Source: a virus. From it: DNA of 64,000 nt. Shown here piece after piece: positions 1-64,000 of the stretch; the first letter of the stretch is position 1, and each line of letters opens with the position of its first letter. Below the pieces are notes generated by a model. It was not told where the DNA came from and ran no database searches. It saw only the letters and a program-made list of their open reading frames with translations. Both the position numbers and the translations under genes were made by a program. The stretch is from positions 32,001 to 96,000 of IMG/VR virus record IMGVR_UViG_3300045988_004573; one strand, 5' to 3'.

Positions 1-2
1 CT

Positions 3-218
3 ATTGGTGAACTCAAAAGGAGGTATAGCAAGATATACATTCTCCTAGACAATGATGAAGCTGGACTGCAAGATGCAGTGAAACTGTCAGAGTCTACTGG
101 GTTCACCAATATAGTATTACCCAAAGTGAATGATGCTAAAGACATCAGTGACTTATACAAATCTCTTCAAGACCCTAATAGGTTTAGGGGTATTATCATG
201 CCCTTATTTAAGGACTAA
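3..218 (+). CDS. 3' end of a gene entering from the left edge; TOPRIM-like fragment, probably the DNA primase C-terminus
   Basis: Frame 3 is open from nt 3 to TAA at 216-218 (IGELKRRYSKIYILLDNDEAGLQDAVKLSE...PLFKD*). A hydrophobic strand followed by DNDEAG resembles the acidic TOPRIM metal-binding motif of DnaG-type primases. It is absent from the ORF track because it has no start in the window. Confidence 0.45.
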   Translation: MGELKRRYSKIYILLDNDEAGLQDAVKLSESTGFTNIVLPKVNDAKDISDLYKSLQDPNRFRGIIMPLFKD

Positions 219-270
219 GATTGTTTTAGGATAACATTAACAAAAGTTTTAACATTTAACATTTCAAATT

Positions 271-957
271 ATGGAAACTCGTAAAGTAACTATCATCAAT
301 TCCAAGACCCAGAGCCAGAAGGTAATTCAGGACTCTAAGGCTACAACTCTCGGTGAACTCAAACAGGAAATGAGGGAGAGAGGTATTGACTACACAGGCA
401 TGACTTTCTTTGAAGGTCACATGAGAGCTGAACTCAAGGATGATGCAGCTCCTCTGCCTACCAACATCCCCTATAAGGGTCAGGTAGTCAATGACTTGAC
501 ATTCATGTTGACTGCACCTGAGAAGAAGGTTAAGTCTGGTGCTATGTCAAGAGCAGAAGCCTATGCAGAAATCAAGAAGAGAGGCTTGCAGGGTGCTTGT
601 GTGGATAAGTTCGGTAAGAACTTCACACAGTGTTCCACTGCTGACCTCATCTCTCTGATTGAGAAGAACTCTACCAAGGCAGCTCCTGCACCTAAAGCTG
701 AGAAGCCTGTAGAAGTAGCAGCTCCTACTGCTCCTGCAAAGGCAGAGGAAGCTCCTGTAGCACCTGAAACTCCTGCCACTGGATGTAACTGTTCAAAGGC
801 TCTTGCTATCCTCACAGAGGCTCTCTATGAGAATGACACCATTGAGGAGGGGACCTATGATGCAGTCATGGCTACTCTCAAAGGTGGTTCTTACAATGCA
901 CCTGAGAAGATGAACAAGAGGGAGATTGATGAGATGTTTGGCTTTGTTGAAAGATAA
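271..957 (+). CDS. Hypothetical protein with an N-terminal beta-grasp/ubiquitin-like-looking domain, an Ala/Pro-rich linker and a small C-terminal domain
   Basis: 228-aa ATG ORF, followed by its own hairpin plus T-run. Residues 4-90 (KVTIINSKTQSQKVIQDSKATTLGELKQEMRERGIDYTGMTFFEGHMRAELKDDAAPLP...DLTFMLTAPEKKVKSG) follow a strand-strand-helix-strand-strand pattern like ubiquitin. This is followed by a HeH/SAP-like segment and the linker KAAPAPKAEKPVEVAAPTAPAKAEEAPVAPETPA. Confidence 0.75.
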   Translation: METRKVTIINSKTQSQKVIQDSKATTLGELKQEMRERGIDYTGMTFFEGHMRAELKDDAAPLPTNIPYKGQVVNDLTFMLTAPEKKVKSGAMSRAEAYAEIKKRGLQGACVDKFGKNFTQCSTADLISLIEKNSTKAAPAPKAEKPVEVAAPTAPAKAEEAPVAPETPATGCNCSKALAILTEALYENDTIEEGTYDAVMATLKGGSYNAPEKMNKREIDEMFGFVER

Positions 958-976
958 GGTCAGATTGAACAACACA

Positions 977-1017
977 GGTGGAGGGTGAGTAGTATGCTTG
1001 CCCTTCACCTTTTTTTT
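977..1017 (+). terminator. Rho-independent terminator after the 271..957 gene
   Basis: GGTGGAGGG (977-985) pairs with CCCTTCACC (1001-1009), giving 9 bp with one G-U. The loop is 15 nt and is followed by T8 (1010-1017). Confidence 0.7.
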
Positions 1018-1026
1018 ATACACAGT

Positions 1027-2340
1027 ATGAGTGAAGAAGTAACTAATAAGGTAAGGGAGTTATATGACAACATCATGTACTTCCCTAATAAGGTTCTTAG
1101 CATATTCAATGACTTCTTTGGAGAACAGAGAGTGGATATGCAGGGATTCTGGGGCTTTGATGAGTTCCTACGTTCAATGTCTGAGGACAGGCTTAGTTCT
1201 TTCTTCTCCAGTAAGAGTGCTGTACTTAGTAGTCCAGAGTTCAGAAGTGCCAGTAAAGAGAATAAGGCTGTCATAGAAGATATGCTTGATAATGGTGCTT
1301 TGGATAGTGCTGTAACCAGTGATGAAGCACTTGCTACATACTTCCTACCTATAATGTTTACTGCTGTAATGCAGATTATGCCACAAGGCTTCATTCTTGT
1401 GCATTTCCCTCATGTAAGGGTTACTAATGAGAATGACAGGTTTGTGGATATAAACCATCTATGGGTTAAAGTAGGCATAAAGGCAAGTGGTGCAGGCATG
1501 GGTTACTTTGCTGTAAATAGGAGTGAGTATGAACTCTCTCATATGAAGGCAGACTATATGCACAGTCATGTACCAGGAATACCATTTGATAGGCTTACAG
1601 AGTTCAAGTCTCCTTGTCTGGGCAGTGGACCTATCAGAAGTACAGTAGCTACTCTTGCAGTGGAATATGATGAGGCTATATGGCAGTTGTTCTGTCTTGA
1701 ATTGGACAAGTATGTCAGGGTTGAAAGTATCTCTGGAGTACCTTACAGGTATCTGGAGAAGATAGGTACAGGTGGTGGTACAACTAATGGAGAGACTGAC
1801 TTCTCTATGCAGTCTACCACATTCAATGACTACAATACTATATTCTCTAAAGAGGATATGAAGGACTTCGTAAGGCATCTGATAAGAGACAAGAAACTCA
1901 AGTTCAACTTCATCAGAGGAAGCTATGGCTTTGCAATGTCCTACCTTGACTATAGAATACTCATTAGTAATGAGTTCATCAAGTGGTACAACCTGAGATA
2001 TAACTTAGGAACTTCTACTGCAAGTTATAATAACTTAGTTAGTAGGGGAATACTGAAAGAATGTATCATCAACAATGGTAAGATACAGTATTTCAGGAAC
2101 ACAGGGAGAAGTGGTGAGGACTATGGCAGGTATGAGGGTGCTGAGGTGTGTGTATTCAAAGGCAGACCTATCACCATACATATAGTGGATAGTTCTACTG
2201 ATACACTTAATAAAACAGTATTAGTCAGTGCAGGTATTGCTGAGGAAATAGCTAAAGCAGTGCTTACAATAGTAAATTACAAGTATGGAAGAGAACAAAG
2301 AGAAGAAGCTGGAATTAGTACACCAGCAATCTATCTATAA
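1027..2340 (+). CDS. Hypothetical protein; candidate E2/UBC-like fold in its central region
   Basis: The ORF-track start at 985 is a GTG inside the terminator, so the start was re-set to ATG 1027 (MSEEVTNKV). The central region reads as predicted strands (GFILVHFPHVRVTN, FVDINHLWVKVGIKA, GYFAVNRSEY), then YMHSHVPGI, then FKSPCLGSGP followed by a helix. This is reminiscent of the UBC HPN...Cys arrangement, but no motif is decisive. Confidence 0.7.
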   Translation: MSEEVTNKVRELYDNIMYFPNKVLSIFNDFFGEQRVDMQGFWGFDEFLRSMSEDRLSSFFSSKSAVLSSPEFRSASKENKAVIEDMLDNGALDSAVTSDEALATYFLPIMFTAVMQIMPQGFILVHFPHVRVTNENDRFVDINHLWVKVGIKASGAGMGYFAVNRSEYELSHMKADYMHSHVPGIPFDRLTEFKSPCLGSGPIRSTVATLAVEYDEAIWQLFCLELDKYVRVESISGVPYRYLEKIGTGGGTTNGETDFSMQSTTFNDYNTIFSKEDMKDFVRHLIRDKKLKFNFIRGSYGFAMSYLDYRILISNEFIKWYNLRYNLGTSTASYNNLVSRGILKECIINNGKIQYFRNTGRSGEDYGRYEGAEVCVFKGRPITIHIVDSSTDTLNKTVLVSAGIAEEIAKAVLTIVNYKYGREQREEAGISTPAIYL

Positions 2341-2341
2341 G

Positions 2342-3487
2342 ATGGTAATCCCTCAGGAGGTTGAGAAGAAGATAAGACTTCTGTGTAGGGAGATACACAA
2401 TGTGGAATGGTCTGGAGTACTGTTCTACAAGGTAAGTGGTTCATTTGAGGATAAGTCTTTGACAATCACTTGTGTAGACTTGTTCCAGATGGATGAAGGT
2501 ACTGGAGGATATACTGAATATGATATGTCCCCAGATGTCATGGGTTATATGGTAGACCATCCTGAGCTGCTTGATGCAGGTGTATATCAGGGACTTATCC
2601 ATAGTCATAACAACATGGCTACATTCTTTAGTGGTACTGATACAGCTACCTTGCAGTCAGAAGGCAGTGATATGAACCACTTTGTATCACTGATTGTGAA
2701 CAATGCTGGTAAATATACAGCAGGAGTGACTAGGAAGGCTAAGCTCAAACAGACAGTCAATGAGGAGTTCACCTATCCCACATGGGGTGATGAGAGAGTA
2801 TCTGGCAATAGAACCTTTACAGTAGAGAAGGAGTATATCCAATGGTTTAACCTTGACATTGAGATTGAAGGAGTCAGTAATGACTTTGAAGAGGAAATGC
2901 TTGCAAGGATTAAGGAGATTAGGGCAACTAAGTCTAGTAAGAGGAACATTGAGAATGTCAGAAGTCCTTACTATGGCGGAGGCTATAAGAAAGAGGAATA
3001 TGGCAAGCACCCAATAGGTTCTTATGGTAATCCTAAGGGATATACAGTACCTGCTGGACCAGCTAATACTCCTATCAAGAGAGAGGTTAAGCAACCTACA
3101 CTCTTTGATGATACTAATGAGGAGTTTATGATTGACTATGAGAAGTTCAAACTCAATGAGGAGATAGTGGACTGGGTGGTTAAGCAGACCATCACTTGTA
3201 GTGTAATCATTCCTAACTCCAGTAACATTGATGTAGAGAAGTGGGCTAGGTCTATGGATTCTCTGTATAAGAAGAGATTTGCAGATAAGAAGGAGTTTGA
3301 AGCCTTTGCATCAAACTTTGTAGACTTTGTGGTTAACTATACAGAAGACCCAGAGGCTGCTGCTTTCTTGGATGCTACAGAGATGGCTGCTGTATTGGCT
3401 TATCAGGTAAGAGAGAAACTGAACACCCTGCCTAAGAATGAATGGCTGGATGCTTGGATGGAATTGTATGATGATTATATACTGTAA
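2342..3487 (+). CDS. JAB/MPN (JAMM) metallopeptidase-domain protein with a roughly 250-aa uncharacterised C-terminal region
   Basis: The JAMM signature is complete: upstream Glu in HNVEWSGVLFY, then H-S-H-NNMATFF-S-GT-D (HxH-x7-S-xx-D) at nt 2600-2641. ATG 2342 lies 1 nt after the upstream stop; the track start at 2285 overlaps the previous gene. Confidence 0.85.
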   Translation: MVIPQEVEKKIRLLCREIHNVEWSGVLFYKVSGSFEDKSLTITCVDLFQMDEGTGGYTEYDMSPDVMGYMVDHPELLDAGVYQGLIHSHNNMATFFSGTDTATLQSEGSDMNHFVSLIVNNAGKYTAGVTRKAKLKQTVNEEFTYPTWGDERVSGNRTFTVEKEYIQWFNLDIEIEGVSNDFEEEMLARIKEIRATKSSKRNIENVRSPYYGGGYKKEEYGKHPIGSYGNPKGYTVPAGPANTPIKREVKQPTLFDDTNEEFMIDYEKFKLNEEIVDWVVKQTITCSVIIPNSSNIDVEKWARSMDSLYKKRFADKKEFEAFASNFVDFVVNYTEDPEAAAFLDATEMAAVLAYQVREKLNTLPKNEWLDAWMELYDDYIL

Positions 3488-3489
3488 GT

Positions 3490-4662
3490 ATGGAAGATAT
3501 AGTAAGTGAAGTAACTGCTCAGGCTCTTAATCAGTTAGCTGATAGAAGCGTAGAGCAGGCTCGTCAAGAGTTTGAAAGAGCTATGGAGGAAGATACCAAT
3601 GCACTTCCTATCAATGCCTTTGGTGGAACTCTGTCTCCTGTAGGTTCTGCTGGAGAGTTACACTATATATGTACTCTTCTTAGAGACCATAGGGCAGAGC
3701 TGTCAGTTGATGAATTGATAGATAGAGACAATCTTGTCTATAATGTGCAGATAAATGAGGAGAATGGTCAGCACCATGACTATTGGGTCAATGACTATTG
3801 GCACAATCAGTTACTCATAGCTGCTGGAGTTATGGATGAGGTAATGCCTGAGGAGGCTCAGTTGAGTCCAGAAGAGGAAGCAATGTTAGCAGCAGCATTG
3901 GAGAGTGAGCATCAAGAGATACCTGTAAATTCACAGACAATCACTGTAGATGAGACTACAAGTAGATTCAGTGGTGCTATATGGTATGAGCAAATACAAC
4001 AGCAGACTGTCACTTTGGCAGGTGTTGGAGGTATTGGCAGTTATGTAGGTTTCCTGTTAGGTAGATTGAAGCCTCAGAGACTTATCATATATGACCCTGA
4101 CAGGGTTGAGACTGTCAATATGTCAGGTCAGTTGTATGGTCAGACAGATGTTGGTAATTATAAGAGTTTAGCCCTTGCCAATATGGTCAGAAACTATGCT
4201 AACTATAACAATATAGTGGCATTGAATGACAGGTTTGAGGCTAACTCTGAGGCTACTGACATTATGATATGTGGCTTTGACAATATGACAGCCAGAAGGA
4301 CATTCTATGAGAAGTGGAAGCAGAAGGTACTGTCCTATCCTGCTGGTAGTGATAACAGGAAGAAGTGTTTGTTCATAGATGGAAGATTGGCAGCAGAAGA
4401 GTTCCAAGTACTGTCCATTCAAGGAGATGATGAAAGAGCTATGGTGGAGTATGAGGATAAGTGGCTGTTCAGTGATGCAGAAGCTGAGGAGACTATATGC
4501 TCCTATAAGCAGACTACTTTCATGGCTAACATGATAGCATCAGTGATGGTCAATGTCTTTGTGAACTTCGTGGCTAACCAGTGTGGTCCTATCATAGACA
4601 GGGATGTTCCTTTCTTCATATCCTATGATGCAAGTACAATGTTTACTAAAGTTGAAATGTAA
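3490..4662 (+). CDS. ThiF/MoeB/E1-like adenylyltransferase-domain protein with a roughly 160-aa unknown N-terminal region
   Basis: Rossmann loop LAGVGGIGSYVG (GVGGIG at nt 4021-4038). Also IIYDPDRVETVNMSGQLY (D-x-D-x-V-x3-N-x-x-x-Q of E1/ThiF, with the usual Arg replaced by Gly), GNYKSLALA, CGFDNMTARRTF (DN...R) and a downstream Cys in ETICSYKQTTF. The start lies 2 nt after the JAB stop. Confidence 0.85.
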   Translation: MEDIVSEVTAQALNQLADRSVEQARQEFERAMEEDTNALPINAFGGTLSPVGSAGELHYICTLLRDHRAELSVDELIDRDNLVYNVQINEENGQHHDYWVNDYWHNQLLIAAGVMDEVMPEEAQLSPEEEAMLAAALESEHQEIPVNSQTITVDETTSRFSGAIWYEQIQQQTVTLAGVGGIGSYVGFLLGRLKPQRLIIYDPDRVETVNMSGQLYGQTDVGNYKSLALANMVRNYANYNNIVALNDRFEANSEATDIMICGFDNMTARRTFYEKWKQKVLSYPAGSDNRKKCLFIDGRLAAEEFQVLSIQGDDERAMVEYEDKWLFSDAEAEETICSYKQTTFMANMIASVMVNVFVNFVANQCGPIIDRDVPFFISYDASTMFTKVEM

Positions 4663-5462
4663 TGCAAAGAGTGAGTAGTAGAATGAGTTATACTATTGAG
4701 CATATGTATAACTCAAGGGGAGATATAGCTCCCTATAGCAGTCCAGATGCTAGACTAGTCAATTACTCTATGCACACTGTGTTCCCATCATTCTTTAGGG
4801 TTTCCTTACAAGGAGATAAGATTGAGCTTCCTATATTTGCCAAGGAGTATGTGCAAGGCAAGCTCCTTGAAAGGTTGGAAAATAGAGGAAACCCTATGAG
4901 AAGAAGTGACATTATCATACACTTCCACATTGTAGAGAGTAACTATGCTCCCTATAGGACAGCAGATGCTTTAATCAGGAATCTGGTGGAGTTCAACTCC
5001 AGTAGAAGAGGTATGTATCTAACTGCCAGTACCAATAAAGGAGAGACATATCATGGATGTAATGGTACTATATTCAATAAGGATATGGTTCCACTTATTT
5101 TCAATGTCATAGAATGTGAGATTGTGGATAATACTCTTGTATATAAGAGAGTCAAGAGTTACATACATCCATCAGTATTCTATTCTGATGGTACTGTGGA
5201 GAAGTGTATAGCCAACAAGATTATCCCATTTGTCATGCAGAATGGTATAGAGATAAGACCCTATGACTCAAGGGTAGTTGATAACATCAGCTATGTGGGT
5301 ACAGGAAGAATCAGGAAGACTATACCAGAACTGTCAGTTGCCAATGTAGCTGACAGGTTCTTCTGTAAGCCTATTCTTCCCAGTGTGGCATATAGTGATG
5401 ATGACATCAATGATATGCTGAACAGGAACATTGATGATGTATTCAATATCATTGGGTTATGA
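4662..5462 (+). CDS. Hypothetical protein, the last unknown member of the JAB/E1 cassette
   Basis: 266-aa ORF. Its ATG overlaps the E1-like stop (TAATG), and its stop overlaps the UDG start (ATGA). No motif recognised. Confidence 0.7.
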   Translation: MQRVSSRMSYTIEHMYNSRGDIAPYSSPDARLVNYSMHTVFPSFFRVSLQGDKIELPIFAKEYVQGKLLERLENRGNPMRRSDIIIHFHIVESNYAPYRTADALIRNLVEFNSSRRGMYLTASTNKGETYHGCNGTIFNKDMVPLIFNVIECEIVDNTLVYKRVKSYIHPSVFYSDGTVEKCIANKIIPFVMQNGIEIRPYDSRVVDNISYVGTGRIRKTIPELSVANVADRFFCKPILPSVAYSDDDINDMLNRNIDDVFNIIGL

Positions 5463-6169
5463 CACTTGAGGAATACTTTGGTGATTGGCTTAGAGTGATT
5501 GACAGAGCAGAGTTGGATAAGGTATTGACACTCCTTAACAGGATGTATAGGGTAAAACCTATATGTCCTGCACAGGAGAATGTATTCAAGGCATTCAACT
5601 TGTGTAAGTACCGTGACTGTAAGGTGGTATTCATAGGTCAAGACCCATACCCTCAGAAGGGTGTGGCTACTGGCATATTGTTTGGGAATGATGCAAGTAC
5701 TAGAGAAGATGACTGGTCTCCTTCATTAAAAATTGTTAGAGATTCAGTTATAGACTTGCGCAGACCACATAATTTGATTACCTTTGACCCCACCTTAGAG
5801 TCATGGGCTAAGCAAGGCATCCTTATGATTAACTCTGCTTTGACCGCGGAGATGAATAAGGTAGGCTCACACACTATGTTGTGGAGACCTTTCATCTCAA
5901 AGCTGCTAAAGAAGATGTCTGAGTATGACACTGGTATGATATATGTGTTGTTTGGTGGTACTGCCCGTACCTTCAAGCCATATATAGGAAAGTATAATGA
6001 TGTGATAGAGATAGAGCATCCTGCATGCTTTGCAAGAATCAACCAAGACATGCCCTCAGATATATTCTATGAGATTAACAAACTATTAAAAGCAAGGTAT
6101 AACACCACTATTAAATGGTATGATGAGGAACAGTGCAATGGAGATATGGAAGAGTATAACAGGCTATGA
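5459..6169 (+). CDS. ung: Uracil-DNA glycosylase, family 1-like
   Basis: VVFIGQDPYP (water-activating GQDPYH-type motif), KQGILMINSALTAEMNKVGSH (compare UNG QGVLLLNxVLTV...SH) and IEHPACF (HPSP-like). Confidence 0.8.
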   Translation: MTLEEYFGDWLRVIDRAELDKVLTLLNRMYRVKPICPAQENVFKAFNLCKYRDCKVVFIGQDPYPQKGVATGILFGNDASTREDDWSPSLKIVRDSVIDLRRPHNLITFDPTLESWAKQGILMINSALTAEMNKVGSHTMLWRPFISKLLKKMSEYDTGMIYVLFGGTARTFKPYIGKYNDVIEIEHPACFARINQDMPSDIFYEINKLLKARYNTTIKWYDEEQCNGDMEEYNRL

Positions 6170-6635
6170 TAACTTATATGAAGTAAGTAACCTTGGTAGA
6201 GTAAAGTCTCTTAAGAGAGTACCTAATACTATCTTGAAACCGTCTAGTAATGGTAGGTATTTGCAACTAGTACTGCACAAGGATGGCAGTAAGAGTAAGA
6301 AATACATACACAGACTAGTGGCAGAGGCTTTTATATCTAACCCTTATGGCTTTTCAGAGGTAAATCATAAGGATGAGGACAAAACCAACAATAATGTATC
6401 TAACTTGGAATGGTGTGATAGCACATACAATAACACATATAATCAGAGACATATCAAATCAAGAGAGTCTTTGAAGAAACCAATTATAGTTAGAGATATT
6501 AGTGGGGAGATTATAGCGGAGTATTCTTCAATATCCCAAGCATCTATTGCTCTTAATATGGACAAGAGCAATATATCAAAATGCTGTAGAGGTGTTATGT
6601 GTTCCTATAAAAGTTTAACATTTTCCTATAAATAG
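6138..6635 (+). CDS. HNH homing endonuclease (NUMOD4-like N-terminus, HNH core, C-terminal helix-turn-helix-like module)
   Basis: WKSITGYDNLYEVSNLGRVKSL, then HRLVAEAF...VNHKDEDKTNNNVSNLEW (HNH-N), and a C-terminal YSSISQASIALNMDKSNISKCCRG. The start was re-set to the internal ATG 6138 (MEIWK), because the track start at 6120 overlaps UDG. Confidence 0.8.
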   Translation: MEIWKSITGYDNLYEVSNLGRVKSLKRVPNTILKPSSNGRYLQLVLHKDGSKSKKYIHRLVAEAFISNPYGFSEVNHKDEDKTNNNVSNLEWCDSTYNNTYNQRHIKSRESLKKPIIVRDISGEIIAEYSSISQASIALNMDKSNISKCCRGVMCSYKSLTFSYK

Positions 6636-6649
6636 AAGAAAAAAAAAAT

Positions 6650-7183
6650 ATGAACAAGTTGAAACTGAAAGAGACTGGTAAAGAAGTCAAGATGGGTGAG
6701 AAGCTCATCAAAGTTGTGGAATTGTTTGGCGTTCCTGTACCTGTAGCACAAGTAGAGGTCAATGAAACTACTCTTCCTGACCTTATCAAGCATGGTATAG
6801 TAGTAGCGGAGGGTTCTGATAGTGACATTGATGTTACTATTGAGAGTGCAGTACAGCATCTGGCTAATAGGATTGGCTGGAACAAAGAGAACCTTGAGAA
6901 GTACTTCAACAACCTCTATAAGATTAGCCCTGCTGCTGTCTTTGAGATTGTATTGAAGGAAGTGGCTATCCTGCTTGATGAGAGATACCCTGACCACATC
7001 AGCAACAGTAAGGAGATTTGGGTAATCAATAAGGTCAATGGAGAGATTCAGAAACTCAAAGACCTGAGCAAAATCAAGAGCTTCCAGCACTTTGCAGCAT
7101 TCAGAAGCCTTGAGGATGCTCTTGTAGCCAAGAGAGTGATGGCTCCTGCATTGAAGGACTTGTATGGAAAACAGAAGAATTAA
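6650..7183 (+). CDS. Hypothetical protein
   Basis: 177-aa ORF co-oriented with its neighbours and with a protein-like composition. It is preferred over the antisense 200-aa ORF at 6626..7228. Confidence 0.65.
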   Translation: MNKLKLKETGKEVKMGEKLIKVVELFGVPVPVAQVEVNETTLPDLIKHGIVVAEGSDSDIDVTIESAVQHLANRIGWNKENLEKYFNNLYKISPAAVFEIVLKEVAILLDERYPDHISNSKEIWVINKVNGEIQKLKDLSKIKSFQHFAAFRSLEDALVAKRVMAPALKDLYGKQKN

Positions 7184-7616
7184 AGGTGCTACGCCTTTAG
7201 TTGTTGATGACATCAAGTTTAAGTCCAAGATTGAGGCAAGTGTATATAAGCACTTGCTTCAAGCTGGATTTAACCCAGTGTATGAGGGTATGAAGTTCAC
7301 TATATGGAGTGGCTTCAAGCCTACAGTCCCATTCTATACAAGGATAGGGCGAAGCAATGGGCTTAATATGAAGAAAACTATAGACATCACCTATACCCCA
7401 GACTTTACATTCATGTATAATGGTAAGCTAATTATCATAGAGGTCAAAGGGTTACAGAATGATGTCTTTCCATATAAGTTTAAGATGTTCAGAGGTATGC
7501 TTGAGAGAGAACCTTATGTAGGCAATACCCTACTGTTTGAGATATTCAGCATCAAGCAACTAAAGGAGTGTATAGAAATCATAAAATCTTATGACTCCAA
7601 TACAAAGGCTAAATAG
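7164..7616 (+). CDS. DUF1064-like PD-(D/E)xK endonuclease, a possible junction-resolving or recombination nuclease
   Basis: N-terminal VVDDIKFKSKIEASVYKHL, then YTPDFTF...GKLIIIEVKG (D...E-x-K). This pattern is typical of the small phage DUF1064 nuclease family, as I recall it. Confidence 0.6.
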   Translation: MENRRIKGATPLVVDDIKFKSKIEASVYKHLLQAGFNPVYEGMKFTIWSGFKPTVPFYTRIGRSNGLNMKKTIDITYTPDFTFMYNGKLIIIEVKGLQNDVFPYKFKMFRGMLEREPYVGNTLLFEIFSIKQLKECIEIIKSYDSNTKAK

Positions 7617-7875
7617 TTTGGTAAAGTCATTCCCAGAGAAGGATAGGGAATTGATGCAGAAGATGTTAGATGAAAGGAAGTTTGAAGACTTGTGGGAACT
7701 TGTGAAGTCCTCTATCTATATGGTGAGGAAGTACAAGGACAAGTATGAGGCTGACCTTACTGACATGACTGTGTTCAAGTCTGAACTATCCTCCTATATG
7801 GACCAGTTAGGTCTGGGGGATGATGAGGAGTTTGAGGATGAGGAAGAAATGATTGACACTTATGAAGAGTATTAG
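7591..7875 (+). CDS. Hypothetical small protein with an acidic C-terminus
   Basis: 94-aa ORF ending in GDDEEFEDEEEMIDTYEEY. It is co-oriented with and overlaps both neighbours. Confidence 0.55.
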   Translation: MTPIQRLNSLVKSFPEKDRELMQKMLDERKFEDLWELVKSSIYMVRKYKDKYEADLTDMTVFKSELSSYMDQLGLGDDEEFEDEEEMIDTYEEY

Positions 7876-8899
7876 AGAACTGGCATGGAATGTGGATGAA
7901 CCAACCTATAGGGCTGATAGTGCTATAAGCTACTCAACTCTAAGCAGGTTTGAGAGGGAAGGATGGAGAAAGCTTGGCTCACTCTTTGATAAGATTGAGA
8001 CACCTTCACTCACATTTGGAAGTGCTGTTGATACTAAGCTGACTGATGGGGATGAGGCATTCAATGAAAGGTTCATTGTATGTGACTTCCCACCATTGTC
8101 AGATACATTGATAAGCATTACAAAGTTCCTCCACAAGAACTTCCATGAGAACCATAGGAAACTCAGCATGATAGATGATGCTGAGATAAGCAGGGCTGCA
8201 CTGATGTTCAACTATTATGCTAATCCCAAGTATGAGAACTTTAGGGTAAAGAGTATTAAGGAGAGCTGTGATGAGTATTACTCATTACTCACATTAGCAG
8301 GAGACAAGACTGTGCTATCACAGAATGACTATGCTGATGTAATGGCTTGTGTGGATGAGTTAAAGACCAATCCAGCAACCAAGTACTTCTTTAGCTCAAA
8401 TCCCTTTGAGACTCACATTGAGAAGGTGTTCCAGTTGAAGTTCAGGGCAGAGTTCCAAGGCATACCTGTCAGATGTATGTTTGATGAGATTATTGTAGAC
8501 CATGAGAAGAAGATGATATACCCTATAGACTTAAAGACCACAGGTCATCCTGAGGAAGAGTTTGAAGGGTCTTTCTCTCAATGGAGATATGATATTCAAG
8601 CCAAGTTATATACCTATATATTACAGGAGTGTATCAAGAATGATGAGTACTTCAAGGATTTCAAGATACAGCCCTATCAGTTTGTGGTTATAAACAGAAG
8701 GACTGTAGCTCCTATTGTATGGGTGTATGAAGGGAACTTTGGACAGGTAGACCTTAGAGATGAGAAAGGTAATATATTGAGGGATTGGAGGAAGATACTC
8801 GATGAACTCCATTATTACCTGAGATATGCTGGCAAGTACAGTATAAGGGCAATAGCAAATAACTGTGTATTAAAGATAAGTAATTTGACACCATGTTGA
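7862..8899 (+). CDS. RecB/Cas4-like PD-(D/E)xK exonuclease
   Basis: FGSAVDTKLTDG, MFDEIIVD...IYPIDLKTTG (D...D-x-K) and DIQAKLYTY (QxxxY). The track start at 7853 is TTG, so the start was re-set to ATG 7862. Confidence 0.75.
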   Translation: MKSIRELAWNVDEPTYRADSAISYSTLSRFEREGWRKLGSLFDKIETPSLTFGSAVDTKLTDGDEAFNERFIVCDFPPLSDTLISITKFLHKNFHENHRKLSMIDDAEISRAALMFNYYANPKYENFRVKSIKESCDEYYSLLTLAGDKTVLSQNDYADVMACVDELKTNPATKYFFSSNPFETHIEKVFQLKFRAEFQGIPVRCMFDEIIVDHEKKMIYPIDLKTTGHPEEEFEGSFSQWRYDIQAKLYTYILQECIKNDEYFKDFKIQPYQFVVINRRTVAPIVWVYEGNFGQVDLRDEKGNILRDWRKILDELHYYLRYAGKYSIRAIANNCVLKISNLTPC

Positions 8900-11052
8900 A
8901 AGTAGTTAAGAGAGACGGAAGTATTGAGGACTTTAATGTCCAGAAGGTAGTCAATGCAGTCCAGAAGGCATTTGCATCAGTAGGGTGTGAGCTACCTGAG
9001 TATCTGAACACAATGATACCTGCCTTATTTGAAGAGGGAGATGTCATTGGTGTAGAGGATATACAGGATAGAGTAGAGCAACTACTGATGAATGACAAGC
9101 ACTTCAAGGCTGCTAAGTCATATATCCTGTATAGAGAGAAGCACAAGCAGGCTAGGTTTATCAAGGAGAGGATTGACTATATGGATAAGTACAGTCAGTC
9201 CAATGAGAATGCAGCCACTTCATCAGAGACAGATGCCAATGCAAATGTCACTATGAAGAATGTAGCTAACCTTGAGGGAGAGGTCTATAAGACCACTAAT
9301 AGAGTAGTGCAGAGACAAAGGATGAAGGATGAGCTGAATAAGTTATATCCAGAGGTAGCCAAGCAGTATGAGGAGGATTTGAACCATCATATCATATACA
9401 CACATGATGAGGCTACTACTCCTGTGTTGAAGCAGTATTGTATGGCAGTCTCACTATATCCTCTTATGACAGAGGGTGTAGGTAATATAGATGGAATAAC
9501 TCCTTCTGCTCCTAATGACCTACAGTCATTCAGTGGGCAAATCACCAATCTTATATTCTTACTCTCATCACAGTGTAAGGGTGCAGTTGCAGTAGGTGAA
9601 TACTTTATTGCACTGAACTATTATATTGTGCAGGAGTTTGGTACTAACTGGTATGAGAAGCTGGATGTAGTAACTGCCACAGAGCATTGCAGTAAGCAGA
9701 GAACTGTAAGGGATGCTATCTATAAGGCATTCAAGCAGTTCATCTATGGTGTAAATCAACCTGCTGGTAATAGGTCTTATCAGAGTCCATTCACCAATGT
9801 GTCATACTATGACCATACCTACTTCAACTCTTTGTTCAGTGACTTCTGCTATCCTGATGGTACTAAACCACAGTGGGAAGCTATAGACTGCCTGCAAAGA
9901 CTGTTTATGAAGTTCTTCAATAAGCTGAGAACCAAGCAGATACTTACCTTCCCTGTAGAAACTATGGCTATGGTGTATGACCCTAAGACCAATGATATTA
10001 TAGATAAGGACTATAAGGACTTCACTGCTGAGATGTATGCAGAAGGTCATAGCTTCTTCACCTATATATCAGATAGTGCTGATAGTCTTGCATCATGTTG
10101 TAGATTGAGGAATGAGCTTGCAGAGAATACTTTCAATCCTACATCAGGTCTTACTGGTGTAATGACTGGTAGCTGTAATGTTATCACTCTTAACATCAAT
10201 AGGATTGTACAGGACTGGTTCAAGTCTATAGGAGGTGTTTATCCTATGGATAGATTATCTACTGACTTTAAGTCTTATCTTACATCTATACTTGAAAGAG
10301 TCTATAAGTATCACATTGCCTTCAAGACAATGCTGTATGACCTTGAGGATAGAGGTATGTTTGCTGCTTCTAATGGTGGATATATCAGAGTATCAAAGCT
10401 ATACAGTACCATAGGTATCAATGGCTTGAATGAAGCTGCTAGGTTCTTGTGTCTTGAGGTATCTAACAATAAGGACTATATTGAGTTCTTGCAGTTGGTT
10501 CTTGGTACTATTAAGGAACAGAACAAGTTACACTCTATCCATGACAGGAAGAGACCATTCCTGTTCAATTCTGAGGTAGTTCCTGCTGAGGGATTAGGTG
10601 GTAAGAACTATAGATGGGATAAGGAAGATGGATATGTAGTTCCAGAAGATGAGAATCTGTATAACTCATACTTCTATAATGCACATGATGATACCTCGGT
10701 GCTTGATAAGTTCATACTTCATGGAAGGCAGACTTACCAATATACTGATGGAGGTTCAGCAGCTCATATCAATCTTGAAGACCATCTGAGTAAAGAGCAG
10801 TATCTCAAGTTGATAGACTTTGCCATAGTCAATGGAACTAATTACTTCACATTTAATATTCCTAATAGTAAGTGTGATGAATGTGGTTACATTACTAAGC
10901 ATCCTATCACTGAGTGTCCTAAGTGCCATAGTAAGAACATTACCCAATATACCAGAGTGATAGGTTATCTCAGACCTATCAAGTCATTTGGTAAGGATAG
11001 ACAAATAGAAGCTAACAAAAGAGTTTACAGTAAGGATGTTGAAGTATGTTGA
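8893..11052 (+). CDS. nrdD: Anaerobic (class III) ribonucleoside-triphosphate reductase
   Basis: N-terminal ATP-cone (MLKVVKRDGSIEDFNVQKVVNAV), ASCCRLRN active-site motif, C-terminal zinc ribbon CDECGY...CPKCHS, and the glycyl-radical motif RVIGY at nt 10954-10968. Confidence 0.9.
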   Translation: MLKVVKRDGSIEDFNVQKVVNAVQKAFASVGCELPEYLNTMIPALFEEGDVIGVEDIQDRVEQLLMNDKHFKAAKSYILYREKHKQARFIKERIDYMDKYSQSNENAATSSETDANANVTMKNVANLEGEVYKTTNRVVQRQRMKDELNKLYPEVAKQYEEDLNHHIIYTHDEATTPVLKQYCMAVSLYPLMTEGVGNIDGITPSAPNDLQSFSGQITNLIFLLSSQCKGAVAVGEYFIALNYYIVQEFGTNWYEKLDVVTATEHCSKQRTVRDAIYKAFKQFIYGVNQPAGNRSYQSPFTNVSYYDHTYFNSLFSDFCYPDGTKPQWEAIDCLQRLFMKFFNKLRTKQILTFPVETMAMVYDPKTNDIIDKDYKDFTAEMYAEGHSFFTYISDSADSLASCCRLRNELAENTFNPTSGLTGVMTGSCNVITLNINRIVQDWFKSIGGVYPMDRLSTDFKSYLTSILERVYKYHIAFKTMLYDLEDRGMFAASNGGYIRVSKLYSTIGINGLNEAARFLCLEVSNNKDYIEFLQLVLGTIKEQNKLHSIHDRKRPFLFNSEVVPAEGLGGKNYRWDKEDGYVVPEDENLYNSYFYNAHDDTSVLDKFILHGRQTYQYTDGGSAAHINLEDHLSKEQYLKLIDFAIVNGTNYFTFNIPNSKCDECGYITKHPITECPKCHSKNITQYTRVIGYLRPIKSFGKDRQIEANKRVYSKDVEVC

Positions 11053-11491
11053 TACTAAGGTAGTCTTTGCAGAGATACCTGATGAGATAACTCTTGCCAT
11101 CAATATATCTAATTGTCCATGCCATTGTAAGGGCTGTCATAGTCCTTACTTGGCAGAGGATATAGGTACTGAACTTACTTTCAATGAGTTAAGAAGGTTA
11201 ATCAGGAATAACAGCGGTATTAGCTGTATAGCTTTTATGGGTGGTGATTCTGAGCCAGAGAGAATAGATGCTTTGGCTTCTTTTGTAACCAACCATTATC
11301 AATTGAAGGTAGCTTGGTATAGTGGTAGACAAGAGCTTAGTAAGGATATTGAGCTTAGGAACTTTGACTACATTAAACTTGGTCCATATATAGAGGAACT
11401 GGGTCCATTGAGTAGTAGGACTACCAACCAAAGACTCTATAGAGTAGAGAAAGAAGTGTTAATAGATATAACAAATAAGTTTTGGAAATGA
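11036..11491 (+). CDS. nrdG: Anaerobic RNR activating enzyme (radical SAM)
   Basis: NCPCHCKGCHSP contains CxxxCxxC. The protein is small (151 aa), has FMGGDSEP, and its gene overlaps the nrdD 3' end. Confidence 0.85.
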   Translation: MLKYVDTKVVFAEIPDEITLAINISNCPCHCKGCHSPYLAEDIGTELTFNELRRLIRNNSGISCIAFMGGDSEPERIDALASFVTNHYQLKVAWYSGRQELSKDIELRNFDYIKLGPYIEELGPLSSRTTNQRLYRVEKEVLIDITNKFWK

Positions 11492-11955
11492 AGATAAAAG
11501 TAAAAGAAATAACTGAGGGGTGCTTCCCTGTAAGGTCTAATGGTTCAGCATCAGATTGCTATGACCTGTTCCTTGCAGAGGATGTAACACTCAAGAAAGG
11601 TGAAATATATGTAGCCAAGCTGGGAGTAGCTATGGAGATGCCTAAGGGTATCATAGCTAGAGTATATAGCAGAAGCAGCTCTCCCAGTAAGTTAGGTATA
11701 GGAGTAGCCAATGGGTTAGGATTCATTGATACTGTCTATTGTGGAGACAATGACGAGTGGAAATGTCCTATCATAGCATATAAGGCTGTAACTATACCCA
11801 AAGGCACAAGAGTATGCCAGTTTGAGGTAGCTCCCTCACAGTTTGCCAAATGGCATCAGAAACTGAGATGGCTATTAACTACTCCTCTTCTGGAGCAGGT
11901 TGACCACCTTGGTAATGTAGATAGAGGGGGTATTGGGACTACTGGTACTAATTAA
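11488..11955 (+). CDS. dut: dUTP pyrophosphatase (trimeric dUTPase)
   Basis: RVYSRSS, GLGFIDTVYCGDNDEW (motif 3, G-x-ID-x-x-Y-x-G) and a C-terminal RGGIGTTG (motif 5). ATG 11488 overlaps the nrdG stop (ATGA); the track start at 11482 is TTG. Confidence 0.85.
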   Translation: MKIKVKEITEGCFPVRSNGSASDCYDLFLAEDVTLKKGEIYVAKLGVAMEMPKGIIARVYSRSSSPSKLGIGVANGLGFIDTVYCGDNDEWKCPIIAYKAVTIPKGTRVCQFEVAPSQFAKWHQKLRWLLTTPLLEQVDHLGNVDRGGIGTTGTN

Positions 11956-11969
11956 AACAAGTATGGAAC

Positions 11970-12470
11970 ATGGAATTTGTATTGAAAATAGTGTTTGTGT
12001 TGCTACTAGTAGGCATTGCTGCCATAGTAGCACATTTCGTTGATTTGGCTAGGAAGAAGATTTCCTATGATAGGATGTCATTCAGAGAGACTATGGACTT
12101 ATGTGAGCTTCCCATAGTAACATTTATGAATAATGGAAAGAAATTGAATTTCCTCTTGGACACTGGTGCAAGTAAATCTGTTATTCATAGTGGGGCTTTG
12201 GATGGGCTTACTTATAAGAGCCTCAATAAGTCTGGTGATGTATATGGTATAGATGGGAAAAGGCAAGATGCCTCATTTATCAGTATGTCTATAGGATATA
12301 GAGGTAAGGATTATAGTGAGGAGTTCCAATCTATTGATATGAGCATCCCATTCAGTAATCTAAAGTCTGACTTTGGTGTTAATCTGCATGGCATTCTGTC
12401 AAGTACTTTCTTTCAGAAGTATAGGTATGTACTGAACTTTGATGAACTGGTAGCTTATTCTATGGTATGA
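11970..12470 (+). CDS. Membrane-anchored retropepsin-like (clan AA) aspartic protease
   Basis: N-terminal hydrophobic helix (FVLKIVFVLLLVGIAAIVAHFV), then FLLDTGASKSVIHSG with D-T-G at nt 12159-12167, and a later HGILSSTFF (ILG-x-D-like). Confidence 0.7.
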   Translation: MEFVLKIVFVLLLVGIAAIVAHFVDLARKKISYDRMSFRETMDLCELPIVTFMNNGKKLNFLLDTGASKSVIHSGALDGLTYKSLNKSGDVYGIDGKRQDASFISMSIGYRGKDYSEEFQSIDMSIPFSNLKSDFGVNLHGILSSTFFQKYRYVLNFDELVAYSMV

Positions 12471-12736
12471 AAGACTTGATTAAACTTAAGTCAAGAGGCT
12501 ATGAGGAGAACTACTTGAAGAAGCTAAAGAAACCTGATGGTTCAGAGTCAAAGACTTATGTACTCAAGGTATCTACTCCCTATCTTAGATGTGGGGAAGT
12601 GGAAGGAGGCAGAAAGTTCATTGACCTATCAGGGGGTCCTATGATTGTAGTAGGTGCTTATCTTGAGGAAGCTGAGGCAGTAGTCAAATCAATAGACTTC
12701 ACTGTAGGTTATGGCTACACTATAACATTTGAGTAA
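12467..12736 (+). CDS. Hypothetical small protein
   Basis: 89-aa ORF with ATGA overlap upstream and TAATG overlap with the polymerase start. Confidence 0.55.
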   Translation: MKDLIKLKSRGYEENYLKKLKKPDGSESKTYVLKVSTPYLRCGEVEGGRKFIDLSGGPMIVVGAYLEEAEAVVKSIDFTVGYGYTITFE

Positions 12737-14857
12737 TGGATGAGTGGTTTGAAGAAGGAAAGCATGAAGCTATCAAGTACTATGGTGAGCAGATATACTA
12801 TGTGTCTGGAGTTGCAAACTTATTTAGTGATGCAGAGATAGGATGTCCTTATAAGAATATATCAGTAAGGGAATCACTGGAGCTTCTCAGTACACTAAAG
12901 GTTGTAGGATTGGATAGTGAGACTAGAGGTACAGAGATATGGCAAGGTCAGCTGCTGTTACTTCAATTAGGTAACAAGCACTTTCAAGTAGTCATTGACT
13001 GTACCACTGTAGATGTCAAGCTATACAAGGAGTTCCTTGAGAGTGATAGGCTTTTCATAATTCATAATGCCAAGTTTGACCTAAGATGGTTATATAAGGA
13101 GGGTATTGTAATCAGAAATGTATTTGATACTTTCCTTGCAGAGAAGATACTGTTCCTGGGATTTCCACCAGGAATAGTGTCACTCAGCTTGCAGGCTTGT
13201 TGTGACAGGTATCTTAATGTCTACCTTGACAAGACAGTCAGAGGTAAGATTAACTATGGTGTCACTGATGAGGTAATAATCTATTCAGCCAATGATGTTG
13301 TGTTCCTTGAAGATGTCATGGAAGCACAGTTAAAGCAGATAGAGGCTAGAGGTCAGAGAGTCGCCTTAGAGATAGAGAACAGGTTTGTGAGAGTATTGGC
13401 TTATATTGAGTTCTGTGGTATAAGGCTTGACATTGAAAGGTGGAAAGCCAAGATGGTTAAGGATGCTGAAAGGCTGAGAGTAGCAGAGCAGAAACTCAAT
13501 GATTGGGTTGTAGAGTATGTGATGTCCAAAGGAGACACAGATGCTATAGCCTATGATGTTCAGACTAAGAGAGGAAAGGTAAAGAGAGCTAAGGGTACTA
13601 TAGGTAAGTATGTAGCTATAGACCCACAGCAGAACCTCTTTGAGGAGAACAAGCCAAGATGTATCATCAACTGGAACAGTAACAAGCAGGTTATACCATT
13701 GTTTGAGGAGTTAGGGTTCAATGTATGGGCTAAAGACAAGAAGACTGGAAAGATGAAGAAGTCAGTAGACTCAAAGCTGCTTAAACAGCAGTTGGATAAG
13801 AGTCCTCTGGCTAAGTTATATCTTGATTACTCTGGTGAGTTCAAGGTAGTTACTTCATTTGGTCAGAACTTCTTGGATGCAGTCAATCCTGTTACAGGGA
13901 GAATACACCCTACATTCAATCAGATGATGGACACTGGCAGGTTGAGTTGTGGTAAAGGAGGAAAGAAAGGTGGAGGTAAGACTAAGGATGATGACTTTGC
14001 TGAGGAAGAGCAGACTGAGCAGGATGCTGATGTTATCATAGCAGTAGATAAGAGTGTGAATGTTCAGCAGTTGCCATCTGATGCAGAGACTAGAGCTTGC
14101 TTCATACCTGATAAAGACCACATGCTAGTTGATTGTGATTATGGAGACCAAGAAGGTCATGTCTTTACTGAGTTAAGTCAGGATAAGGCATGGATTGATT
14201 TCTATAATGACCCCAATGAGAGAGATGGTCACTCCTTTGTAGCCAAGATGATATTCTCTGATGAGCTAAAGGATATACCAGAGAAGGAAGTAAAGAAGAA
14301 GAGGAAAGACTTGAGGGATGCTGCAAAGCCAGCAAGGTTTACCTTTAATTATAATGGGACAGCCAATGCCTTAGCAGCTAACACAGGTAAGTCTCTTGAG
14401 TTCTGTGAGTTGTGCTTTAAGAAGTACTTCTCAGCATTCAAAGGTATAGCCAGCTACTTTAGAGTGAGTAAGGCTAATATGTGGAAAAGAGGTTATATCC
14501 TAATCTCAAAGTACACTGGACTGAGGGCTTACATCTATGACTATCCTATACTGAAAGGCATAGAGAGAAGAATCAAGAGAATGGGTCAGGAGTTCTGGGA
14601 TTCCTATAGGAAAGCCAGAGACTCTGGTCAAGTCATTGATGATGTCCCTGCTGTGGTTCTTCAACAGATGGCAAGGAAGTTTGCCAATGGAGAACCTATG
14701 GAGGCTATTGCTATAAGGTATGAGTATAAGGTCAAGAAGGGTAAGAAGATTGAGACAAAGTATATTGATATTAACAGGGAAACTGTATTGATTAAACTCT
14801 GGAAGCATCTGGCAAAGAGAAGGTCATCATCTGAGAACCAGTCCTGTAACTATCCCT
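12736..14857 (+). CDS. polA: Family A DNA polymerase with 3'-5' exonuclease, exon 1 (predicted 5' splice site after T14857)
   Basis: Exo I VVGLDSET, Exo II IHNAKFDLRWL, Exo III YSANDVVFL, motif A LVDCDYGDQEGH and motif B RDAAKPARFTFNYNG. The conserved N-x-P-x-QGTAAD block is cut after SCNYP, and the frame then ends in the non-conserved tail LIVGAYSGDII*. Confidence 0.85.
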
Positions 14858-14914
14858 TAATTGTGGGGGCATATAGTGGTGACATTATATGAAAACTCAG
14901 TGAATTGCTGGAAG

Positions 14915-15011
14915 GCTAAGGAGAAATCTATGCTAATCAGCAGCCAAGACTTGTAGAAATGCAAGTAAGGTTCAGAGACTAATCAAAGTAAGCTAAGGAG
15001 AAATCTATGCT
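14915..15011 (+). repeat. Perfect 20-bp direct repeat GCTAAGGAGAAATCTATGCT (14915-14934 and 14992-15011) inside the intron
   Basis: The two copies were read directly from the sequence. They lie 77 nt apart and flank the P7-like GGTTCAGAGACTAA string. Confidence 0.9.
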
Positions 15012-15081
15012 GAAATGGGCAAGAGTGCTGAGTATCTCTTAATTATTTATTTACCCTATTGGATAATTAAGAAATAATTTG

Positions 15082-15089
15082 TATCTTTG
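15082..15089 (+). promoter_or_regulatory. Bacteroidota-type -7 promoter box (TAnnTTTG) for the intron HNH gene
   Basis: TATCTTTG lies 25 nt upstream of ATG 15115. Confidence 0.5.
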
Positions 15090-15114
15090 TACTATAAATT
15101 AAAGATAACAAATT

Positions 15115-15690
15115 ATGAAGAGATGTTCAAGTTGTGGTAAGTTAAAGGATGAATCAGAGTTTTATCATTATAAGTCATCAAAGGATGGCTTGACTCACCA
15201 GTGTAAGCAATGTATGTCTGAATATAGGGCTTCTAAAAGAGAGCATTATAAAGAGTATATGGCTTATAGGAGAGAGGTGGATAATGAAACTATAAAAGCT
15301 AATAGGAGAAAGCATTATAGGAATCATCCTGAGAGTAGAATGTTAATGGCAGCCAAGCAAAGAGCTAAGAATCAAGGATTAGAATTTAACTTGACTATAG
15401 ATGATATAGTCATCCCTGATAAATGCCCTTTGTTAGAAGTTCCTTTTGTTGCTGGAGAAAAAGGTAATTATGAATATACACCCTCCCTTGATAGAATAGA
15501 CCCTACTAAGGGATATATTAAAGGGAATGTATGGGTAATTACTAAAAGAGCAAATACAATGAAGAATAATGCAACAAGGGAGGAATTATTAAAGTTTGCT
15601 GATAACATCTATAAATATTTTGGAGATAATGATATAGTCCAACCTATTGAGAAATCAATAGAACTACAGGATAAAGAGCCTGTAGGGTAA
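15115..15690 (+). CDS. Intron-encoded HNH homing endonuclease with an N-terminal zinc finger
   Basis: CSSCGK...HQCKQC, CPLLEVPF, and SLDRIDPTKGYIKGNVWVITKRANTMKNN (H-N-N type core). It is a paralog of the 20570..21115 gene and sits between the two polymerase exons. Confidence 0.85.
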   Translation: MKRCSSCGKLKDESEFYHYKSSKDGLTHQCKQCMSEYRASKREHYKEYMAYRREVDNETIKANRRKHYRNHPESRMLMAAKQRAKNQGLEFNLTIDDIVIPDKCPLLEVPFVAGEKGNYEYTPSLDRIDPTKGYIKGNVWVITKRANTMKNNATREELLKFADNIYKYFGDNDIVQPIEKSIELQDKEPVG

Positions 15691-15699
15691 TAAATATTG

Positions 15700-15953
15700 C
15701 ACAAGGTACAGCAGCAGCTATGACTAAGATTGCTGGTATAATGTACTTTGACTACTTGGTAGAGTCAGGACTTATATTCAAGGTATTGATACCTAATGAT
15801 GTCCATGATGAGTATCTGATAGAACCACCTACTGATATAGCTGAACAGGAAGCTAGGAAACTTAGTGAATGTATGGAAGCATCAGCAGCTATGTTCTGTC
15901 AGTCAGTCAAGATTAAGGCAGTTCCTGAAATTGCAGACCATTGGGTGCATTAA
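15700..15953 (+). CDS. polA: Family A DNA polymerase, exon 2
   Basis: In frame upstream of the track ATG (15720) the sequence reads QGTAAA with no start codon, completing the polymerase QGTAAD block. It continues MTKIAGIMYFDYL...IPNDVHDEYLIE (motif C, VHDE) and ends ADHWVH* (compare Pol I ...W-x-x-AH*). Confidence 0.8.
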
Positions 15954-15956
15954 ACT

Positions 15957-16286
15957 ATGGAAGCTTGGAGAATAGCTATTCCTATAGCAGTATTCATATT
16001 ATGTACTATAGGTGCATGGTATGCAATAAAGCTAAGGTGGAAAGAGCTGAGAGACAGAATGTATGTATATCCTAAGAATGGTCATCAATATATGCCACTT
16101 TATAGATGCAGGATGAAATGTCCTGCATCTGGTGAGTGGTTTGATGCACTAATCTATCAGGATTGCAAGACTGAGAACCTGTATGTTAGGGATAGGAAGG
16201 ACTTCCTTGACAAGTTTGTTAAACTAACTGAATGGGAAAATGACAAGGGAAGAGGCAGTAATGGGCTTGATACTCATAGTGATTAG
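15957..16286 (+). CDS. Hypothetical protein with an N-terminal membrane anchor
   Basis: 109-aa ORF with the hydrophobic segment IAIPIAVFILCTIGAWYAI near the N-terminus. Confidence 0.55.
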   Translation: MEAWRIAIPIAVFILCTIGAWYAIKLRWKELRDRMYVYPKNGHQYMPLYRCRMKCPASGEWFDALIYQDCKTENLYVRDRKDFLDKFVKLTEWENDKGRGSNGLDTHSD

Positions 16287-16342
16287 TACATTATATGGAG
16301 TGGCAAGCTATTACTATAGTAAACAGTTAAATAAGTATAAGA

Positions 16343-16768
16343 ATGGAAACAACAGTAAACAAGGAGTATCAGAAACTGATTGATATTGTCAAGTCAGTGA
16401 GGGATATGGCTAGCCTTAGTCCTGAAATGTGTACTAGGCTCAAGACAGTAGAGCAGGGTCTTATGAACTTAGGCTCAAGACCTATGCTATCTGATAATGT
16501 GCAGTCCTTTATGGACATAGCCACTAATATGGCTAAGACTTATGCAGCTAAGAACCATGACTATGGTAACTCATTTGAGCAGTCCTGCAATAAGTTTGGC
16601 ATCATAGCATCAGTGGTAAGACTAGGAGACAAGATGAATAGGATTGAGTCTTTAGCTGTCAAGAAAGCTGAGGTTAAAGATGAGTCTATCAAAGATACTC
16701 TTCTGGACCTTGCTAACTATGCTATTATGACTGTAATGTGGTTAAATCAGCAACCTAAAGAGGAATAA
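16343..16768 (+). CDS. All-alpha MazG-like / DUF1599-like nucleotide pyrophosphohydrolase-type protein
   Basis: AAKNHDYGNSFEQS...VRLGDKMNRIESL matches, from memory, the K-x-x-DYG...R-x-x-DK-x-x-R pattern of DUF1599/MazG-like phage proteins. Confidence 0.5.
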   Translation: METTVNKEYQKLIDIVKSVRDMASLSPEMCTRLKTVEQGLMNLGSRPMLSDNVQSFMDIATNMAKTYAAKNHDYGNSFEQSCNKFGIIASVVRLGDKMNRIESLAVKKAEVKDESIKDTLLDLANYAIMTVMWLNQQPKEE

Positions 16769-16770
16769 GC

Positions 16771-17196
16771 ATGGTAATAGCAGTAGACTTTGATGGAACT
16801 TGTGTAACACATGAGTTCCCCAATGTGGGTAAAGATATAGGTGCAGTACCTGTATTGAAGAGACTTGTAGAGAAGGGTCATCATATCATCCTCCATACTA
16901 TGAGAAGTCATAGCAATGGGGAGATTGGCAACTTTGACAAGAATGGCAATCCTATTGAGAGAGATACTTTACAGGATGCTATTGACTGGTTCAAGAAGAA
17001 TGATATTCCTTTGCTTGGAGTCAATGAGAACCCTACTCAGAAGAGATGGACTTCCTCACCCAAGATATTTGCTCATCTGTATATAGATGATGCAGCTCTT
17101 GGAGTACCACTTAAGAGAGACCCTCAGCTAAGTGACAGGCTCTATGTGGATTGGGAGAAAGTGTTGAACTGGTTAGTAATAAGCGGAATGTTATGA
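16771..17196 (+). CDS. Minimal HAD-superfamily phosphatase-like protein
   Basis: N-terminal MVIAVDFDGTCV (the DxDxT nucleophile motif), ILHTMRS (a motif II-like Thr/Ser) and IDD near the C-terminus. Confidence 0.5.
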   Translation: MVIAVDFDGTCVTHEFPNVGKDIGAVPVLKRLVEKGHHIILHTMRSHSNGEIGNFDKNGNPIERDTLQDAIDWFKKNDIPLLGVNENPTQKRWTSSPKIFAHLYIDDAALGVPLKRDPQLSDRLYVDWEKVLNWLVISGML

Positions 17197-17504
17197 CACA
17201 GAGAGGAATTTATGCAGCACCTTGTCAGACTGCCCCTAACAGAGATAGGGTAGATACAAGTGTAGTTGCTTGTAAAGAGATGAGACTCTGGATTGTAGAG
17301 TTCAGTATTAAGGATATAGGTAATGGATGTGCAGTTGTAAAGGCTGATAATCCTAAGCAAGCTGAGGTACTATTGAAGACTCAAGGTACATTCAATGGCT
17401 TGCCCCACCTGTATAGTATCACTCGTATAGAGGAGATTATACCTTCACCTGACTCTATGTTAATCTGTGAGCAGTTAGCAACCAATGTAAAAGATTTGAA
17501 TTGA
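17193..17504 (+). CDS. Hypothetical protein
   Basis: The internal ATG 17193 overlaps the upstream stop (ATGA). The track start at 17151 would overlap the upstream gene by 46 nt. Confidence 0.55.
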   Translation: MTQRGIYAAPCQTAPNRDRVDTSVVACKEMRLWIVEFSIKDIGNGCAVVKADNPKQAEVLLKTQGTFNGLPHLYSITRIEEIIPSPDSMLICEQLATNVKDLN

Positions 17505-17505
17505 C

Positions 17506-18045
17506 ATGAACAAGAAGTTAAGATTACTCTTAACTACTAGGTGTCCTAATAAATGTCCCATGTGTTGTAATAACTCATGGGACTTTTCACGACTGCCAGT
17601 AGTTGAGAGATGGGACTATGAGCAGATAATGTTCACTGGAGGTGAGCCTCTGCTCTATCTTGATAAGCTATGTGGATTAGCAGACTCAATAAGAGCTATC
17701 ACTTCTGCTATGGGTACAGAACCAAAGCTCTATGTATATACAGCTTTGTGTGACTGGATGAAACTCAACAGGGTGATTGACCATGTAGATGGTATAGTAC
17801 TCACTCCTCATAGTAAAGAGAGTGCAGAAGCATTCAAGAAGTTCAATGACTTGGTTAATGCCAGCACCATCCTAATCAATAATCCATTGGAGAGTAAATC
17901 ACTCAGGCTTAACTTGTTTCCTGATATTAAGGAGTATCTTAAAGATGAAGACCTCTCAGGATGGCAAGTGAAGGATATGCAGTGGATTAAAGACTGCCCA
18001 GTGCCTGAGGGAGAGGACTTTAGGAGGGTTGCATTACTTTGGTAG
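17506..18045 (+). CDS. Small orphan radical SAM enzyme
   Basis: LLLTTRCPNKCPMCCNN contains CxxxCxxC at nt 17542-17565, followed by FTGGEPLL (SAM-binding GGE motif). It is only 179 aa and is clearly distinct in sequence from the nrdG at 11036. Confidence 0.7.
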   Translation: MNKKLRLLLTTRCPNKCPMCCNNSWDFSRLPVVERWDYEQIMFTGGEPLLYLDKLCGLADSIRAITSAMGTEPKLYVYTALCDWMKLNRVIDHVDGIVLTPHSKESAEAFKKFNDLVNASTILINNPLESKSLRLNLFPDIKEYLKDEDLSGWQVKDMQWIKDCPVPEGEDFRRVALLW

Positions 18046-18047
18046 GT

Positions 18048-18488
18048 ATGAGGCAATATACACAGAGAGAGTTTATCAAGATATGTATAGCTAATGGTTT
18101 CTATTATAGTAGACATAATGGAGACCATGCTATATATGTCAATGATAAAGGAAGGCATATCAGCATCCCATTAAAACTTGAAAGTGTTATTGCAAGAAGA
18201 TTAATCAAAGAGAATAATTTAGAGATAGATATTAAGAAACTTAAAAAGGAAAAGAGGATGAATAATGTACCATTAGGGGCTAATGAAGACCCCAGAGCAC
18301 CTTGGAATGCACCTCTTGATGTAAAATATAAGAGGTTTGTGAGTGTAACCATATCATATTATGATGAGGTTGAATTACCTCCAGATGCAGAGGAGGAACA
18401 GATTAATGAAGCCTTTCATAAAAAGGTAGAAGATGCTGAGTTTCCTAAAGAGTTTGATATTGATGAAGTTGTAGTAATAGATGATTAA
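18048..18488 (+). CDS. HicA/YcfA-like domain fused to an acidic C-terminal domain
   Basis: The N-terminal roughly 60 aa (TQREFIKICIANGFYYSRHNGDHAIYVNDKGRHISIPLKLESVIARRLIKENNL) align well by eye with HicA toxins (EF...G...GSH...G...P...L). There is no stop before the C-terminal 80 aa, which are rich in D/E. The track start at 18039 is TTG. Confidence 0.55.
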   Translation: MRQYTQREFIKICIANGFYYSRHNGDHAIYVNDKGRHISIPLKLESVIARRLIKENNLEIDIKKLKKEKRMNNVPLGANEDPRAPWNAPLDVKYKRFVSVTISYYDEVELPPDAEEEQINEAFHKKVEDAEFPKEFDIDEVVVIDD

Positions 18489-18491
18489 AAT

Positions 18492-19715
18492 ATGAGATTA
18501 ATTAAACCAAGTTTTTCTATTTGGGACCAACAAGAAGGTCTTGAAGGAATTTACAAACAGATTGAGAGAGCAGGAAGAGTATGTTATAAATCTGAGGATA
18601 AGATAACAGAAGATTCTGCTAAGGACTTTGTAGATAGAATGATTAAATTGGGACATGGTGCTATGTTAGAGCATGGCACTATATACCTCATAATTGATTG
18701 CTCTGGAAGACTGCTCGATGTTGCAAATAAATATGTCAATAACAAGTATTCCGAATGGACTTTACATCCTGACGGAGTACATTACTGCATTACGACTAAC
18801 TATAGAGTACTACTTCAGAATGGTTGGCTTGATGATTTGCAATATTTATGTGAACCTACAGAATATCATGAAAAGAGAGTTACTATACACTTTGTATGTG
18901 ATAGAGGAGTATCCCATGAGTTTGTAAGGCATAGAGTAATGTCTTTTGCTCAAGAGAGTACAAGGTATTGTAACTACTCCAAGGATAAGTTTGGTAATGA
19001 ACTTACCTTTATTATTCCTTGTTGGACTAATTTACCTGAACAAGAATATGGTGATAGAGTTAATCCCAAAGTATTTAATAGAGGAAATACTAATGGTGTA
19101 GAAACAAGTTATGTAGATTCTTTAAGACAGACTGAATATAACTACTTTAACTTACTAAATCAAGGATGGAAGCCTCAACAAGCTAGAGCAGTATTACCTA
19201 ATGCCTTAAAGACAGAGTTAGTAATGACTGGCTTTGTTGATGACTGGTGGGGTGAATATCTTGTTATTGATAAGGCTACAGGTCTTATTGACCAGAGAAT
19301 ACATGGCAAGTTCTATGATGAGCTTAACAATATTGATAGGGATAAGTATAGGGTAGTTGAGAAAGGCTTCTTCCCTCTTAGGTGTTCTAGTGGAGCACAT
19401 CCTCAAGCACAGGAGCTTGCAATACCATTGAGACAGGAATTTATTAACAAAAAAAGATTTGGTAATATGGGAATATTTGGAACTAAAGTAACAACAGAAA
19501 CAGTAGCAAAGCCTACTTTTGCTGAGCAGAAGGCTGCTATTAAGTCAGCCTTCAAGACTGCACATGAGAATGCAAATAATCTTCACTCCCAAATGGAGGA
19601 GGAAATTAAGAGTAAGGAAGCTCAGATAGCTACACTTCAGAGTGATATTGAAACTATCAATGTAACTAAGAAGGAAGCTGAAACTTTCATGGAGAACATC
19701 TCTAAACTCATTTAA
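18492..19715 (+). CDS. thyX: Flavin-dependent thymidylate synthase with a C-terminal coiled-coil extension
   Basis: ThyX signature RHRVMSFAQESTRY (RHRxxSxxxxSxRY) at nt 18927-18968, with QQARAVLPNA downstream. Confidence 0.9.
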   Translation: MRLIKPSFSIWDQQEGLEGIYKQIERAGRVCYKSEDKITEDSAKDFVDRMIKLGHGAMLEHGTIYLIIDCSGRLLDVANKYVNNKYSEWTLHPDGVHYCITTNYRVLLQNGWLDDLQYLCEPTEYHEKRVTIHFVCDRGVSHEFVRHRVMSFAQESTRYCNYSKDKFGNELTFIIPCWTNLPEQEYGDRVNPKVFNRGNTNGVETSYVDSLRQTEYNYFNLLNQGWKPQQARAVLPNALKTELVMTGFVDDWWGEYLVIDKATGLIDQRIHGKFYDELNNIDRDKYRVVEKGFFPLRCSSGAHPQAQELAIPLRQEFINKKRFGNMGIFGTKVTTETVAKPTFAEQKAAIKSAFKTAHENANNLHSQMEEEIKSKEAQIATLQSDIETINVTKKEAETFMENISKLI

Positions 19716-19716
19716 T

Positions 19717-19902
19717 ATGGATGAAGTCATAGATGAAACAAACTTACACTTAGAAGTCCAAAAGAGATGCCACAGAGTTCCTTTATATGATACTATTGAG
19801 GAACTAAAAAACCCAACTGGAATACTTGCTGAGGAATATTCAAGAATTATGAAACAATTAAAAGAGAATAAACAATATGAAAACAGGAATTGCAGTAAAT
19901 GA
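19717..19902 (+). CDS. Hypothetical small protein
   Basis: 61-aa ATG ORF that starts 2 nt after the thyX stop. Confidence 0.45.
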   Translation: MDEVIDETNLHLEVQKRCHRVPLYDTIEELKNPTGILAEEYSRIMKQLKENKQYENRNCSK

Positions 19903-20497
19903 TGTACTGAGTGAAGTCAGTCACTACAGAGTGATTGGAATCAATGCTGATGATAGTATCAGAGTAGTACATACAGAAAGTGGTGATGTAGTTAATATAG
20001 GCAGAACCTATGTACAGAACTACATCAAGTCAGGTGATAACTTTGTTGAAGAGGTGAAGGTTACTAAAGAGGACAAGAAGGATGGTACTTTAGGGATACG
20101 AAGCATCTTTGAAGGCATCCATTCTGGTCAGGTATTCACCGTGTGCTTTAAGAAGCAGAATAAGCCTAAGAGCAAGAAGAAACTGCAAGAAGAGATTAAT
20201 ACTATCATAGAGCAGTTCTCTAATAGTATTGACTCTATAAAGAACAGTAAGAAGGGGGTTGCAAATGCAGCTAAGAATCTTGTTACTGAACTTGTAGAGA
20301 ATCCTATCCTGCCTTATGAGGAAGGAGAGGAAAGAGTGCTTAGAGGCTATAAGATTCAGTTTGAATCTAGAGATGGCAGGTATGATTGTGTTGATATGGA
20401 TATTACCAAGACTGATAAAGAGTCTGGTATCAGACCAGTTAACATCCTGACTATTAAGTGGCTTATTTATAATGGTATAAAATATATTGTGGAATAA
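19877..20497 (+). CDS. Hypothetical protein
   Basis: 206-aa ORF with a Lys-rich centre (KKQNKPKSKKK). No motif recognised. Confidence 0.6.
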   Translation: MKTGIAVNDVLSEVSHYRVIGINADDSIRVVHTESGDVVNIGRTYVQNYIKSGDNFVEEVKVTKEDKKDGTLGIRSIFEGIHSGQVFTVCFKKQNKPKSKKKLQEEINTIIEQFSNSIDSIKNSKKGVANAAKNLVTELVENPILPYEEGEERVLRGYKIQFESRDGRYDCVDMDITKTDKESGIRPVNILTIKWLIYNGIKYIVE

Positions 20498-20542
20498 GAC
20501 CTACAATTTCACTATAAATTTGCTGGTCTTATTTATTTTATG

Positions 20543-20550
20543 TATTTTTG
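20543..20550 (+). promoter_or_regulatory. Bacteroidota-type -7 promoter box for the second HNH gene
   Basis: TATTTTTG followed by CA, 19 nt upstream of ATG 20570. Confidence 0.5.
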
Positions 20551-20569
20551 CATTATAAATAAAACTAGT

Positions 20570-21115
20570 ATGAAAAAGAGTGAGATTATAGAATGTAACG
20601 GAGTCAGCTATAAGAATTGTCCTCATTGTGGTAGAGTACTTCCAGTAAATTGTTTCTCTAAGAGTAATACTTCAGCTTCTGGTTATAGAAGCTGGTGCAA
20701 GGAGTGTATAAACACTTCTAGAAATACTGAAGAGAATAAAGCTAAGTGTAGAAACTACTATAATTCAAGAGGTAGAGAGCTTAGCAGAATAGCTAAAGAG
20801 CATAATATTCAAAAGTATCTATATACATCAGCTAAGGCTAGAGCTAGACAGAGAGGAGAAACTTTTACTATAGATATAGAGGATATTGTAGTTCCAGAGG
20901 TCTGTCCTATACTTGGAATACCACTTAAATATAATAGGGGTATGAAAGGGGATGACTCATATTCTCTTGATAGAATAGACTCTAGCAGGGGATATGTTAA
21001 AGGCAATATATGGGTCATCTCTCTTAGAGCCAATAGGATAAAGAATGACTCTACTGTGGAGGAATTAAGACTTATAGCTGACAAAGTTGAACAAAAACTT
21101 AAAGAAGCAAGATAA
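20570..21115 (+). CDS. Free-standing HNH homing endonuclease, a paralog of the intron-encoded one
   Basis: CPHCGR...WCKEC, CPILGIPL, and SLDRIDSSRGYVKGNIWVISLRANRIKND. The start was re-set to ATG 20570 (MKKSEII) because the track start at 20540 lies upstream of the promoter box. Confidence 0.8.
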   Translation: MKKSEIIECNGVSYKNCPHCGRVLPVNCFSKSNTSASGYRSWCKECINTSRNTEENKAKCRNYYNSRGRELSRIAKEHNIQKYLYTSAKARARQRGETFTIDIEDIVVPEVCPILGIPLKYNRGMKGDDSYSLDRIDSSRGYVKGNIWVISLRANRIKNDSTVEELRLIADKVEQKLKEAR

Positions 21116-21294
21116 TGAGTTTGAAGGAACAATGGCAGCAGGAGTCCAGACATGTAAGGAGATTTAAGAATATTTTTGCATTTATGGATTTCTGCTACAG
21201 ATGTAAGATAACTCCTGATAATAGTGAAACATACTATGATGAGGAGGAAGGCTATATGTATTTGAAATATCCTAATGTAACTCAACTATGGTAA
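21115..21294 (+). CDS. Possible small ORF (59 aa), not in the ORF track
   Basis: MSLKEQWQQESRHVRRFKNIFAFMDFCYRCKITPDNSETYYDEEEGYMYLKYPNVTQLW*. Its ATG overlaps the HNH stop (TAATG), and its 3' end overlaps the next start by 7 nt. It fills an otherwise non-coding gap. Confidence 0.35.
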   Translation: MSLKEQWQQESRHVRRFKNIFAFMDFCYRCKITPDNSETYYDEEEGYMYLKYPNVTQLW

Positions 21295-21881
21295 GTATAA
21301 CTAAAGAAGATTTGATTGGTCAGATTGCCAACTTCCCGTTGAAGATAGTGGAAGCTATGGTGGCAAATCAAGTGAGACAAGGTAATCCAGCCAATGTAAA
21401 AGTATTCCAAGAAAAGGTAGATGCCTCCTTTGTTGAAGGTGGTTTCAGTTGGAATAAGTCAGCGGAAGGTCAGTTCTTCTGGAGTAAGGTAATCAATGGT
21501 AAGCAATTTCCTAAAGAGATTGTTCCTCCTGATAAGTCCATTGAGCCTGTCAAACCAGAAGAGCCTGTCAATGAGAGTCCAGAAGAGGTTGTTGGAGAAG
21601 CTAAGGAATCATCTGCTTATAAGGTAGGTGATGTCATTAGAGTTAAGGTAGGAAGTAATACAAGGTCAAGGGTAATTATAGGATATTTTCCTGAGATGCC
21701 TAATCCTTATCTTACAATAACTGAGGAATCATTCAAAGACCTTATGAAGGGTAAGACAAGCTGTCATATCAATGTGACTGCTATTGAAGAGCCTAAGAAG
21801 TATGTATATCTGACTCTCAAAGATATATCTGAGGGTAAGGGTGTGGGTATAGACCCAGACCTTATCAAGATAGTACAGTAA
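21288..21881 (+). CDS. Hypothetical protein
   Basis: 197-aa ORF followed by a terminator hairpin. No motif recognised. Confidence 0.6.
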   Translation: MVSITKEDLIGQIANFPLKIVEAMVANQVRQGNPANVKVFQEKVDASFVEGGFSWNKSAEGQFFWSKVINGKQFPKEIVPPDKSIEPVKPEEPVNESPEEVVGEAKESSAYKVGDVIRVKVGSNTRSRVIIGYFPEMPNPYLTITEESFKDLMKGKTSCHINVTAIEEPKKYVYLTLKDISEGKGVGIDPDLIKIVQ

Positions 21882-21888
21882 GACATAG

Positions 21889-21930
21889 GGTAGGGTGTAG
21901 TAATACATCCTACCTTACTGTTATATTATT
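21889..21930 (+). terminator. Rho-independent terminator
   Basis: GGTAGGGTG (21889-97) pairs with CATCCTACC (21906-14), giving 9 bp with one G-U and an 8-nt loop. It is followed by T-rich TTACTGTTATATTATT. Confidence 0.55.
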
Positions 21931-21991
21931 AAAGGTGTTAGGGGTGGAGTAAAAACAGCCTTAATACCTTGCACAACTACAATTAAATTAC

Positions 21992-21999
21992 TACTTTTG
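21992..21999 (+). promoter_or_regulatory. Bacteroidota-type -7 promoter box for the RNA polymerase operon
   Basis: TACTTTTG followed by CA, 21 nt upstream of ATG 22021. Confidence 0.5.
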
Positions 22000-22020
22000 C
22001 ACAAACTAATTAAAGAAATT

Positions 22021-25000
22021 ATGAGTAAGACAACTTGTTATACTCCACTCAAAGGAGTAGATGATGTTATAGCAGCTCAAGTACCTTCATGGAATAGTCA
22101 TTATGTAGCTAACCTTAGAGGTATGTATGAAGAAGCTAAAGGCAAGTCTACTACAGATGTGAATGAGTTACTGGCATTTAGAAGGAGCTTAAATGCTAAA
22201 GATGCCAAAGCTCTTACAGATGCTATCACAAACCCAATAGCAGCATATGACCAGCTAAAAGAAGCCTTCTCTACTCAAGAGAGAGTAGACAGGGTGAATA
22301 TGATAGCCAATACATTCTCAGATGTTGTTGATGCTATACAGGAGAGTAATCCTAGTCTTAGCAGAGAGGACATTATTATGGGCTATAAAGACCAGAATGG
22401 TAAGTTTCAGGGTGGTCCAGCATTCATATACAGTGAGGTTTATAAGACCCTTAAAGCTGAGATGGATGAATATGCTGAGAATGGCTATGAGGAAGAGGTA
22501 GAGAAGTACAGACAGGTGTTCAAAAACTGGGGAGCTTTAGTGACTTATGCTAACACCACTCTTAGAGATACAGAAGGTCTTAAGATAGGTACTAAGCTGA
22601 CTTTTGCTGATTCCTCTACTATTGCTGACTATGATGAGAATACTGCTGTAGAGTCATTTGTAGCTGAGGAAGCACCTAGAGAGTCATGGCAGGAAGTGTC
22701 AGAGTCTGTAAGTCCTTTTGGAAGTACCTCTATACTAGTAAGAAGATTGCTAGGAAGATTATCTGGCTATACTTCTGAGAATGAGGAAGATTATGATGAC
22801 CTTGGTCATCTTAGGAGATTACCTGCTGTGCAAGTGCATCAAGCACTCATGGAGACCCTTAGAGGTATGCAGAGCGAGAGCGACATGGTAGCTATCCTAA
22901 AACAGAATATGGATAGTAAGCCATATATTAGCTCTATACTTGAAGAGTTTGCTAAAGACCCTATACTTAGAACTCAGTTCTTTGTAGACTTTAGTAAGGT
23001 CTTTCAGCTATACTCAATGCAGAATGAAACAAGGAAGGGAGGTATTACTACATATAAGAATAGTGTACTCAATATCCTCTCAAGGAAGAGTGCCTATAAG
23101 AGGTATTCAGCAGCACTGGCAACTAGAACTCTTAAGGCTGATAATGCAGTCTTTAGATATGAGGATGAAGGTACTCTAGTGAATGAAGCTAGAGCAAAGC
23201 AGTTAGCTGACTTCATAGAGAAGTACTTAGGTACTGACCAAGACATCTTCAATAAGTTCAATGAGCAGGGATTCTCTAATCAGGATAGGATAGACTTCTA
23301 TAAAGCTGTACTGCCTGTACTTGGTATTAACCTTACTGAATCTGACTATGATGTCCTTGTAAAGGATAATAAGAGGGTTATGTCTCTCAACAGAACTCTT
23401 AAAGACCTTCCTACTATTCTTAGAAAGGCTAAGGATGGTATGAAGTTCCAAGACTTAATTGACTTAAAGATAGGTCAAGGAGCTAGTGAGGGTTATCTAA
23501 AAGAGAAGATAGGTAAGATATTCCAAGTCACAGAGAGCTTAGACAGCAGTAAGAAAGTATTGAGCAGAGTAAGGTTTCAAGATAATACTTACTACAGTGA
23601 TATACAATCCTCCTATCTTGGCAGATTCAGAGATACTATAGATGCTCTGGCAAGAAAGGGCAATAAGGCAAAGCTACAGTCTTACTTAGATGAGCATTTC
23701 TTGAGAAATGATTTCTTTAGAAGCTCTGATGGTAAGATATATAATAAGTGGCTCCAAGACCTTTACTATAGCAACCTTCAAGACCAGAAGAGCTTTGCTA
23801 ATATGTTCACTTACAAGAAGTTCTTAGGCGATGACAATCAGAAATTTGAGGACTTTACAGGTAAGAAGCAAGCTATAACCCTGATAAATGAGTACTTTGC
23901 AGAGTCTAAGGATTATGCTTGGTATCCAGTATTCATATTAGGTGATAGTGGTGCTTCAAAGTGGATTAGAGCTAAGAGATACTCATCAGACCAGATAGTA
24001 ACAGGTCTCTATAATGTATATCTTCAAGAGAAGATATTCCAGAGAGAGATTAAAGAACTCAAGGAAGGACTTAAGAGAGATGGTAAATCTCTTGGAAGTC
24101 TTGCTAAGATAGATGAGACTAAGTTTGGTCTACTGCCATTCCTAAATGAGAAGAAGTACAGTGATATGATAGACATGACAAATATTGAACAGTCTGTCAA
24201 AGCTGCTATTAAAGCTCATCTAAGAGATGCCTTCAATGAGTATATGGTCAAGTTGAATAGGGCAGGTGTCTTAGGTAAGACTCAGAAAGGTGACTATAAG
24301 TACCTGAGTAAGCTAACTAAGTTCACAACTAAAGATAAGCAGAAGTTGACTGGTGATGAGGCAGTTAGAGCTAACCTTATGGATTACTTCTACAATAGTA
24401 AGTTTGCTACTGTAATGCAGATGCAGCTTATGACTGTCAATCCTATATTCTATAAGAATGGGGATAGCACAGATGCCCAGAAGAGATATAAGGAAATTCA
24501 TGCCTCAGGTAATAGAGTAAGTGTAGAAGCTGTAAATCCCTTCACAGGTGAGAGATTCAGTAATAGAGACTATCAGACTACTGTATATTTTGATGATGTT
24601 GAAGTAAACCCAGAAGATACTAATCCTGAGTTTATGGAGGTCATTGCTAAGGTATATGGTAAGGATAGTGATGTCTATAAGACCTATAGGGATAAGACAT
24701 CCTTCACTGATGGTCAAGGTTATAGAACTCTTAAGTCTTATAGAGCTGTGATGGGAATGGCTGGCAAGTGGAATAAGAAATGTGAAGATGCTTATAATGA
24801 GATTGAAAGCATCAGAGCAGATATTAGGTCACAAGGTGGAGAGATAACTGATGAGCAGGCTCAGAGAATAGCTAGCTTAATGGTTACATTCCAACCTATC
24901 AAGCCATTCACTTATACACTTGAAAGATGGACATTAGGTAATAGTGTGTTCCAGATACCTGTACAGATGAAGTATGCTGAGACAGTTATGATACCTGAGT

Positions 25001-28000
25001 TGATGCAGAAGGGCAGTAAGCTGAGAGATATGCTTGAATGGGCTGAACAGAAGGATGTAGATGTGATTGCAGCTACTACTGCTGTAAAGGTAGGCTCATT
25101 TGGTGCTGTGAATGTGAAGGATGCTACTAATAAGGATGAGCTGAATGCCTCTTTAGATAATGCTATTGTTCACAATCTGAGCTATAATGACTATGTTATT
25201 CAGAATAACATTCCTGAGCATATTCAAGGCTCACAGCTATTTGCCACTCAGAGTAGAAAGCTGATATTTGCTGGTTTACAGCAGGTTGATGCTAATGGTA
25301 ACACTATGTACTATGACCACTACACTGATGGCAATAGGGTTAACTTGGGTAATGGCATGGTCAGACTCAATGCTTACAACCTCAACAGGTTCTATATAAG
25401 TCTTATAGCAGCTAACATACTTGAGGACTTTGAAGAATTTTCTTCTACTATAAAGAATCCTGAGAAAGTAAGGCAAGCCTTGGTTCAGATGACTGTTAAT
25501 AACAGCAGGGAGACTAGGGATAACCTTAGAGGTTATGGTAAAGGCTTAGAGCATGACTTCCTTCTAGCATTATTTGAAGGTGGTATTGAACATGATACAG
25601 CAGCATTGTTACTGAGTATGTTCAAGAAGCAAGTCAACAAACAGAAGATAAATGGAGGAAGTGCAGTTCAGGTATCAGCATTTGGTATAACTGGCTATAC
25701 TGAGGACAATAATCTTAGGTTTATCAAAGACCCTAACAATGATGCTAACATTCTATATGCTGAGTGTGAGCTTCCTTGGGACTTAAGCTATACTGATAGT
25801 AATGGTAACAAGGTTGAGCTACAATTCAGTGACTGGTGTAATGCTGATGGTACACTTAAAATAGGTAAGAATGGGGTTTCTCTACTAGAGACTAAATTCC
25901 CAGGAATCACCTCTTTCATAGCATATAGAATACCTACAGAGGATAAGTACTCTATGTTGAACCTAAGAGTAAAGAGATTTACTCAGAAGGTCAATGGTGG
26001 TGGTACTATTAAAGTTCCTGCTCAAGGTACTACTATTGCTGGATTTGACTTTGATATTGACAAGCTCTACTTTATGAGAAGGGAATATAAGGTCAAGAAG
26101 AGTGATAAAGATGGTGAGCTTGGAAGCCAGATAATCAAAGCACTGTTTGGTGAGTCTGAACATACAGATGTAGCTGATGTGTTTGATATACATGACTTCG
26201 AGGAGTTTGATTATTCTAAGCCTGCTTGGGATAAGAGTCAGAGCAGAGTGGCTAGAAACAATATGCTAATCACTCTTATGCAGAAGAGACTTGAAGACCC
26301 TCAGACTATAAAGGATAGGACTACTCCTGGTGGATTTACTCATGCAAGTGCTGCTGCTAAGTATATCAGAACTCTTATGGGTATAGATAATCTGAATTAT
26401 GATTATTCTGACCCTTGGACTATGGTAGTATATAACCAGCAAAACCAAGTAGCTGGAAAGCTGATTGGTATATTTGCTAATCAGAATACCAATAATGCCA
26501 TTGCTTCCTTGATGAAGGAGTTCAGCTTGGTACAACCTATAGCATTTGGTAATCATCCTAATGGACTAAGTAACCTTCTCAACCCTAATGCTCTGACTAA
26601 GGAGCTGTTGGCAGCATCTGTGGATGCTGTTAAAGACCCTGTGCTTAACTTCCTGAACTTGAATACTATTACAGCAGATAGTGCAGGTATGTTATGTAGA
26701 TTAGGGTATAGCTTTGAGGAGATTGGTCTGTTAATGAACCAACCTATAATAAGAGAACTATGTGATTACTGTATGGATAGTAACATGTCTGATATAGATA
26801 CTGCAATAGATAACTTGTTACAGGATTATGGTGCTAGAGGTGATTACGCTGATATTCCATCCTCAAGACTGACTGTAGATGTACTTGCTAAGAATATAAC
26901 TGACTTTAGGGATAACCCAGACATTATGAACAATAGTAACTATGTGTTCAATCAAGCTCAGGTGTTGGAACTATTCAGAAGTATCTATGCTACAGCTAAA
27001 GAGGTAGGAGCTTTTGTTACTAATACTAAGTTCACTGCATCAAATGCAGTTAAATCTACCTTTGGTGGTATGTATGCTCAGCAGGACAGAGTGATTAGGT
27101 ATGTGAATAACCTTAAGACCTCAAAGAACCCTAGACTAAGTATTATAGTGAGTGACTTTGTTGATAGTCCTATTACACTAGGTCTTAATATAGGTAATGT
27201 TGAGGAATATATAGCACAGATACTCAATAATCCTTTTGGATATGAGCAAGTGATGTATGATGCTAATGTCCAAGCTGTAAAGGAACTTGGCAAGTATTAT
27301 CCTTATGGTAATTCAACATACACTAACATTAGGAGCTTTATGACTGACCTGACTAAATCAGGGCTTGATGAAGCTACTATAGACCAGATACATGAGTATA
27401 TGCTAAGGTATATGATTGGTCTGGATGAACACAGTAAGTTCAATCCTGAATATCCCATCAACCTTGATAATGGGGAGACAGTAAGAGCAGAAGACTACTA
27501 TACCAAGTATGTTCCTTTGAAGGTAAGTAACCTTTTAAGAGCAAATAAGGAGTTGAAGAGTCTGCCTATCTTTAGTCTACTCACATTTGAGGAAGGTAGT
27601 GATGGTAATGTACAAATGAAGATTGCTGATAGTGGTGCTTTAACACCTACCCAGAAAGATGAAGTAAGGGATAGCTGGGAAGTACTATTAACTAACCCTG
27701 AGTTATCTCAGGTGGCTAAAGACCTTTATATGTACTCCTACTATCAATCAGGATTTGGATTTGGAGTTATAGGATTCAATCACTTAGCTCCATTAGAGTT
27801 GAAGCTGCAATTAGACCTTAACGGTGAGACTAGTTATACTAGTTTCTTGGATAATGTGTTGGATAACAACATACCAGTTGATGAGGTCAAGTTTGCTCAG
27901 ATGTTTCTTAATACCCACAGAGATAACAATAGGCTAGTATATGAGCCTAAGTCCAAGCAATATAATTACATTAAGAGTTATGTGTACCAGAATGGTATGC

Positions 28001-28500
28001 CAGTAGATAGCTTCATATTAGATGTTACTACTGACAAGAATAAGGTTAAACCCTTCATACTGAGGTCTACCAAAGAAGAGGTACATTACAGACCTGCCAT
28101 ACTAGTAGATGGACTCTTATATGTTGCCAATGGCAGTGCATTCAACAGAAGCACTTCTGGAGCTATGGAGTATAGGCTTGTCAAAGGCAAGGACAATAAA
28201 AAGGTAAGTTTATCTGATATAGGAGTTCAAGATGACAAATCAAGTACTGCTATTGATGGTGAACCTATTGTTGATATTGACACTATGTCTATTGATAATC
28301 TAGTGGATGAATTAGTTAAGAGTCAAGTTAAGACTGGCACTTTGATGGCTGAGGAAGCAGAAGAGGCTTCTAGAGGTATAAGAAGTAACATCTTACAGAC
28401 TACTAAGGAAGATGCAAGAGAGCAACTGATTGGAGCTTTACTTGAGGAGTATAAGAAACTTGGTGTATCATGTAAGTTAAATGGTGAAAAGATTTGTTAA
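22021..28500 (+). CDS. Giant virion-packaged RNA polymerase of crAss-like phages (two-barrel, DxDxD type)
   Basis: 2159 aa from ATG 22021 (the track start at 21997 is TTG). GFDFDIDKLYFM carries the metal-binding DFDID at nt 26047-26061, around residue 1343. Both the size and the motif position are close to what I recall for the characterised crAss-like virion RNAP. Confidence 0.75.
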   Translation: MSKTTCYTPLKGVDDVIAAQVPSWNSHYVANLRGMYEEAKGKSTTDVNELLAFRRSLNAKDAKALTDAITNPIAAYDQLKEAFSTQERVDRVNMIANTFSDVVDAIQESNPSLSREDIIMGYKDQNGKFQGGPAFIYSEVYKTLKAEMDEYAENGYEEEVEKYRQVFKNWGALVTYANTTLRDTEGLKIGTKLTFADSSTIADYDENTAVESFVAEEAPRESWQEVSESVSPFGSTSILVRRLLGRLSGYTSENEEDYDDLGHLRRLPAVQVHQALMETLRGMQSESDMVAILKQNMDSKPYISSILEEFAKDPILRTQFFVDFSKVFQLYSMQNETRKGGITTYKNSVLNILSRKSAYKRYSAALATRTLKADNAVFRYEDEGTLVNEARAKQLADFIEKYLGTDQDIFNKFNEQGFSNQDRIDFYKAVLPVLGINLTESDYDVLVKDNKRVMSLNRTLKDLPTILRKAKDGMKFQDLIDLKIGQGASEGYLKEKIGKIFQVTESLDSSKKVLSRVRFQDNTYYSDIQSSYLGRFRDTIDALARKGNKAKLQSYLDEHFLRNDFFRSSDGKIYNKWLQDLYYSNLQDQKSFANMFTYKKFLGDDNQKFEDFTGKKQAITLINEYFAESKDYAWYPVFILGDSGASKWIRAKRYSSDQIVTGLYNVYLQEKIFQREIKELKEGLKRDGKSLGSLAKIDETKFGLLPFLNEKKYSDMIDMTNIEQSVKAAIKAHLRDAFNEYMVKLNRAGVLGKTQKGDYKYLSKLTKFTTKDKQKLTGDEAVRANLMDYFYNSKFATVMQMQLMTVNPIFYKNGDSTDAQKRYKEIHASGNRVSVEAVNPFTGERFSNRDYQTTVYFDDVEVNPEDTNPEFMEVIAKVYGKDSDVYKTYRDKTSFTDGQGYRTLKSYRAVMGMAGKWNKKCEDAYNEIESIRADIRSQGGEITDEQAQRIASLMVTFQPIKPFTYTLERWTLGNSVFQIPVQMKYAETVMIPELMQKGSKLRDMLEWAEQKDVDVIAATTAVKVGSFGAVNVKDATNKDELNASLDNAIVHNLSYNDYVIQNNIPEHIQGSQLFATQSRKLIFAGLQQVDANGNTMYYDHYTDGNRVNLGNGMVRLNAYNLNRFYISLIAANILEDFEEFSSTIKNPEKVRQALVQMTVNNSRETRDNLRGYGKGLEHDFLLALFEGGIEHDTAALLLSMFKKQVNKQKINGGSAVQVSAFGITGYTEDNNLRFIKDPNNDANILYAECELPWDLSYTDSNGNKVELQFSDWCNADGTLKIGKNGVSLLETKFPGITSFIAYRIPTEDKYSMLNLRVKRFTQKVNGGGTIKVPAQGTTIAGFDFDIDKLYFMRREYKVKKSDKDGELGSQIIKALFGESEHTDVADVFDIHDFEEFDYSKPAWDKSQSRVARNNMLITLMQKRLEDPQTIKDRTTPGGFTHASAAAKYIRTLMGIDNLNYDYSDPWTMVVYNQQNQVAGKLIGIFANQNTNNAIASLMKEFSLVQPIAFGNHPNGLSNLLNPNALTKELLAASVDAVKDPVLNFLNLNTITADSAGMLCRLGYSFEEIGLLMNQPIIRELCDYCMDSNMSDIDTAIDNLLQDYGARGDYADIPSSRLTVDVLAKNITDFRDNPDIMNNSNYVFNQAQVLELFRSIYATAKEVGAFVTNTKFTASNAVKSTFGGMYAQQDRVIRYVNNLKTSKNPRLSIIVSDFVDSPITLGLNIGNVEEYIAQILNNPFGYEQVMYDANVQAVKELGKYYPYGNSTYTNIRSFMTDLTKSGLDEATIDQIHEYMLRYMIGLDEHSKFNPEYPINLDNGETVRAEDYYTKYVPLKVSNLLRANKELKSLPIFSLLTFEEGSDGNVQMKIADSGALTPTQKDEVRDSWEVLLTNPELSQVAKDLYMYSYYQSGFGFGVIGFNHLAPLELKLQLDLNGETSYTSFLDNVLDNNIPVDEVKFAQMFLNTHRDNNRLVYEPKSKQYNYIKSYVYQNGMPVDSFILDVTTDKNKVKPFILRSTKEEVHYRPAILVDGLLYVANGSAFNRSTSGAMEYRLVKGKDNKKVSLSDIGVQDDKSSTAIDGEPIVDIDTMSIDNLVDELVKSQVKTGTLMAEEAEEASRGIRSNILQTTKEDAREQLIGALLEEYKKLGVSCKLNGEKIC

Positions 28501-28502
28501 GT

Positions 28503-31500
28503 ATGGCAGAGAGTTGTGTATTTAAGCCAACTGTCAGAAACAAAGAAGGTAAGGAAGTGAATAGTAGGTTGTTTGACAACCTACTTCACTTCTCTTCCAA
28601 TGACAGGGAGTTTGCTAAAAAGTATTATTTCATAGGTACTAATGATGAGTTCCTAAGAACCAATGCTAGGCATGTAGAGTATGATGAGAATGGTGAGATT
28701 ACATTCAAGTCACTTAAGAACCTAGTATCACTGGATATATCTTCTGAGAAGATTATTGACCAGTTAAACAAAGACATAAGCTCTGGAGAGCATGAGTATG
28801 GAGAAGCAGTATCACTGATGACTAGCTTCAACAATAATAGCCCATATAACGATGAGTATATGGCTACTATAAGTACAGTTGAGGGAGGTAAGGCAAATCT
28901 ACAGGTTGTTAGAAAGACTACAGCTAATCAGACAGCTCTTGAAGAGACATTGACTAACAAAAGCTTGTTTGATAGAATAAAGCAAGCTGTTGAAAGAGTA
29001 GGAGGAAGTATAGACTTTATAGATGAAAGCTATAGCAAGTATGATACTATCAATGCTAAGAAAGCAGAGTCTGGTCTATATAATGTGATATTCCTCTCAA
29101 AGAAAGGCAATCTTACTGCTGATATGGCAGAAGAGGCAGGTCACTTTGCTGTAGGGGCATTAGGTAATAACCCCCTAGTAAAGAGATTGGAAGCACTTTG
29201 TACTCCAGAAGTACAAGAGGGAATACTAGGTGAGCATTACAGAGATGTGCAGGGAAGAAAGAACCCTAGGAGAGAGACTGCTGGTTTCCTAGTTGGTCAA
29301 TATATAATGAATGAGGTAGACCAAGAGTCTACACTTAGCAGACTTGCAGGAAGAATAGTAAATCTAGCTAAGAGAATGTTCTACAGACTCACTCTAGATG
29401 ATGTAGGTAGAATGAGAGAAGAGGCTAAGGCTATAGCTAAGAATATAGCTAGGGGATTTATGTCTGGTGATAATGCTGGTAGTATTGAGAATGCTTTAGA
29501 GAATAGGGAAGTCCTGTATTCATCTGTAGATTCTGTACCAGTTAGTTCCTTCAAGGATGTTATTCAGCAGCTAAACTTACTAGCTTCTGAAATGTCAGCA
29601 GTAGATAAGACATTATATAGGAAGTGGAAGGATATTGAAGCTAATACTGCTATAGGCAGGTTATTTGAAAACCCCTCATTCTTTGCTGATATGGCTGCTA
29701 TAGATGGCTTATCTGTAGCACTAACACAGCTAGCAGATAGTGTTCCTGAAATGATTGACATGTTGGACTCTGTTAACTATAATCCTGATGAAGTTCCTGC
29801 TAATGCTAAGAAGCTGAGACAAGTAAGCCTATTTGTTCAGGAGTCCATTGCTATCATGGGTATTATAGATAATATGCTTACCAGTGATGAGGTACAGTTG
29901 AAGGAGGATGCCAGAGATGCTCTTGATAAAGCATATAAGAACTTAAGCTCTCTTATTAAGGGAGCAGATAAGCTAGAGGTAAACCTACTAAAGAAAGAGA
30001 GGAAGCTATATCTATCCTTCTTAAAAGATATGTATGGGGGTGAGTATGTTGAAAGGGCAGCTAGAGTTGTCTTTAACTTTAACAAGAGAAAGCTTGAAAG
30101 AGTAGCTGAGAGTAGGGAATATCTATCAAAAGCTATGGAATCTCTTGATAGAGATGATAACTTTATGAATAGATACATAGCATCTATGGCTAACAGTAGT
30201 GATATAATCAACCAGTTAGCTTATAAAACCAAAGCTTCTGCCAACAAGTTTGCTGATGACAATACTATTAAAGCGTGGAATGACATAAGAGCTTTGGAAC
30301 AGAGAGTCAAGAAGGCTAAGGTTGATACAAGGAGGCTGTTAGAAGTATCTGCTAGAGATGGTAAGCTGACTGGTAACTATATATCCAAGTATAATTGGGG
30401 TGATTGGGAGAATGACTGGTATGAGTTTAAGAACAAGTGTAAGGAAGATTTCCTCAGTGACCCATCTATTGAGAGTAAGACTCAGATAGAAAGGGAATAC
30501 TTATGGGATGTCTACTTTAGACCTCTAGCTAAGGACTGGCATAAATCCCACTCCACATATGACCAAACCACTCAAAGACCTATGCCTAATGATGGCTATA
30601 GAAACCATAACTATGATAGATTGACAGATACTGAGAAGGCAGCTCTAGATGACATATTGGAGTTGAAGGGGAGTCTTGATGACCTCCTAATCTATCAGTC
30701 TTATAATGGTGAAATGGTTGAAGCAGCTCATACTCATCTTTATAGAATGCCTCAGTTCAGAGGAAGTACTCAGAATAGAATTGAGAACTTAAAGATGACT
30801 AACCCTCTAGGTAAAGCTGTAAGTGGTGCTATAAGGCAAAACTTAATCAATACTTTTACTATTACCAGTGAAGATAGAGACTATGGTAGTGCTATGACAC
30901 ATAATACTATAGATGAGGATGTATTCTCAGATAGGCTTGACTTCGAGAAGGAGAAAGTGAAGAGAGTTCCTTTATATGGTATAAACAAGCTGAAAGATAT
31001 GTCAGAGTTAAGCACTGATATATTCAATGGTTTGTTACAGTATGCAGCTATGGCTAATACTTATGTAGCTACATCCAGTGTAGTAGATATATTGGAGACA
31101 GGTAGGGATGTATTAGCTAATAGAAGAGTGAAAGGTCTAAAGAGAGAAGTAGAGAGGGATAAGAAGTCAAGAGTATTTGGAAGATATTGTGACTTTCTTG
31201 ATGCTCAGGTATATAACCTATATGCAAATAGCAGGTTGAAGTTTGGTCAAATAGCTCTTACTAAGGTGATAGGCTTCTTTGGAGGTTTGGCATCTAAGGT
31301 GTTCTTGGGTGGTAATGTCGCTGGTGGTATGGTCAATGTTATGACTGGCTTTAATGAAATCACTAAGGAAGCTATAGCAGGAGAAGTATATACATTAGCT
31401 GACCTTACTAAGGCTAATGCCCTTTACTTTAAGTACTTACCAGAGAACTGGTTAGAGGCAGGTATGGGTGTGAAGAACAATAAAGTGTCACTCTTTATGA

Positions 31501-32609
31501 AGAGGTTCAATGTTCAGAACAACCTAGATACTGAGACTAGAAACTGGAGTACTAGAGAAAGCAGACTCACTAGGCTTAACCCATTTGGTAATAACCTAAT
31601 GTTGCCCTATAAGAGTGGAGACCATTATATGCAGTCTATGTCCTACTTGGCAGCAGCTAACCATTATAAGTTCTTAGACACTAATGGAGAGACTATATCA
31701 CTATGGGATGCCCTAGAAGTGAAGAACATAGATGATAGTAACCCTAAAGCTGGTAGGACATTAGAGCTTAAAGAAGGAGTACTATATATAGACCCTGAAA
31801 CTAACCAGACTAGAGAATGGAATCTTGATGATGAGGTTAAATTCCAGAACCTATGTAGAGAGACCAACAATAGAATGCACGGTATCTATAACAGAATGGA
31901 TAAGACAGCCTTCCATAACACTTGGTATGGTCAAGCTGCTTTAGCCATGAGAGGTTATGCACTTGGTCTATTATATAGAAGATTCTCTTCTAACCACTAC
32001 AGTGTGTCTTTAGGTAGAGAGTCCGAGGGAAGCTTAGTTACAGCATCAAAGGTATTTGTCAATATGTTTGGAGGTACTAAGAACTTCATTCCATCCCTCA
32101 GAGCATTGCTATGCCCCTTTGGTGATAGTGTAAAGAACTCATTACTTGAGATGGGCTTCTCAGTGGAGCAGTATAGGAATATGAGAAGAAACTGGGCTGA
32201 CTTTGCTCTTATAGGTATGTTATGGGTACTCAAAGCACTCACAGCTAAGTCTGAGGATGACGATGATGATGACGATGATACAACATCAGGACTCATATAT
32301 TACTTTGCAAGTAGGTTGTACATGGAACAGAATGCCTACAATACTCCTTGGGGTATATGGCAGGAGCAAAAGAGTGTGTTAGACTGGATGCCTAGTGGTG
32401 TATCAGTAGCAGGTCAAATACTTGATATAAGTAGACTTATGATTACTCAAGAGGAGTATAAGACTAGTTCAGCTACCCATGAGAAAGGAGATAAGAAGTG
32501 GGAATATAAGATTGGCTCATATATACCTTACTACAGGAGTACAAGGGTATTAGAGCATCCTTATGAAGCAGCTAAGTCATATGAATATGGTAGAGCTACT
32601 TATAAGTAA
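28503..32609 (+). CDS. Large virion-associated protein co-transcribed with the RNAP, possibly an ejected or cargo protein
   Basis: 1368 aa from ATG 28503 (the track start at 28494 is TTG). Coiled-coil-rich, with a glycine-zipper-like hydrophobic segment (VIGFFGGLASKVFLGGNVAGGMVNVMTGF) and a poly-Asp run at nt 32256-32279. Confidence 0.7.
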   Translation: MAESCVFKPTVRNKEGKEVNSRLFDNLLHFSSNDREFAKKYYFIGTNDEFLRTNARHVEYDENGEITFKSLKNLVSLDISSEKIIDQLNKDISSGEHEYGEAVSLMTSFNNNSPYNDEYMATISTVEGGKANLQVVRKTTANQTALEETLTNKSLFDRIKQAVERVGGSIDFIDESYSKYDTINAKKAESGLYNVIFLSKKGNLTADMAEEAGHFAVGALGNNPLVKRLEALCTPEVQEGILGEHYRDVQGRKNPRRETAGFLVGQYIMNEVDQESTLSRLAGRIVNLAKRMFYRLTLDDVGRMREEAKAIAKNIARGFMSGDNAGSIENALENREVLYSSVDSVPVSSFKDVIQQLNLLASEMSAVDKTLYRKWKDIEANTAIGRLFENPSFFADMAAIDGLSVALTQLADSVPEMIDMLDSVNYNPDEVPANAKKLRQVSLFVQESIAIMGIIDNMLTSDEVQLKEDARDALDKAYKNLSSLIKGADKLEVNLLKKERKLYLSFLKDMYGGEYVERAARVVFNFNKRKLERVAESREYLSKAMESLDRDDNFMNRYIASMANSSDIINQLAYKTKASANKFADDNTIKAWNDIRALEQRVKKAKVDTRRLLEVSARDGKLTGNYISKYNWGDWENDWYEFKNKCKEDFLSDPSIESKTQIEREYLWDVYFRPLAKDWHKSHSTYDQTTQRPMPNDGYRNHNYDRLTDTEKAALDDILELKGSLDDLLIYQSYNGEMVEAAHTHLYRMPQFRGSTQNRIENLKMTNPLGKAVSGAIRQNLINTFTITSEDRDYGSAMTHNTIDEDVFSDRLDFEKEKVKRVPLYGINKLKDMSELSTDIFNGLLQYAAMANTYVATSSVVDILETGRDVLANRRVKGLKREVERDKKSRVFGRYCDFLDAQVYNLYANSRLKFGQIALTKVIGFFGGLASKVFLGGNVAGGMVNVMTGFNEITKEAIAGEVYTLADLTKANALYFKYLPENWLEAGMGVKNNKVSLFMKRFNVQNNLDTETRNWSTRESRLTRLNPFGNNLMLPYKSGDHYMQSMSYLAAANHYKFLDTNGETISLWDALEVKNIDDSNPKAGRTLELKEGVLYIDPETNQTREWNLDDEVKFQNLCRETNNRMHGIYNRMDKTAFHNTWYGQAALAMRGYALGLLYRRFSSNHYSVSLGRESEGSLVTASKVFVNMFGGTKNFIPSLRALLCPFGDSVKNSLLEMGFSVEQYRNMRRNWADFALIGMLWVLKALTAKSEDDDDDDDDTTSGLIYYFASRLYMEQNAYNTPWGIWQEQKSVLDWMPSGVSVAGQILDISRLMITQEEYKTSSATHEKGDKKWEYKIGSYIPYYRSTRVLEHPYEAAKSYEYGRATYK

Positions 32610-32625
32610 TCCCTATAAAACAGTA

Positions 32626-32662
32626 AAGGCAAGAGAGGTTATCCTCCCTTGCCTTTTTTTTT
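32626..32662. terminator. Bidirectional rho-independent terminator between the convergent gene blocks
   Basis: AAGGCAAGAGAGG (32626-38) pairs with CCTCCCTTGCCTT (32643-55), giving 13 bp with one mismatch and loop TTAT. T9 follows on the + strand, and a T-rich tract follows on the - strand. Confidence 0.75.
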
Positions 32663-35600
32663 ATCCTAAGCAGTCAAGCTCATGTTGCTTCTCCTGTTTA
32701 GTCCAACTATTGAAGAACTCTTCAATGTCTATTGTCTCACTATACTTAGTTCTAAGTGCTTCCTGCTGTTCAGGTGATAAACTACTAAAGCTTATACCTG
32801 TTGGGTTACTTTCAACCTTTATAGGTTTAGCTCCAGCTTTCCTAACTATAGGCTTTCTCTTAGTTCTAACCTTACCTACAGTAAGCTCACCATCTCTCTT
32901 TACTTGAGGCTCTGGCTTAGTTTCTGCACTTTCAACCTTACTCTCTGTAGGAGTAATCTCTCCTATCAGTGCTTTCTCAGACGCAGACAACTTATCATAC
33001 TGTATTGATATAGGGGATTCAGGTATCTGTCCTACTTCTCCTAGAACAGGGTTAGCCTGCTTATACTCCTTATCATTTAACAGTAGTTGATTACCTTTGG
33101 CTACTGAGTAGGTATTATTGTCGTTAGGTGCAGGATATTCTACATGTATAGGTATGATATTTAATGACTTAACCTTAATACCATACTTGCCTTCCAAGAA
33201 CTGCTTATATAGTGATAGCTGTCTTGAGTATTTAGCTGCTTTTTCCTCACTTATATTCTTAGCTCTGTGGGTCTTCATATCAAAGATATAGAAGTTACCC
33301 TCCCTATCATAAGCTAGTAAGTCAAGTGTTCCAGCAACTGCTATCTCATGTACTCCACCATTACTGTCAGTAACCTGTAGAGTACCTGTAGCTACTATAT
33401 CTCTAGGTATAACTGTCAATCCCTGAGCATCAAGGTAATTCTTGAACTTCTGTAACTGTTCAGCAAACCTATTAAGAGCCTCTTTAGAAGTATTAGGATA
33501 AGTCATCTCTACTGACCTACCATCTTTTAACCAACCTTCTGGACTAGAAGTGATAAGTCCATTAAAGAAATCCCTTACAAACTCATCAATACCAGTACCT
33601 ATGTTGGTAGATGGTGTAACCCAAGGACTATTAGGGTCAAATCTTTCACCAGCCTGCTCATCAGCTTGTATGATTGAAGTAACTCTGGCATATGTTTTAC
33701 CTGTCCTTGTATTAACATAGGTAAGACCATCTTCTGATAGTTGTATCTCCCTAGAATCTGCTTCTATCCTTTCACTAACTTTTTGAGCCTCTTCCATAGC
33801 AGTAGTAATTTCATTCCTAACTTCTTTACCTTGCTCAGTGAGACCAGTGTCAGTATCTACCTTTTCACCTGATTGAGTAGTAGCTGTTCCTGTATCTTGA
33901 CTACTAGTAGGAGTAGAGTTATCTGCATTAACTACTGTAGGAGTAGGATTAGCAGGTACAGGCTCTCTTAGGGCTACTGGGCTTGATACCTCAACCCCAC
34001 TAATAACTCTTTCAAGTCTGTCAATTCCTACTCTTAAGATGTTGTCATATATAAGGTTAGTTACATTTTCCTCCTTATAGTGCTTAGTATTAGGAGTATA
34101 GTAGCTGGGGTCTTTATCAACTTGCCAGTTAACACCTTGTCTGAAAGAACCACTAGGCATAAGCAGATTAGATAGTATTACTGCCATATTTTCAGCAGTT
34201 ACTTCTTTCTCTGTTACACTATTTACTATTCTTCCTAAGTTCTCATCACCCAAGTATAGGTCTAATCCAAGACTACCATCTACATTAGCAGGTCTTATAG
34301 AGTACTCAGCACTTGTTGAGTATATATGTCTCCTCAACATATTGTTGATTCCCTCTATTATAGATAGAGCCTTACTTTCACCAGTGAAGTTAGTACCATC
34401 AGAAGTTAGTTCTGTTAGGTCATTATTCTTAACAAGACTGTTAAGTACTCTTATGAAGTCTCTAGTTCTGCTGTTAAAGTAAACTATATCAGTAGCATTA
34501 CCTGTTGATAGTACCTCTGCAAGTGACTTTCCATTTCTAGGGCTGGTAGTCTCATCCAGAGTCTTAGTCAAGACTGGTATCTCAGATACAGACTCATCTC
34601 CTTTCATAGTAGGCAACCTATAGTATAGTGTAGGTTTACCAGCCTTATCCTTTTTAGCAAAGAGTCTACTTGCAACCTTTCTAACATACTTGTTATATGC
34701 TGCATTCCTTCTTATAGGGTCTTGAGTAGTGTCCTCAATTATAGCTCTGTCTTCTGGAGAGAGGTCTTCACTTATAAGTGAAGCAAAGTCTCTGTCAGTT
34801 TCTCTTGATGTACTTATATTAAGAGGAGGACTAGCCACTATTACACTTGAAGTTACTTTTCTGTTACCTGCTGATATAATCTTGTTAGGTTGCTCAATAG
34901 CAAGTTGTCTTATCTGCCCTGCTCTGCTATCTAGTTCAGTTCTTGGCAGTACTCCAATAGGTTGGTATCTCTTATTGCCAATCACAATAGGACCATCACC
35001 ATCCTCAACTATAGCTAGTACTGGTAGATGTTGCTCATCAGTATAAGCAGTAGAGCTGTTCTTCATACTCTCCTTGACTCCTGTAGTTATATCATCAAGA
35101 GCAGCATAGAATACTACTGACCTATTTCCTGACTTTCTACTAAGCTTACCACTTCTAAGATATTCATCAACTTTCCACTCCCTGAACTTCCTACTTAAGA
35201 AACCACTAAGATTGCTGTTTATTCTAGCTAATGATATGGTAGGCTTCTGCTGTGGAACTTCTGTAGGTGAAGTAACCTTTTCAGCTTCTTTCTTCTCTAC
35301 TTTAATAGCATGACTCGCTTGTTGCAGTAGAGAACCAGACCTCTCATTTATATCACCCCCCTGAGTGGCACTACCTAATAACTTTACTGCTTCTTTAGCT
35401 ATAGCCTCCTGTAGTTCTTCTGTAGAGTTATAGTGTTTACTTCCCAGTTTGTTTATTGCACTTATAGCAGCTTGCTTAGCATCCTCATCATATATAGCAC
35501 TGGCATTCCTAACTGCATTTATAGCTTGCTCTGCTGCTGTAAGTACTTCTCCATCATTATTATTGATGAAATCATCTGATAGTACAGTAACTCCTTCACC

Positions 35601-38600
35601 CTCAGTTTCACTAGGTTGAGTAGGTGTAGTAACAGTTTCAGGAGCTTTCTCAGCTTCCTTCTCAGCAGCTATCTGCTTACCAGACTCTTCAAGATTTGAA
35701 GTAGCATCATCAGATGCAAATATACCTGTCAGAGGTGCTGGTTTATCAGCAGCTACTGGTTTCTCCTCAGCTTCTCTTGTAACTTCCTCTCTTACTTCCT
35801 CATTCTTCTTGTAACTTTCCAAAGCTCTCTTATATGAGTCTACCACAGTTCCTATATTCTCCAAAGAGATTTTCATATTGTCTGGTAGCTTCTGGTTGAG
35901 TGCTTCAATCCAAGTTACTAAGTTTGATTTGCCACTCTCATCTGCTGATGTTAAAGCAGCTACAGCATTATCATAGTTGCTTATATCTACATTCTTTCTA
36001 GCTAAGAACTTAGTCATTGCAGCTACTAAGTCCTTATCTTGCTCTGAAATATCACTGAAAGCATCATTCTTGAGTAACTGATTGTATATTCCCTCAGTAA
36101 CCTCATCATCTTTCTTGTATCTCTGATATAGGGGATTATCCTTTAGAGTTTGGTCAAGCACTACTGCCTCATAATCATCAGCTTCAAACAGAGCATTATC
36201 TACAGCTTCTGCAAATGCAGAGTAGTCCTGTATCTCATTGAGCTTCTTATAGGACTTCTCAGCACCCTCAAGCCTCTTAGTCAGCCTCAACCTATTCTCT
36301 ATATTAGATAGTATGTTTGGGTTCTTAAGAGCTGCATTGTACTGACCTAAGAATGTCATCTGAGCATCATTTATTCTAGCAGCATCCTCTACTTTATTCA
36401 TAAAGTCAGATGTAGCTGCTGTACCTTTCTCTACTAGTCTTGCAATAACATCCTGCTGCTCTTGACTATACTTTCCCCTATTCTTTGGGTTAAGCATTCT
36501 ATATCTATCAACAGGACTAAGTGACATAATATCTGACTCACTCAATACAGGTGTAGTTCCTTCTTCAAGTCCCTTAGATACTCTCTTGTAAGCTGCCATA
36601 GCTTTCTTCTTACTGTCTTGAAGGGTCTTTAGTTGCTTATTGAGGACAGACAGCTTACTCTTTTGTTCATCTGATAGTATTGACTTATTCTTCTCTAAGT
36701 TACTTATCTTAGTCTGGTAAGCCTCAATATCCTTATCAAATGCAGTAGGTTCTGATATAGAGCCATGTCTAGCTATATACTTCTTCTGCTCATCTGTCAA
36801 TGTAGAAGCAATACCTCCACCATAGCCAGAGAGTAATTCATTTTCAAGCTGAGTAGCTCTTTCTCTCCAGTCATCCATACTAAGTTTGCCATATATAAGA
36901 GCTTCCTTAGTCTCTTGTGGAATACTATTACCTAAGCTCTTCTCAAGGTCAGCAGTAGCTACTTGAACTTTCTGCATAACATCAAGCATACTCTGAGCAT
37001 CTTTCTTGATGTCTTCAAGAGGTCTATCATCATATTGGGCTATCTGCTGAGCCATCTCATCACCCTCCTGAGCATTAAGTATATCCATATACCTTTGCAT
37101 ATAAGCATCATATAATGGAGTACCCTTCAATTGCTCAAGCATGAAGTAGTCCTGTACTTGCTTACCTAGTCTACTATTTCTATAGCTAAACTCATCACCC
37201 TCATCAGAAGCCTGTTGCATACTTCTAGCCCATCCTAATGAACCTCTTAAAGAAGTAAGCCTCTCTCTGTTATTGCCTTGAGCTAGCCACTCATTGAGTG
37301 CCTTAGCTGACTCTCTTCTATCCTGATTCTCCTGCTTGTCATTATAATAACTCTCTATGAATGGGTTTCTCCAAAGGTTTCTAGCTACAGCACCTACCTT
37401 GCCTAGAGTACTCTTACCTTCTAATGATACCCTATCACCTTTAGATAGCAAAGCATTGACATTAGGAGTACCCATAGCTTGACCTAATGCACCATATATA
37501 CCAGATTGAATAGCATCTTTACTTATAGCTTTCCTACCTGCTGCTGCAAAGGCTGCACCTAGGTTATCAGACATACTATCTACTATGGCATCATCTGCTA
37601 CACCATCATATCTTTGTGCTATATAATTAGCTAAGTCATTCTCAGCAGCACCTCTAGAGAAAGCATCAGATACATCTTGGCTATACTCTTCAAGACCTTC
37701 ACCAATCATTTCTTTAGCCATATTCCAAGCCATTTGCTTCTTGGTGAGTTCTCTAGCTACTACATTACCAGCATCATCAAGAGAATATCTATTTCCTGCA
37801 AATAGCTTTCCTACCTTACTTCTACTAAGTGCCTCTCTTGTCTTACCATTAAACATAGTAGCCTTTAGAGTCATATTAGCAGTTCCATTGATAAAGGAGT
37901 TAATAGTAAAGTTAGTTAAGGCTGCTTTATCTGCATCCTCTTCTGCTCTCTTTAGAGCATCCTCATACATTGGTTGGAACTCATCCCATACCTGTTGTCT
38001 TATTCTTTGATAAGCACCCTTGGCATCTCTTGAGTAGACTCCTTCACCAGTTCTTGATAATGGAGTAACATCCAGCCAGTGTTGGAATCTCTTCTGAACC
38101 TCTTCCTCCATTCTCTTGACTTGCTCCTCTCCTATCATCTTCTTAGCATCCTCAAGATAGTCCTGCTTTGTATTAAGAGCATTCAAAGCACCTTCACCCT
38201 GACCTACCAGTGCAGGAACTACATAAGCATTATATCTTCTTTGCCAAGTATTTATGCCTTGTAGAGCTTTATTGACATTACTAGCAGTCTCTGCTGTAGC
38301 AGCTAACTTACTACCCATAGTAGCATACTTCATAGTATTGAAGACCCTATTACCTATAGCAGTAAGACCATAACCTTCAAGCATTGAAGCAACTGTGAAG
38401 CCAGACTGCTGCATAAGCTCTGGGATAGTATTTACACTAAAGATATTATCCCATAGGTTCTCCTGTTCCTCAGTAGTTCTTATGACTTCAAGTCTGTTAT
38501 ATGCCTTCTCTGGGTCACCCTCTGTAAACATAGTTCCTTGCTTCATCACTTGGTCTCCATATCTAATCCAAGAATTATCTATGAACTGAGACCACAGGTT

Positions 38601-39302
38601 ATCTAGATAACCCTCTTTCTGGTTCTCTCCAAGTAATCTATCAAGACCTGTCAAGGCACTAAGACCTCCAGTGATATTACCAGCGAATGATATAGTACCT
38701 CCAACTATATTAGCACTCATACCAGCTAGACCATTCCATATCTTATCTGCTAGTGGCTGATTCTCAGATACTTCATCATGTATTCTAGCAGCCATCTTCT
38801 TAGCTGCTGTCTCTGGACCAAAAGCTTCTGACTCAGTTTGGTAAATGGACATAAGCTCTACCTTCTTATTACCATCCAGAGGGAAGTACTCAGTACCTTT
38901 GAATCTCTTATAGTATGGTGAGACTTCATCCAACATCTTGTCAAAGTCTTCCCATTGCCTTCTAGTGCTTCCTATAAGAGTACCATTGTTAGCAACACCA
39001 GTATTGTATTCCTCCTCATAGGTCTGCTTAGTATTCTGATATACTTGCAGGTTCTCTATGTCATCATCTGGGGAAGAGAGATATATACTATCTCTCTTCT
39101 CAGGTGACATACCTTTTAGGATGTTATAGTCTTCCCTATTCCCAAACTTATTCTTAAAGGAGCTATTTCTAAAGTACCTATCCTTTCTGTTATCATCCCA
39201 GTTAGTGTACCCTAACTTATTAAGTTCCTCTATATTATCCTTCTCCCACTGTGCCCTATCTTGAGCTGTGAGACCTTTAACATTAAATACAAAGTCTGAC
39301 AT
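32661..39302 (-). CDS. Giant (2213 aa) virion/tail-associated protein with a C-terminal PD-(D/E)xK nuclease domain
   Basis: Uninterrupted ORF, last in the - strand block. Long coiled-coil and low-complexity regions. RecB-like nuclease motifs lie around residues 1871-2056 (see findings). Confidence 0.8.
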   Translation of the reverse strand: MSDFVFNVKGLTAQDRAQWEKDNIEELNKLGYTNWDDNRKDRYFRNSSFKNKFGNREDYNILKGMSPEKRDSIYLSSPDDDIENLQVYQNTKQTYEEEYNTGVANNGTLIGSTRRQWEDFDKMLDEVSPYYKRFKGTEYFPLDGNKKVELMSIYQTESEAFGPETAAKKMAARIHDEVSENQPLADKIWNGLAGMSANIVGGTISFAGNITGGLSALTGLDRLLGENQKEGYLDNLWSQFIDNSWIRYGDQVMKQGTMFTEGDPEKAYNRLEVIRTTEEQENLWDNIFSVNTIPELMQQSGFTVASMLEGYGLTAIGNRVFNTMKYATMGSKLAATAETASNVNKALQGINTWQRRYNAYVVPALVGQGEGALNALNTKQDYLEDAKKMIGEEQVKRMEEEVQKRFQHWLDVTPLSRTGEGVYSRDAKGAYQRIRQQVWDEFQPMYEDALKRAEEDADKAALTNFTINSFINGTANMTLKATMFNGKTREALSRSKVGKLFAGNRYSLDDAGNVVARELTKKQMAWNMAKEMIGEGLEEYSQDVSDAFSRGAAENDLANYIAQRYDGVADDAIVDSMSDNLGAAFAAAGRKAISKDAIQSGIYGALGQAMGTPNVNALLSKGDRVSLEGKSTLGKVGAVARNLWRNPFIESYYNDKQENQDRRESAKALNEWLAQGNNRERLTSLRGSLGWARSMQQASDEGDEFSYRNSRLGKQVQDYFMLEQLKGTPLYDAYMQRYMDILNAQEGDEMAQQIAQYDDRPLEDIKKDAQSMLDVMQKVQVATADLEKSLGNSIPQETKEALIYGKLSMDDWRERATQLENELLSGYGGGIASTLTDEQKKYIARHGSISEPTAFDKDIEAYQTKISNLEKNKSILSDEQKSKLSVLNKQLKTLQDSKKKAMAAYKRVSKGLEEGTTPVLSESDIMSLSPVDRYRMLNPKNRGKYSQEQQDVIARLVEKGTAATSDFMNKVEDAARINDAQMTFLGQYNAALKNPNILSNIENRLRLTKRLEGAEKSYKKLNEIQDYSAFAEAVDNALFEADDYEAVVLDQTLKDNPLYQRYKKDDEVTEGIYNQLLKNDAFSDISEQDKDLVAAMTKFLARKNVDISNYDNAVAALTSADESGKSNLVTWIEALNQKLPDNMKISLENIGTVVDSYKRALESYKKNEEVREEVTREAEEKPVAADKPAPLTGIFASDDATSNLEESGKQIAAEKEAEKAPETVTTPTQPSETEGEGVTVLSDDFINNNDGEVLTAAEQAINAVRNASAIYDEDAKQAAISAINKLGSKHYNSTEELQEAIAKEAVKLLGSATQGGDINERSGSLLQQASHAIKVEKKEAEKVTSPTEVPQQKPTISLARINSNLSGFLSRKFREWKVDEYLRSGKLSRKSGNRSVVFYAALDDITTGVKESMKNSSTAYTDEQHLPVLAIVEDGDGPIVIGNKRYQPIGVLPRTELDSRAGQIRQLAIEQPNKIISAGNRKVTSSVIVASPPLNISTSRETDRDFASLISEDLSPEDRAIIEDTTQDPIRRNAAYNKYVRKVASRLFAKKDKAGKPTLYYRLPTMKGDESVSEIPVLTKTLDETTSPRNGKSLAEVLSTGNATDIVYFNSRTRDFIRVLNSLVKNNDLTELTSDGTNFTGESKALSIIEGINNMLRRHIYSTSAEYSIRPANVDGSLGLDLYLGDENLGRIVNSVTEKEVTAENMAVILSNLLMPSGSFRQGVNWQVDKDPSYYTPNTKHYKEENVTNLIYDNILRVGIDRLERVISGVEVSSPVALREPVPANPTPTVVNADNSTPTSSQDTGTATTQSGEKVDTDTGLTEQGKEVRNEITTAMEEAQKVSERIEADSREIQLSEDGLTYVNTRTGKTYARVTSIIQADEQAGERFDPNSPWVTPSTNIGTGIDEFVRDFFNGLITSSPEGWLKDGRSVEMTYPNTSKEALNRFAEQLQKFKNYLDAQGLTVIPRDIVATGTLQVTDSNGGVHEIAVAGTLDLLAYDREGNFYIFDMKTHRAKNISEEKAAKYSRQLSLYKQFLEGKYGIKVKSLNIIPIHVEYPAPNDNNTYSVAKGNQLLLNDKEYKQANPVLGEVGQIPESPISIQYDKLSASEKALIGEITPTESKVESAETKPEPQVKRDGELTVGKVRTKRKPIVRKAGAKPIKVESNPTGISFSSLSPEQQEALRTKYSETIDIEEFFNSWTKQEKQHELDCLG

Positions 39303-40639
39303 TATAATCCCTCATTTTGTTGTTGTTCTGGAGCAGTTACATCTATTCCAGCTACTCCTGTACCTTTCCTTACTACTCTATAGTGGTTCTTTGAGAAGTA
39401 ATCTTGGTCTTCATATATATCTACATCAGCTACAGATAAGCCATTCTCCTTCAAGTCATCCTGTAACTTCTTTCTGGCTTTAGGACTTAACTTACTAAAG
39501 TCTATCAACTTAGCATCACTTTCACTGAAATCATCACTCCACCCTGGGGTATCAAAGCTACCTCCAGTATATTCCAATGTTGTGAATGTAGATTGCTTTT
39601 CAGCAGTACTCCTAGACACTCCTCCTGCTGTAGTAGAACTAGATGGGAATGCTACAGGCTTATAAGTACCATCAGGTGCTATTTCAACAGCTCTTCCAGC
39701 ACCTATAACCTTTAGTCTATTTCCATTAGGAAGTAATATACCCTTTGTAGATTCCTCCTTCTGTTCTCTAGCCAATTGTTGCTGCTCTTTAGCCATTTCA
39801 AGTCTATCCTTCTCCATATTCAACCTCTCTCTTTCTGCTGGACTTATATAGCCTCTGTTATTCATAACATCATACTTAGCTGTACCTATACCTTCATATA
39901 GACCAGAGTTAATGAATCCTCTAGCTCTGTCTTGAATATCTTGGCTGTACTTGCTTAACCCTGCCTCGTTGAATACTGTCTCTGCTATCTGCCTTAATTC
40001 AGCAGGAGCATTATCATCATTAAGTATGGTTTGCATTATCTGAGCAGGAGTGTAACCCATTTGTGTCATCTGTTGGAAGTATTGACCTCCAAGTATAGAT
40101 TGGTACTTAGGATTGCCTTGAACTACCTTAGCAAGATTACTTGCCATTTGAGCTGCTCTTTTGGTTAACTCATTACCACTTATAGGATTATAGGTAGCAT
40201 TAGGATTGTCCAGAAGGTAATCTAATTGGGTCTTTGAATAATCGACATCAAACATGAGTGATGGGTCTCTTAGCAGAGCCTCTCTCTGTTCTTTAGTAAG
40301 AGCTTCTCTTCTAGCTACAGCAGTCTCTATTGGAACTACCTCAGAATTATATCTTCTCTTCATGTTAAGAAGCCCTTGCCTACTTGCAGGTGTAAGACCA
40401 TGCTTAGCTAACATACTAGCTTGCTTCTCCAAGTCTTTAGCATAGGAGTTATACATATTAGCTGTCTTACTGTCAGGTACTTCATTAGCATACATCTTCA
40501 TTAAGTCAGCCTTAGCTCCTAGTTCCTCTATACCACTTTGTACAGTATTATAAGCATCTGCTGCCATAGCAAGAGGCTTAAGCATCTCATCAAAGGTGTA
40601 TGGGTTGAATTTTGCATTATTAGTTAATACTATCTTCAT
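39302..40639 (-). CDS. Virion-module protein of unknown function
   Basis: 445-aa ORF with 1-nt and 4-nt overlaps with its neighbours (TAATG, ATGA). Confidence 0.7.
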   Translation of the reverse strand: MKIVLTNNAKFNPYTFDEMLKPLAMAADAYNTVQSGIEELGAKADLMKMYANEVPDSKTANMYNSYAKDLEKQASMLAKHGLTPASRQGLLNMKRRYNSEVVPIETAVARREALTKEQREALLRDPSLMFDVDYSKTQLDYLLDNPNATYNPISGNELTKRAAQMASNLAKVVQGNPKYQSILGGQYFQQMTQMGYTPAQIMQTILNDDNAPAELRQIAETVFNEAGLSKYSQDIQDRARGFINSGLYEGIGTAKYDVMNNRGYISPAERERLNMEKDRLEMAKEQQQLAREQKEESTKGILLPNGNRLKVIGAGRAVEIAPDGTYKPVAFPSSSTTAGGVSRSTAEKQSTFTTLEYTGGSFDTPGWSDDFSESDAKLIDFSKLSPKARKKLQDDLKENGLSVADVDIYEDQDYFSKNHYRVVRKGTGVAGIDVTAPEQQQNEGL

Positions 40640-43320
40640 ATTGTGTACCCTTTCCTTTTGTTTCTCTTAATCTTACCACCTTTGCTTCTCTTAGGAGCAG
40701 CAGTATTATTACCCCCAGTATATTGACCCCTAGTATTATATGGTAATGCCCCTATATCAGCAAGCCATCTTAGGGTATCTCTATCAGTAAGCTCTCTTCC
40801 TAGGTCTCCTAATCCCTGAATGAAATTAGTAAGGTTAGCACTCTTCTCGGCTCTATTACCTTCCAGTATTCTTTGCCTCATATTAGCTAGCTGACCATAT
40901 AGACTAGCTTGCTTACCAAGTAGCTCTGAGTTGAACATATCAACTTTAGTACCTTGTTCAGAGTTGAACATATTGGTCTGTCTGTTGAACCCAGTAACTC
41001 TTTCTTTGAGTGCTTGGTTATACTCCTCAGCCTGTCTAGACATCTGACCTAAGTTCTCACCATAGTTATAGTCTGCCGCCAATATGCCAGCTAGAGCTGC
41101 TGCTCTATTACCACCAGATGTATTCTGAACAGCTCTTCTACCAGCAGCAGCATTCTTATTCAACTGGTTGATATAGAACATCCTATCCAAAGGCTTGTAT
41201 GCCAAGTATTCTCCTATAGGTCTAGTACCTACTGGTCTATTAGCCCCTCTAACGGCATTAGCAAATATATCTATATTTGAATAGTCAGGGTCATTACCAC
41301 CAAATATATCATTCAATACAGCTATACCTGAACCTATAAGAGGTGCATACCTTAAAGGATTCTGTCTTATTCCTTTAACCTCAGTAACATTATCCCCAGC
41401 AACATTAGAGATAACTGGAGTTCTTAATGTTAAAGGAGTTTTAGCAATATCTGCAACATCAGGGAGGAGCGAGGTTAGATTAGGAATTTCTGGAGATACA
41501 CTAAGTTTATCCATTAATGCTTTTACATTATTACTTGGTCTTGTTAGTATATGTCCTTGACCTAGCTTCCTATCATTAGTTATTCTCTTAAAGTCATCAA
41601 GAGTAAACTTAGACAAATCCATATCACCATTAATCTTTGATAAAGCACTAATATAGGCATCTCTATATTTTCTAAAGTTAGGATTATCCCAGTTCTGTAT
41701 ATAGAAGTTCCTTAACTTACTAAATTCAGAGTCAGGTGAATATGTTTTATCCCAATTTATAGTAGCTGTAAATGGACTTATATATGGGTCACTAGTATCA
41801 AATGCTACTCCAGATTGGGCATAGATAGGAAAGGCATGATTGTCATCTTTATTATCAGCACTGAAAGCACTATTATCATACCATAACCAATCCGGTATTA
41901 GTGTGTTAGGGTCTGGTCCTGGACCCTCAAATCTCTTACCTAGCTTTCCACCTTTAGCATATCTATTCATTCTCCTATCCTCATTCTTAATTCTTACCTC
42001 TTCCTGACTCTCAGCCAAAGCACTCATAAATGCCTCAAGCCCTCTCTGACTAATTGAGTCATTAGGTCTTTCCTCACTTTCTTTGCTTAGTTCCTTAGCT
42101 GCATCAGCAAAGGTCTCACCTTTAATACTGTACTTCTCCTTGAGCTTCTTAGGTAACTTCATTCTATCACTGAATACATAGTCATTGAAGATTACCTCTC
42201 CTTCCTCTACTAAGTTAGGTACTCCTTGTGGGTCAATACCCATCTGTACTCCCTCAAATGGATTAGCTTCATGTGAGCCACCATTATCAATGAATGTAAC
42301 TCCATTGGTAAAGTCTCCACCTTGTGAGTTCAACCATCCACCGAATGAGTGCCACTTTCTAGCATTTCTAGCAAAGTTAGCTCTCTTCCTTGTAGTAGGG
42401 TTACTAGAGTGAAGTCCTCTCTGAATACATTCTGATGTTACCTTGCCACCACAGTAGTCAGTAAACTTACCTCTATTCTTTTTCTTGATATGAATACCAC
42501 CACCCTTACTGAATGTATTGATTGTACTGACATCAGGCATAGCATTGAATGAATTAGGAAGACTAGTCAGTCTCATATCACCCAGTGCTTTCATCTGCTT
42601 GTTATTAAGGTCTCTTGTAGCCAAGTCATACCCAATAGCACCAGTGCTGAATATTGGTCCACCATAAGCAGAGAAGTTAGCCATTGCCAAGAAGTCATTG
42701 TTAGTATCTACATTACTTGCAGTATTACTTAATGAGTGCCAAGCTCTTAGGTTAGCCTCATCAATAGCCCTATTGAGTGCCTTTGTTTTATTCTTGGCTT
42801 TATTGCTGAACCATCCATCAGAACCTACTTGACTCTTCTTAACATGAGCCATATCAGTATATGAAGCCCAATCACTTAGCAGTGAGGCATTATCCTTAGC
42901 TGATGATGTATAACCAGCTTGTTGCTTGGTCTTATCCTCTGTCTGAGCAATGAACTCCTCATTAAGATTACTACCAAAGGCTGCATTGACGAGACCACCA
43001 ACAAGGTTGACTCCAGCACCAATAACTCCACCAATACCAGGGATGTTTGAAGCTATAGAACCAATACCTTGTAGAGCATTACCAACACCTGTACTATTAC
43101 CACTAGGGTTGATAAGACCACTTACAGTAGAAGCAGCAGCATTGGCTATACCTCCAAGACCAGAGCCTGATACTCCTAATTTACCCAAGGCTCCTCCAAC
43201 ACCAGAACCCATGAACTTATTGGTAGCTGCCTCATTCCAGTTGGCAAACTTACCTATAAGCCCACCATCATCATAGGTGTTGAAGTATCTATCATTTCTC
43301 TTAATTCTTTTCTTAGCCAT
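40636..43320 (-). CDS. Large virion/tail protein with a Gly-rich, glycine-zipper-like N-terminal region
   Basis: 894-aa ORF. The N-terminus reads GSGVGGALGKLGVSGSGLGGIANAAAS...GIGGVIGAGVNLVGGLVNAAFG. It has its own upstream promoter box. Confidence 0.75.
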   Translation of the reverse strand: MAKKRIKRNDRYFNTYDDGGLIGKFANWNEAATNKFMGSGVGGALGKLGVSGSGLGGIANAAASTVSGLINPSGNSTGVGNALQGIGSIASNIPGIGGVIGAGVNLVGGLVNAAFGSNLNEEFIAQTEDKTKQQAGYTSSAKDNASLLSDWASYTDMAHVKKSQVGSDGWFSNKAKNKTKALNRAIDEANLRAWHSLSNTASNVDTNNDFLAMANFSAYGGPIFSTGAIGYDLATRDLNNKQMKALGDMRLTSLPNSFNAMPDVSTINTFSKGGGIHIKKKNRGKFTDYCGGKVTSECIQRGLHSSNPTTRKRANFARNARKWHSFGGWLNSQGGDFTNGVTFIDNGGSHEANPFEGVQMGIDPQGVPNLVEEGEVIFNDYVFSDRMKLPKKLKEKYSIKGETFADAAKELSKESEERPNDSISQRGLEAFMSALAESQEEVRIKNEDRRMNRYAKGGKLGKRFEGPGPDPNTLIPDWLWYDNSAFSADNKDDNHAFPIYAQSGVAFDTSDPYISPFTATINWDKTYSPDSEFSKLRNFYIQNWDNPNFRKYRDAYISALSKINGDMDLSKFTLDDFKRITNDRKLGQGHILTRPSNNVKALMDKLSVSPEIPNLTSLLPDVADIAKTPLTLRTPVISNVAGDNVTEVKGIRQNPLRYAPLIGSGIAVLNDIFGGNDPDYSNIDIFANAVRGANRPVGTRPIGEYLAYKPLDRMFYINQLNKNAAAGRRAVQNTSGGNRAAALAGILAADYNYGENLGQMSRQAEEYNQALKERVTGFNRQTNMFNSEQGTKVDMFNSELLGKQASLYGQLANMRQRILEGNRAEKSANLTNFIQGLGDLGRELTDRDTLRWLADIGALPYNTRGQYTGGNNTAAPKRSKGGKIKRNKRKGYTI

Positions 43321-43342
43321 AGTATAAATTCTATATTTGTTG

Positions 43343-43350
43343 CAAAGGTA
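43343..43350 (-). promoter_or_regulatory. Bacteroidota-type -7 promoter box
   Basis: The - strand reads TACCTTTGCA, 22 nt upstream of ATG 43320. Confidence 0.55.
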
Positions 43351-43383
43351 GCTAATCTACTTAATATAGACAAGCTTATAATT

Positions 43384-43426
43384 AAAAAAGAAAGGTCAGC
43401 CTAATTGAATTAGTTAGGCTGACCTT
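43384..43426 (-). terminator. Rho-independent terminator after the 1437-aa gene
   Basis: Perfect 13-bp stem (43392-43404 pairs with 43414-43426, AAGGTCAGCCTAA / TTAGGCTGACCTT), followed on the - strand by TTTCTTTTTT. Confidence 0.8.
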
Positions 43427-43431
43427 ATATG

Positions 43432-46400
43432 TTAGACAAAGTAGTGTACTATCATATCATGGAACTCCATTCTATCAGTATTCTCCTTGTTCATGGATAG
43501 CTTGACATAAGCCCAAGTGTTCCTTATTCTATCCATCTTGTTGGCTTTAACACCATTCCAATCTGTATTAGCTCTAGGAACATTAGCTCTCCATACCCTG
43601 AACTTCTTCTTTAATGGTGATGGTCTAGCTGCAAGATTAGTTAAGCTAGATACACCCTTCTGATATTCATTCCATACTTCAAGAGTATCAAAGGTATGAC
43701 CACTTGCAAGTACTTCATTACCTGAGTTATCCTTAGTCCAACAGTCAGCTCTGAACTCTACAGTGTTGAATATCTTATCATAAGGTTCATCTGCATTAGA
43801 CACAAAGGTTACACTATATGGATAGTAGTGACCAAAGAACATATTGTAGTCTCCTGCAAACTGTTCCCACATCTTACCATATTGTATAGCATAGAAGTCA
43901 CTATTGATATTGAACATTGCTGGTACTTGACCATAACTCATAAATGATGTAAATTGACCTAGCAACTCTGAGTAGACTAATGCTGTCTCATTGTTTACAA
44001 AGTACACATCACCATTGTTCTTGTCATAGTAAGTCACAAAGTTCTTGAACCCTACTGGGTCCCATTTCTCAAGACTATTATTCTCACTAGTCCATTGTCT
44101 AAAGCCTAGCTTATCCGACAGAGAACCTATCTGACCATTGAACAGATAGATGCTATTAGTGATGTTGTCTATGAAGTATAGTCCAGAAGGAGATTCTACT
44201 ATTGACCACTTGTTATTGCATCCTATAGTGTTGCTGATATATCTCTTTCCATCTACCTTGAGACCATTGGAAATCTCAATAGGCATACCATCAGAGGTAG
44301 GTATCTGAACCCTAGAGTTAAACAGGATATTACTAAAGCCTTGTTTCTGGAAACAGAATACTTCATTGTTAAAGGTATTCAGTGATACTACTTCTCCCTT
44401 ATCACCATCTAAGTCAAGTGTAGATGCCATAGTGATATTAGTCCAAGTATCTACTATAGCCCCTGCTTGCTTCTCCTTAGTCCATGTGATAGTATTAGGG
44501 AAGTAATCAAGACTGTACTTATTATAGTTCAATGCTCTAGAGCTAAAGAAGTTATTCCTCTGACTATATACAGGATTGATAAGATTGAAGTTAGTAGGAG
44601 TCATAATAAGGTTACTTGTCTGACCTCTGTTCCTATCATATCTTCCATCTATGTTAACCCTAGTCTCACAGTAGAATGACATTATCTCAACTACACTGTT
44701 CTGGTCTTCCATAGTATAGGGATAAGTCTTAAGGCAGTCATATCTCTGGAAGTATGTATCACCCTCTGTATATGTTACACTCAAGTAACTCTTTGGTATA
44801 GGACTACCATCAGTGTCATAACCATCTATAAGTGATATAGGCTCACCTGCTGGAAGCCATATATTATTCTCCAGAGCTTCTGGTGTATCACCACCAAACC
44901 TGTTCTCTACATTGTCATTGTAAAGCTCAGCCAGCCATAGGAAGCCAAATCCATTTAAGTCATTACCAGAGGTAAATCTGATTACATCCTGATATACACC
45001 AACACAACTATCATCCCAAGGCATCTTGGCATCACCAAGCACCTTGTCTACCTTGTTTACAATAGTACCTGTATAGCCCCAAGTTGTTGCAGGCAGTATA
45101 ACCTGCTTTCTATCAGAAGTATAGTTGAATGCTATGACTGCATGAGGGGTTGACTTATACTTCATACTAACAGGGTCTACACCATAGTTAGTGCTTGAAG
45201 CTGTCTTTCCTCCACTATCTCTTGCAAGTTGCAGAGGGTGAGGACCACCTATAGACATGGCATGGGCATTCTCACTATCATTTCCCCACTCTCCTATAAT
45301 AATAGGATAACCATTCTTTCTATTTAACTCCTCTCCTTGTACCCAGTACCTATCATCTACTCTTGAAGGTGCTATTACTTTATCTATATTACCATAGTAG
45401 TTTATATCTCCAAGACCTGAATGACTAGGTGCAGGAAGTCTTACAAGACTCTGCTCCTCAGAGTTGAATATAGCTACTCCTGATATTCCAGTATGGTTAT
45501 TGTCTCCCTCTACATAGGCATTCCAAGGGTTAGAGAAGTATTCAGTATATGCAGCAAACTTTAAGTTTGACATCTTCTTCTGACTAAGCATAGCTGTCCT
45601 TGTGATCTCATTGTCAACAAGAGTACTCTGGTTGTTAAGAGAACCATTTCTATGCCAAGGGTATATGTAGAATGGGAATGTCCAATCATTTTCACCTGCA
45701 TCCTTAACTTGATAGTTATAAGGCTTGTCGAAGTAGAAGCCCCCTGATATTAGACTTCTAGAGCCAAAGGCACTTACATTCTCAACACCCACAAACTCCT
45801 TATAGAATCCTCTCTTATATGTCTTGTTCTGGGGTGTACTAGTTTGTATATCTATATCAGAAGCATTTGCAGTGAATGGTACTCTACCTACTATTCTCAG
45901 CTTCAATGAAGAGGTATCAAGGTTAGCCACAGCATCATCAAACTCAAACTCTGGTGAGTGCATTGTAACTATGGATTGGTCTATAAAGAAGAACTCACTT
46001 CTGTCTGCTATCCAAGAGTTCATATTCTCAACTCCAGTGGCATAAGGCTCTGATGGAGCATTAGCAATACATTGTATCTCAGCATTTCTATGCCAGTTAC
46101 TAGGTATAGGATAGTTATGTCTGAACTCTGCCCATACTCCTTTACTTACAAGGGTCTGACCTTGGTAGGTAACATAAGCAGCTCCTCTATTCTCTCCTTC
46201 ATCATTCTCTATCAATACCTTACCAGGGACATAATCCCTATCTGAATACATACTATCAGCATTGGCAATATCCACACCTAAGTAGGGTCTTGAGAACCAT
46301 GATGCCTGTGCATAAGGAGAATTGGTAAACCTATCACTTAGGTTATATACTGTAGGGCATAGAATACCCTGTGCAACTACTTCTCTATCAGTAGCACTTG

Positions 46401-47745
46401 GATATACAACCACTCCTCTTACTCTTACAAAACCTTGAGATACTGCCAGCTTTATTATCTCCTGAGACATTGATGTACTGGCTTGTACTCCTTGTATTGA
46501 GTCAGACCCATATACTCCCCAGTTTACAGAAGGATAGTAGTTGACCTTGGCATCTCTTATAAATACTGGCTCTGACCACTTACCTGTCTTATATTGGAAC
46601 TGCAATCCAAACCTATAATACTCATTAGAGTGGAATGATAATATATTAGAGCCTTTACTCAAGTGATTCTTATAGGAGTAATATCCTTTTGCTGGGCTAG
46701 AGTCTATATACTTAGAACCAAAGCCTATATACATAGTAGCTACATTCTCCCTAAGCTCTCCACCTACTACCTTATTATTAAGGAGTATGTTACCTAGAAA
46801 CAGTGTATTATCCTTATGAGCCATAGTCTGAGGTACTATACTCTCACCACCTACATACAGTAATTCAGTTGGGTCTACTGTAGTACCTGTAGAGCCATTA
46901 TCAACATATATCAAGTCATCAGTACCATTAACAGCTATATCAACTACATTAAGTACTGTAGGAGTAGCATCTATACTGGTTCTATGTATAGAGTATATCC
47001 TTATATAATCAAACCTAGGGTCAGGGTTCTTTATAGTAATAGTAAAGCTATTGCTTACTTTCTCCTCAGGACTAGCTCCCCTACTACTGAATGATATGTA
47101 CTGCAAGGGAGTAGTATAGAATATATTACTCTCCTGACCATACATGTTATAGTAAGTAAAGGCATACTGGATTACTCCTGATGCAAATGCTCCATTAGAG
47201 TCATCATTCCTAGATACAGTAATAGTCTCATTAAGATTCAGCTCCTGTACGAAGTCAAATGAGCCATCATTCCAATCCAGCTTTACCTCATCAGATGCAG
47301 TAATGTTAATCACTCTAGCTTGATTCCTTCCATCAATCCAATATACCTTCTGGATATTCTCATTCTCATATACTCCAATACTCTCAATAGGATAAGAGGT
47401 ATTGAAGTTAAGTGAGCCTGTGTATAGAGTGATGCACTCAAAGTAACTACCCTTTCTCTCAAGTCTGTATATTCTGTCTGTTGTGTTATCAGTTGTAAAG
47501 AGAGTGAGGTAGTTATTAAGCACATTATATCCAATCACAGTACCTTGAAGAGTAACTACAGAGTTATTCTTATCCTTTAAGATAATCTCCTTGTTACCCT
47601 TCTCATTAGTTATAGACAAGAGAGTATTATGGTCTCTTGCAGTTATTCTGATGTTCTGAGCATCAAAGGCAAACTCAGAGTTGAACTTACTTACTGTAAG
47701 GTCTCTCTGGATTCCTTTAATGGCATGTGCTTCTTGCTTTATCAT
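43432..47745 (-). CDS. Very large tail structural protein (tail tube, muzzle or stabilisation-type protein of crAss-like phages)
   Basis: 1437-aa ORF that looks beta-rich. Its size and its position between head-proximal genes and the giant distal proteins match the crAss virion module. No catalytic motif seen. Confidence 0.6.
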   Translation of the reverse strand: MIKQEAHAIKGIQRDLTVSKFNSEFAFDAQNIRITARDHNTLLSITNEKGNKEIILKDKNNSVVTLQGTVIGYNVLNNYLTLFTTDNTTDRIYRLERKGSYFECITLYTGSLNFNTSYPIESIGVYENENIQKVYWIDGRNQARVINITASDEVKLDWNDGSFDFVQELNLNETITVSRNDDSNGAFASGVIQYAFTYYNMYGQESNIFYTTPLQYISFSSRGASPEEKVSNSFTITIKNPDPRFDYIRIYSIHRTSIDATPTVLNVVDIAVNGTDDLIYVDNGSTGTTVDPTELLYVGGESIVPQTMAHKDNTLFLGNILLNNKVVGGELRENVATMYIGFGSKYIDSSPAKGYYSYKNHLSKGSNILSFHSNEYYRFGLQFQYKTGKWSEPVFIRDAKVNYYPSVNWGVYGSDSIQGVQASTSMSQEIIKLAVSQGFVRVRGVVVYPSATDREVVAQGILCPTVYNLSDRFTNSPYAQASWFSRPYLGVDIANADSMYSDRDYVPGKVLIENDEGENRGAAYVTYQGQTLVSKGVWAEFRHNYPIPSNWHRNAEIQCIANAPSEPYATGVENMNSWIADRSEFFFIDQSIVTMHSPEFEFDDAVANLDTSSLKLRIVGRVPFTANASDIDIQTSTPQNKTYKRGFYKEFVGVENVSAFGSRSLISGGFYFDKPYNYQVKDAGENDWTFPFYIYPWHRNGSLNNQSTLVDNEITRTAMLSQKKMSNLKFAAYTEYFSNPWNAYVEGDNNHTGISGVAIFNSEEQSLVRLPAPSHSGLGDINYYGNIDKVIAPSRVDDRYWVQGEELNRKNGYPIIIGEWGNDSENAHAMSIGGPHPLQLARDSGGKTASSTNYGVDPVSMKYKSTPHAVIAFNYTSDRKQVILPATTWGYTGTIVNKVDKVLGDAKMPWDDSCVGVYQDVIRFTSGNDLNGFGFLWLAELYNDNVENRFGGDTPEALENNIWLPAGEPISLIDGYDTDGSPIPKSYLSVTYTEGDTYFQRYDCLKTYPYTMEDQNSVVEIMSFYCETRVNIDGRYDRNRGQTSNLIMTPTNFNLINPVYSQRNNFFSSRALNYNKYSLDYFPNTITWTKEKQAGAIVDTWTNITMASTLDLDGDKGEVVSLNTFNNEVFCFQKQGFSNILFNSRVQIPTSDGMPIEISNGLKVDGKRYISNTIGCNNKWSIVESPSGLYFIDNITNSIYLFNGQIGSLSDKLGFRQWTSENNSLEKWDPVGFKNFVTYYDKNNGDVYFVNNETALVYSELLGQFTSFMSYGQVPAMFNINSDFYAIQYGKMWEQFAGDYNMFFGHYYPYSVTFVSNADEPYDKIFNTVEFRADCWTKDNSGNEVLASGHTFDTLEVWNEYQKGVSSLTNLAARPSPLKKKFRVWRANVPRANTDWNGVKANKMDRIRNTWAYVKLSMNKENTDRMEFHDMIVHYFV

Positions 47746-47746
47746 A

Positions 47747-48433
47747 TCATTGCAACTTTATATATTCCCTATCTCCCATGTGTCTGAATGACTTGCTGAA
47801 CTCATTGACTCTAGGTATAAGGGTATTATACATTCTTGTAAATGCCTCCATCTCTGATACACTAGGTATCATAAACTCATTGTTACATTGACCAGCCTTG
47901 AAAGCATACTCCTGCTGGGTATTCTGTAGTACAGCAGGACTAACCTTTCCCATATCAAATAGGATAGTAAACCACTCCTTCTTTATGTACAGCTCCAGAG
48001 TCTTTAGGAACACTGGATTATCTGGAAGTAGAGGTAATCCATCATCGTCAGTAGGGATAGCCTTATAACTAAGCTCTATGTCTCCTGTCTTGAAGGAGGT
48101 GAATATTACAGAGCCTTGGGTTTTGAATGATAGCTCTCCCTTATCTTCTGGGTGAGTACCATTGAAGCTATCAGTCATAGCTCTCAAACATACACCATTC
48201 CTGGCTAATCTTACCTGGTTTATAGCAATCAGGTCACAAGGTAGTTGTCCTCTATAGTTGTCTATACATATAGTAGTTACCTTATCTGCATAGATATTAG
48301 GTAATCCCATAACAGCTATGAAGTCTAAAGTATATTGTATAGCACTCTCCAGATTGAGGTCAGTAAGCAATGGATGCCTCATTACTCTAGACAATACCTC
48401 AGGCAATTTAACATATTGATACTCACTCCACAT
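47747..48433 (-). CDS. Virion-module protein of unknown function
   Basis: 228-aa ORF whose stop lies 1 nt before the start of the next gene. Confidence 0.65.
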   Translation of the reverse strand: MWSEYQYVKLPEVLSRVMRHPLLTDLNLESAIQYTLDFIAVMGLPNIYADKVTTICIDNYRGQLPCDLIAINQVRLARNGVCLRAMTDSFNGTHPEDKGELSFKTQGSVIFTSFKTGDIELSYKAIPTDDDGLPLLPDNPVFLKTLELYIKKEWFTILFDMGKVSPAVLQNTQQEYAFKAGQCNNEFMIPSVSEMEAFTRMYNTLIPRVNEFSKSFRHMGDREYIKLQ

Positions 48434-49199
48434 TTTTATACCTCCATTTATGATTTAATGTTTTACTTCTACTCCCTCTGCAACATTCTGTTATCTTGGA
48501 AGCAGCACTCTTACCTTTCCCATAATATCTTGCAGCATCAGTGGCAGACCTAAAGCAAGCTATTATATTATTATCAAGGTCTAGCTGCTCTACTGCTTTG
48601 CAGTAATTATCTCTCCCTTTAGACCTCTTTTCAAAGGAAACATTATTACCAAGCTTAATTCCTGTGTGGGAGTTACTTATCTTTGTTCTATGTTCAATAG
48701 TTAGGTGCTTTCCATAGAAAGGGTGATTAGTCCCAGACATTGCAATACTTATCTTACTTCTAATATCTTCTGATACTTTCCTACCAAGACTCTTTTTTCT
48801 TAAAATCAACTTAGTAGAGTTCTTCATTGGCTTTCCTTTATTTGGAGAAGTCCTCCCCTTTAAGGATTTTCTTATTTTTATTAGAGTTTCTTCTGTTGGA
48901 GTATATCCAGACATCCCATCACCTCCATTGGTTATATTATAAGATAACCCCAAACTTTTATAATGTCTTATCAGCTCTATCTCTAATCTTTTAGCTCTAC
49001 TCTCTTCTAAGTTAGTAAATAATACTTCATGCCTTATATTATCCCAACCATACTTGAGAATAGCTCTAAAGAATAGTTTACATGCTTTATATCCAAAGCC
49101 CTTAGACCATCTTTTGTCTGCATCTCTAGAGGTTATACCTATATATACTTTACCAGATGGAGAGATATGTCTATATAATAGCCATCTTTTATGTTCCAT
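48423..49199 (-). CDS. GIY-YIG homing endonuclease with NUMOD3-like repeats and a C-terminal DNA-binding module
   Basis: GKVYIGITS...RWSKG...YGWDN...E...YNITNGGDG (GIY-YIG core). Repeats TEETLIKIRKSLKG, SEDIRSKISIAMSG and TIEHRTKISNSHTG. C-terminal FRSATDAARYYG...ITECCRG. Confidence 0.85.
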   Translation of the reverse strand: MEHKRWLLYRHISPSGKVYIGITSRDADKRWSKGFGYKACKLFFRAILKYGWDNIRHEVLFTNLEESRAKRLEIELIRHYKSLGLSYNITNGGDGMSGYTPTEETLIKIRKSLKGRTSPNKGKPMKNSTKLILRKKSLGRKVSEDIRSKISIAMSGTNHPFYGKHLTIEHRTKISNSHTGIKLGNNVSFEKRSKGRDNYCKAVEQLDLDNNIIACFRSATDAARYYGKGKSAASKITECCRGSRSKTLNHKWRYKNVE

Positions 49200-49749
49200 A
49201 TTTGTTTCTCTTTCCTATAAGAAGAGCATCTATGATGCCCTGTTTAATGTTATGCTTAAGTCTTAGCTTTAGGTCTTTATTAAAGACCAACTCATAGAAA
49301 GACCTGTTATTGAAGTTAACATCCTCCTTATTGTAGAGTACCTTATATATCTCCTGTTCATCAAGTCTTAATAGAGTCTTGTCTCTATATGCTTCCTCAT
49401 CCTCATACCATAGCTTAAGGGTATTGTCCCAGTCTATAGGAAGGTTAGTCTTAACCTTACCATTCTCATCTATTCTGACTGACTTCTCATACTTCCTTAC
49501 TTCTATAGTACCCATCCTGTGAGGTAACTTAACCTCATTGCCTATCACTATATCATCAACAAGCAGGTTGTTTATCTGTCTGATAATAGCAAAGTACTGT
49601 GACTCTGACAGTACATACTTCTTATCATCAGGCTTGTTCTTTCTATAGTATTTATAGCCATCATACACACCAAGACTATTCCTTATCTTGTGTTCTCTAG
49701 GCATACTGGCTCTTCTTACCCTTTTCTTAAACTCTATAAGACTCTCCAT
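49189..49749 (-). CDS. Possible HU/IHF-like DNA-binding protein
   Basis: IIRQINNLLVDDIVIGNEVKLPHRMGTIEVRKYEK resembles the HU/IHF helix plus the beta-arm entry (G-x-V-x-L-x-x-x-G-x-x-x-V-R). crAss-like virion modules are reported to contain an IHF-like gene. Weak call. Confidence 0.4.
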   Translation of the reverse strand: MESLIEFKKRVRRASMPREHKIRNSLGVYDGYKYYRKNKPDDKKYVLSESQYFAIIRQINNLLVDDIVIGNEVKLPHRMGTIEVRKYEKSVRIDENGKVKTNLPIDWDNTLKLWYEDEEAYRDKTLLRLDEQEIYKVLYNKEDVNFNNRSFYELVFNKDLKLRLKHNIKQGIIDALLIGKRNKYGT

Positions 49750-50438
49750 TATCTCTTAGTGTTAGCTTCATCAAGGTCATCATCTGCATTATTGTTCTCA
49801 TCTGATGGAGCATATTCAGCCTTTCTCAGCTCATTGACTACAAGCTCAATCAGAGGTGGTACAAGAGCCTCCTCAATAGGGAATGTCCTGTCCAGAAGGT
49901 CACATGCAGTACCTTCATCACCATCACAGGTAAGTCCAGATACTTCATCTGCATCCTCAAATATAGCGGTGAACTTGACTTTCTCCAAGTATAGGAACTG
50001 TGGATTCCATGACTTGAAATACAGATAACCATCAGGTGCTATTGAACAGTAGATGATATTCTTCATCCACTTGTTATAGCCTACATATCTCATCCTGTCC
50101 CTACTGATATAAGCTATCTCACCTTGATAGTAATCTATAGGATATACCCTAGGATTGCCTATCATCAGAGTAACAGGTATCTTATCCTTGCTCCTCAAGT
50201 ATGAGCCACCTTCACATACTTCACCACTAATAGCTGGAACCTCTATAAGGTCTAAGCATATAGTCTGGTAGTTACTCTCAGAGATAGCCTTCTTAATATC
50301 AGTATAGTATCTCTGCTTTAACAGGAATGACCTATACTTGCCACATAGGAAGGCTATATGGTCTTCTGTGAATGTGAAGTCATCAGACATACCTTTAAGC
50401 TCATCAAGAACCATATATACAATTTCTCTGTATGTCAT
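49749..50438 (-). CDS. Virion-module protein of unknown function
   Basis: 229-aa ORF with its own promoter box upstream. Confidence 0.65.
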   Translation of the reverse strand: MTYREIVYMVLDELKGMSDDFTFTEDHIAFLCGKYRSFLLKQRYYTDIKKAISESNYQTICLDLIEVPAISGEVCEGGSYLRSKDKIPVTLMIGNPRVYPIDYYQGEIAYISRDRMRYVGYNKWMKNIIYCSIAPDGYLYFKSWNPQFLYLEKVKFTAIFEDADEVSGLTCDGDEGTACDLLDRTFPIEEALVPPLIELVVNELRKAEYAPSDENNNADDDLDEANTKR

Positions 50439-50475
50439 ATCAATTAGCTTATTTATTATATAATTAAACCTCTTG

Positions 50476-50483
50476 CAAAGGTA
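50476..50483 (-). promoter_or_regulatory. Bacteroidota-type -7 promoter box, lying inside a 9-bp inverted repeat
   Basis: The - strand reads TACCTTTGCA, 37 nt upstream of ATG 50438. It is flanked by AACCTCTTG (50467-75) and CAAGAGGTT (50504-12). Confidence 0.5.
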
Positions 50484-50522
50484 AGAATTATATCTTATCT
50501 CTACAAGAGGTTAAGTGATTTA

Positions 50523-50867
50523 TTACTCATTTACTAACCTAAGTAGTTCATCCTCACTGAATCTTAGTATATCATTCTCAGTTATTCTAGGAGTGACATC
50601 ATTCAGTGCTTGGACTAATGAGGTATTCACTGCAAACTCTGGGTATGGTATAAGACAGGTAGAGCCAAACAAGCAGTATAACACATTGGTTATAGTCTTA
50701 TAATCCTCCTCATCTATATACAAGCTGAAAGAACTCCTCAGTAAGTCCTCTATGAACAGTAGAACCAGCAGCTTATTTACTTCTTTATATCCTTTATATC
50801 CGAAGGTTGACAAAGCTTGAAAATAATTGCTGACCCCAGTATAAGCCATATTATCAAGTCCATCCAT
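50523..50867 (-). CDS. Virion-module protein of unknown function
   Basis: 114-aa ORF that overlaps the upstream gene by 14 nt. Confidence 0.55.
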   Translation of the reverse strand: MDGLDNMAYTGVSNYFQALSTFGYKGYKEVNKLLVLLFIEDLLRSSFSLYIDEEDYKTITNVLYCLFGSTCLIPYPEFAVNTSLVQALNDVTPRITENDILRFSEDELLRLVNE

Positions 50868-51513
50868 GACATCTGCATCCAGTATTTATAGTTTTACCTT
50901 TAACTCCCCTAAAGAACTTATTCCAGTACTCGATAGCCTGTGCATAGTGACCTGTCCTTATACTTAGCTCTAAAGCCTTGAACCTAAGTAAGGCATCTAT
51001 GAAGTTCTTGGGTATCTCACACTCATCCTCTACCTCTTTCATATAGTTGACCATAGACCTATAGAAAGGGTACAGGTTAGCTACTACTCCCATAGTAGTC
51101 TGATTATCCATGCCACAAGGTGTATCTGCTGATGGTGTTCCTTTAGTGACCACATATACAAAGAACAGTGTATCACACAGAGATACTCCTAGTGCTGTAC
51201 TGTTAAGCTCTAATCTTACTCTCTTTTCACCATCACCTTCTTGACCAGAGAAGCAGACCTCATCATCTTCCTTAGTCCTTATAGGACCACATCCATTACA
51301 TTCAGGCAATGAGTAGATAGTCTCATTATCTGTAGCTACCTCATGGTAGAATATAGGCTTAGTGCTTGGACCATTAGCTACATAAGTGTCTTGAGTATCT
51401 ATTATGATAGCATCAATATACACACCATTATAGTATTGCAGGTCTTTCACAGAAGCATCTATAATAAGTTTCTTACCATCAGGAGTTATTCTTAATTCAT
51501 TAAACTGTACCAT
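50854..51513 (-). CDS. Virion-module protein of unknown function
   Basis: 219-aa ORF. No motif recognised. Confidence 0.65.
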   Translation of the reverse strand: MVQFNELRITPDGKKLIIDASVKDLQYYNGVYIDAIIIDTQDTYVANGPSTKPIFYHEVATDNETIYSLPECNGCGPIRTKEDDEVCFSGQEGDGEKRVRLELNSTALGVSLCDTLFFVYVVTKGTPSADTPCGMDNQTTMGVVANLYPFYRSMVNYMKEVEDECEIPKNFIDALLRFKALELSIRTGHYAQAIEYWNKFFRGVKGKTINTGCRCHGWT

Positions 51514-51537
51514 AGCTTATCTATTAAGGGTTGATAA

Positions 51538-51566
51538 TAAAAAAGGGGCATATAACTATGCCCCTT
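51538..51566 (-). terminator. Rho-independent terminator after the 333-aa gene
   Basis: AAGGGGCATA (51543-52) pairs with TATGCCCCTT (51557-66), a perfect 10 bp with loop TAAC. It is followed on the - strand by TTTTTTATTATC. Confidence 0.8.
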
Positions 51567-51580
51567 ATACTTAAGCCCCT

Positions 51581-52582
51581 TTAAGCTAGGGCAGCTATTT
51601 GCTTGTCTGTTGGAAGTAGAGCATTGACAGCAGCAATCAGTGCCTTCATGTCAGTGTGACTACCATCATCAACACATACTATTGTGATGTCCTTCTCAGA
51701 CTTCTGTACACCCTCATTGCTATCAGTGAAAGCATAGTGAATGTCAAGAGTATCATACTTAGCTGTTGGGTCTACTAGGTAAGTAGTCTTGATAACATTA
51801 GGATAACCCATCATTCTGTAGTGGTCTCCTCTAGCACCCATACAGAAGTACTCAAGGTCTGCAATGTTATGACCATCCTCTACTTGGTTAGTAGCCTCTT
51901 GAGCTTCAACTACACCCCAGATATACTCATCACCATCAACAATCACTGTAGTAGGTTGAACTGTGAAAGGAATGAATGCTTGTGGCATTGTTCCAAGTTC
52001 CCAAGCCTGTACAGCTTCCTCAAAGATGATACCTGTGTAAGTACCTGTAAGGTCAGCCTCCTTAGTCTTAGGAGCAACCAGTTCCTCATCATCAGCAGTC
52101 TTTAGGTAAACTGTTACAAGAGGAGTAGTGTCTCTTGACACATTGTCAGCTATAGAGATAGCCATCTTCTTGTAGAAGTCTGATGCTGTCATGTTGGCAG
52201 TAGCCTTAACATAACCATACTTCTGGTTAGTGTCCTCTTCTCCTAGACCAATGTACTGTCTGAAAGCAATCCTTGTGATATACTCCTGACCTGCTACTGG
52301 TGTAGCATTTACATTAGCATCCAGAGTCAACAGCACTCTTGTAAGCTTATGAGCCAAGTCCCCAGAACCTGTAGCCTTAGCATACATAATCTTATCAACA
52401 GCTATCAAGTCACTTCTTACAATGCCAGCAGGAGACATGTACTGGAAGTACATTTGAGTCTTAGCTGTGTCCCCCTTAGGCAGTATAGAACCTGCTGCAT
52501 CAGTAGCTAGCAGATTAGCACCTGACTTAAGAGCTTTAGCGACATATAAATGTCTTACTTGATTGATACTAAAATTAGCCAT
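51581..52582 (-). CDS. Probably abundant virion structural protein; identity unresolved
   Basis: 333-aa ORF immediately followed by a strong terminator. The composition (A/T/V/G-rich, few Cys or Trp) looks structural. Confidence 0.65.
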   Translation of the reverse strand: MANFSINQVRHLYVAKALKSGANLLATDAAGSILPKGDTAKTQMYFQYMSPAGIVRSDLIAVDKIMYAKATGSGDLAHKLTRVLLTLDANVNATPVAGQEYITRIAFRQYIGLGEEDTNQKYGYVKATANMTASDFYKKMAISIADNVSRDTTPLVTVYLKTADDEELVAPKTKEADLTGTYTGIIFEEAVQAWELGTMPQAFIPFTVQPTTVIVDGDEYIWGVVEAQEATNQVEDGHNIADLEYFCMGARGDHYRMMGYPNVIKTTYLVDPTAKYDTLDIHYAFTDSNEGVQKSEKDITIVCVDDGSHTDMKALIAAVNALLPTDKQIAALA

Positions 52583-52611
52583 TTTGATAATTAGTTTAAT
52601 TAAACAATTTC

Positions 52612-53319
52612 TTATTTGCTACCTGACACTTGAGTCTTACTTATTATAGCTAGTCTGACTGCTCTTTCAAGTATAGCTCTATGTATGACAGGATTTAATT
52701 CACACTCTGTTCTGACCTTTATACCATTAACTGATAACTCACTAAGGTCAACCAGAACTATAGGTTTAGGTCTTGAGAGGTATCTTACCAGATACTTGTC
52801 TATGTTATAATCTGAGATTATCTCAATAACTCCATCACCTATATCAAGTCTGACTGCTCTGCCTTTTGATGGACCTCTGAAAGGATTCTTAGCTATCCTG
52901 TAGTACTCATCTTGAGTTACTGGAACTATAGTAGCCTCTTCTCCATCTAGACATCCTAGTCTCTCATCCTTTAATGTAGCTGACTCATAAGTAATGAACC
53001 ATACATCCTCAGGAAGTTGGAAGAACATTGAAGTCTTTGACAATCCTACATGACCTGTCAGTTTGTCTGACAGTACTACTGTCTTAACCAAGTCACTTAA
53101 GTATCTCCTTATCTCCTCTGTTCTTTCAAAACTCTCTCCAAACTGATTCTTGCCTGTGTATGACTCTACTACTATCTCTTCTTGAGCCTTAGTGAGAAAC
53201 ACTGACTTCTCATATTCATCAAGAGTGATGTCCAGCTTGTTCTCATCTCCATAAGGAGGAACAGTACTATAGCTGTTCAGCAGAGTGTCAAATTCATTAG
53301 AGAACTCTTGTGTTGTCAT
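52612..53319 (-). CDS. Virion-module protein, tandem paralog B
   Basis: It shares with the 53319..54032 product: EFSN-FD-L, EYEKSV-LTKAQ-EI, Y-RRPKPIVLVDL and ECELNP-IH--IL-RAV-LA. Confidence 0.7.
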   Translation of the reverse strand: MTTQEFSNEFDTLLNSYSTVPPYGDENKLDITLDEYEKSVFLTKAQEEIVVESYTGKNQFGESFERTEEIRRYLSDLVKTVVLSDKLTGHVGLSKTSMFFQLPEDVWFITYESATLKDERLGCLDGEEATIVPVTQDEYYRIAKNPFRGPSKGRAVRLDIGDGVIEIISDYNIDKYLVRYLSRPKPIVLVDLSELSVNGIKVRTECELNPVIHRAILERAVRLAIISKTQVSGSK

Positions 53320-54032
53320 TATTCACTCCTTTGTCCTACTTGTAAAAGACCATTTGCATCTCCAGTATAGACTATCTTAGCAAGCTCCACTGCTCTTTGC
53401 AGTATCTCCTCATGTATAAGAGGATTAAGTTCACACTCACTTATAGTGCTTACTCCATTGATACTTACATCACCATACTCTGATGCTAGGTCTACTAATA
53501 CTATTGGTTTAGGTCTTCTGACATATCTGACAGTGTACTTGCTTACTGTTTCACCAGAGTGAGGTATAACCTCAACAATTACATTCTCATTGCCAGAACC
53601 CTCTGTAACTAATCTCCAAGCCTGATACTTCAAAGGCTCTTTATAGAGCCTGGACATTAACCTAGAGTACTCATCAAAGCTAATAGGAACTACCTGCTTT
53701 ACTCCTGTATTAGTAGTAAGTGTCTCATTTATTATTAAGAACACATCCTCAGGCATCCTATATATCTTGGCTCTAAGGTCAAAGCCAGCTCCACTTTGTG
53801 ATGTACAATCTGCAACTGATATAAGTCCAGAGAAGTCTATCTGCCTCTTGGCTGAACCATCAAAACCCTCCTGATACTTATTACCCTGAGGGTTAAAATA
53901 GTTCTTCAATATCTCATCTTGTGCCTTGGTCAATAAGACAGATTTCTCATACTCATTGATACCAGGAGCAGCATTGGACATAATATTATTATAAAGTATA
54001 TCGAAACTATTGCTAAATTCAACTACATTCAT
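53319..54032 (-). CDS. Virion-module protein, tandem paralog A
   Basis: See the paralog at 52612..53319. The two genes overlap by 1 nt. Confidence 0.7.
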   Translation of the reverse strand: MNVVEFSNSFDILYNNIMSNAAPGINEYEKSVLLTKAQDEILKNYFNPQGNKYQEGFDGSAKRQIDFSGLISVADCTSQSGAGFDLRAKIYRMPEDVFLIINETLTTNTGVKQVVPISFDEYSRLMSRLYKEPLKYQAWRLVTEGSGNENVIVEVIPHSGETVSKYTVRYVRRPKPIVLVDLASEYGDVSINGVSTISECELNPLIHEEILQRAVELAKIVYTGDANGLLQVGQRSE

Positions 54033-54621
54033 AATATCTAAATTTTATTTTACCAGCAGTCTTTCTTAGTCCTCTACACACAGCAGATATGTTTCTTTGT
54101 TCTATACCTAATACTATAGAAGCTTCTTTGATAGAATTAAACTTTACCCACTTATTACCTATATAAGCCTCTATCTTCACATAATGAGATTTGACTCTTT
54201 TAGCTACCCAGCTCGAAGTTTGACCTCTACCTTTTCTGCTTTTGGACATTTTAGCTTTAGTCTCATCAGAGTGTTTTAGACCTATATGAGCTTTGGATAT
54301 TTTATCTCTACAGGAATTACTTAGTTTCACATGGTACCCTAGTCTTCCTTCTCCTCCATCTGTTATATTATAACTCAAGTTAAGACTTTTGTAATGAGAT
54401 ATTAGAGATTTCTCAACAGTTTCTGCTTCTTCCTTAGTCAGGTTATCAGCTAATATAGTATGTTCTATATTATCCCATCCATACTTTAGAATAGCATTAA
54501 AGAATTTGATACACCCTTTATATCCTTTACCTTTATTCCATCTACTCTGAGGATTCTGACTGGTAATTCCTATATAAACTTTTCCTGATGGAGAGGTATG
54601 TTTATATACTAACCACCTCAT
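54019..54621 (-). CDS. GIY-YIG homing endonuclease, second copy
   Basis: MRWLVYKHTSPSGKVYIGITSQNPQSRWNKGKGY...YGWDNIEH...YNITDGGEG. NUMOD3-like SNSCRDKISKAHIG and SDETKAKMSKSRKG. C-terminal FNSIKEASIVLGIEQRNISAVCRG. Confidence 0.85.
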   Translation of the reverse strand: MRWLVYKHTSPSGKVYIGITSQNPQSRWNKGKGYKGCIKFFNAILKYGWDNIEHTILADNLTKEEAETVEKSLISHYKSLNLSYNITDGGEGRLGYHVKLSNSCRDKISKAHIGLKHSDETKAKMSKSRKGRGQTSSWVAKRVKSHYVKIEAYIGNKWVKFNSIKEASIVLGIEQRNISAVCRGLRKTAGKIKFRYYECS

Positions 54622-55601
54622 TCTTTAAGTTTAGCCTGTAGAGAAAAGAGTAGTTCCTGATGCTTAGGCATGTTCAGATACTTGGCTGCAATGTTAAGAG
54701 TAGGCTCTTCATTATCCCCACATAGAGGAGTACCATCAGCCTTTAAGTATAACATACCACCTCTGTTGCTGATAAGACCACCTTCAATAGCCTTCTTGAT
54801 AAGAACCTTAGTACTTAATAGAGGGTCAGTTGCTACTCTTACAAAGAGCCTTGCATCAGCTTGAATGAGCTTACCAACCTTCTCTTGCAGGAACTCAATC
54901 TTAGAGTTCTTAGATGTAGGTCTACCATCAATAGTCTCAATGATAGTTCTAAGTATATCTGCATTCTCCTGTATCTTACCAAACTCCATATAAGCCTGCA
55001 TAGTTGCATTCATCTTCTTCTTAGAAGCCTGTGACTCCTCATTCTCATGGATGATTACAAACTGATAGGTAGCTTTAGGGTGGTCCTCAAGGTCTTGAAG
55101 GGATGGTGCTATCAGGTCTCTGTTGGCTAAAAGCACCTTATATTTGATATAATCATCTGGGTCAGCTAGGTTAAGGAAGTTGTCTTGCTTAGTCAGCCTT
55201 ACCTGATAATTATCCCAGAAATTGTCTACCTTATTATATATTGACAGTGCATTGTACTCAAGTCCCATCACCTCCTCTAGGCAAGCCTTCTCAGCATTGG
55301 TAAGTACATTTACATACATACCAGATGTAAGTCTAGGAACAGTAAGCCATCTTACTGCACCCTCTGCCATACCTCCATATAGGATATGCTTAGGGTCTCT
55401 TACTATACCTGTCTCTTTAGGTACATGCTTTACAATGACTCTCTCATTTCTCAAGCAGTTGACTATAGGTTCATCTACAGCAGCAGGTTGCTTAGCCTGT
55501 CTTCTTCTTGGTTGTTTAACTGGTGCCTCAACTACCTCCTGCATAGGAGTCTCATCCATTATAGTATCATCATCCAGCATTACTTCTACTTCTTTAGCCA
55601 T
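54618..55601 (-). CDS. Virion-module protein of unknown function
   Basis: 327-aa ORF. AAGGAGA lies 8 nt upstream of the ATG on the - strand, one of the few Shine-Dalgarno-like sites in the window. Confidence 0.65.
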   Translation of the reverse strand: MAKEVEVMLDDDTIMDETPMQEVVEAPVKQPRRRQAKQPAAVDEPIVNCLRNERVIVKHVPKETGIVRDPKHILYGGMAEGAVRWLTVPRLTSGMYVNVLTNAEKACLEEVMGLEYNALSIYNKVDNFWDNYQVRLTKQDNFLNLADPDDYIKYKVLLANRDLIAPSLQDLEDHPKATYQFVIIHENEESQASKKKMNATMQAYMEFGKIQENADILRTIIETIDGRPTSKNSKIEFLQEKVGKLIQADARLFVRVATDPLLSTKVLIKKAIEGGLISNRGGMLYLKADGTPLCGDNEEPTLNIAAKYLNMPKHQELLFSLQAKLKE

Positions 55602-55634
55602 TACTCTTCTCCTTATAGTTAGTTTATAGAAAGA

Positions 55635-55663
55635 AGGGGGACAAGGGATTACCTCATCCCCCT
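55635..55663 (-). terminator. Possible terminator after the candidate capsid gene
   Basis: AGGGGGA (55635-41) pairs with TCCCCCT (55657-63), giving 7 bp and a 15-nt loop. TCTTTCTAT follows on the - strand. The long loop makes this weak. Confidence 0.4.
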
Positions 55664-55669
55664 AATACC

Positions 55670-57181
55670 TTATCCTTGCAGTATTGCAGGAATCAATGAC
55701 AATGTTCTAGTTGGGTCAAGCACACATACACCAAGTGTTGCCATCTTGTGTATAGTAGCACTATCCTCATCATAAGACATATGTGGATTACCCATCTGTC
55801 CTGTGAATGGGTTTCTTAGACCCCACTGATAGCTTCTCAGCTCATTATCACCCTTAATCTTACACTTGAAGATATTAGGTTGGTCCATAGAACCAATGTA
55901 CCAGATGTCAAATCTGTATGACATTGCCACACCTCCCATTGGGTGAAGAACCTTGTTTCTTACTGGGTCATCATAGAATGGGTCTACATCAAGTCTTACC
56001 CTTACTCCATTAGGAGCTTTGTACTCTACAAATTGGAAACCAGCAGATAGAGCATTGCTGTGGAGCTTGGATTGAGTCTTCTCAACTACCTTAGTTGAGT
56101 TGTTATCCATAACAAATGTAGTCCAACCACTAACTGTTTGAAGAACTGCCTTGTGGAATAGGATAGCACCTCTTTCACCTGTCTTGATGACAAATAGTCT
56201 GTCATTCATACCAAGCTTAGCAGCACTCAGCTCATATAGAGCATCCTCAAGAAGCTTCAATGAGAAGTTGTTGTAGTACATTACATTAGCTACCTCAGTC
56301 TGCTCAAAGATACCAGCACCAGTCTTGATAACATTACCAGACTTACCGAAGTTCATGTACTCACCATTGGCATTTCTGTTAGAAGTACCAAAAGCCATTA
56401 CATTGTTCTTGTACTCAGAGAATTGGCACTCAAGCTCCCAGTCTACATAGTGCATCCACATATTAGCTGTGTCCTTAACTTGCTTACCATCTACATTCCT
56501 TACCATAGGAATACCAAAGGCAAGCTTTCTACCCAGCTTATTACCCCATACCTTGTGGTGGATTCTAATAGTAGACCACTCATTTCTCATAGATACGGGA
56601 GTGCTGAATCTGATGTCACCAACCTTTCTTGAACCCTCTCTTTCTACAGGAGCATACTCAATAGAGAATCTCTCTCCAGCTAGCAGTCTCTCAGCAGGAA
56701 TACCTTGAGTAAGACCACCCATAGTCTCACACTTATAGACTGCATTTGTACCCTCCATTCTAGCATCACCAAGGATTCTAATAGGATATACTTGGTTCAG
56801 ATTACCTACGATAACCTCACCATCAGCAAACCAATCCTCTGGGAATACCAGATAGAAAGGTGATGTACCAATACCTACATTACCACTCTCCTCAGTAACT
56901 ACTGTACCATTCTCATCTCTTGCCTCAACCAGAGGTATATTCCTTCTTGATGAGCCAATAACATCCCAGTAGTACTCATCATCAGTCTCAAACTCTCTTA
57001 CAGGGAATTGATTAAGGAATGTGTCCAGAGTCTTACCTCTATAGAATGCAAGCAACTGAACCATAAGGTTAGTTGCCTTCTGAGGTTGCAACTGGAAGAT
57101 TGAGCCAAGGTGATTGTCACTTGTCAGACCCTTCCAGTGCTGGAAGCCTAACATTTGAAATTTACCTAATTTACCAGCCAT
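55670..57181 (-). CDS. Candidate major capsid protein
   Basis: 503 aa, preceded by an acidic coiled-coil scaffold-like gene and followed by a hairpin. The size matches my recollection of crAss-like major capsid proteins (about 500 aa). No diagnostic motif can be read by eye. Confidence 0.55.
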   Translation of the reverse strand: MAGKLGKFQMLGFQHWKGLTSDNHLGSIFQLQPQKATNLMVQLLAFYRGKTLDTFLNQFPVREFETDDEYYWDVIGSSRRNIPLVEARDENGTVVTEESGNVGIGTSPFYLVFPEDWFADGEVIVGNLNQVYPIRILGDARMEGTNAVYKCETMGGLTQGIPAERLLAGERFSIEYAPVEREGSRKVGDIRFSTPVSMRNEWSTIRIHHKVWGNKLGRKLAFGIPMVRNVDGKQVKDTANMWMHYVDWELECQFSEYKNNVMAFGTSNRNANGEYMNFGKSGNVIKTGAGIFEQTEVANVMYYNNFSLKLLEDALYELSAAKLGMNDRLFVIKTGERGAILFHKAVLQTVSGWTTFVMDNNSTKVVEKTQSKLHSNALSAGFQFVEYKAPNGVRVRLDVDPFYDDPVRNKVLHPMGGVAMSYRFDIWYIGSMDQPNIFKCKIKGDNELRSYQWGLRNPFTGQMGNPHMSYDEDSATIHKMATLGVCVLDPTRTLSLIPAILQG

Positions 57182-57213
57182 AAAAACTTAATTTATTAGT
57201 TAATCAATTTATA

Positions 57214-58392
57214 TCATACATCAAGTGACCAGCCTTGTCCTATATAAGACTCTGGGTCCTCTTGAACACCACCTACAAATTGGGGATTACCTTTAGGTCT
57301 ATTGGTATTCCTTAGTGTATGTTCCAACTCTCTGAGGCTGTTCTTGACTTCTTTCTTTACTTTACCTTTGACAAGCATATCAAGGTTCTTGAAACCATCA
57401 GTAAGAGTAAAGATAACTCCCAGCTTCTTTCTGAACTCAACTGGGTTCTCTGTCTCATACTTCTGGATAGCTGTCAGATACTCACCATCCTCAGTCTTAT
57501 AGACTGGCTTGGCAATGTTATCATAAGCCTTTTGCCTTGTTGCCTTATCCATAGTGATACCCTCAAATATCTCCTTATCTTCAAGCATCTGCTTCTTGAG
57601 GTCTTGAGCTTCTTTCTTAACTCTCTTCTTCTCATTCTCAGCCTCTTCCTGACCTTCCTTAATAAGGTCATCATATTGCTGCTTGAAGTAGGACTTGTTA
57701 CTCTCTAGGGCATCCTTAGCATCCTCTATGTCTGAGCCACTATCAAATGACTTCTTCACTTCTCTAGCTGCTCTTTCCTTTGAGAAGCCTCTGTTGATAA
57801 GGTCTTGGAATATGAGCTGCTTTCTAAGGTTCTCACCTTTATCTGATTCATCCTTGATGGCATCCTCAGTAATCTTCTCAAGATTACCTAAGACAGCTTC
57901 ATACTGTCTAATCTCATCAGGCTCTAGTTCAGCATTAAGTGCAGCACTAATTCTCTTCTGTGTCTCATCAAGTCTGGCATTAACCTGCTTGTCTATGGCT
58001 TCTGCCAAGTCCTCTGGAGACTTAATACCTTTAACAAACTCTTCATCAAGGTCAGGGAGGACACCATCTTCTACTAAGGCACTGGCAATGGAATAGTAGA
58101 AGTTAGAATTGGGAGAAGAACCATTATCCTTATTAGAGTCAGGTGTCTCTCCTTCCTTGTCTTTCTTATCTTCTTTATCCTCACTACCTACGCTCTCTGG
58201 TTCAAATAAATCATCAGGATTTACTTCTTCCTCAGTAGTTGGTTTATCTTTGTCCTTGTCACCCTCCTCTGCATCTGGCTTCTCTTCTCCAGTAGCAGGA
58301 GGTGTCTCTTGTGTTTCATCACTATCATCAAAGAGGTTCAGTGTATCAATCTCTTCTCCAGATAGTATAAAGCTATCATTCAAACCATCCAT
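57214..58392 (-). CDS. Acidic coiled-coil protein, a scaffold-like candidate
   Basis: The start was re-set to ATG 58392 (MDGLNDSF), because the track start at 58425 is a TTG inside the promoter box. The N-terminal 110 aa are strongly D/E/K-rich and are followed by long predicted helices. Confidence 0.5.
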   Translation of the reverse strand: MDGLNDSFILSGEEIDTLNLFDDSDETQETPPATGEEKPDAEEGDKDKDKPTTEEEVNPDDLFEPESVGSEDKEDKKDKEGETPDSNKDNGSSPNSNFYYSIASALVEDGVLPDLDEEFVKGIKSPEDLAEAIDKQVNARLDETQKRISAALNAELEPDEIRQYEAVLGNLEKITEDAIKDESDKGENLRKQLIFQDLINRGFSKERAAREVKKSFDSGSDIEDAKDALESNKSYFKQQYDDLIKEGQEEAENEKKRVKKEAQDLKKQMLEDKEIFEGITMDKATRQKAYDNIAKPVYKTEDGEYLTAIQKYETENPVEFRKKLGVIFTLTDGFKNLDMLVKGKVKKEVKNSLRELEHTLRNTNRPKGNPQFVGGVQEDPESYIGQGWSLDV

Positions 58393-58422
58393 ATTTTCTT
58401 CTCCTTTGGTTATTAAACTATG

Positions 58423-58430
58423 CAAAGGTA
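58423..58430 (-). promoter_or_regulatory. Bacteroidota-type -7 promoter box
   Basis: The - strand reads TACCTTTGCA, 30 nt upstream of ATG 58392. Confidence 0.55.
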
Positions 58431-58507
58431 TTAACTATTCCGCAAGTAGGCAAGTATCTAATACAGATAGTTGTTAAACTATAAATGAAATCCTTATTTA
58501 CTGGTAC

Positions 58508-58542
58508 AAAAAGAGAGGTGTAGTATCACTACTACACCCCTC
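58508..58542 (-). terminator. Rho-independent terminator
   Basis: GGTGTAGTA pairs with TACTACACC (9 bp, loop TCAC), extendable to 13 bp with one mismatch. TTTTTGTACC follows on the - strand. Confidence 0.7.
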
Positions 58543-58550
58543 CGAGCTTA

Positions 58551-58838
58551 TTATGCTTCCCTAAAGTACTTATATACTTTACTGCCACCACTCTTGTAGT
58601 CATCATCCTTAAACCAGAAGTTGATTGCAGACTCAACTACTTTAGTGTCAATGTTATCACCAAACCATGCCTTAAGTAGCTCACAGTAGTCATGGTACTG
58701 TGCATTAAGTGCTACATAAACATCGGCATAAGTTGCACTTTGTGGTATGATACCCCTATATCTCTCAGCTACTTCCTTAGCTTTAGACATATCATACTTC
58801 TCACCTACAAACTTTCTTACCACCACCTTTACAACCAC
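58551..58838 (-). CDS. Hypothetical small protein
   Basis: The 95-aa form starts at a GTG (58838). The first in-frame ATG is at 58790 (MSKAKEV), so the start is uncertain. Confidence 0.5.
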   Translation of the reverse strand: MVVKVVVRKFVGEKYDMSKAKEVAERYRGIIPQSATYADVYVALNAQYHDYCELLKAWFGDNIDTKVVESAINFWFKDDDYKSGGSKVYKYFREA

Positions 58839-58874
58839 AAGCCATAATCTTAAGTTTTATAAGTTAAACAATAA

Positions 58875-59423
58875 TTACGTCGATGGTAGAGTAGGTACCT
58901 CCATACTATCAAACTCATCCTTTGTGATTGGCTCTAGTGCCTTGCTAAGGTCTACCTCTATACCTAATAGCTTCATAGTATTCTGTAAGTCATCAAGGGT
59001 ATTAAGCTTGATAAACTTACTACCATCCTCAGAAGCAGCTAGGTCAGCCTTCTGTATTCTGATAGCCTTAACCTTACTATATCTGTTAGTACCTTCTCCA
59101 TTAGTATATTTGATAATGTCAAATGGAGCATAGATATTACTAAATAGTAAGAAGTTCACTAAAGATGAGCTAATGAGTGGACCAATATACTCTCCAAGAG
59201 ACAATAGAGATACCTTTTGTCCATTAGTTAAGTCAGTTGTCCAAGACTTAACTCTACAATATATGTAGTCATCTGGAATAAGTTCTTCTAGAGAACCATC
59301 GCTCCCTCTCTCTCTAATGCTCTTAACCTTACCAGTTGAGTTATCTCTTACTAGTAGTATCTCATTCTTGTCAACCTCATTAGGGTCTCCCTCTACTACT
59401 CTAAAGTTAAGTACTCTCTTCAT
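58875..59423 (-). CDS. Hypothetical protein
   Basis: 182-aa ORF that overlaps the upstream gene by 17 nt. No motif recognised. Confidence 0.6.
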   Translation of the reverse strand: MKRVLNFRVVEGDPNEVDKNEILLVRDNSTGKVKSIRERGSDGSLEELIPDDYIYCRVKSWTTDLTNGQKVSLLSLGEYIGPLISSSLVNFLLFSNIYAPFDIIKYTNGEGTNRYSKVKAIRIQKADLAASEDGSKFIKLNTLDDLQNTMKLLGIEVDLSKALEPITKDEFDSMEVPTLPST

Positions 59424-59751
59424 TTGTAGTCTTTATCAAATTAAAACTAGTTTGTCTGAGTTTACAGGTAAGGTCTTTACAAGTGAGTAACATAAGCTCC
59501 GATACCTGCTTTCTCAACTCTTTTATCTCATCCTCTAATTCATCATTCCTCTTAATCATCTCATCAAGCCTCTCCTTATTATCATCAGAGAGCTGCTTGT
59601 AGAACTCTAGTGATTCTTTCATATTGTGAATGACAGTCTGGTCTACTTCACTATTATACTTCTTCCTTGTGAAGAACCATGAAGTCCAACCTGAGGCAAA
59701 GGTAGTTACTATACCTATTAGTGCTGTTATAAGTACCCCAGTATCAATCAT
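59407..59751 (-). CDS. Type II membrane protein with a coiled-coil ectodomain (holin, antiholin or i-spanin-like)
   Basis: N-terminal transmembrane segment GVLITALIGIVTTFASGWTSWFF, followed by a charged helical region. Confidence 0.5.
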   Translation of the reverse strand: MIDTGVLITALIGIVTTFASGWTSWFFTRKKYNSEVDQTVIHNMKESLEFYKQLSDDNKERLDEMIKRNDELEDEIKELRKQVSELMLLTCKDLTCKLRQTSFNLIKTTNEEST

Positions 59752-59759
59752 AGCTGCTT

Positions 59760-60059
59760 TTAATTAGATAGTGTGTAGAATAGCACACCTAGAGCTGTAG
59801 CTATAAATACAGGAACTGCTCCTAGTACACTTGCCAGAATATCCATCCAGCTAAACTCATCATCAATCACTGCCTCTTTGAACCATGAAAACATGGCTAC
59901 TGGAATAAGCCCTATGAAGGGGAATGCTATAGTAGTAGCATCAATAACACCTTCTTGAAGAGTGGCAACTATGGTAAACAGTGCTACTATAAACCCTCCA
60001 ATAGAGAAGTGTAGTATCTTGTCTACCCCAATCTTTGTAATTAGTTCATTAAATGTCAT
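59760..60059 (-). CDS. Small protein with three transmembrane segments; holin candidate
   Basis: 99 aa with three hydrophobic segments: ILHFSIGGFIVALFTIVATL, IAFPFIGLIPVAMFSWF and ILASVLGAVPVFIATALGVLFYTL. Confidence 0.5.
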   Translation of the reverse strand: MTFNELITKIGVDKILHFSIGGFIVALFTIVATLQEGVIDATTIAFPFIGLIPVAMFSWFKEAVIDDEFSWMDILASVLGAVPVFIATALGVLFYTLSN

Positions 60060-60433
60060 ACCTTAATAAATTTAATAAGTTTGTAACCTCCAAGTGCAAT
60101 AGCTGCTCCTCCCAAAACCATTAGACCTACTTGCCAGTTATGTAGTTTATTCACTTCCTTAGTGACTTCTACAGTATTGACTACTGTTATAGTATCAGTC
60201 ACATTAACAGTATCTCTAAGCTCCTTAACCCTATATATGTACTTGTACTTCTCTAAGAATACAGTATCACCCTTCTCTCTTATGATAGTACTGTCATTCC
60301 TATATAGAGTATCAACAGACACCCTATCCCTGTATTCAATCTTAACTTTATCTACAGGAACTTCCACATACTTAGTTGCAGCACAACCACTTAACAGGAT
60401 GCCTAGCAGTATAGCTAACAATAACTTCTTCAT
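60056..60433 (-). CDS. Lipoprotein with a C-terminal transmembrane helix; unimolecular-spanin-like architecture
   Basis: From ATG 60433: MKKLLLAILLGILLSGC, with lipobox LSGC and the Cys codon at 60383-60385. The C-terminus has WQVGLMVLGGAAIALGGYKLI. The track start at 60463 lies upstream of the promoter box. Confidence 0.55.
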   Translation of the reverse strand: MKKLLLAILLGILLSGCAATKYVEVPVDKVKIEYRDRVSVDTLYRNDSTIIREKGDTVFLEKYKYIYRVKELRDTVNVTDTITVVNTVEVTKEVNKLHNWQVGLMVLGGAAIALGGYKLIKFIKV

Positions 60434-60440
60434 AATGCTG

Positions 60441-60448
60441 CAAAGGTA
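60441..60448 (-). promoter_or_regulatory. Bacteroidota-type -7 promoter box
   Basis: The - strand reads TACCTTTGCAGCATTATG. Only 7 nt separate the box from the ATG, which implies a very short or absent leader. Confidence 0.5.
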
Positions 60449-60456
60449 AGAAAAAT

Positions 60457-60486
60457 AAATCACCTATGTAAGAGCATAAGTGATTT
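60457..60486 (-). terminator. Possible terminator after the 182-aa fibre-associated gene
   Basis: AAATCACCTATG pairs with CATAAGTGATTT (12 bp, one mismatch, 6-nt loop). ATTTTTCTT follows on the - strand. Confidence 0.45.
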
Positions 60487-60510
60487 ATTTATATTTAATA
60501 TAATCTTGAT

Positions 60511-61059
60511 TTATAGTGAGGTCCCATCCATGTTTGTCCAAGAATCCCCATTCCAACAGATATATTTTTTTAAAGTACTATCATAATAAAGATAGCCAAT
60601 ATCCTCTATACTAAGAGAAGGTCTACTATCAGAACTTCCTACAAAGTTTTTGTAATTGGTATATAGGGCAAAAGTTACCCCCTTTTGGCTAATAACAGCA
60701 TTCTCATCTTCACCCAGTTCCTGAACTACTGGCATATTTGAACCTAATCTCCAGTTCTTGCCATCTTGCCAAGAAACATCATCTACAGCATCAATTCCAT
60801 ACCATTCTGTAATAGTATTTCCATCAAGTACATAGGTTATCCATAATCCTTGCTTCCTAATTGACATAGGAACTTCAAGTCTTGTAGTTTCCCTACTTTC
60901 TGTATATGAAAGGAAGTACATATTAAAACTTGACAGAATGTCTGTAAGTGTAATGCCACTTTCTCTATCTGTAATAGCATCAATGAAAGTCTTAGGGAAG
61001 ATGTCTTTATATCCTCCCCCAAGATTATCTCTTTTAATTAATTGTTGTATATCTTTCAT
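60511..61059 (-). CDS. Small tail-fibre-associated protein carrying the shared C-terminal fibre motif
   Basis: The C-terminus SSDSRPSLSIEDIGYLYYDSTLKKYICWNGDSWTNMDGTSL matches the C-termini of the two upstream fibre/spike genes. Confidence 0.6.
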   Translation of the reverse strand: MKDIQQLIKRDNLGGGYKDIFPKTFIDAITDRESGITLTDILSSFNMYFLSYTESRETTRLEVPMSIRKQGLWITYVLDGNTITEWYGIDAVDDVSWQDGKNWRLGSNMPVVQELGEDENAVISQKGVTFALYTNYKNFVGSSDSRPSLSIEDIGYLYYDSTLKKYICWNGDSWTNMDGTSL

Positions 61060-61079
61060 AAACTATATTGTTTTTTTTT

Positions 61080-63026
61080 TTATACAGTTGTACCAGTTGC
61101 ATTCACCCAAGCTGAACCATTTCCCCAGATAGGTTTATTTAAGGTAGTATCAAAATAAAAGATACCAGCTTGTGGGGCTGCTGGTCTTGAGCTTGAAGGA
61201 CCAACAGTAGGAGTAGGGTTTAAGGAGCTTGTGGCTACATGTAACCATTCACTCCATGTATTATTATCCATCCTTTTCCTGATAAAAAGATAAGCATAAG
61301 GTTGTTCTCCTCTTACAAACATAGGAAAGAACAACTGTTTTGTCAGACCTTTATAATATCCATTTGTAGGATGGATACTTAAAAGTAGGCCACCTTCAGC
61401 ATTAAGAGGTGATTTATAAATACTGTCTGCTCCGATAACAGTACTAACTATTCCAATCGGTAAACTATCTGGAAGTGTATCTAAGTTAAATGGACTTGAT
61501 GCAACAGAACTCAAATCATCATATTCACCAATATCAGAAGGAGCACCACACAAATTGTTTTTGAATATGTATCTATCAAGATTAGCATTTTCTGCTAATT
61601 CTACAAACTTAACATTAGAAGCCTCCCAAGCATTTACTCTATTATTAACAATGATGGCTGACCCTATTGTTCCTCCCAACTTAAATGCAGAATCAGTATT
61701 AATTCTCTGATGAAAGTTTCCATCAATAAGAACTGCTCCGCAATTATCAAAAGTAACAGCAGGATTATTCCATAACTCCATTCCAACTTGGTCTCCTGTT
61801 ATATTGTTGCAATAATTTGCTTTTACACTATTACTAATAGCATTGCCATACTTTAACTGTCCACCAATATTATTTGTAATAATTACATCTGAAATTTTGT
61901 CTACTGAAAAATATACTTTAGACTTAATAAATGTGTTTTTGGTAATAATCAGACTACATGTTGTCTGAGATTCCATTTTTATATATATATCATGAGAATT
62001 GCTGCTTACAAATGTATTATTTTCTATTATGAATCTATCAGCAGTAATAGAATTTTTCATAGGATTAACAAATGCTATAGTCCCAACAACACCTTTAATA
62101 TTTTCAAAGTGATTGTTGATAATCTTAACATTCTTAATTTCAACATCTGCTTCTGGCTCAAAATCTATAGCTCCTGGCATTACACCACCAGAGCTATTTT
62201 TAAAAAGATTATTATCAATTGTAAAATTGTTACATACATAAACAGATATACCCTGCCTACTAACTATATTTTTACCATCAAAAATACAATCTCTTACTGT
62301 AACATCATTAACAAAAGAAGTCATCCATCTTCCCTCATCCGGGGATAGCAGTGCTCCAGCAGTTATTCCATCCCCACAATAGCTTAAAAATTTACATCCT
62401 TCAATAATACAATTATCTATATTTCCAAGATTAATAAGTGCTGAGAATTGAAAAATTTCAGCATGAGTGTGTATCAATTCGAGATTATAGAATCTAACAT
62501 TTTTTATTTTTGGAGCAGTCAAATCTGCATCTTCTGGAGGAGTTGTGAAAATATTACAGCACCAGCCATCAGCAATTATTTGAGCACCTGCTAATCCATT
62601 AAATTGTACACCGCTCTTTATATGGATACCATCTTCTCTTCTATTAAATGACTCATTATTTACCCCAAATATTTTATATTTATTAGTAAAAATAATCTGT
62701 GCATTATATGGAGCTATATCAACCGCAGTTTGTATTGCTTTTAGGTCATTAGTAATACCATCCCCTTCTGCACCAAACCACTCTGGATATAAGGTTGAAG
62801 TACTTGTGTTTCCTGTTATAGTAACAGTATTAGCTATTTTTATAGTTCCTATAAGAGCTGTATTATTAAGAACTAATGTTCCATTATTAATACCTCCTCC
62901 TTGAAAGTCTAAGGTACACCCTTCTGGAATAGTAAGAGTTCCTCCTACAAGGTCTATAACCTTAGTTATTTTATATATAACATTAGGCTTATTAAATTTA
63001 TCTTGAACTGCCATATTTATTATCAT
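61080..63026 (-). CDS. Tail spike with a right-handed parallel beta-helix (pectate-lyase-fold) domain; probable glycan depolymerase
   Basis: LYPEWFGAEGDGITNDLKAIQTAVD is the typical N-cap of pectin-lyase-fold proteins. It is followed by many Asn/Ile/Gly-rich repeats of about 22-25 aa (NCIIEGCKF, VRDCIF, IINNHFENI, IIENNTF). The C-terminal fibre motif is GIFYFDTTLNKPIWGNGSAWVNATG. An alternative start exists at ATG 63014. Confidence 0.75.
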   Translation of the reverse strand: MIINMAVQDKFNKPNVIYKITKVIDLVGGTLTIPEGCTLDFQGGGINNGTLVLNNTALIGTIKIANTVTITGNTSTSTLYPEWFGAEGDGITNDLKAIQTAVDIAPYNAQIIFTNKYKIFGVNNESFNRREDGIHIKSGVQFNGLAGAQIIADGWCCNIFTTPPEDADLTAPKIKNVRFYNLELIHTHAEIFQFSALINLGNIDNCIIEGCKFLSYCGDGITAGALLSPDEGRWMTSFVNDVTVRDCIFDGKNIVSRQGISVYVCNNFTIDNNLFKNSSGGVMPGAIDFEPEADVEIKNVKIINNHFENIKGVVGTIAFVNPMKNSITADRFIIENNTFVSSNSHDIYIKMESQTTCSLIITKNTFIKSKVYFSVDKISDVIITNNIGGQLKYGNAISNSVKANYCNNITGDQVGMELWNNPAVTFDNCGAVLIDGNFHQRINTDSAFKLGGTIGSAIIVNNRVNAWEASNVKFVELAENANLDRYIFKNNLCGAPSDIGEYDDLSSVASSPFNLDTLPDSLPIGIVSTVIGADSIYKSPLNAEGGLLLSIHPTNGYYKGLTKQLFFPMFVRGEQPYAYLFIRKRMDNNTWSEWLHVATSSLNPTPTVGPSSSRPAAPQAGIFYFDTTLNKPIWGNGSAWVNATGTTV

Positions 63027-63040
63027 TTTTTAATTTGCTG

Positions 63041-63048
63041 CAAATATA
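63041..63048 (-). promoter_or_regulatory. Bacteroidota-type -7 promoter box
   Basis: The - strand reads TATATTTGCAGC, 14 nt upstream of ATG 63026. Confidence 0.5.
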
Positions 63049-63074
63049 AGTAAAAGTTCTTATATATGCAAGTA

Positions 63075-63110
63075 AAAGTAGTACTTGATTTATATATCAA
63101 ATACTACTTT
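63075..63110 (-). terminator. Hairpin terminator after the partial fibre gene
   Basis: AAAGTAGTACTTGAT (63075-89) pairs with ATCAAATACTACTTT (63096-110), giving 15 bp with one mismatch. The stem ends in a T-run on the - strand. Confidence 0.55.
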
Positions 63111-63116
63111 ATTTAG

Positions 63117-64000
63117 TTAGACTATTACCACTCTTGTTATAAGAGTACCATCTTCATTCATCCAAAGATTGTTCTCACTATCATAGATAATCCATTGCAT
63201 TAAATCCACATCAAAGTATCTGTATCCAGTAGAAGGATGTTCAGGTCTTTGAGCTGTAGTACCTGCTTTTCTATTGGACTTAAATCCATCTCCATCTACC
63301 CATACATTGTGGTTCCACCATACAGGGTGATTTAATGTACTATCAAAATAAGCCTTACCATTATCATAAGTGAGGTCTTGTAGCACAGGAAGATCAGTTG
63401 TAGCAAAAGCCTTAACTAAGCTATCCTTAGAAACCATTTCTTCTGTAAAGAAGTGGGATAATGTATAGCTTCCTGTACTTGGTAAGTCACTTCCACCACC
63501 CAAGTAAACTATATTATTATCATAATCACAGCTTCTTACATAGGCTTGTATTCCATTTAGAATAACCAAATCACCCCCATTGAAGTTAGCAGAAGCTCCT
63601 GCATTAGTCATATTACATATACCATAACCATTCATAGTACATGGTATATTAGTAGCAGGATTAGTTGGATTCAAGAAAGCTTTTGCATTTGAATACTGAG
63701 TACTGTTACCATACCAGTCATAGAATTTCTGATTAGGAGACACTCTTGTACAAGCTCTGTTATTCTGTACTAATGCCTCAAAGTCCAGCTTATAATTAGC
63801 TAATCTTGGTAATACCTCAGCTAAAGTTACTGAATTGATACCTGTGTGAATTTCTGGGTATGATGAATGTCTGTTTACATTTATGTTACCTGTATATTCA
63901 ACTCTGCCATCAACAGCTACATATAAGTTATTATATGTGAGTTCTCTAAATACACACTTAGTAACAGCTAATCCATCAATAATCTTGTAGGTCTTTATAC
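63117..64000 (-). CDS. Tail fibre protein, 3' portion; the gene continues beyond the right edge
   Basis: The track start at 63743 is a GTG. I translated the same frame upstream and found no stop up to nt 64000 (...YKIIDGLAVTKCVFRELTYNNLYVAVDGRVEYTGNINVNRHSSYPEIHTG...RVSPNQKFYDW), so the ORF is truncated by the window. It contains two copies of the fibre motif: GKAYFDSTLNHPVWWNHNVWVDGDG and GYRYFDVDLMQWIIYDSENNLWMNEDG. Confidence 0.7.
   Translation of the reverse strand, partial: IKTYKIIDGLAVTKCVFRELTYNNLYVAVDGRVEYTGNINVNRHSSYPEIHTGINSVTLAEVLPRLANYKLDFEALVQNNRACTRVSPNQKFYDWYGNSTQYSNAKAFLNPTNPATNIPCTMNGYGICNMTNAGASANFNGGDLVILNGIQAYVRSCDYDNNIVYLGGGSDLPSTGSYTLSHFFTEEMVSKDSLVKAFATTDLPVLQDLTYDNGKAYFDSTLNHPVWWNHNVWVDGDGFKSNRKAGTTAQRPEHPSTGYRYFDVDLMQWIIYDSENNLWMNEDGTLITRVVIV

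Follow-up and report, generated by a model that had tools for sequence, protein, structure and literature searches.

The window analysed here is the whole 64,000-nucleotide stretch of DNA, which derives from a phage of the Steigviridae (crAss-like). The nuclease described below lies in its virion cargo and transcription genes:

21997..28500, plus strand: gp50 orthologue, virion RNA polymerase (vRNAP), whose DFDID motif falls at residue 1351 in the ORF as listed
28494..32609, plus strand: gp49 orthologue by synteny, a 1371-aa virion protein of the transcription block
32625..32656, no strand assigned: hairpin terminator with a 14-bp stem (1 found vs. 0.1 expected in shuffled sequences)
32661..39302, minus strand: 2213-aa ORF, orthologue of crAss001 gp47 (virion cargo, "RNA-polymerase-associated"), from ORF call, synteny and annotation
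39302-40639, minus strand: Cargo protein 2, directly upstream in the same operon-like run (Pfam crAss_CARGO2, E=2.6e-112)
40636-43320, minus strand: Cargo protein 1, in the same operon-like run (Pfam crAss_CARG1, E=2.6e-60)

The genes are ordered muzzle protein (gp44), Cargo 1, Cargo 2 and the 2213-aa ORF, convergent with the genes for gp49 and the DFDID RNA polymerase gp50, and this synteny and the annotation were matched in crAss001 and in Kolpuevirus "frurule". The start codon of the 2213-aa ORF overlaps the Cargo 2 stop codon, and the hairpin terminator falls inside the 51-bp gap that separates the convergent gp47-like and gp49-like genes. When compared with crAss001 gp47 by BLASTP, the N-terminal part was 21% identical over 868 columns (E=2e-10) and the nuclease 27% identical (E=2e-15). 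Full-length identity to the ORFs of loci L009, L049 and L066 was 26–34%, with E values down to 0. By synteny and similarity, the 2213-aa ORF is the syntenic orthologue of crAss001 gp47.

crAss001 gp47 was found in virions by mass spectrometry and assigned to the capsid cargo zone (PMC10172136). The gp50 orthologue is homologous to the vRNAP of Cellulophaga phage phi14:2, and three large phi14:2 proteins are present in virions according to their GenBank notes. The preliminary description had taken the giant protein for a tail or ejected protein. Carriage in the virion and ejection stand by orthology (synteny, gp47 similarity and the crAss001 mass spectrometry), but the tail assignment does not: the evidence supports a "transcription block" protein carried as cargo inside the capsid. 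The giant protein is thus probably delivered with the virion.

The last ~360 residues of the protein comprise an intact RecB-family nuclease domain, then a linker that is basic and disordered, and finally a small helical domain at the C-terminus:

32970..33752, minus strand: RecB-family PD-(D/E)XK nuclease domain, residues ~1851-2111 (Pfam, PHROG_298, AlphaFold2, Foldseek, conservation)
33564..33614, minus strand: motif I, PSTNIGTGIDEFVRDFF (1897-1913), with the conserved acidic D1906 on the first core helix (motif scan, alignment)
33498..33548, minus strand: 17-residue insertion that forms a beta-hairpin, SSPEGWLKDGRSVEMTY (1919-1935), in the loop that follows the motif-I helix (alignment gap, model strands)
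33306..33338, minus strand: motif II, VAGTLDLLAYD (1989-1999), with catalytic D1994 (motif scan, alignments)
33270..33293, minus strand: motif III, FYIFDMKT (2004-2011), with catalytic D2008 and K2010 (motif scan)
33192..33221, minus strand: motif IV, QLSLYKQFLE (2028-2037), with the QxxxY signature Q2028/Y2032 (motif scan, alignments)
32799..32957, minus strand: Lys/Arg-rich linker predicted to be disordered, residues 2116-2168 (AlphaFold2, composition)
32664..32798, minus strand: C-terminal three-helix mini-domain, residues 2169-2213 (AlphaFold2, HMM)

A RecB/Cas4-like nuclease had been described at 33135-33692. On the minus strand this interval maps exactly to residues 1871-2056 of the 2213-aa ORF, and all of the peptides quoted for it were recovered there (YARVTSIIQ at 1871-1879, GTGIDEFVRDFF within 1897-1913, VAGTLDLLAYD...FYIFDMKT at 1989-2011 and QLSLYKQFLE at 2028-2037). 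The fold-defined domain (~1851-2111) is somewhat larger and contains the interval. Besides PDDEXK_1, no Pfam domain was detected in the ORF. Outside the C-terminal region, neither Pfam nor PHROGs gave another enzymatic domain in the other 1850 residues, and no HExxH or DxDxD motif was present.

Pfam PDDEXK_1 (PF12705) scored 24.7 bits with the whole protein and 27.0 bits with the C-terminal 363 aa, above the curated cut-off of 22 bits. The giant protein also matched PHROG_298 "exonuclease" (E=5.8e-8) and the NCBIfam AddA C-terminal region (E=1.4e-5), and the Pfam Exo5 family weakly. A profile of the family searched against the PDB retrieved AdnA at E=0.0019, in an alignment that spanned motifs II–IV and paired motif II with the AdnA segment VRGRLDRLERD; a profile was needed, as single-sequence phmmer reached the PDB only marginally (Exo5, E=1.1). 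A match to Pfam Imm44 (E=0.03–0.11, under the cut-off) was set aside as noise. The AlphaFold2 model of the C-terminal region had a mean pLDDT of 84.4, and its order of secondary structure elements (H56-74, E130-139, E145-154, E164-173, H180-201 and E204-216) gives the alpha-beta-beta-beta-alpha-beta core of the nuclease at pLDDT >90. The top Foldseek matches in the PDB were AddA (3u44_A, E=1e-4), AdnA, Exo5, ACE1/Cas4 and MGME1, with a probability of 1.00 for AddA and AdnA. Considered together, the Pfam, PHROG, NCBIfam, PDB-profile, AlphaFold2 and Foldseek results place the domain match beyond chance.

The term "Cas4-like" is wrong in the strict sense. The nuclease domain has no cysteines and hence no Fe-S cluster; with no cysteine anywhere in residues 1-2210, membership of the Cas4/Exo5-type Fe-S nucleases was rejected. 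The genomic context is likewise the crAss virion cargo/RNA polymerase block and not a CRISPR-cas locus. The closest relatives of the domain are the Fe-S-less nuclease domains of AddA, AdnA and RecB.

Six residues (D1906, D1994, D2008, K2010, Q2028 and Y2032) are essentially invariant among ~80 relatives. D1906 occupies the metal-ligand His/Asp position of RecB-type nucleases; all 75 copies that the motif-I pattern matched have GTxxD, with a variable following residue (E/N/M/S/T/R/I), and the corresponding D48 is invariant in the alignment of homologues A2. The patterns of motif II (G-T-[LVI]-D-[LI]-L), motif III (D-M-K-T) and motif IV (QxxxY, on the helix after strand 3) were each present in 70/70 scored copies. 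Motif II and the Q and Y of motif IV are invariant in both alignments, A1 and A2, and motif III varies to D-V-K-T in crAss001 gp47 and to D-F-K-T in Suoliviridae cr1_1. QxxxY is the signature of RecB/lambda-Exo/Cas4-type nucleases. Across 11 diverged orthologues, the nuclease retained 47–64% identity, vs. 18–34% for the upstream 1850 residues. No other part of the protein comes near the conservation of the nuclease domain, a difference that we read as purifying selection.

The preliminary description had made its assignment depend on structure prediction and on the catalytic residues of orthologues. AlphaFold2 returned a nuclease fold for the C-terminal region, the catalytic residues are retained in the orthologous giant proteins, including crAss001 gp47, and a RecB-family PD-(D/E)XK nuclease near the C-terminus is backed by profile, fold and residue conservation. 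Judged from alignments and model, the domain very probably has a genuine, catalytically competent nuclease fold.

The SSPEGWLKDGRSVEMTY hairpin (model strands E78-81/E84-87) is lineage-specific and corresponds to a gap in most homologues. The same loop, between motif I and the remainder of the domain, accommodates a nested ART-PolyVal domain (E=1.2e-12) with an HEYTH motif in L068 and an insert of ~630 aa with a GSGKT P-loop in L063. Downstream of the nuclease, the Lys/Arg-rich far C-terminus and the small conserved domain noticed earlier are both present by AlphaFold2 and composition. The linker has 13 K/R in 53 residues, is poorly conserved and was modelled at pLDDT 30–38 (model residues 277-329). 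The mini-domain helices (model residues 338-373) reached pLDDT 79–91 per 10-residue block and carry a conserved W ... E ... C pattern. The mini-domain HMM matched solely at the extreme C-termini of gp47-type ORFs, with no paralogue in the window and, at E<1e-3, nothing in crAss001 or in the gp49-carrier genomes. An encapsidation tag common to the cargo proteins was rejected, since the HMM finds gp47-type ORFs of one sub-clade only.

The sole cysteine of the 2213-aa protein, C2211 (window 32670-32672), is three residues away from the C-terminus. This terminal-cysteine pattern is conserved on all three transcription-block proteins and may bear on the organisation and ejection of the cargo proteins.

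The window encodes a second, stand-alone nuclease, which the preliminary description credited with the same motif set:

7853..8899 (ATG at 7862), strand not given: DUF3799/PHROG_412 exonuclease VIII-like nuclease (Pfam, PHROGs)

Its motifs do follow the same order (FGSAVD ... D ... IDLKT ... QAKLY), but it belongs to a different subfamily with no detectable pairwise or HMM similarity to the giant-protein domain. Paralogy of the two was rejected at the sequence level (BLASTP E=0.7; nothing with the family HMM).

The module is not tied to one protein. Among 80 loci, it was found in gp47 at 62, inside gp49 at 10 and fused to the RNA polymerase at one, with one module copy per locus. The fusion (L079, one metagenomic contig) places the module N-terminal to a DFDID RNA polymerase. 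Carriers of the gp49 type include IAS virus (gp057), the gp47-position protein of which is without the module, and Suoliviridae cr4_1 and cr1_1, with the module inside a gp49-like protein; the gp49-inserted module comes without the basic linker and without the C-terminal mini-domain. It was never found in Cargo 1, Cargo 2 or the muzzle protein in the 80 loci and the named phages compared. These data make it very probable that a portable module is tied to transcription-block cargo. The exclusivity for gp47, gp49 and gp50 is confounded, because these may be the sole cargo proteins that reach the cytoplasm.

No module copy was found anywhere in the genome of phi14:2, tblastn gave no match in the Intestiviridae prototype crAssphage (NC_024711/JQ995537), and the HMM scan was without Intestiviridae. 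A role of the nuclease as universal accessory of crAss vRNAPs was rejected, because phi14:2 lacks the module despite a vRNAP that works in vivo. The module is therefore not a general requirement of crAss vRNAPs, in line with the wording "some phages" in Yutin et al. (PMC7886860). A separate "PDDEXK_a" gene, a conceivable stand-alone counterpart of the module, was not found in the structural block of the window (Pfam on 19 ORFs; family HMM). The window protein shows PDDEXK_1 alone, and relatives add ART-PolyVal and HExxH motifs, a combination that may be of the polyvalent type; ART-PolyVal stands before, after or nested in the nuclease domain (P0015/L003, P0028/L004, L068 and L070).

We tentatively favour, at somewhat less than even confidence, a delivered nuclease that processes the entering end of the phage genome. 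By orthology, the protein would be a late product that shares the capsid cargo zone with gp50 and gp49 and reaches the cytoplasm on ejection, either before the DNA or together with it. The refolded domain, as its invariant catalytic residues and fold suggest, would be an active Mg2+-dependent nuclease at hand before any phage gene expression. Comparative genomics shows that selection has kept the portable module in the cytoplasm-delivered transcription-block proteins, in any of the three. The substrate would be the entering end of the phage genome, presumably the only free DNA end then and there. Its resection or nicking would expose single-stranded DNA for the co-ejected vRNAP, much as AddAB/AdnAB couple a RecB-type nuclease to a motor that translocates, and the same resection could also help circularisation. 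AddA, AdnA, Exo5, Cas4 and MGME1 are end-dependent or ssDNA-directed nucleases. For the phi14:2 vRNAP, single-stranded and denatured DNA are very efficient templates; native phi14:2 DNA was transcribed only weakly and double-stranded M13 DNA not at all (bioRxiv 10.1101/2020.03.07.982082). It is possible, though in our view doubtful, that the nuclease helps the vRNAP by acting on the incoming DNA of its own phage. Against end processing, resection of its own genome is risky for the phage, the RNA polymerase fusion is known from a single metagenomic contig (L079), and the host-directed effector neighbours in relatives (ART-PolyVal; HExxH motifs) point to a conflict role.

A stronger form of the same idea is unlikely: that the nuclease is the missing partner of an ssDNA-preferring vRNAP and resects or strips one strand of the entering genome to provide the early-transcription template. 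Tethering could be by fusion (as in L079), by insertion into gp49, or by a disulfide between the C-terminal Cys of gp47 and the N-terminal Cys of the polymerase, the linked pair forming a kind of "stitched polyprotein." If true, transcription initiation would be nuclease-dependent, and the RNA polymerase would take the motor role of the AddAB/RecBCD helicases.

Another reading is an injected DNase of the "polyvalent protein" type, which would diffuse away from the site of entry and cut DNA of the host chromosome, of plasmids or of rival phages. It would contribute to shutting off the host, supplying nucleotides or excluding competitors, alongside the ADP-ribosyltransferase and peptidase modules of relatives. 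The ART-PolyVal domains around or inside the nuclease, the variable position of the module and its patchy distribution are in keeping with such a role. Polyvalent virion proteins are predicted to deliver enzymes of this kind (PMC5512222), and crAss001 infection leads to genome-wide inhibition of host transcription at 10–30 min (PMC8375218). Conflict effectors typically evolve fast, however, whereas this domain is conserved far better than its carriers. Without a helicase, RecB-family domains mostly depend on ssDNA or on DNA ends, and a host chromosome that is circular and intact offers neither. Few copies are expected per virion (~six of each RNA-polymerase-associated protein are given as an example; PMC10172136), no immunity or self-protection is evident for the co-injected phage DNA, and the 2017 polyvalent catalogue holds no DNases except ParB-like ones (PMC5512222). 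We regard a host- or competitor-directed DNase as rather unlikely.

Transcription-independent protection or handling of the genome ends would share the end-directed nature of the nuclease family. The domain would bind the end with the adjoining K/R-rich disordered linker as a clamp, and would either trim it for circularisation or replication initiation, or shield it from host AddAB/RecBCD-type exonucleases. N-to-C ejection has been proposed for gp45 (PMC10172136), and a domain at the trailing C-terminus would be expected to leave the capsid just before the DNA or the next cargo protein. The invariant catalytic D/D/K/Q/Y, however, argue for chemistry rather than mere binding, the gp49-inserted module does without the basic linker and the mini-domain, and recombination in the same phage is served by another enzyme, a RecE-like exonuclease (7853-8899), so that this explanation appears improbable.

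An RNA-directed nuclease, processing early transcripts or degrading host mRNA, would agree with the tie to the RNA polymerase block, including one direct fusion, and with Rat1-Rai1 among the weak Foldseek matches (rank 50). Some PD-(D/E)XK domains, among them ones attached to viral polymerases or RNA-processing enzymes, do cut RNA. The strong sequence and structure matches, however, are all DNA nucleases with QxxxY (RecB/AddA/AdnA/Exo5/Cas4/MGME1), and RNA as substrate is very improbable. A catalytically dead or purely structural relic is scarcely credible for the most conserved part of the protein, whose catalytic positions stay invariant in ~80 copies from two virus families and in three different carriers.

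Among the viruses of the human gut, crAss-like phages are the most abundant, and the start of their infection is poorly understood. The crAss vRNAP prefers single-stranded DNA in vitro, and the preparation of its template in the cell is the question on which this nuclease bears. Because a conserved nuclease travels with the polymerase and has been kept through relocations among three co-packaged giant proteins, it is a testable early-infection candidate, which might process the template or the genome end, or might attack the DNA of the host or of rivals.

The best structural and profile matches, the nuclease domains of AddA (3u44_A), AdnA (6ppr_A, 6ppu_A) and the RecB C-terminus, share with the window domain the lack of an Fe-S cluster and the motif order (acidic/His on helix 1, D, (D/E)xK, QxxxY). 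They are joined to UvrD-like helicase motors in the machines with which bacteria repair double-strand breaks, whereas the window domain, ~13–18% identical to them, is joined to phage cargo/RNA-polymerase proteins with no helicase. Cas4, Exo5 and ACE1 belong to the same superfamily and share QxxxY (Foldseek E about 1e-3), but are defined by a four-cysteine Fe-S cluster; the window domain has neither cysteine nor CRISPR context. The stand-alone nuclease of the window ("PDDEXK_b" of Yutin et al.) also shares superfamily and ordered motifs, but sits in the replication/recombination block and belongs to another Pfam/PHROG family, whereas the giant-protein domain is in the cargo block.

Polyvalent proteins (Iyer et al., 2017), T4 Alt and N4 vRNAP are likewise virion-packaged and deliver enzymes with the DNA. 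Relatives of the window protein carry ART-PolyVal, which defines the polyvalent proteins as a family, beside or inside the nuclease; the window protein itself has one recognisable enzymatic domain, unlike multidomain polyvalent proteins. The 2017 survey reported no PD-(D/E)XK DNases, and crAss-like phages were outside its coverage (PMC5512222).

The nearest counterpart is crAss001 gp47 (AXQ62690.1, "putative RNA-polymerase subunit") with its orthologues in DAC15/DAC17, Kolpuevirus "frurule," cr126_1 and cr106_1. This group shares with the window protein the genomic position, the PDDEXK module, the catalytic motifs and the single C-terminal cysteine, at 2241–2341 aa compared with 2213 aa. Unlike in the window protein, the crAss001 gp47 nuclease (residues ~1715-1870) is followed by ~470 more residues. 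The C-terminal 363 aa of the window protein are 48–52% identical to Kolpuevirus/cr126_1-type proteins, with the 17-residue hairpin its own.

The core observation is already known, from a note in the literature and from orthologues so labelled in databases. Yutin et al. (2021; PMC7886860; Nat Commun 12:1044) record that in some crAss-like phages a large protein of the transcription block has a PDDEXK domain, and this is the feature studied here; where that paper treats it, a single sentence and figures are given, and catalytic-residue analysis, structure, carrier switching and function do not enter there. Because the core observation is not new, the value of the present analysis lies in concrete residues, constructs and comparative evidence. 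It adds the distribution over gp47, gp49 and RNA polymerase carriers, the nested or adjacent ART domains, the presence in Suoliviridae, the absence from phi14:2 and the terminal-cysteine pattern.

The preliminary description had placed a RecB-family motif set at 33135-33692, and its coordinates and peptides were borne out: the interval is exactly residues 1871-2056 of the gp47-like ORF, and all four quoted peptides were found in this ORF. The genome comes from a crAss-like phage and falls in the family Steigviridae. Among annotated phages it is closest to cr126_1, cr106_1, Kolpuevirus 'frurule' and DAC15/17, whose proteins share 48-52% identity with the window protein across its C-terminal 363 aa; identity rises to 93% for the proteins of two IMG/VR contigs (L005 and L006). 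The gp47-like ORF (from the ORF listing) and the two cargo genes (assigned with Pfam crAss families) are as follows.

32661..39302 (-), gp47-like ORF, 2213 aa
39302-40639, Cargo 2, upstream of the gp47-like ORF
40636-43320, Cargo 1, upstream of the gp47-like ORF

The ATG of the gp47-like ORF overlaps the stop codon of the next gene upstream. Ring proteins, tail hub A, an auxiliary capsid protein and the major capsid protein were assigned further upstream with the same Pfam families. The convergent neighbours are the orthologues of gp49 (1371 aa) and of the gp50 virion RNA polymerase (vRNAP; DFDID at residue 1351), and the 51 bp between the ends of the gp47-like and 1371-aa ORFs contain a hairpin terminator with a 14-bp stem. 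A 114-aa ORF at 32563-32907 (+), antisense to the gp47-like C-terminal coding region and the terminator, is most likely spurious. The tail-ring gene cluster contains two GIY-YIG/NUMOD3 homing-endonuclease-like ORFs, at 48423-49199 (-) and 54019-54621 (-). The Ring 1 profile match (47747-48433) has its best stretch over profile positions 140-268 only, and an unassigned 186-aa ORF (49189-49749) lies directly past the endonuclease-like gene; insertion of a mobile intron or homing endonuclease may therefore have split ring protein 1.

Four independent lines of evidence, namely profiles, fold, catalytic residues and selection, identify the domain in the gp47-like ORF as a nuclease domain. Pfam PDDEXK_1 scored 24.7 and 27.0 bits, both exceeding the curated cut-off of 22 bits. 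Matches were also obtained with PHROG_298 ('exonuclease', E=5.8e-8) and, via its C-terminal nuclease region, with the NCBIfam AddA model (E=1.4e-5), and a 16-member family profile run against the PDB retrieved the AdnA nuclease domain (6ppu_A, E=0.0019) in an alignment spanning motifs II-IV. The rest of the 2213 residues matched no known family among Pfam and PHROG profiles. Residues 1840-2213, modelled with AlphaFold2 from 26 input sequences, are predicted to adopt the nuclease fold in the canonical alpha-beta-beta-beta-alpha-beta order (mean pLDDT 84.4, core >90), and the top solved structures found with Foldseek were AddA, AdnA, human Exo5, ACE1 (an Argonaute-associated Cas4 protein), Cas4 SSO0001 and MGME1.

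The ordered motif set consists of D1906 (motif I, GTGID), D1994 (GTLDLL), D2008 and K2010 (DMKT) and Q2028/Y2032 (QLSLY). These residues are invariant or nearly so in 37 homologues from databases and at 80 loci on viral contigs; DMKT, GT[LVI]D[LI]L and QxxxY were each present in 70/70 scored copies. They are also kept in crAss001 gp47 (GTSVD, VDIL, YDVKT, QLSAY), and motifs II-IV are kept in cr1_1 of the Suoliviridae (GTLDLL, DFKT, QLTLY). Identity to 11 diverged full-length orthologues is 47-64% in the nuclease segment, against 18-34% in the upstream 1850 residues. Sequence and model together strongly imply an intact nuclease active site under strong purifying selection. Lacking any cysteine, the domain belongs to the Fe-S-less RecB/AddA/AdnA type, which rules out Cas4 or Exo5 proper; of the earlier label "RecB/Cas4-like", the first half stands.

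In the closest relatives (L007/L008 and P0002) the nuclease segment (window region 33300-33600) is 85% identical, vs. ∼91% overall, and the divergence clusters at a hairpin insertion and the next helix (residues ∼1915-1955). This pattern suggests recent recombination or module exchange inside the domain.

The nuclease domain in this carrier is not new. Yutin et al. 2021 (PMC7886860) place a PDDEXK domain in a large transcription-block protein of some crAss-like phages, and a 2023 review restates the observation. In UniProt the orthologues from cr126_1 and cr116_1 bear the name 'PD-(D/E)XK endonuclease-like domain-containing protein', and the cr4_1 GenBank record annotates the carrier gene as 'exonuclease'. 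Novelty is thus low. The crAss001 structural paper (PMC10172136) does not mention a nuclease, and we found no functional test of the domain in the published literature. The domain is of moderate interest, being under strong constraint.

Because Cargo 1 and Cargo 2 lie upstream and the gp49 and gp50 orthologues are convergent, the gp47-like ORF is assigned by gene order, and by sequence similarity, as the orthologue of crAss001 gp47. The latter (262.5 kDa) was found in virions by mass spectrometry and, with gp49 and gp50, was assigned to the capsid cargo zone for ejection into the host (PMC10172136); gp47 is transcribed late, but gp49 and gp50 are not (PMC8375218). The gp47-like protein is therefore predicted to be internal cargo, so that of the proposed "tail or ejected protein" only the second alternative is supported. 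The observation is confirmed and its interpretation supported with two corrections: cargo instead of tail, and RecB/AddA-like instead of Cas4-like. By analogy with the cultured relative, residence of the nuclease on packaged and ejected proteins is strongly implied.

The module (residues ∼1851-2111 here) occurs as a single copy per locus and switches between carriers. In 62 of the 80 loci the carrier is a gp47 orthologue, with the module at or close to its C-terminus, and in 10 the module sits within a gp49 orthologue (residues ∼525-800 in nine, 1074-1338 in L064); seven loci were fragmentary or too diverged for carrier assignment. In one locus, and thus a single contig (L079, IMGVR_UViG_3300045988_150119, ∼8.4-17.9 kb), a 3154-aa ORF joins it to the N-terminal side of the DFDID RNA polymerase (nuclease 522-786, DFDID at 2248). 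The L079 segment upstream of the nuclease has a Rossmann-type look by sequence alone, and no Pfam domain was found there. IAS virus has the module in gp057 (gp49-like, residues 531-778), and gp058, at the gp47 position, lacks it. Two Suoliviridae carry it (cr4_1 gp27 and cr1_1 gp077), where the gp49-like carrier adjoins a giant DFDxD protein. In cr4_1 (L085), in-frame stops under the standard bacterial code (18 in gp27, 31 in the neighbouring giant gene) are consistent with the stop-codon reassignment known from crAss-like phages. Among the loci examined, the module was absent from Cargo 1, Cargo 2 and the muzzle protein. It is not universal in crAss-like phages: no copy exists anywhere in the genome of Cellulophaga phage phi14:2, the source of an experimentally characterised vRNAP, whose sole RecB-like gene stands alone in the replication block.

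Further domains lie beside or within the module. ART-PolyVal is directly ahead of motif I in P0015/L003 and downstream of the nuclease in P0028/L004 and L070. In the loop past the motif-I helix, where the window copy has a 17-residue hairpin, L068 (carrier ORF 2810 aa) has nested ART-PolyVal with an HEYTH motif, and in L063 (carrier ORF 2955 aa) an insert of ∼630 aa contains a GSGKT P-loop and an 'HDLDF' stretch that may be nucleotidyltransferase-like, and matches nothing in Pfam. The module tolerates and attracts further enzymatic modules. PD-(D/E)XK DNases are absent from the domains listed in the 2017 polyvalent-protein survey (PMC5512222).

Residence on packaged, ejected proteins predicts an enzyme present in the cell ahead of any phage gene expression. 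The nearest relatives are end- or ssDNA-directed nucleases, usually tethered to a motor. Because of this, and because no free DNA end other than that of the phage genome is present at the cargo exit site at time zero, we tentatively favour the entering end of the phage's own DNA as the substrate. The phi14:2 vRNAP is very efficient on single-stranded or denatured DNA, transcribes native phi14:2 DNA weakly and does not transcribe double-stranded M13 DNA (bioRxiv 10.1101/2020.03.07.982082); a resecting nuclease delivered together with it would thus have an evident use, which is the third reason for this choice. The repeated siting of the module beside or inside polymerase proteins fits this own-end model, although gp47, gp49 and gp50 may be the sole carriers reaching the cytoplasm. 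The lack of the module in phi14:2 and the effector-like ART-PolyVal neighbours count against the model. Nearly as likely is an injected DNase directed at host or competitor DNA, for which the analogy with polyvalent proteins speaks (PMC5512222) and which agrees with the early fall in host transcription across the genome during crAss001 infection (PMC8375218). Lower probability is given to end protection or circularisation, to RNA cleavage and to an inactive relic.

The Lys/Arg-rich segment and small domain described at the far C-terminus are real: the former is a linker, basic and disordered (2116-2168), and the latter a bundle of three helices (2169-2213). This mini-domain, limited to one sub-clade, is always at the extreme C-terminus, even with an intervening ART domain (L004). 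It holds the sole cysteine of the gp47-like ORF (C2211, window 32670-32672); the chance of at most one cysteine in 2213 residues is ∼5e-8 at the window background of 0.9%. A sole or near-sole cysteine lies 1-7 residues from the C-terminus of gp47 of crAss001, frurule and cr128_1, and the pattern recurs in nearly all of the ∼60 IMG/VR gp47-type ORFs examined. The gp49 orthologues have a cysteine at position 4-6 (60/63 ORFs), and gp50 orthologues usually have a C-terminal one plus one near the N-terminus. In phi14:2 the only cysteine of gp078 is its last residue (C1797), that of gp076 is at position 3, and the vRNAP gp077 has just two cysteines, at residues 3 and 2179 of 2180; the polymerase of IAS virus is split, and its additional piece gp055 carries them at 5 and 834 of 837. 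The trio was cysteine-poor save at its termini in the window, L001, L002, L087, L088/L089 (phi14:2) and L091 (IAS virus). Structural intermolecular disulfides are present in crAss001 virions, and the terminal cysteines go unmentioned in the structural paper (PMC10172136) and the vRNAP preprint (bioRxiv 10.1101/2020.03.07.982082). Their placement suggests that gp47, gp49 and gp50 may be joined head-to-tail in gene order, by disulfide or shared metal, as a 'stitched polyprotein'. A single polyprotein is reported for some crAss-like phages (bioRxiv 10.1101/2020.03.07.982082), and the putative disulfide chain would mimic it.
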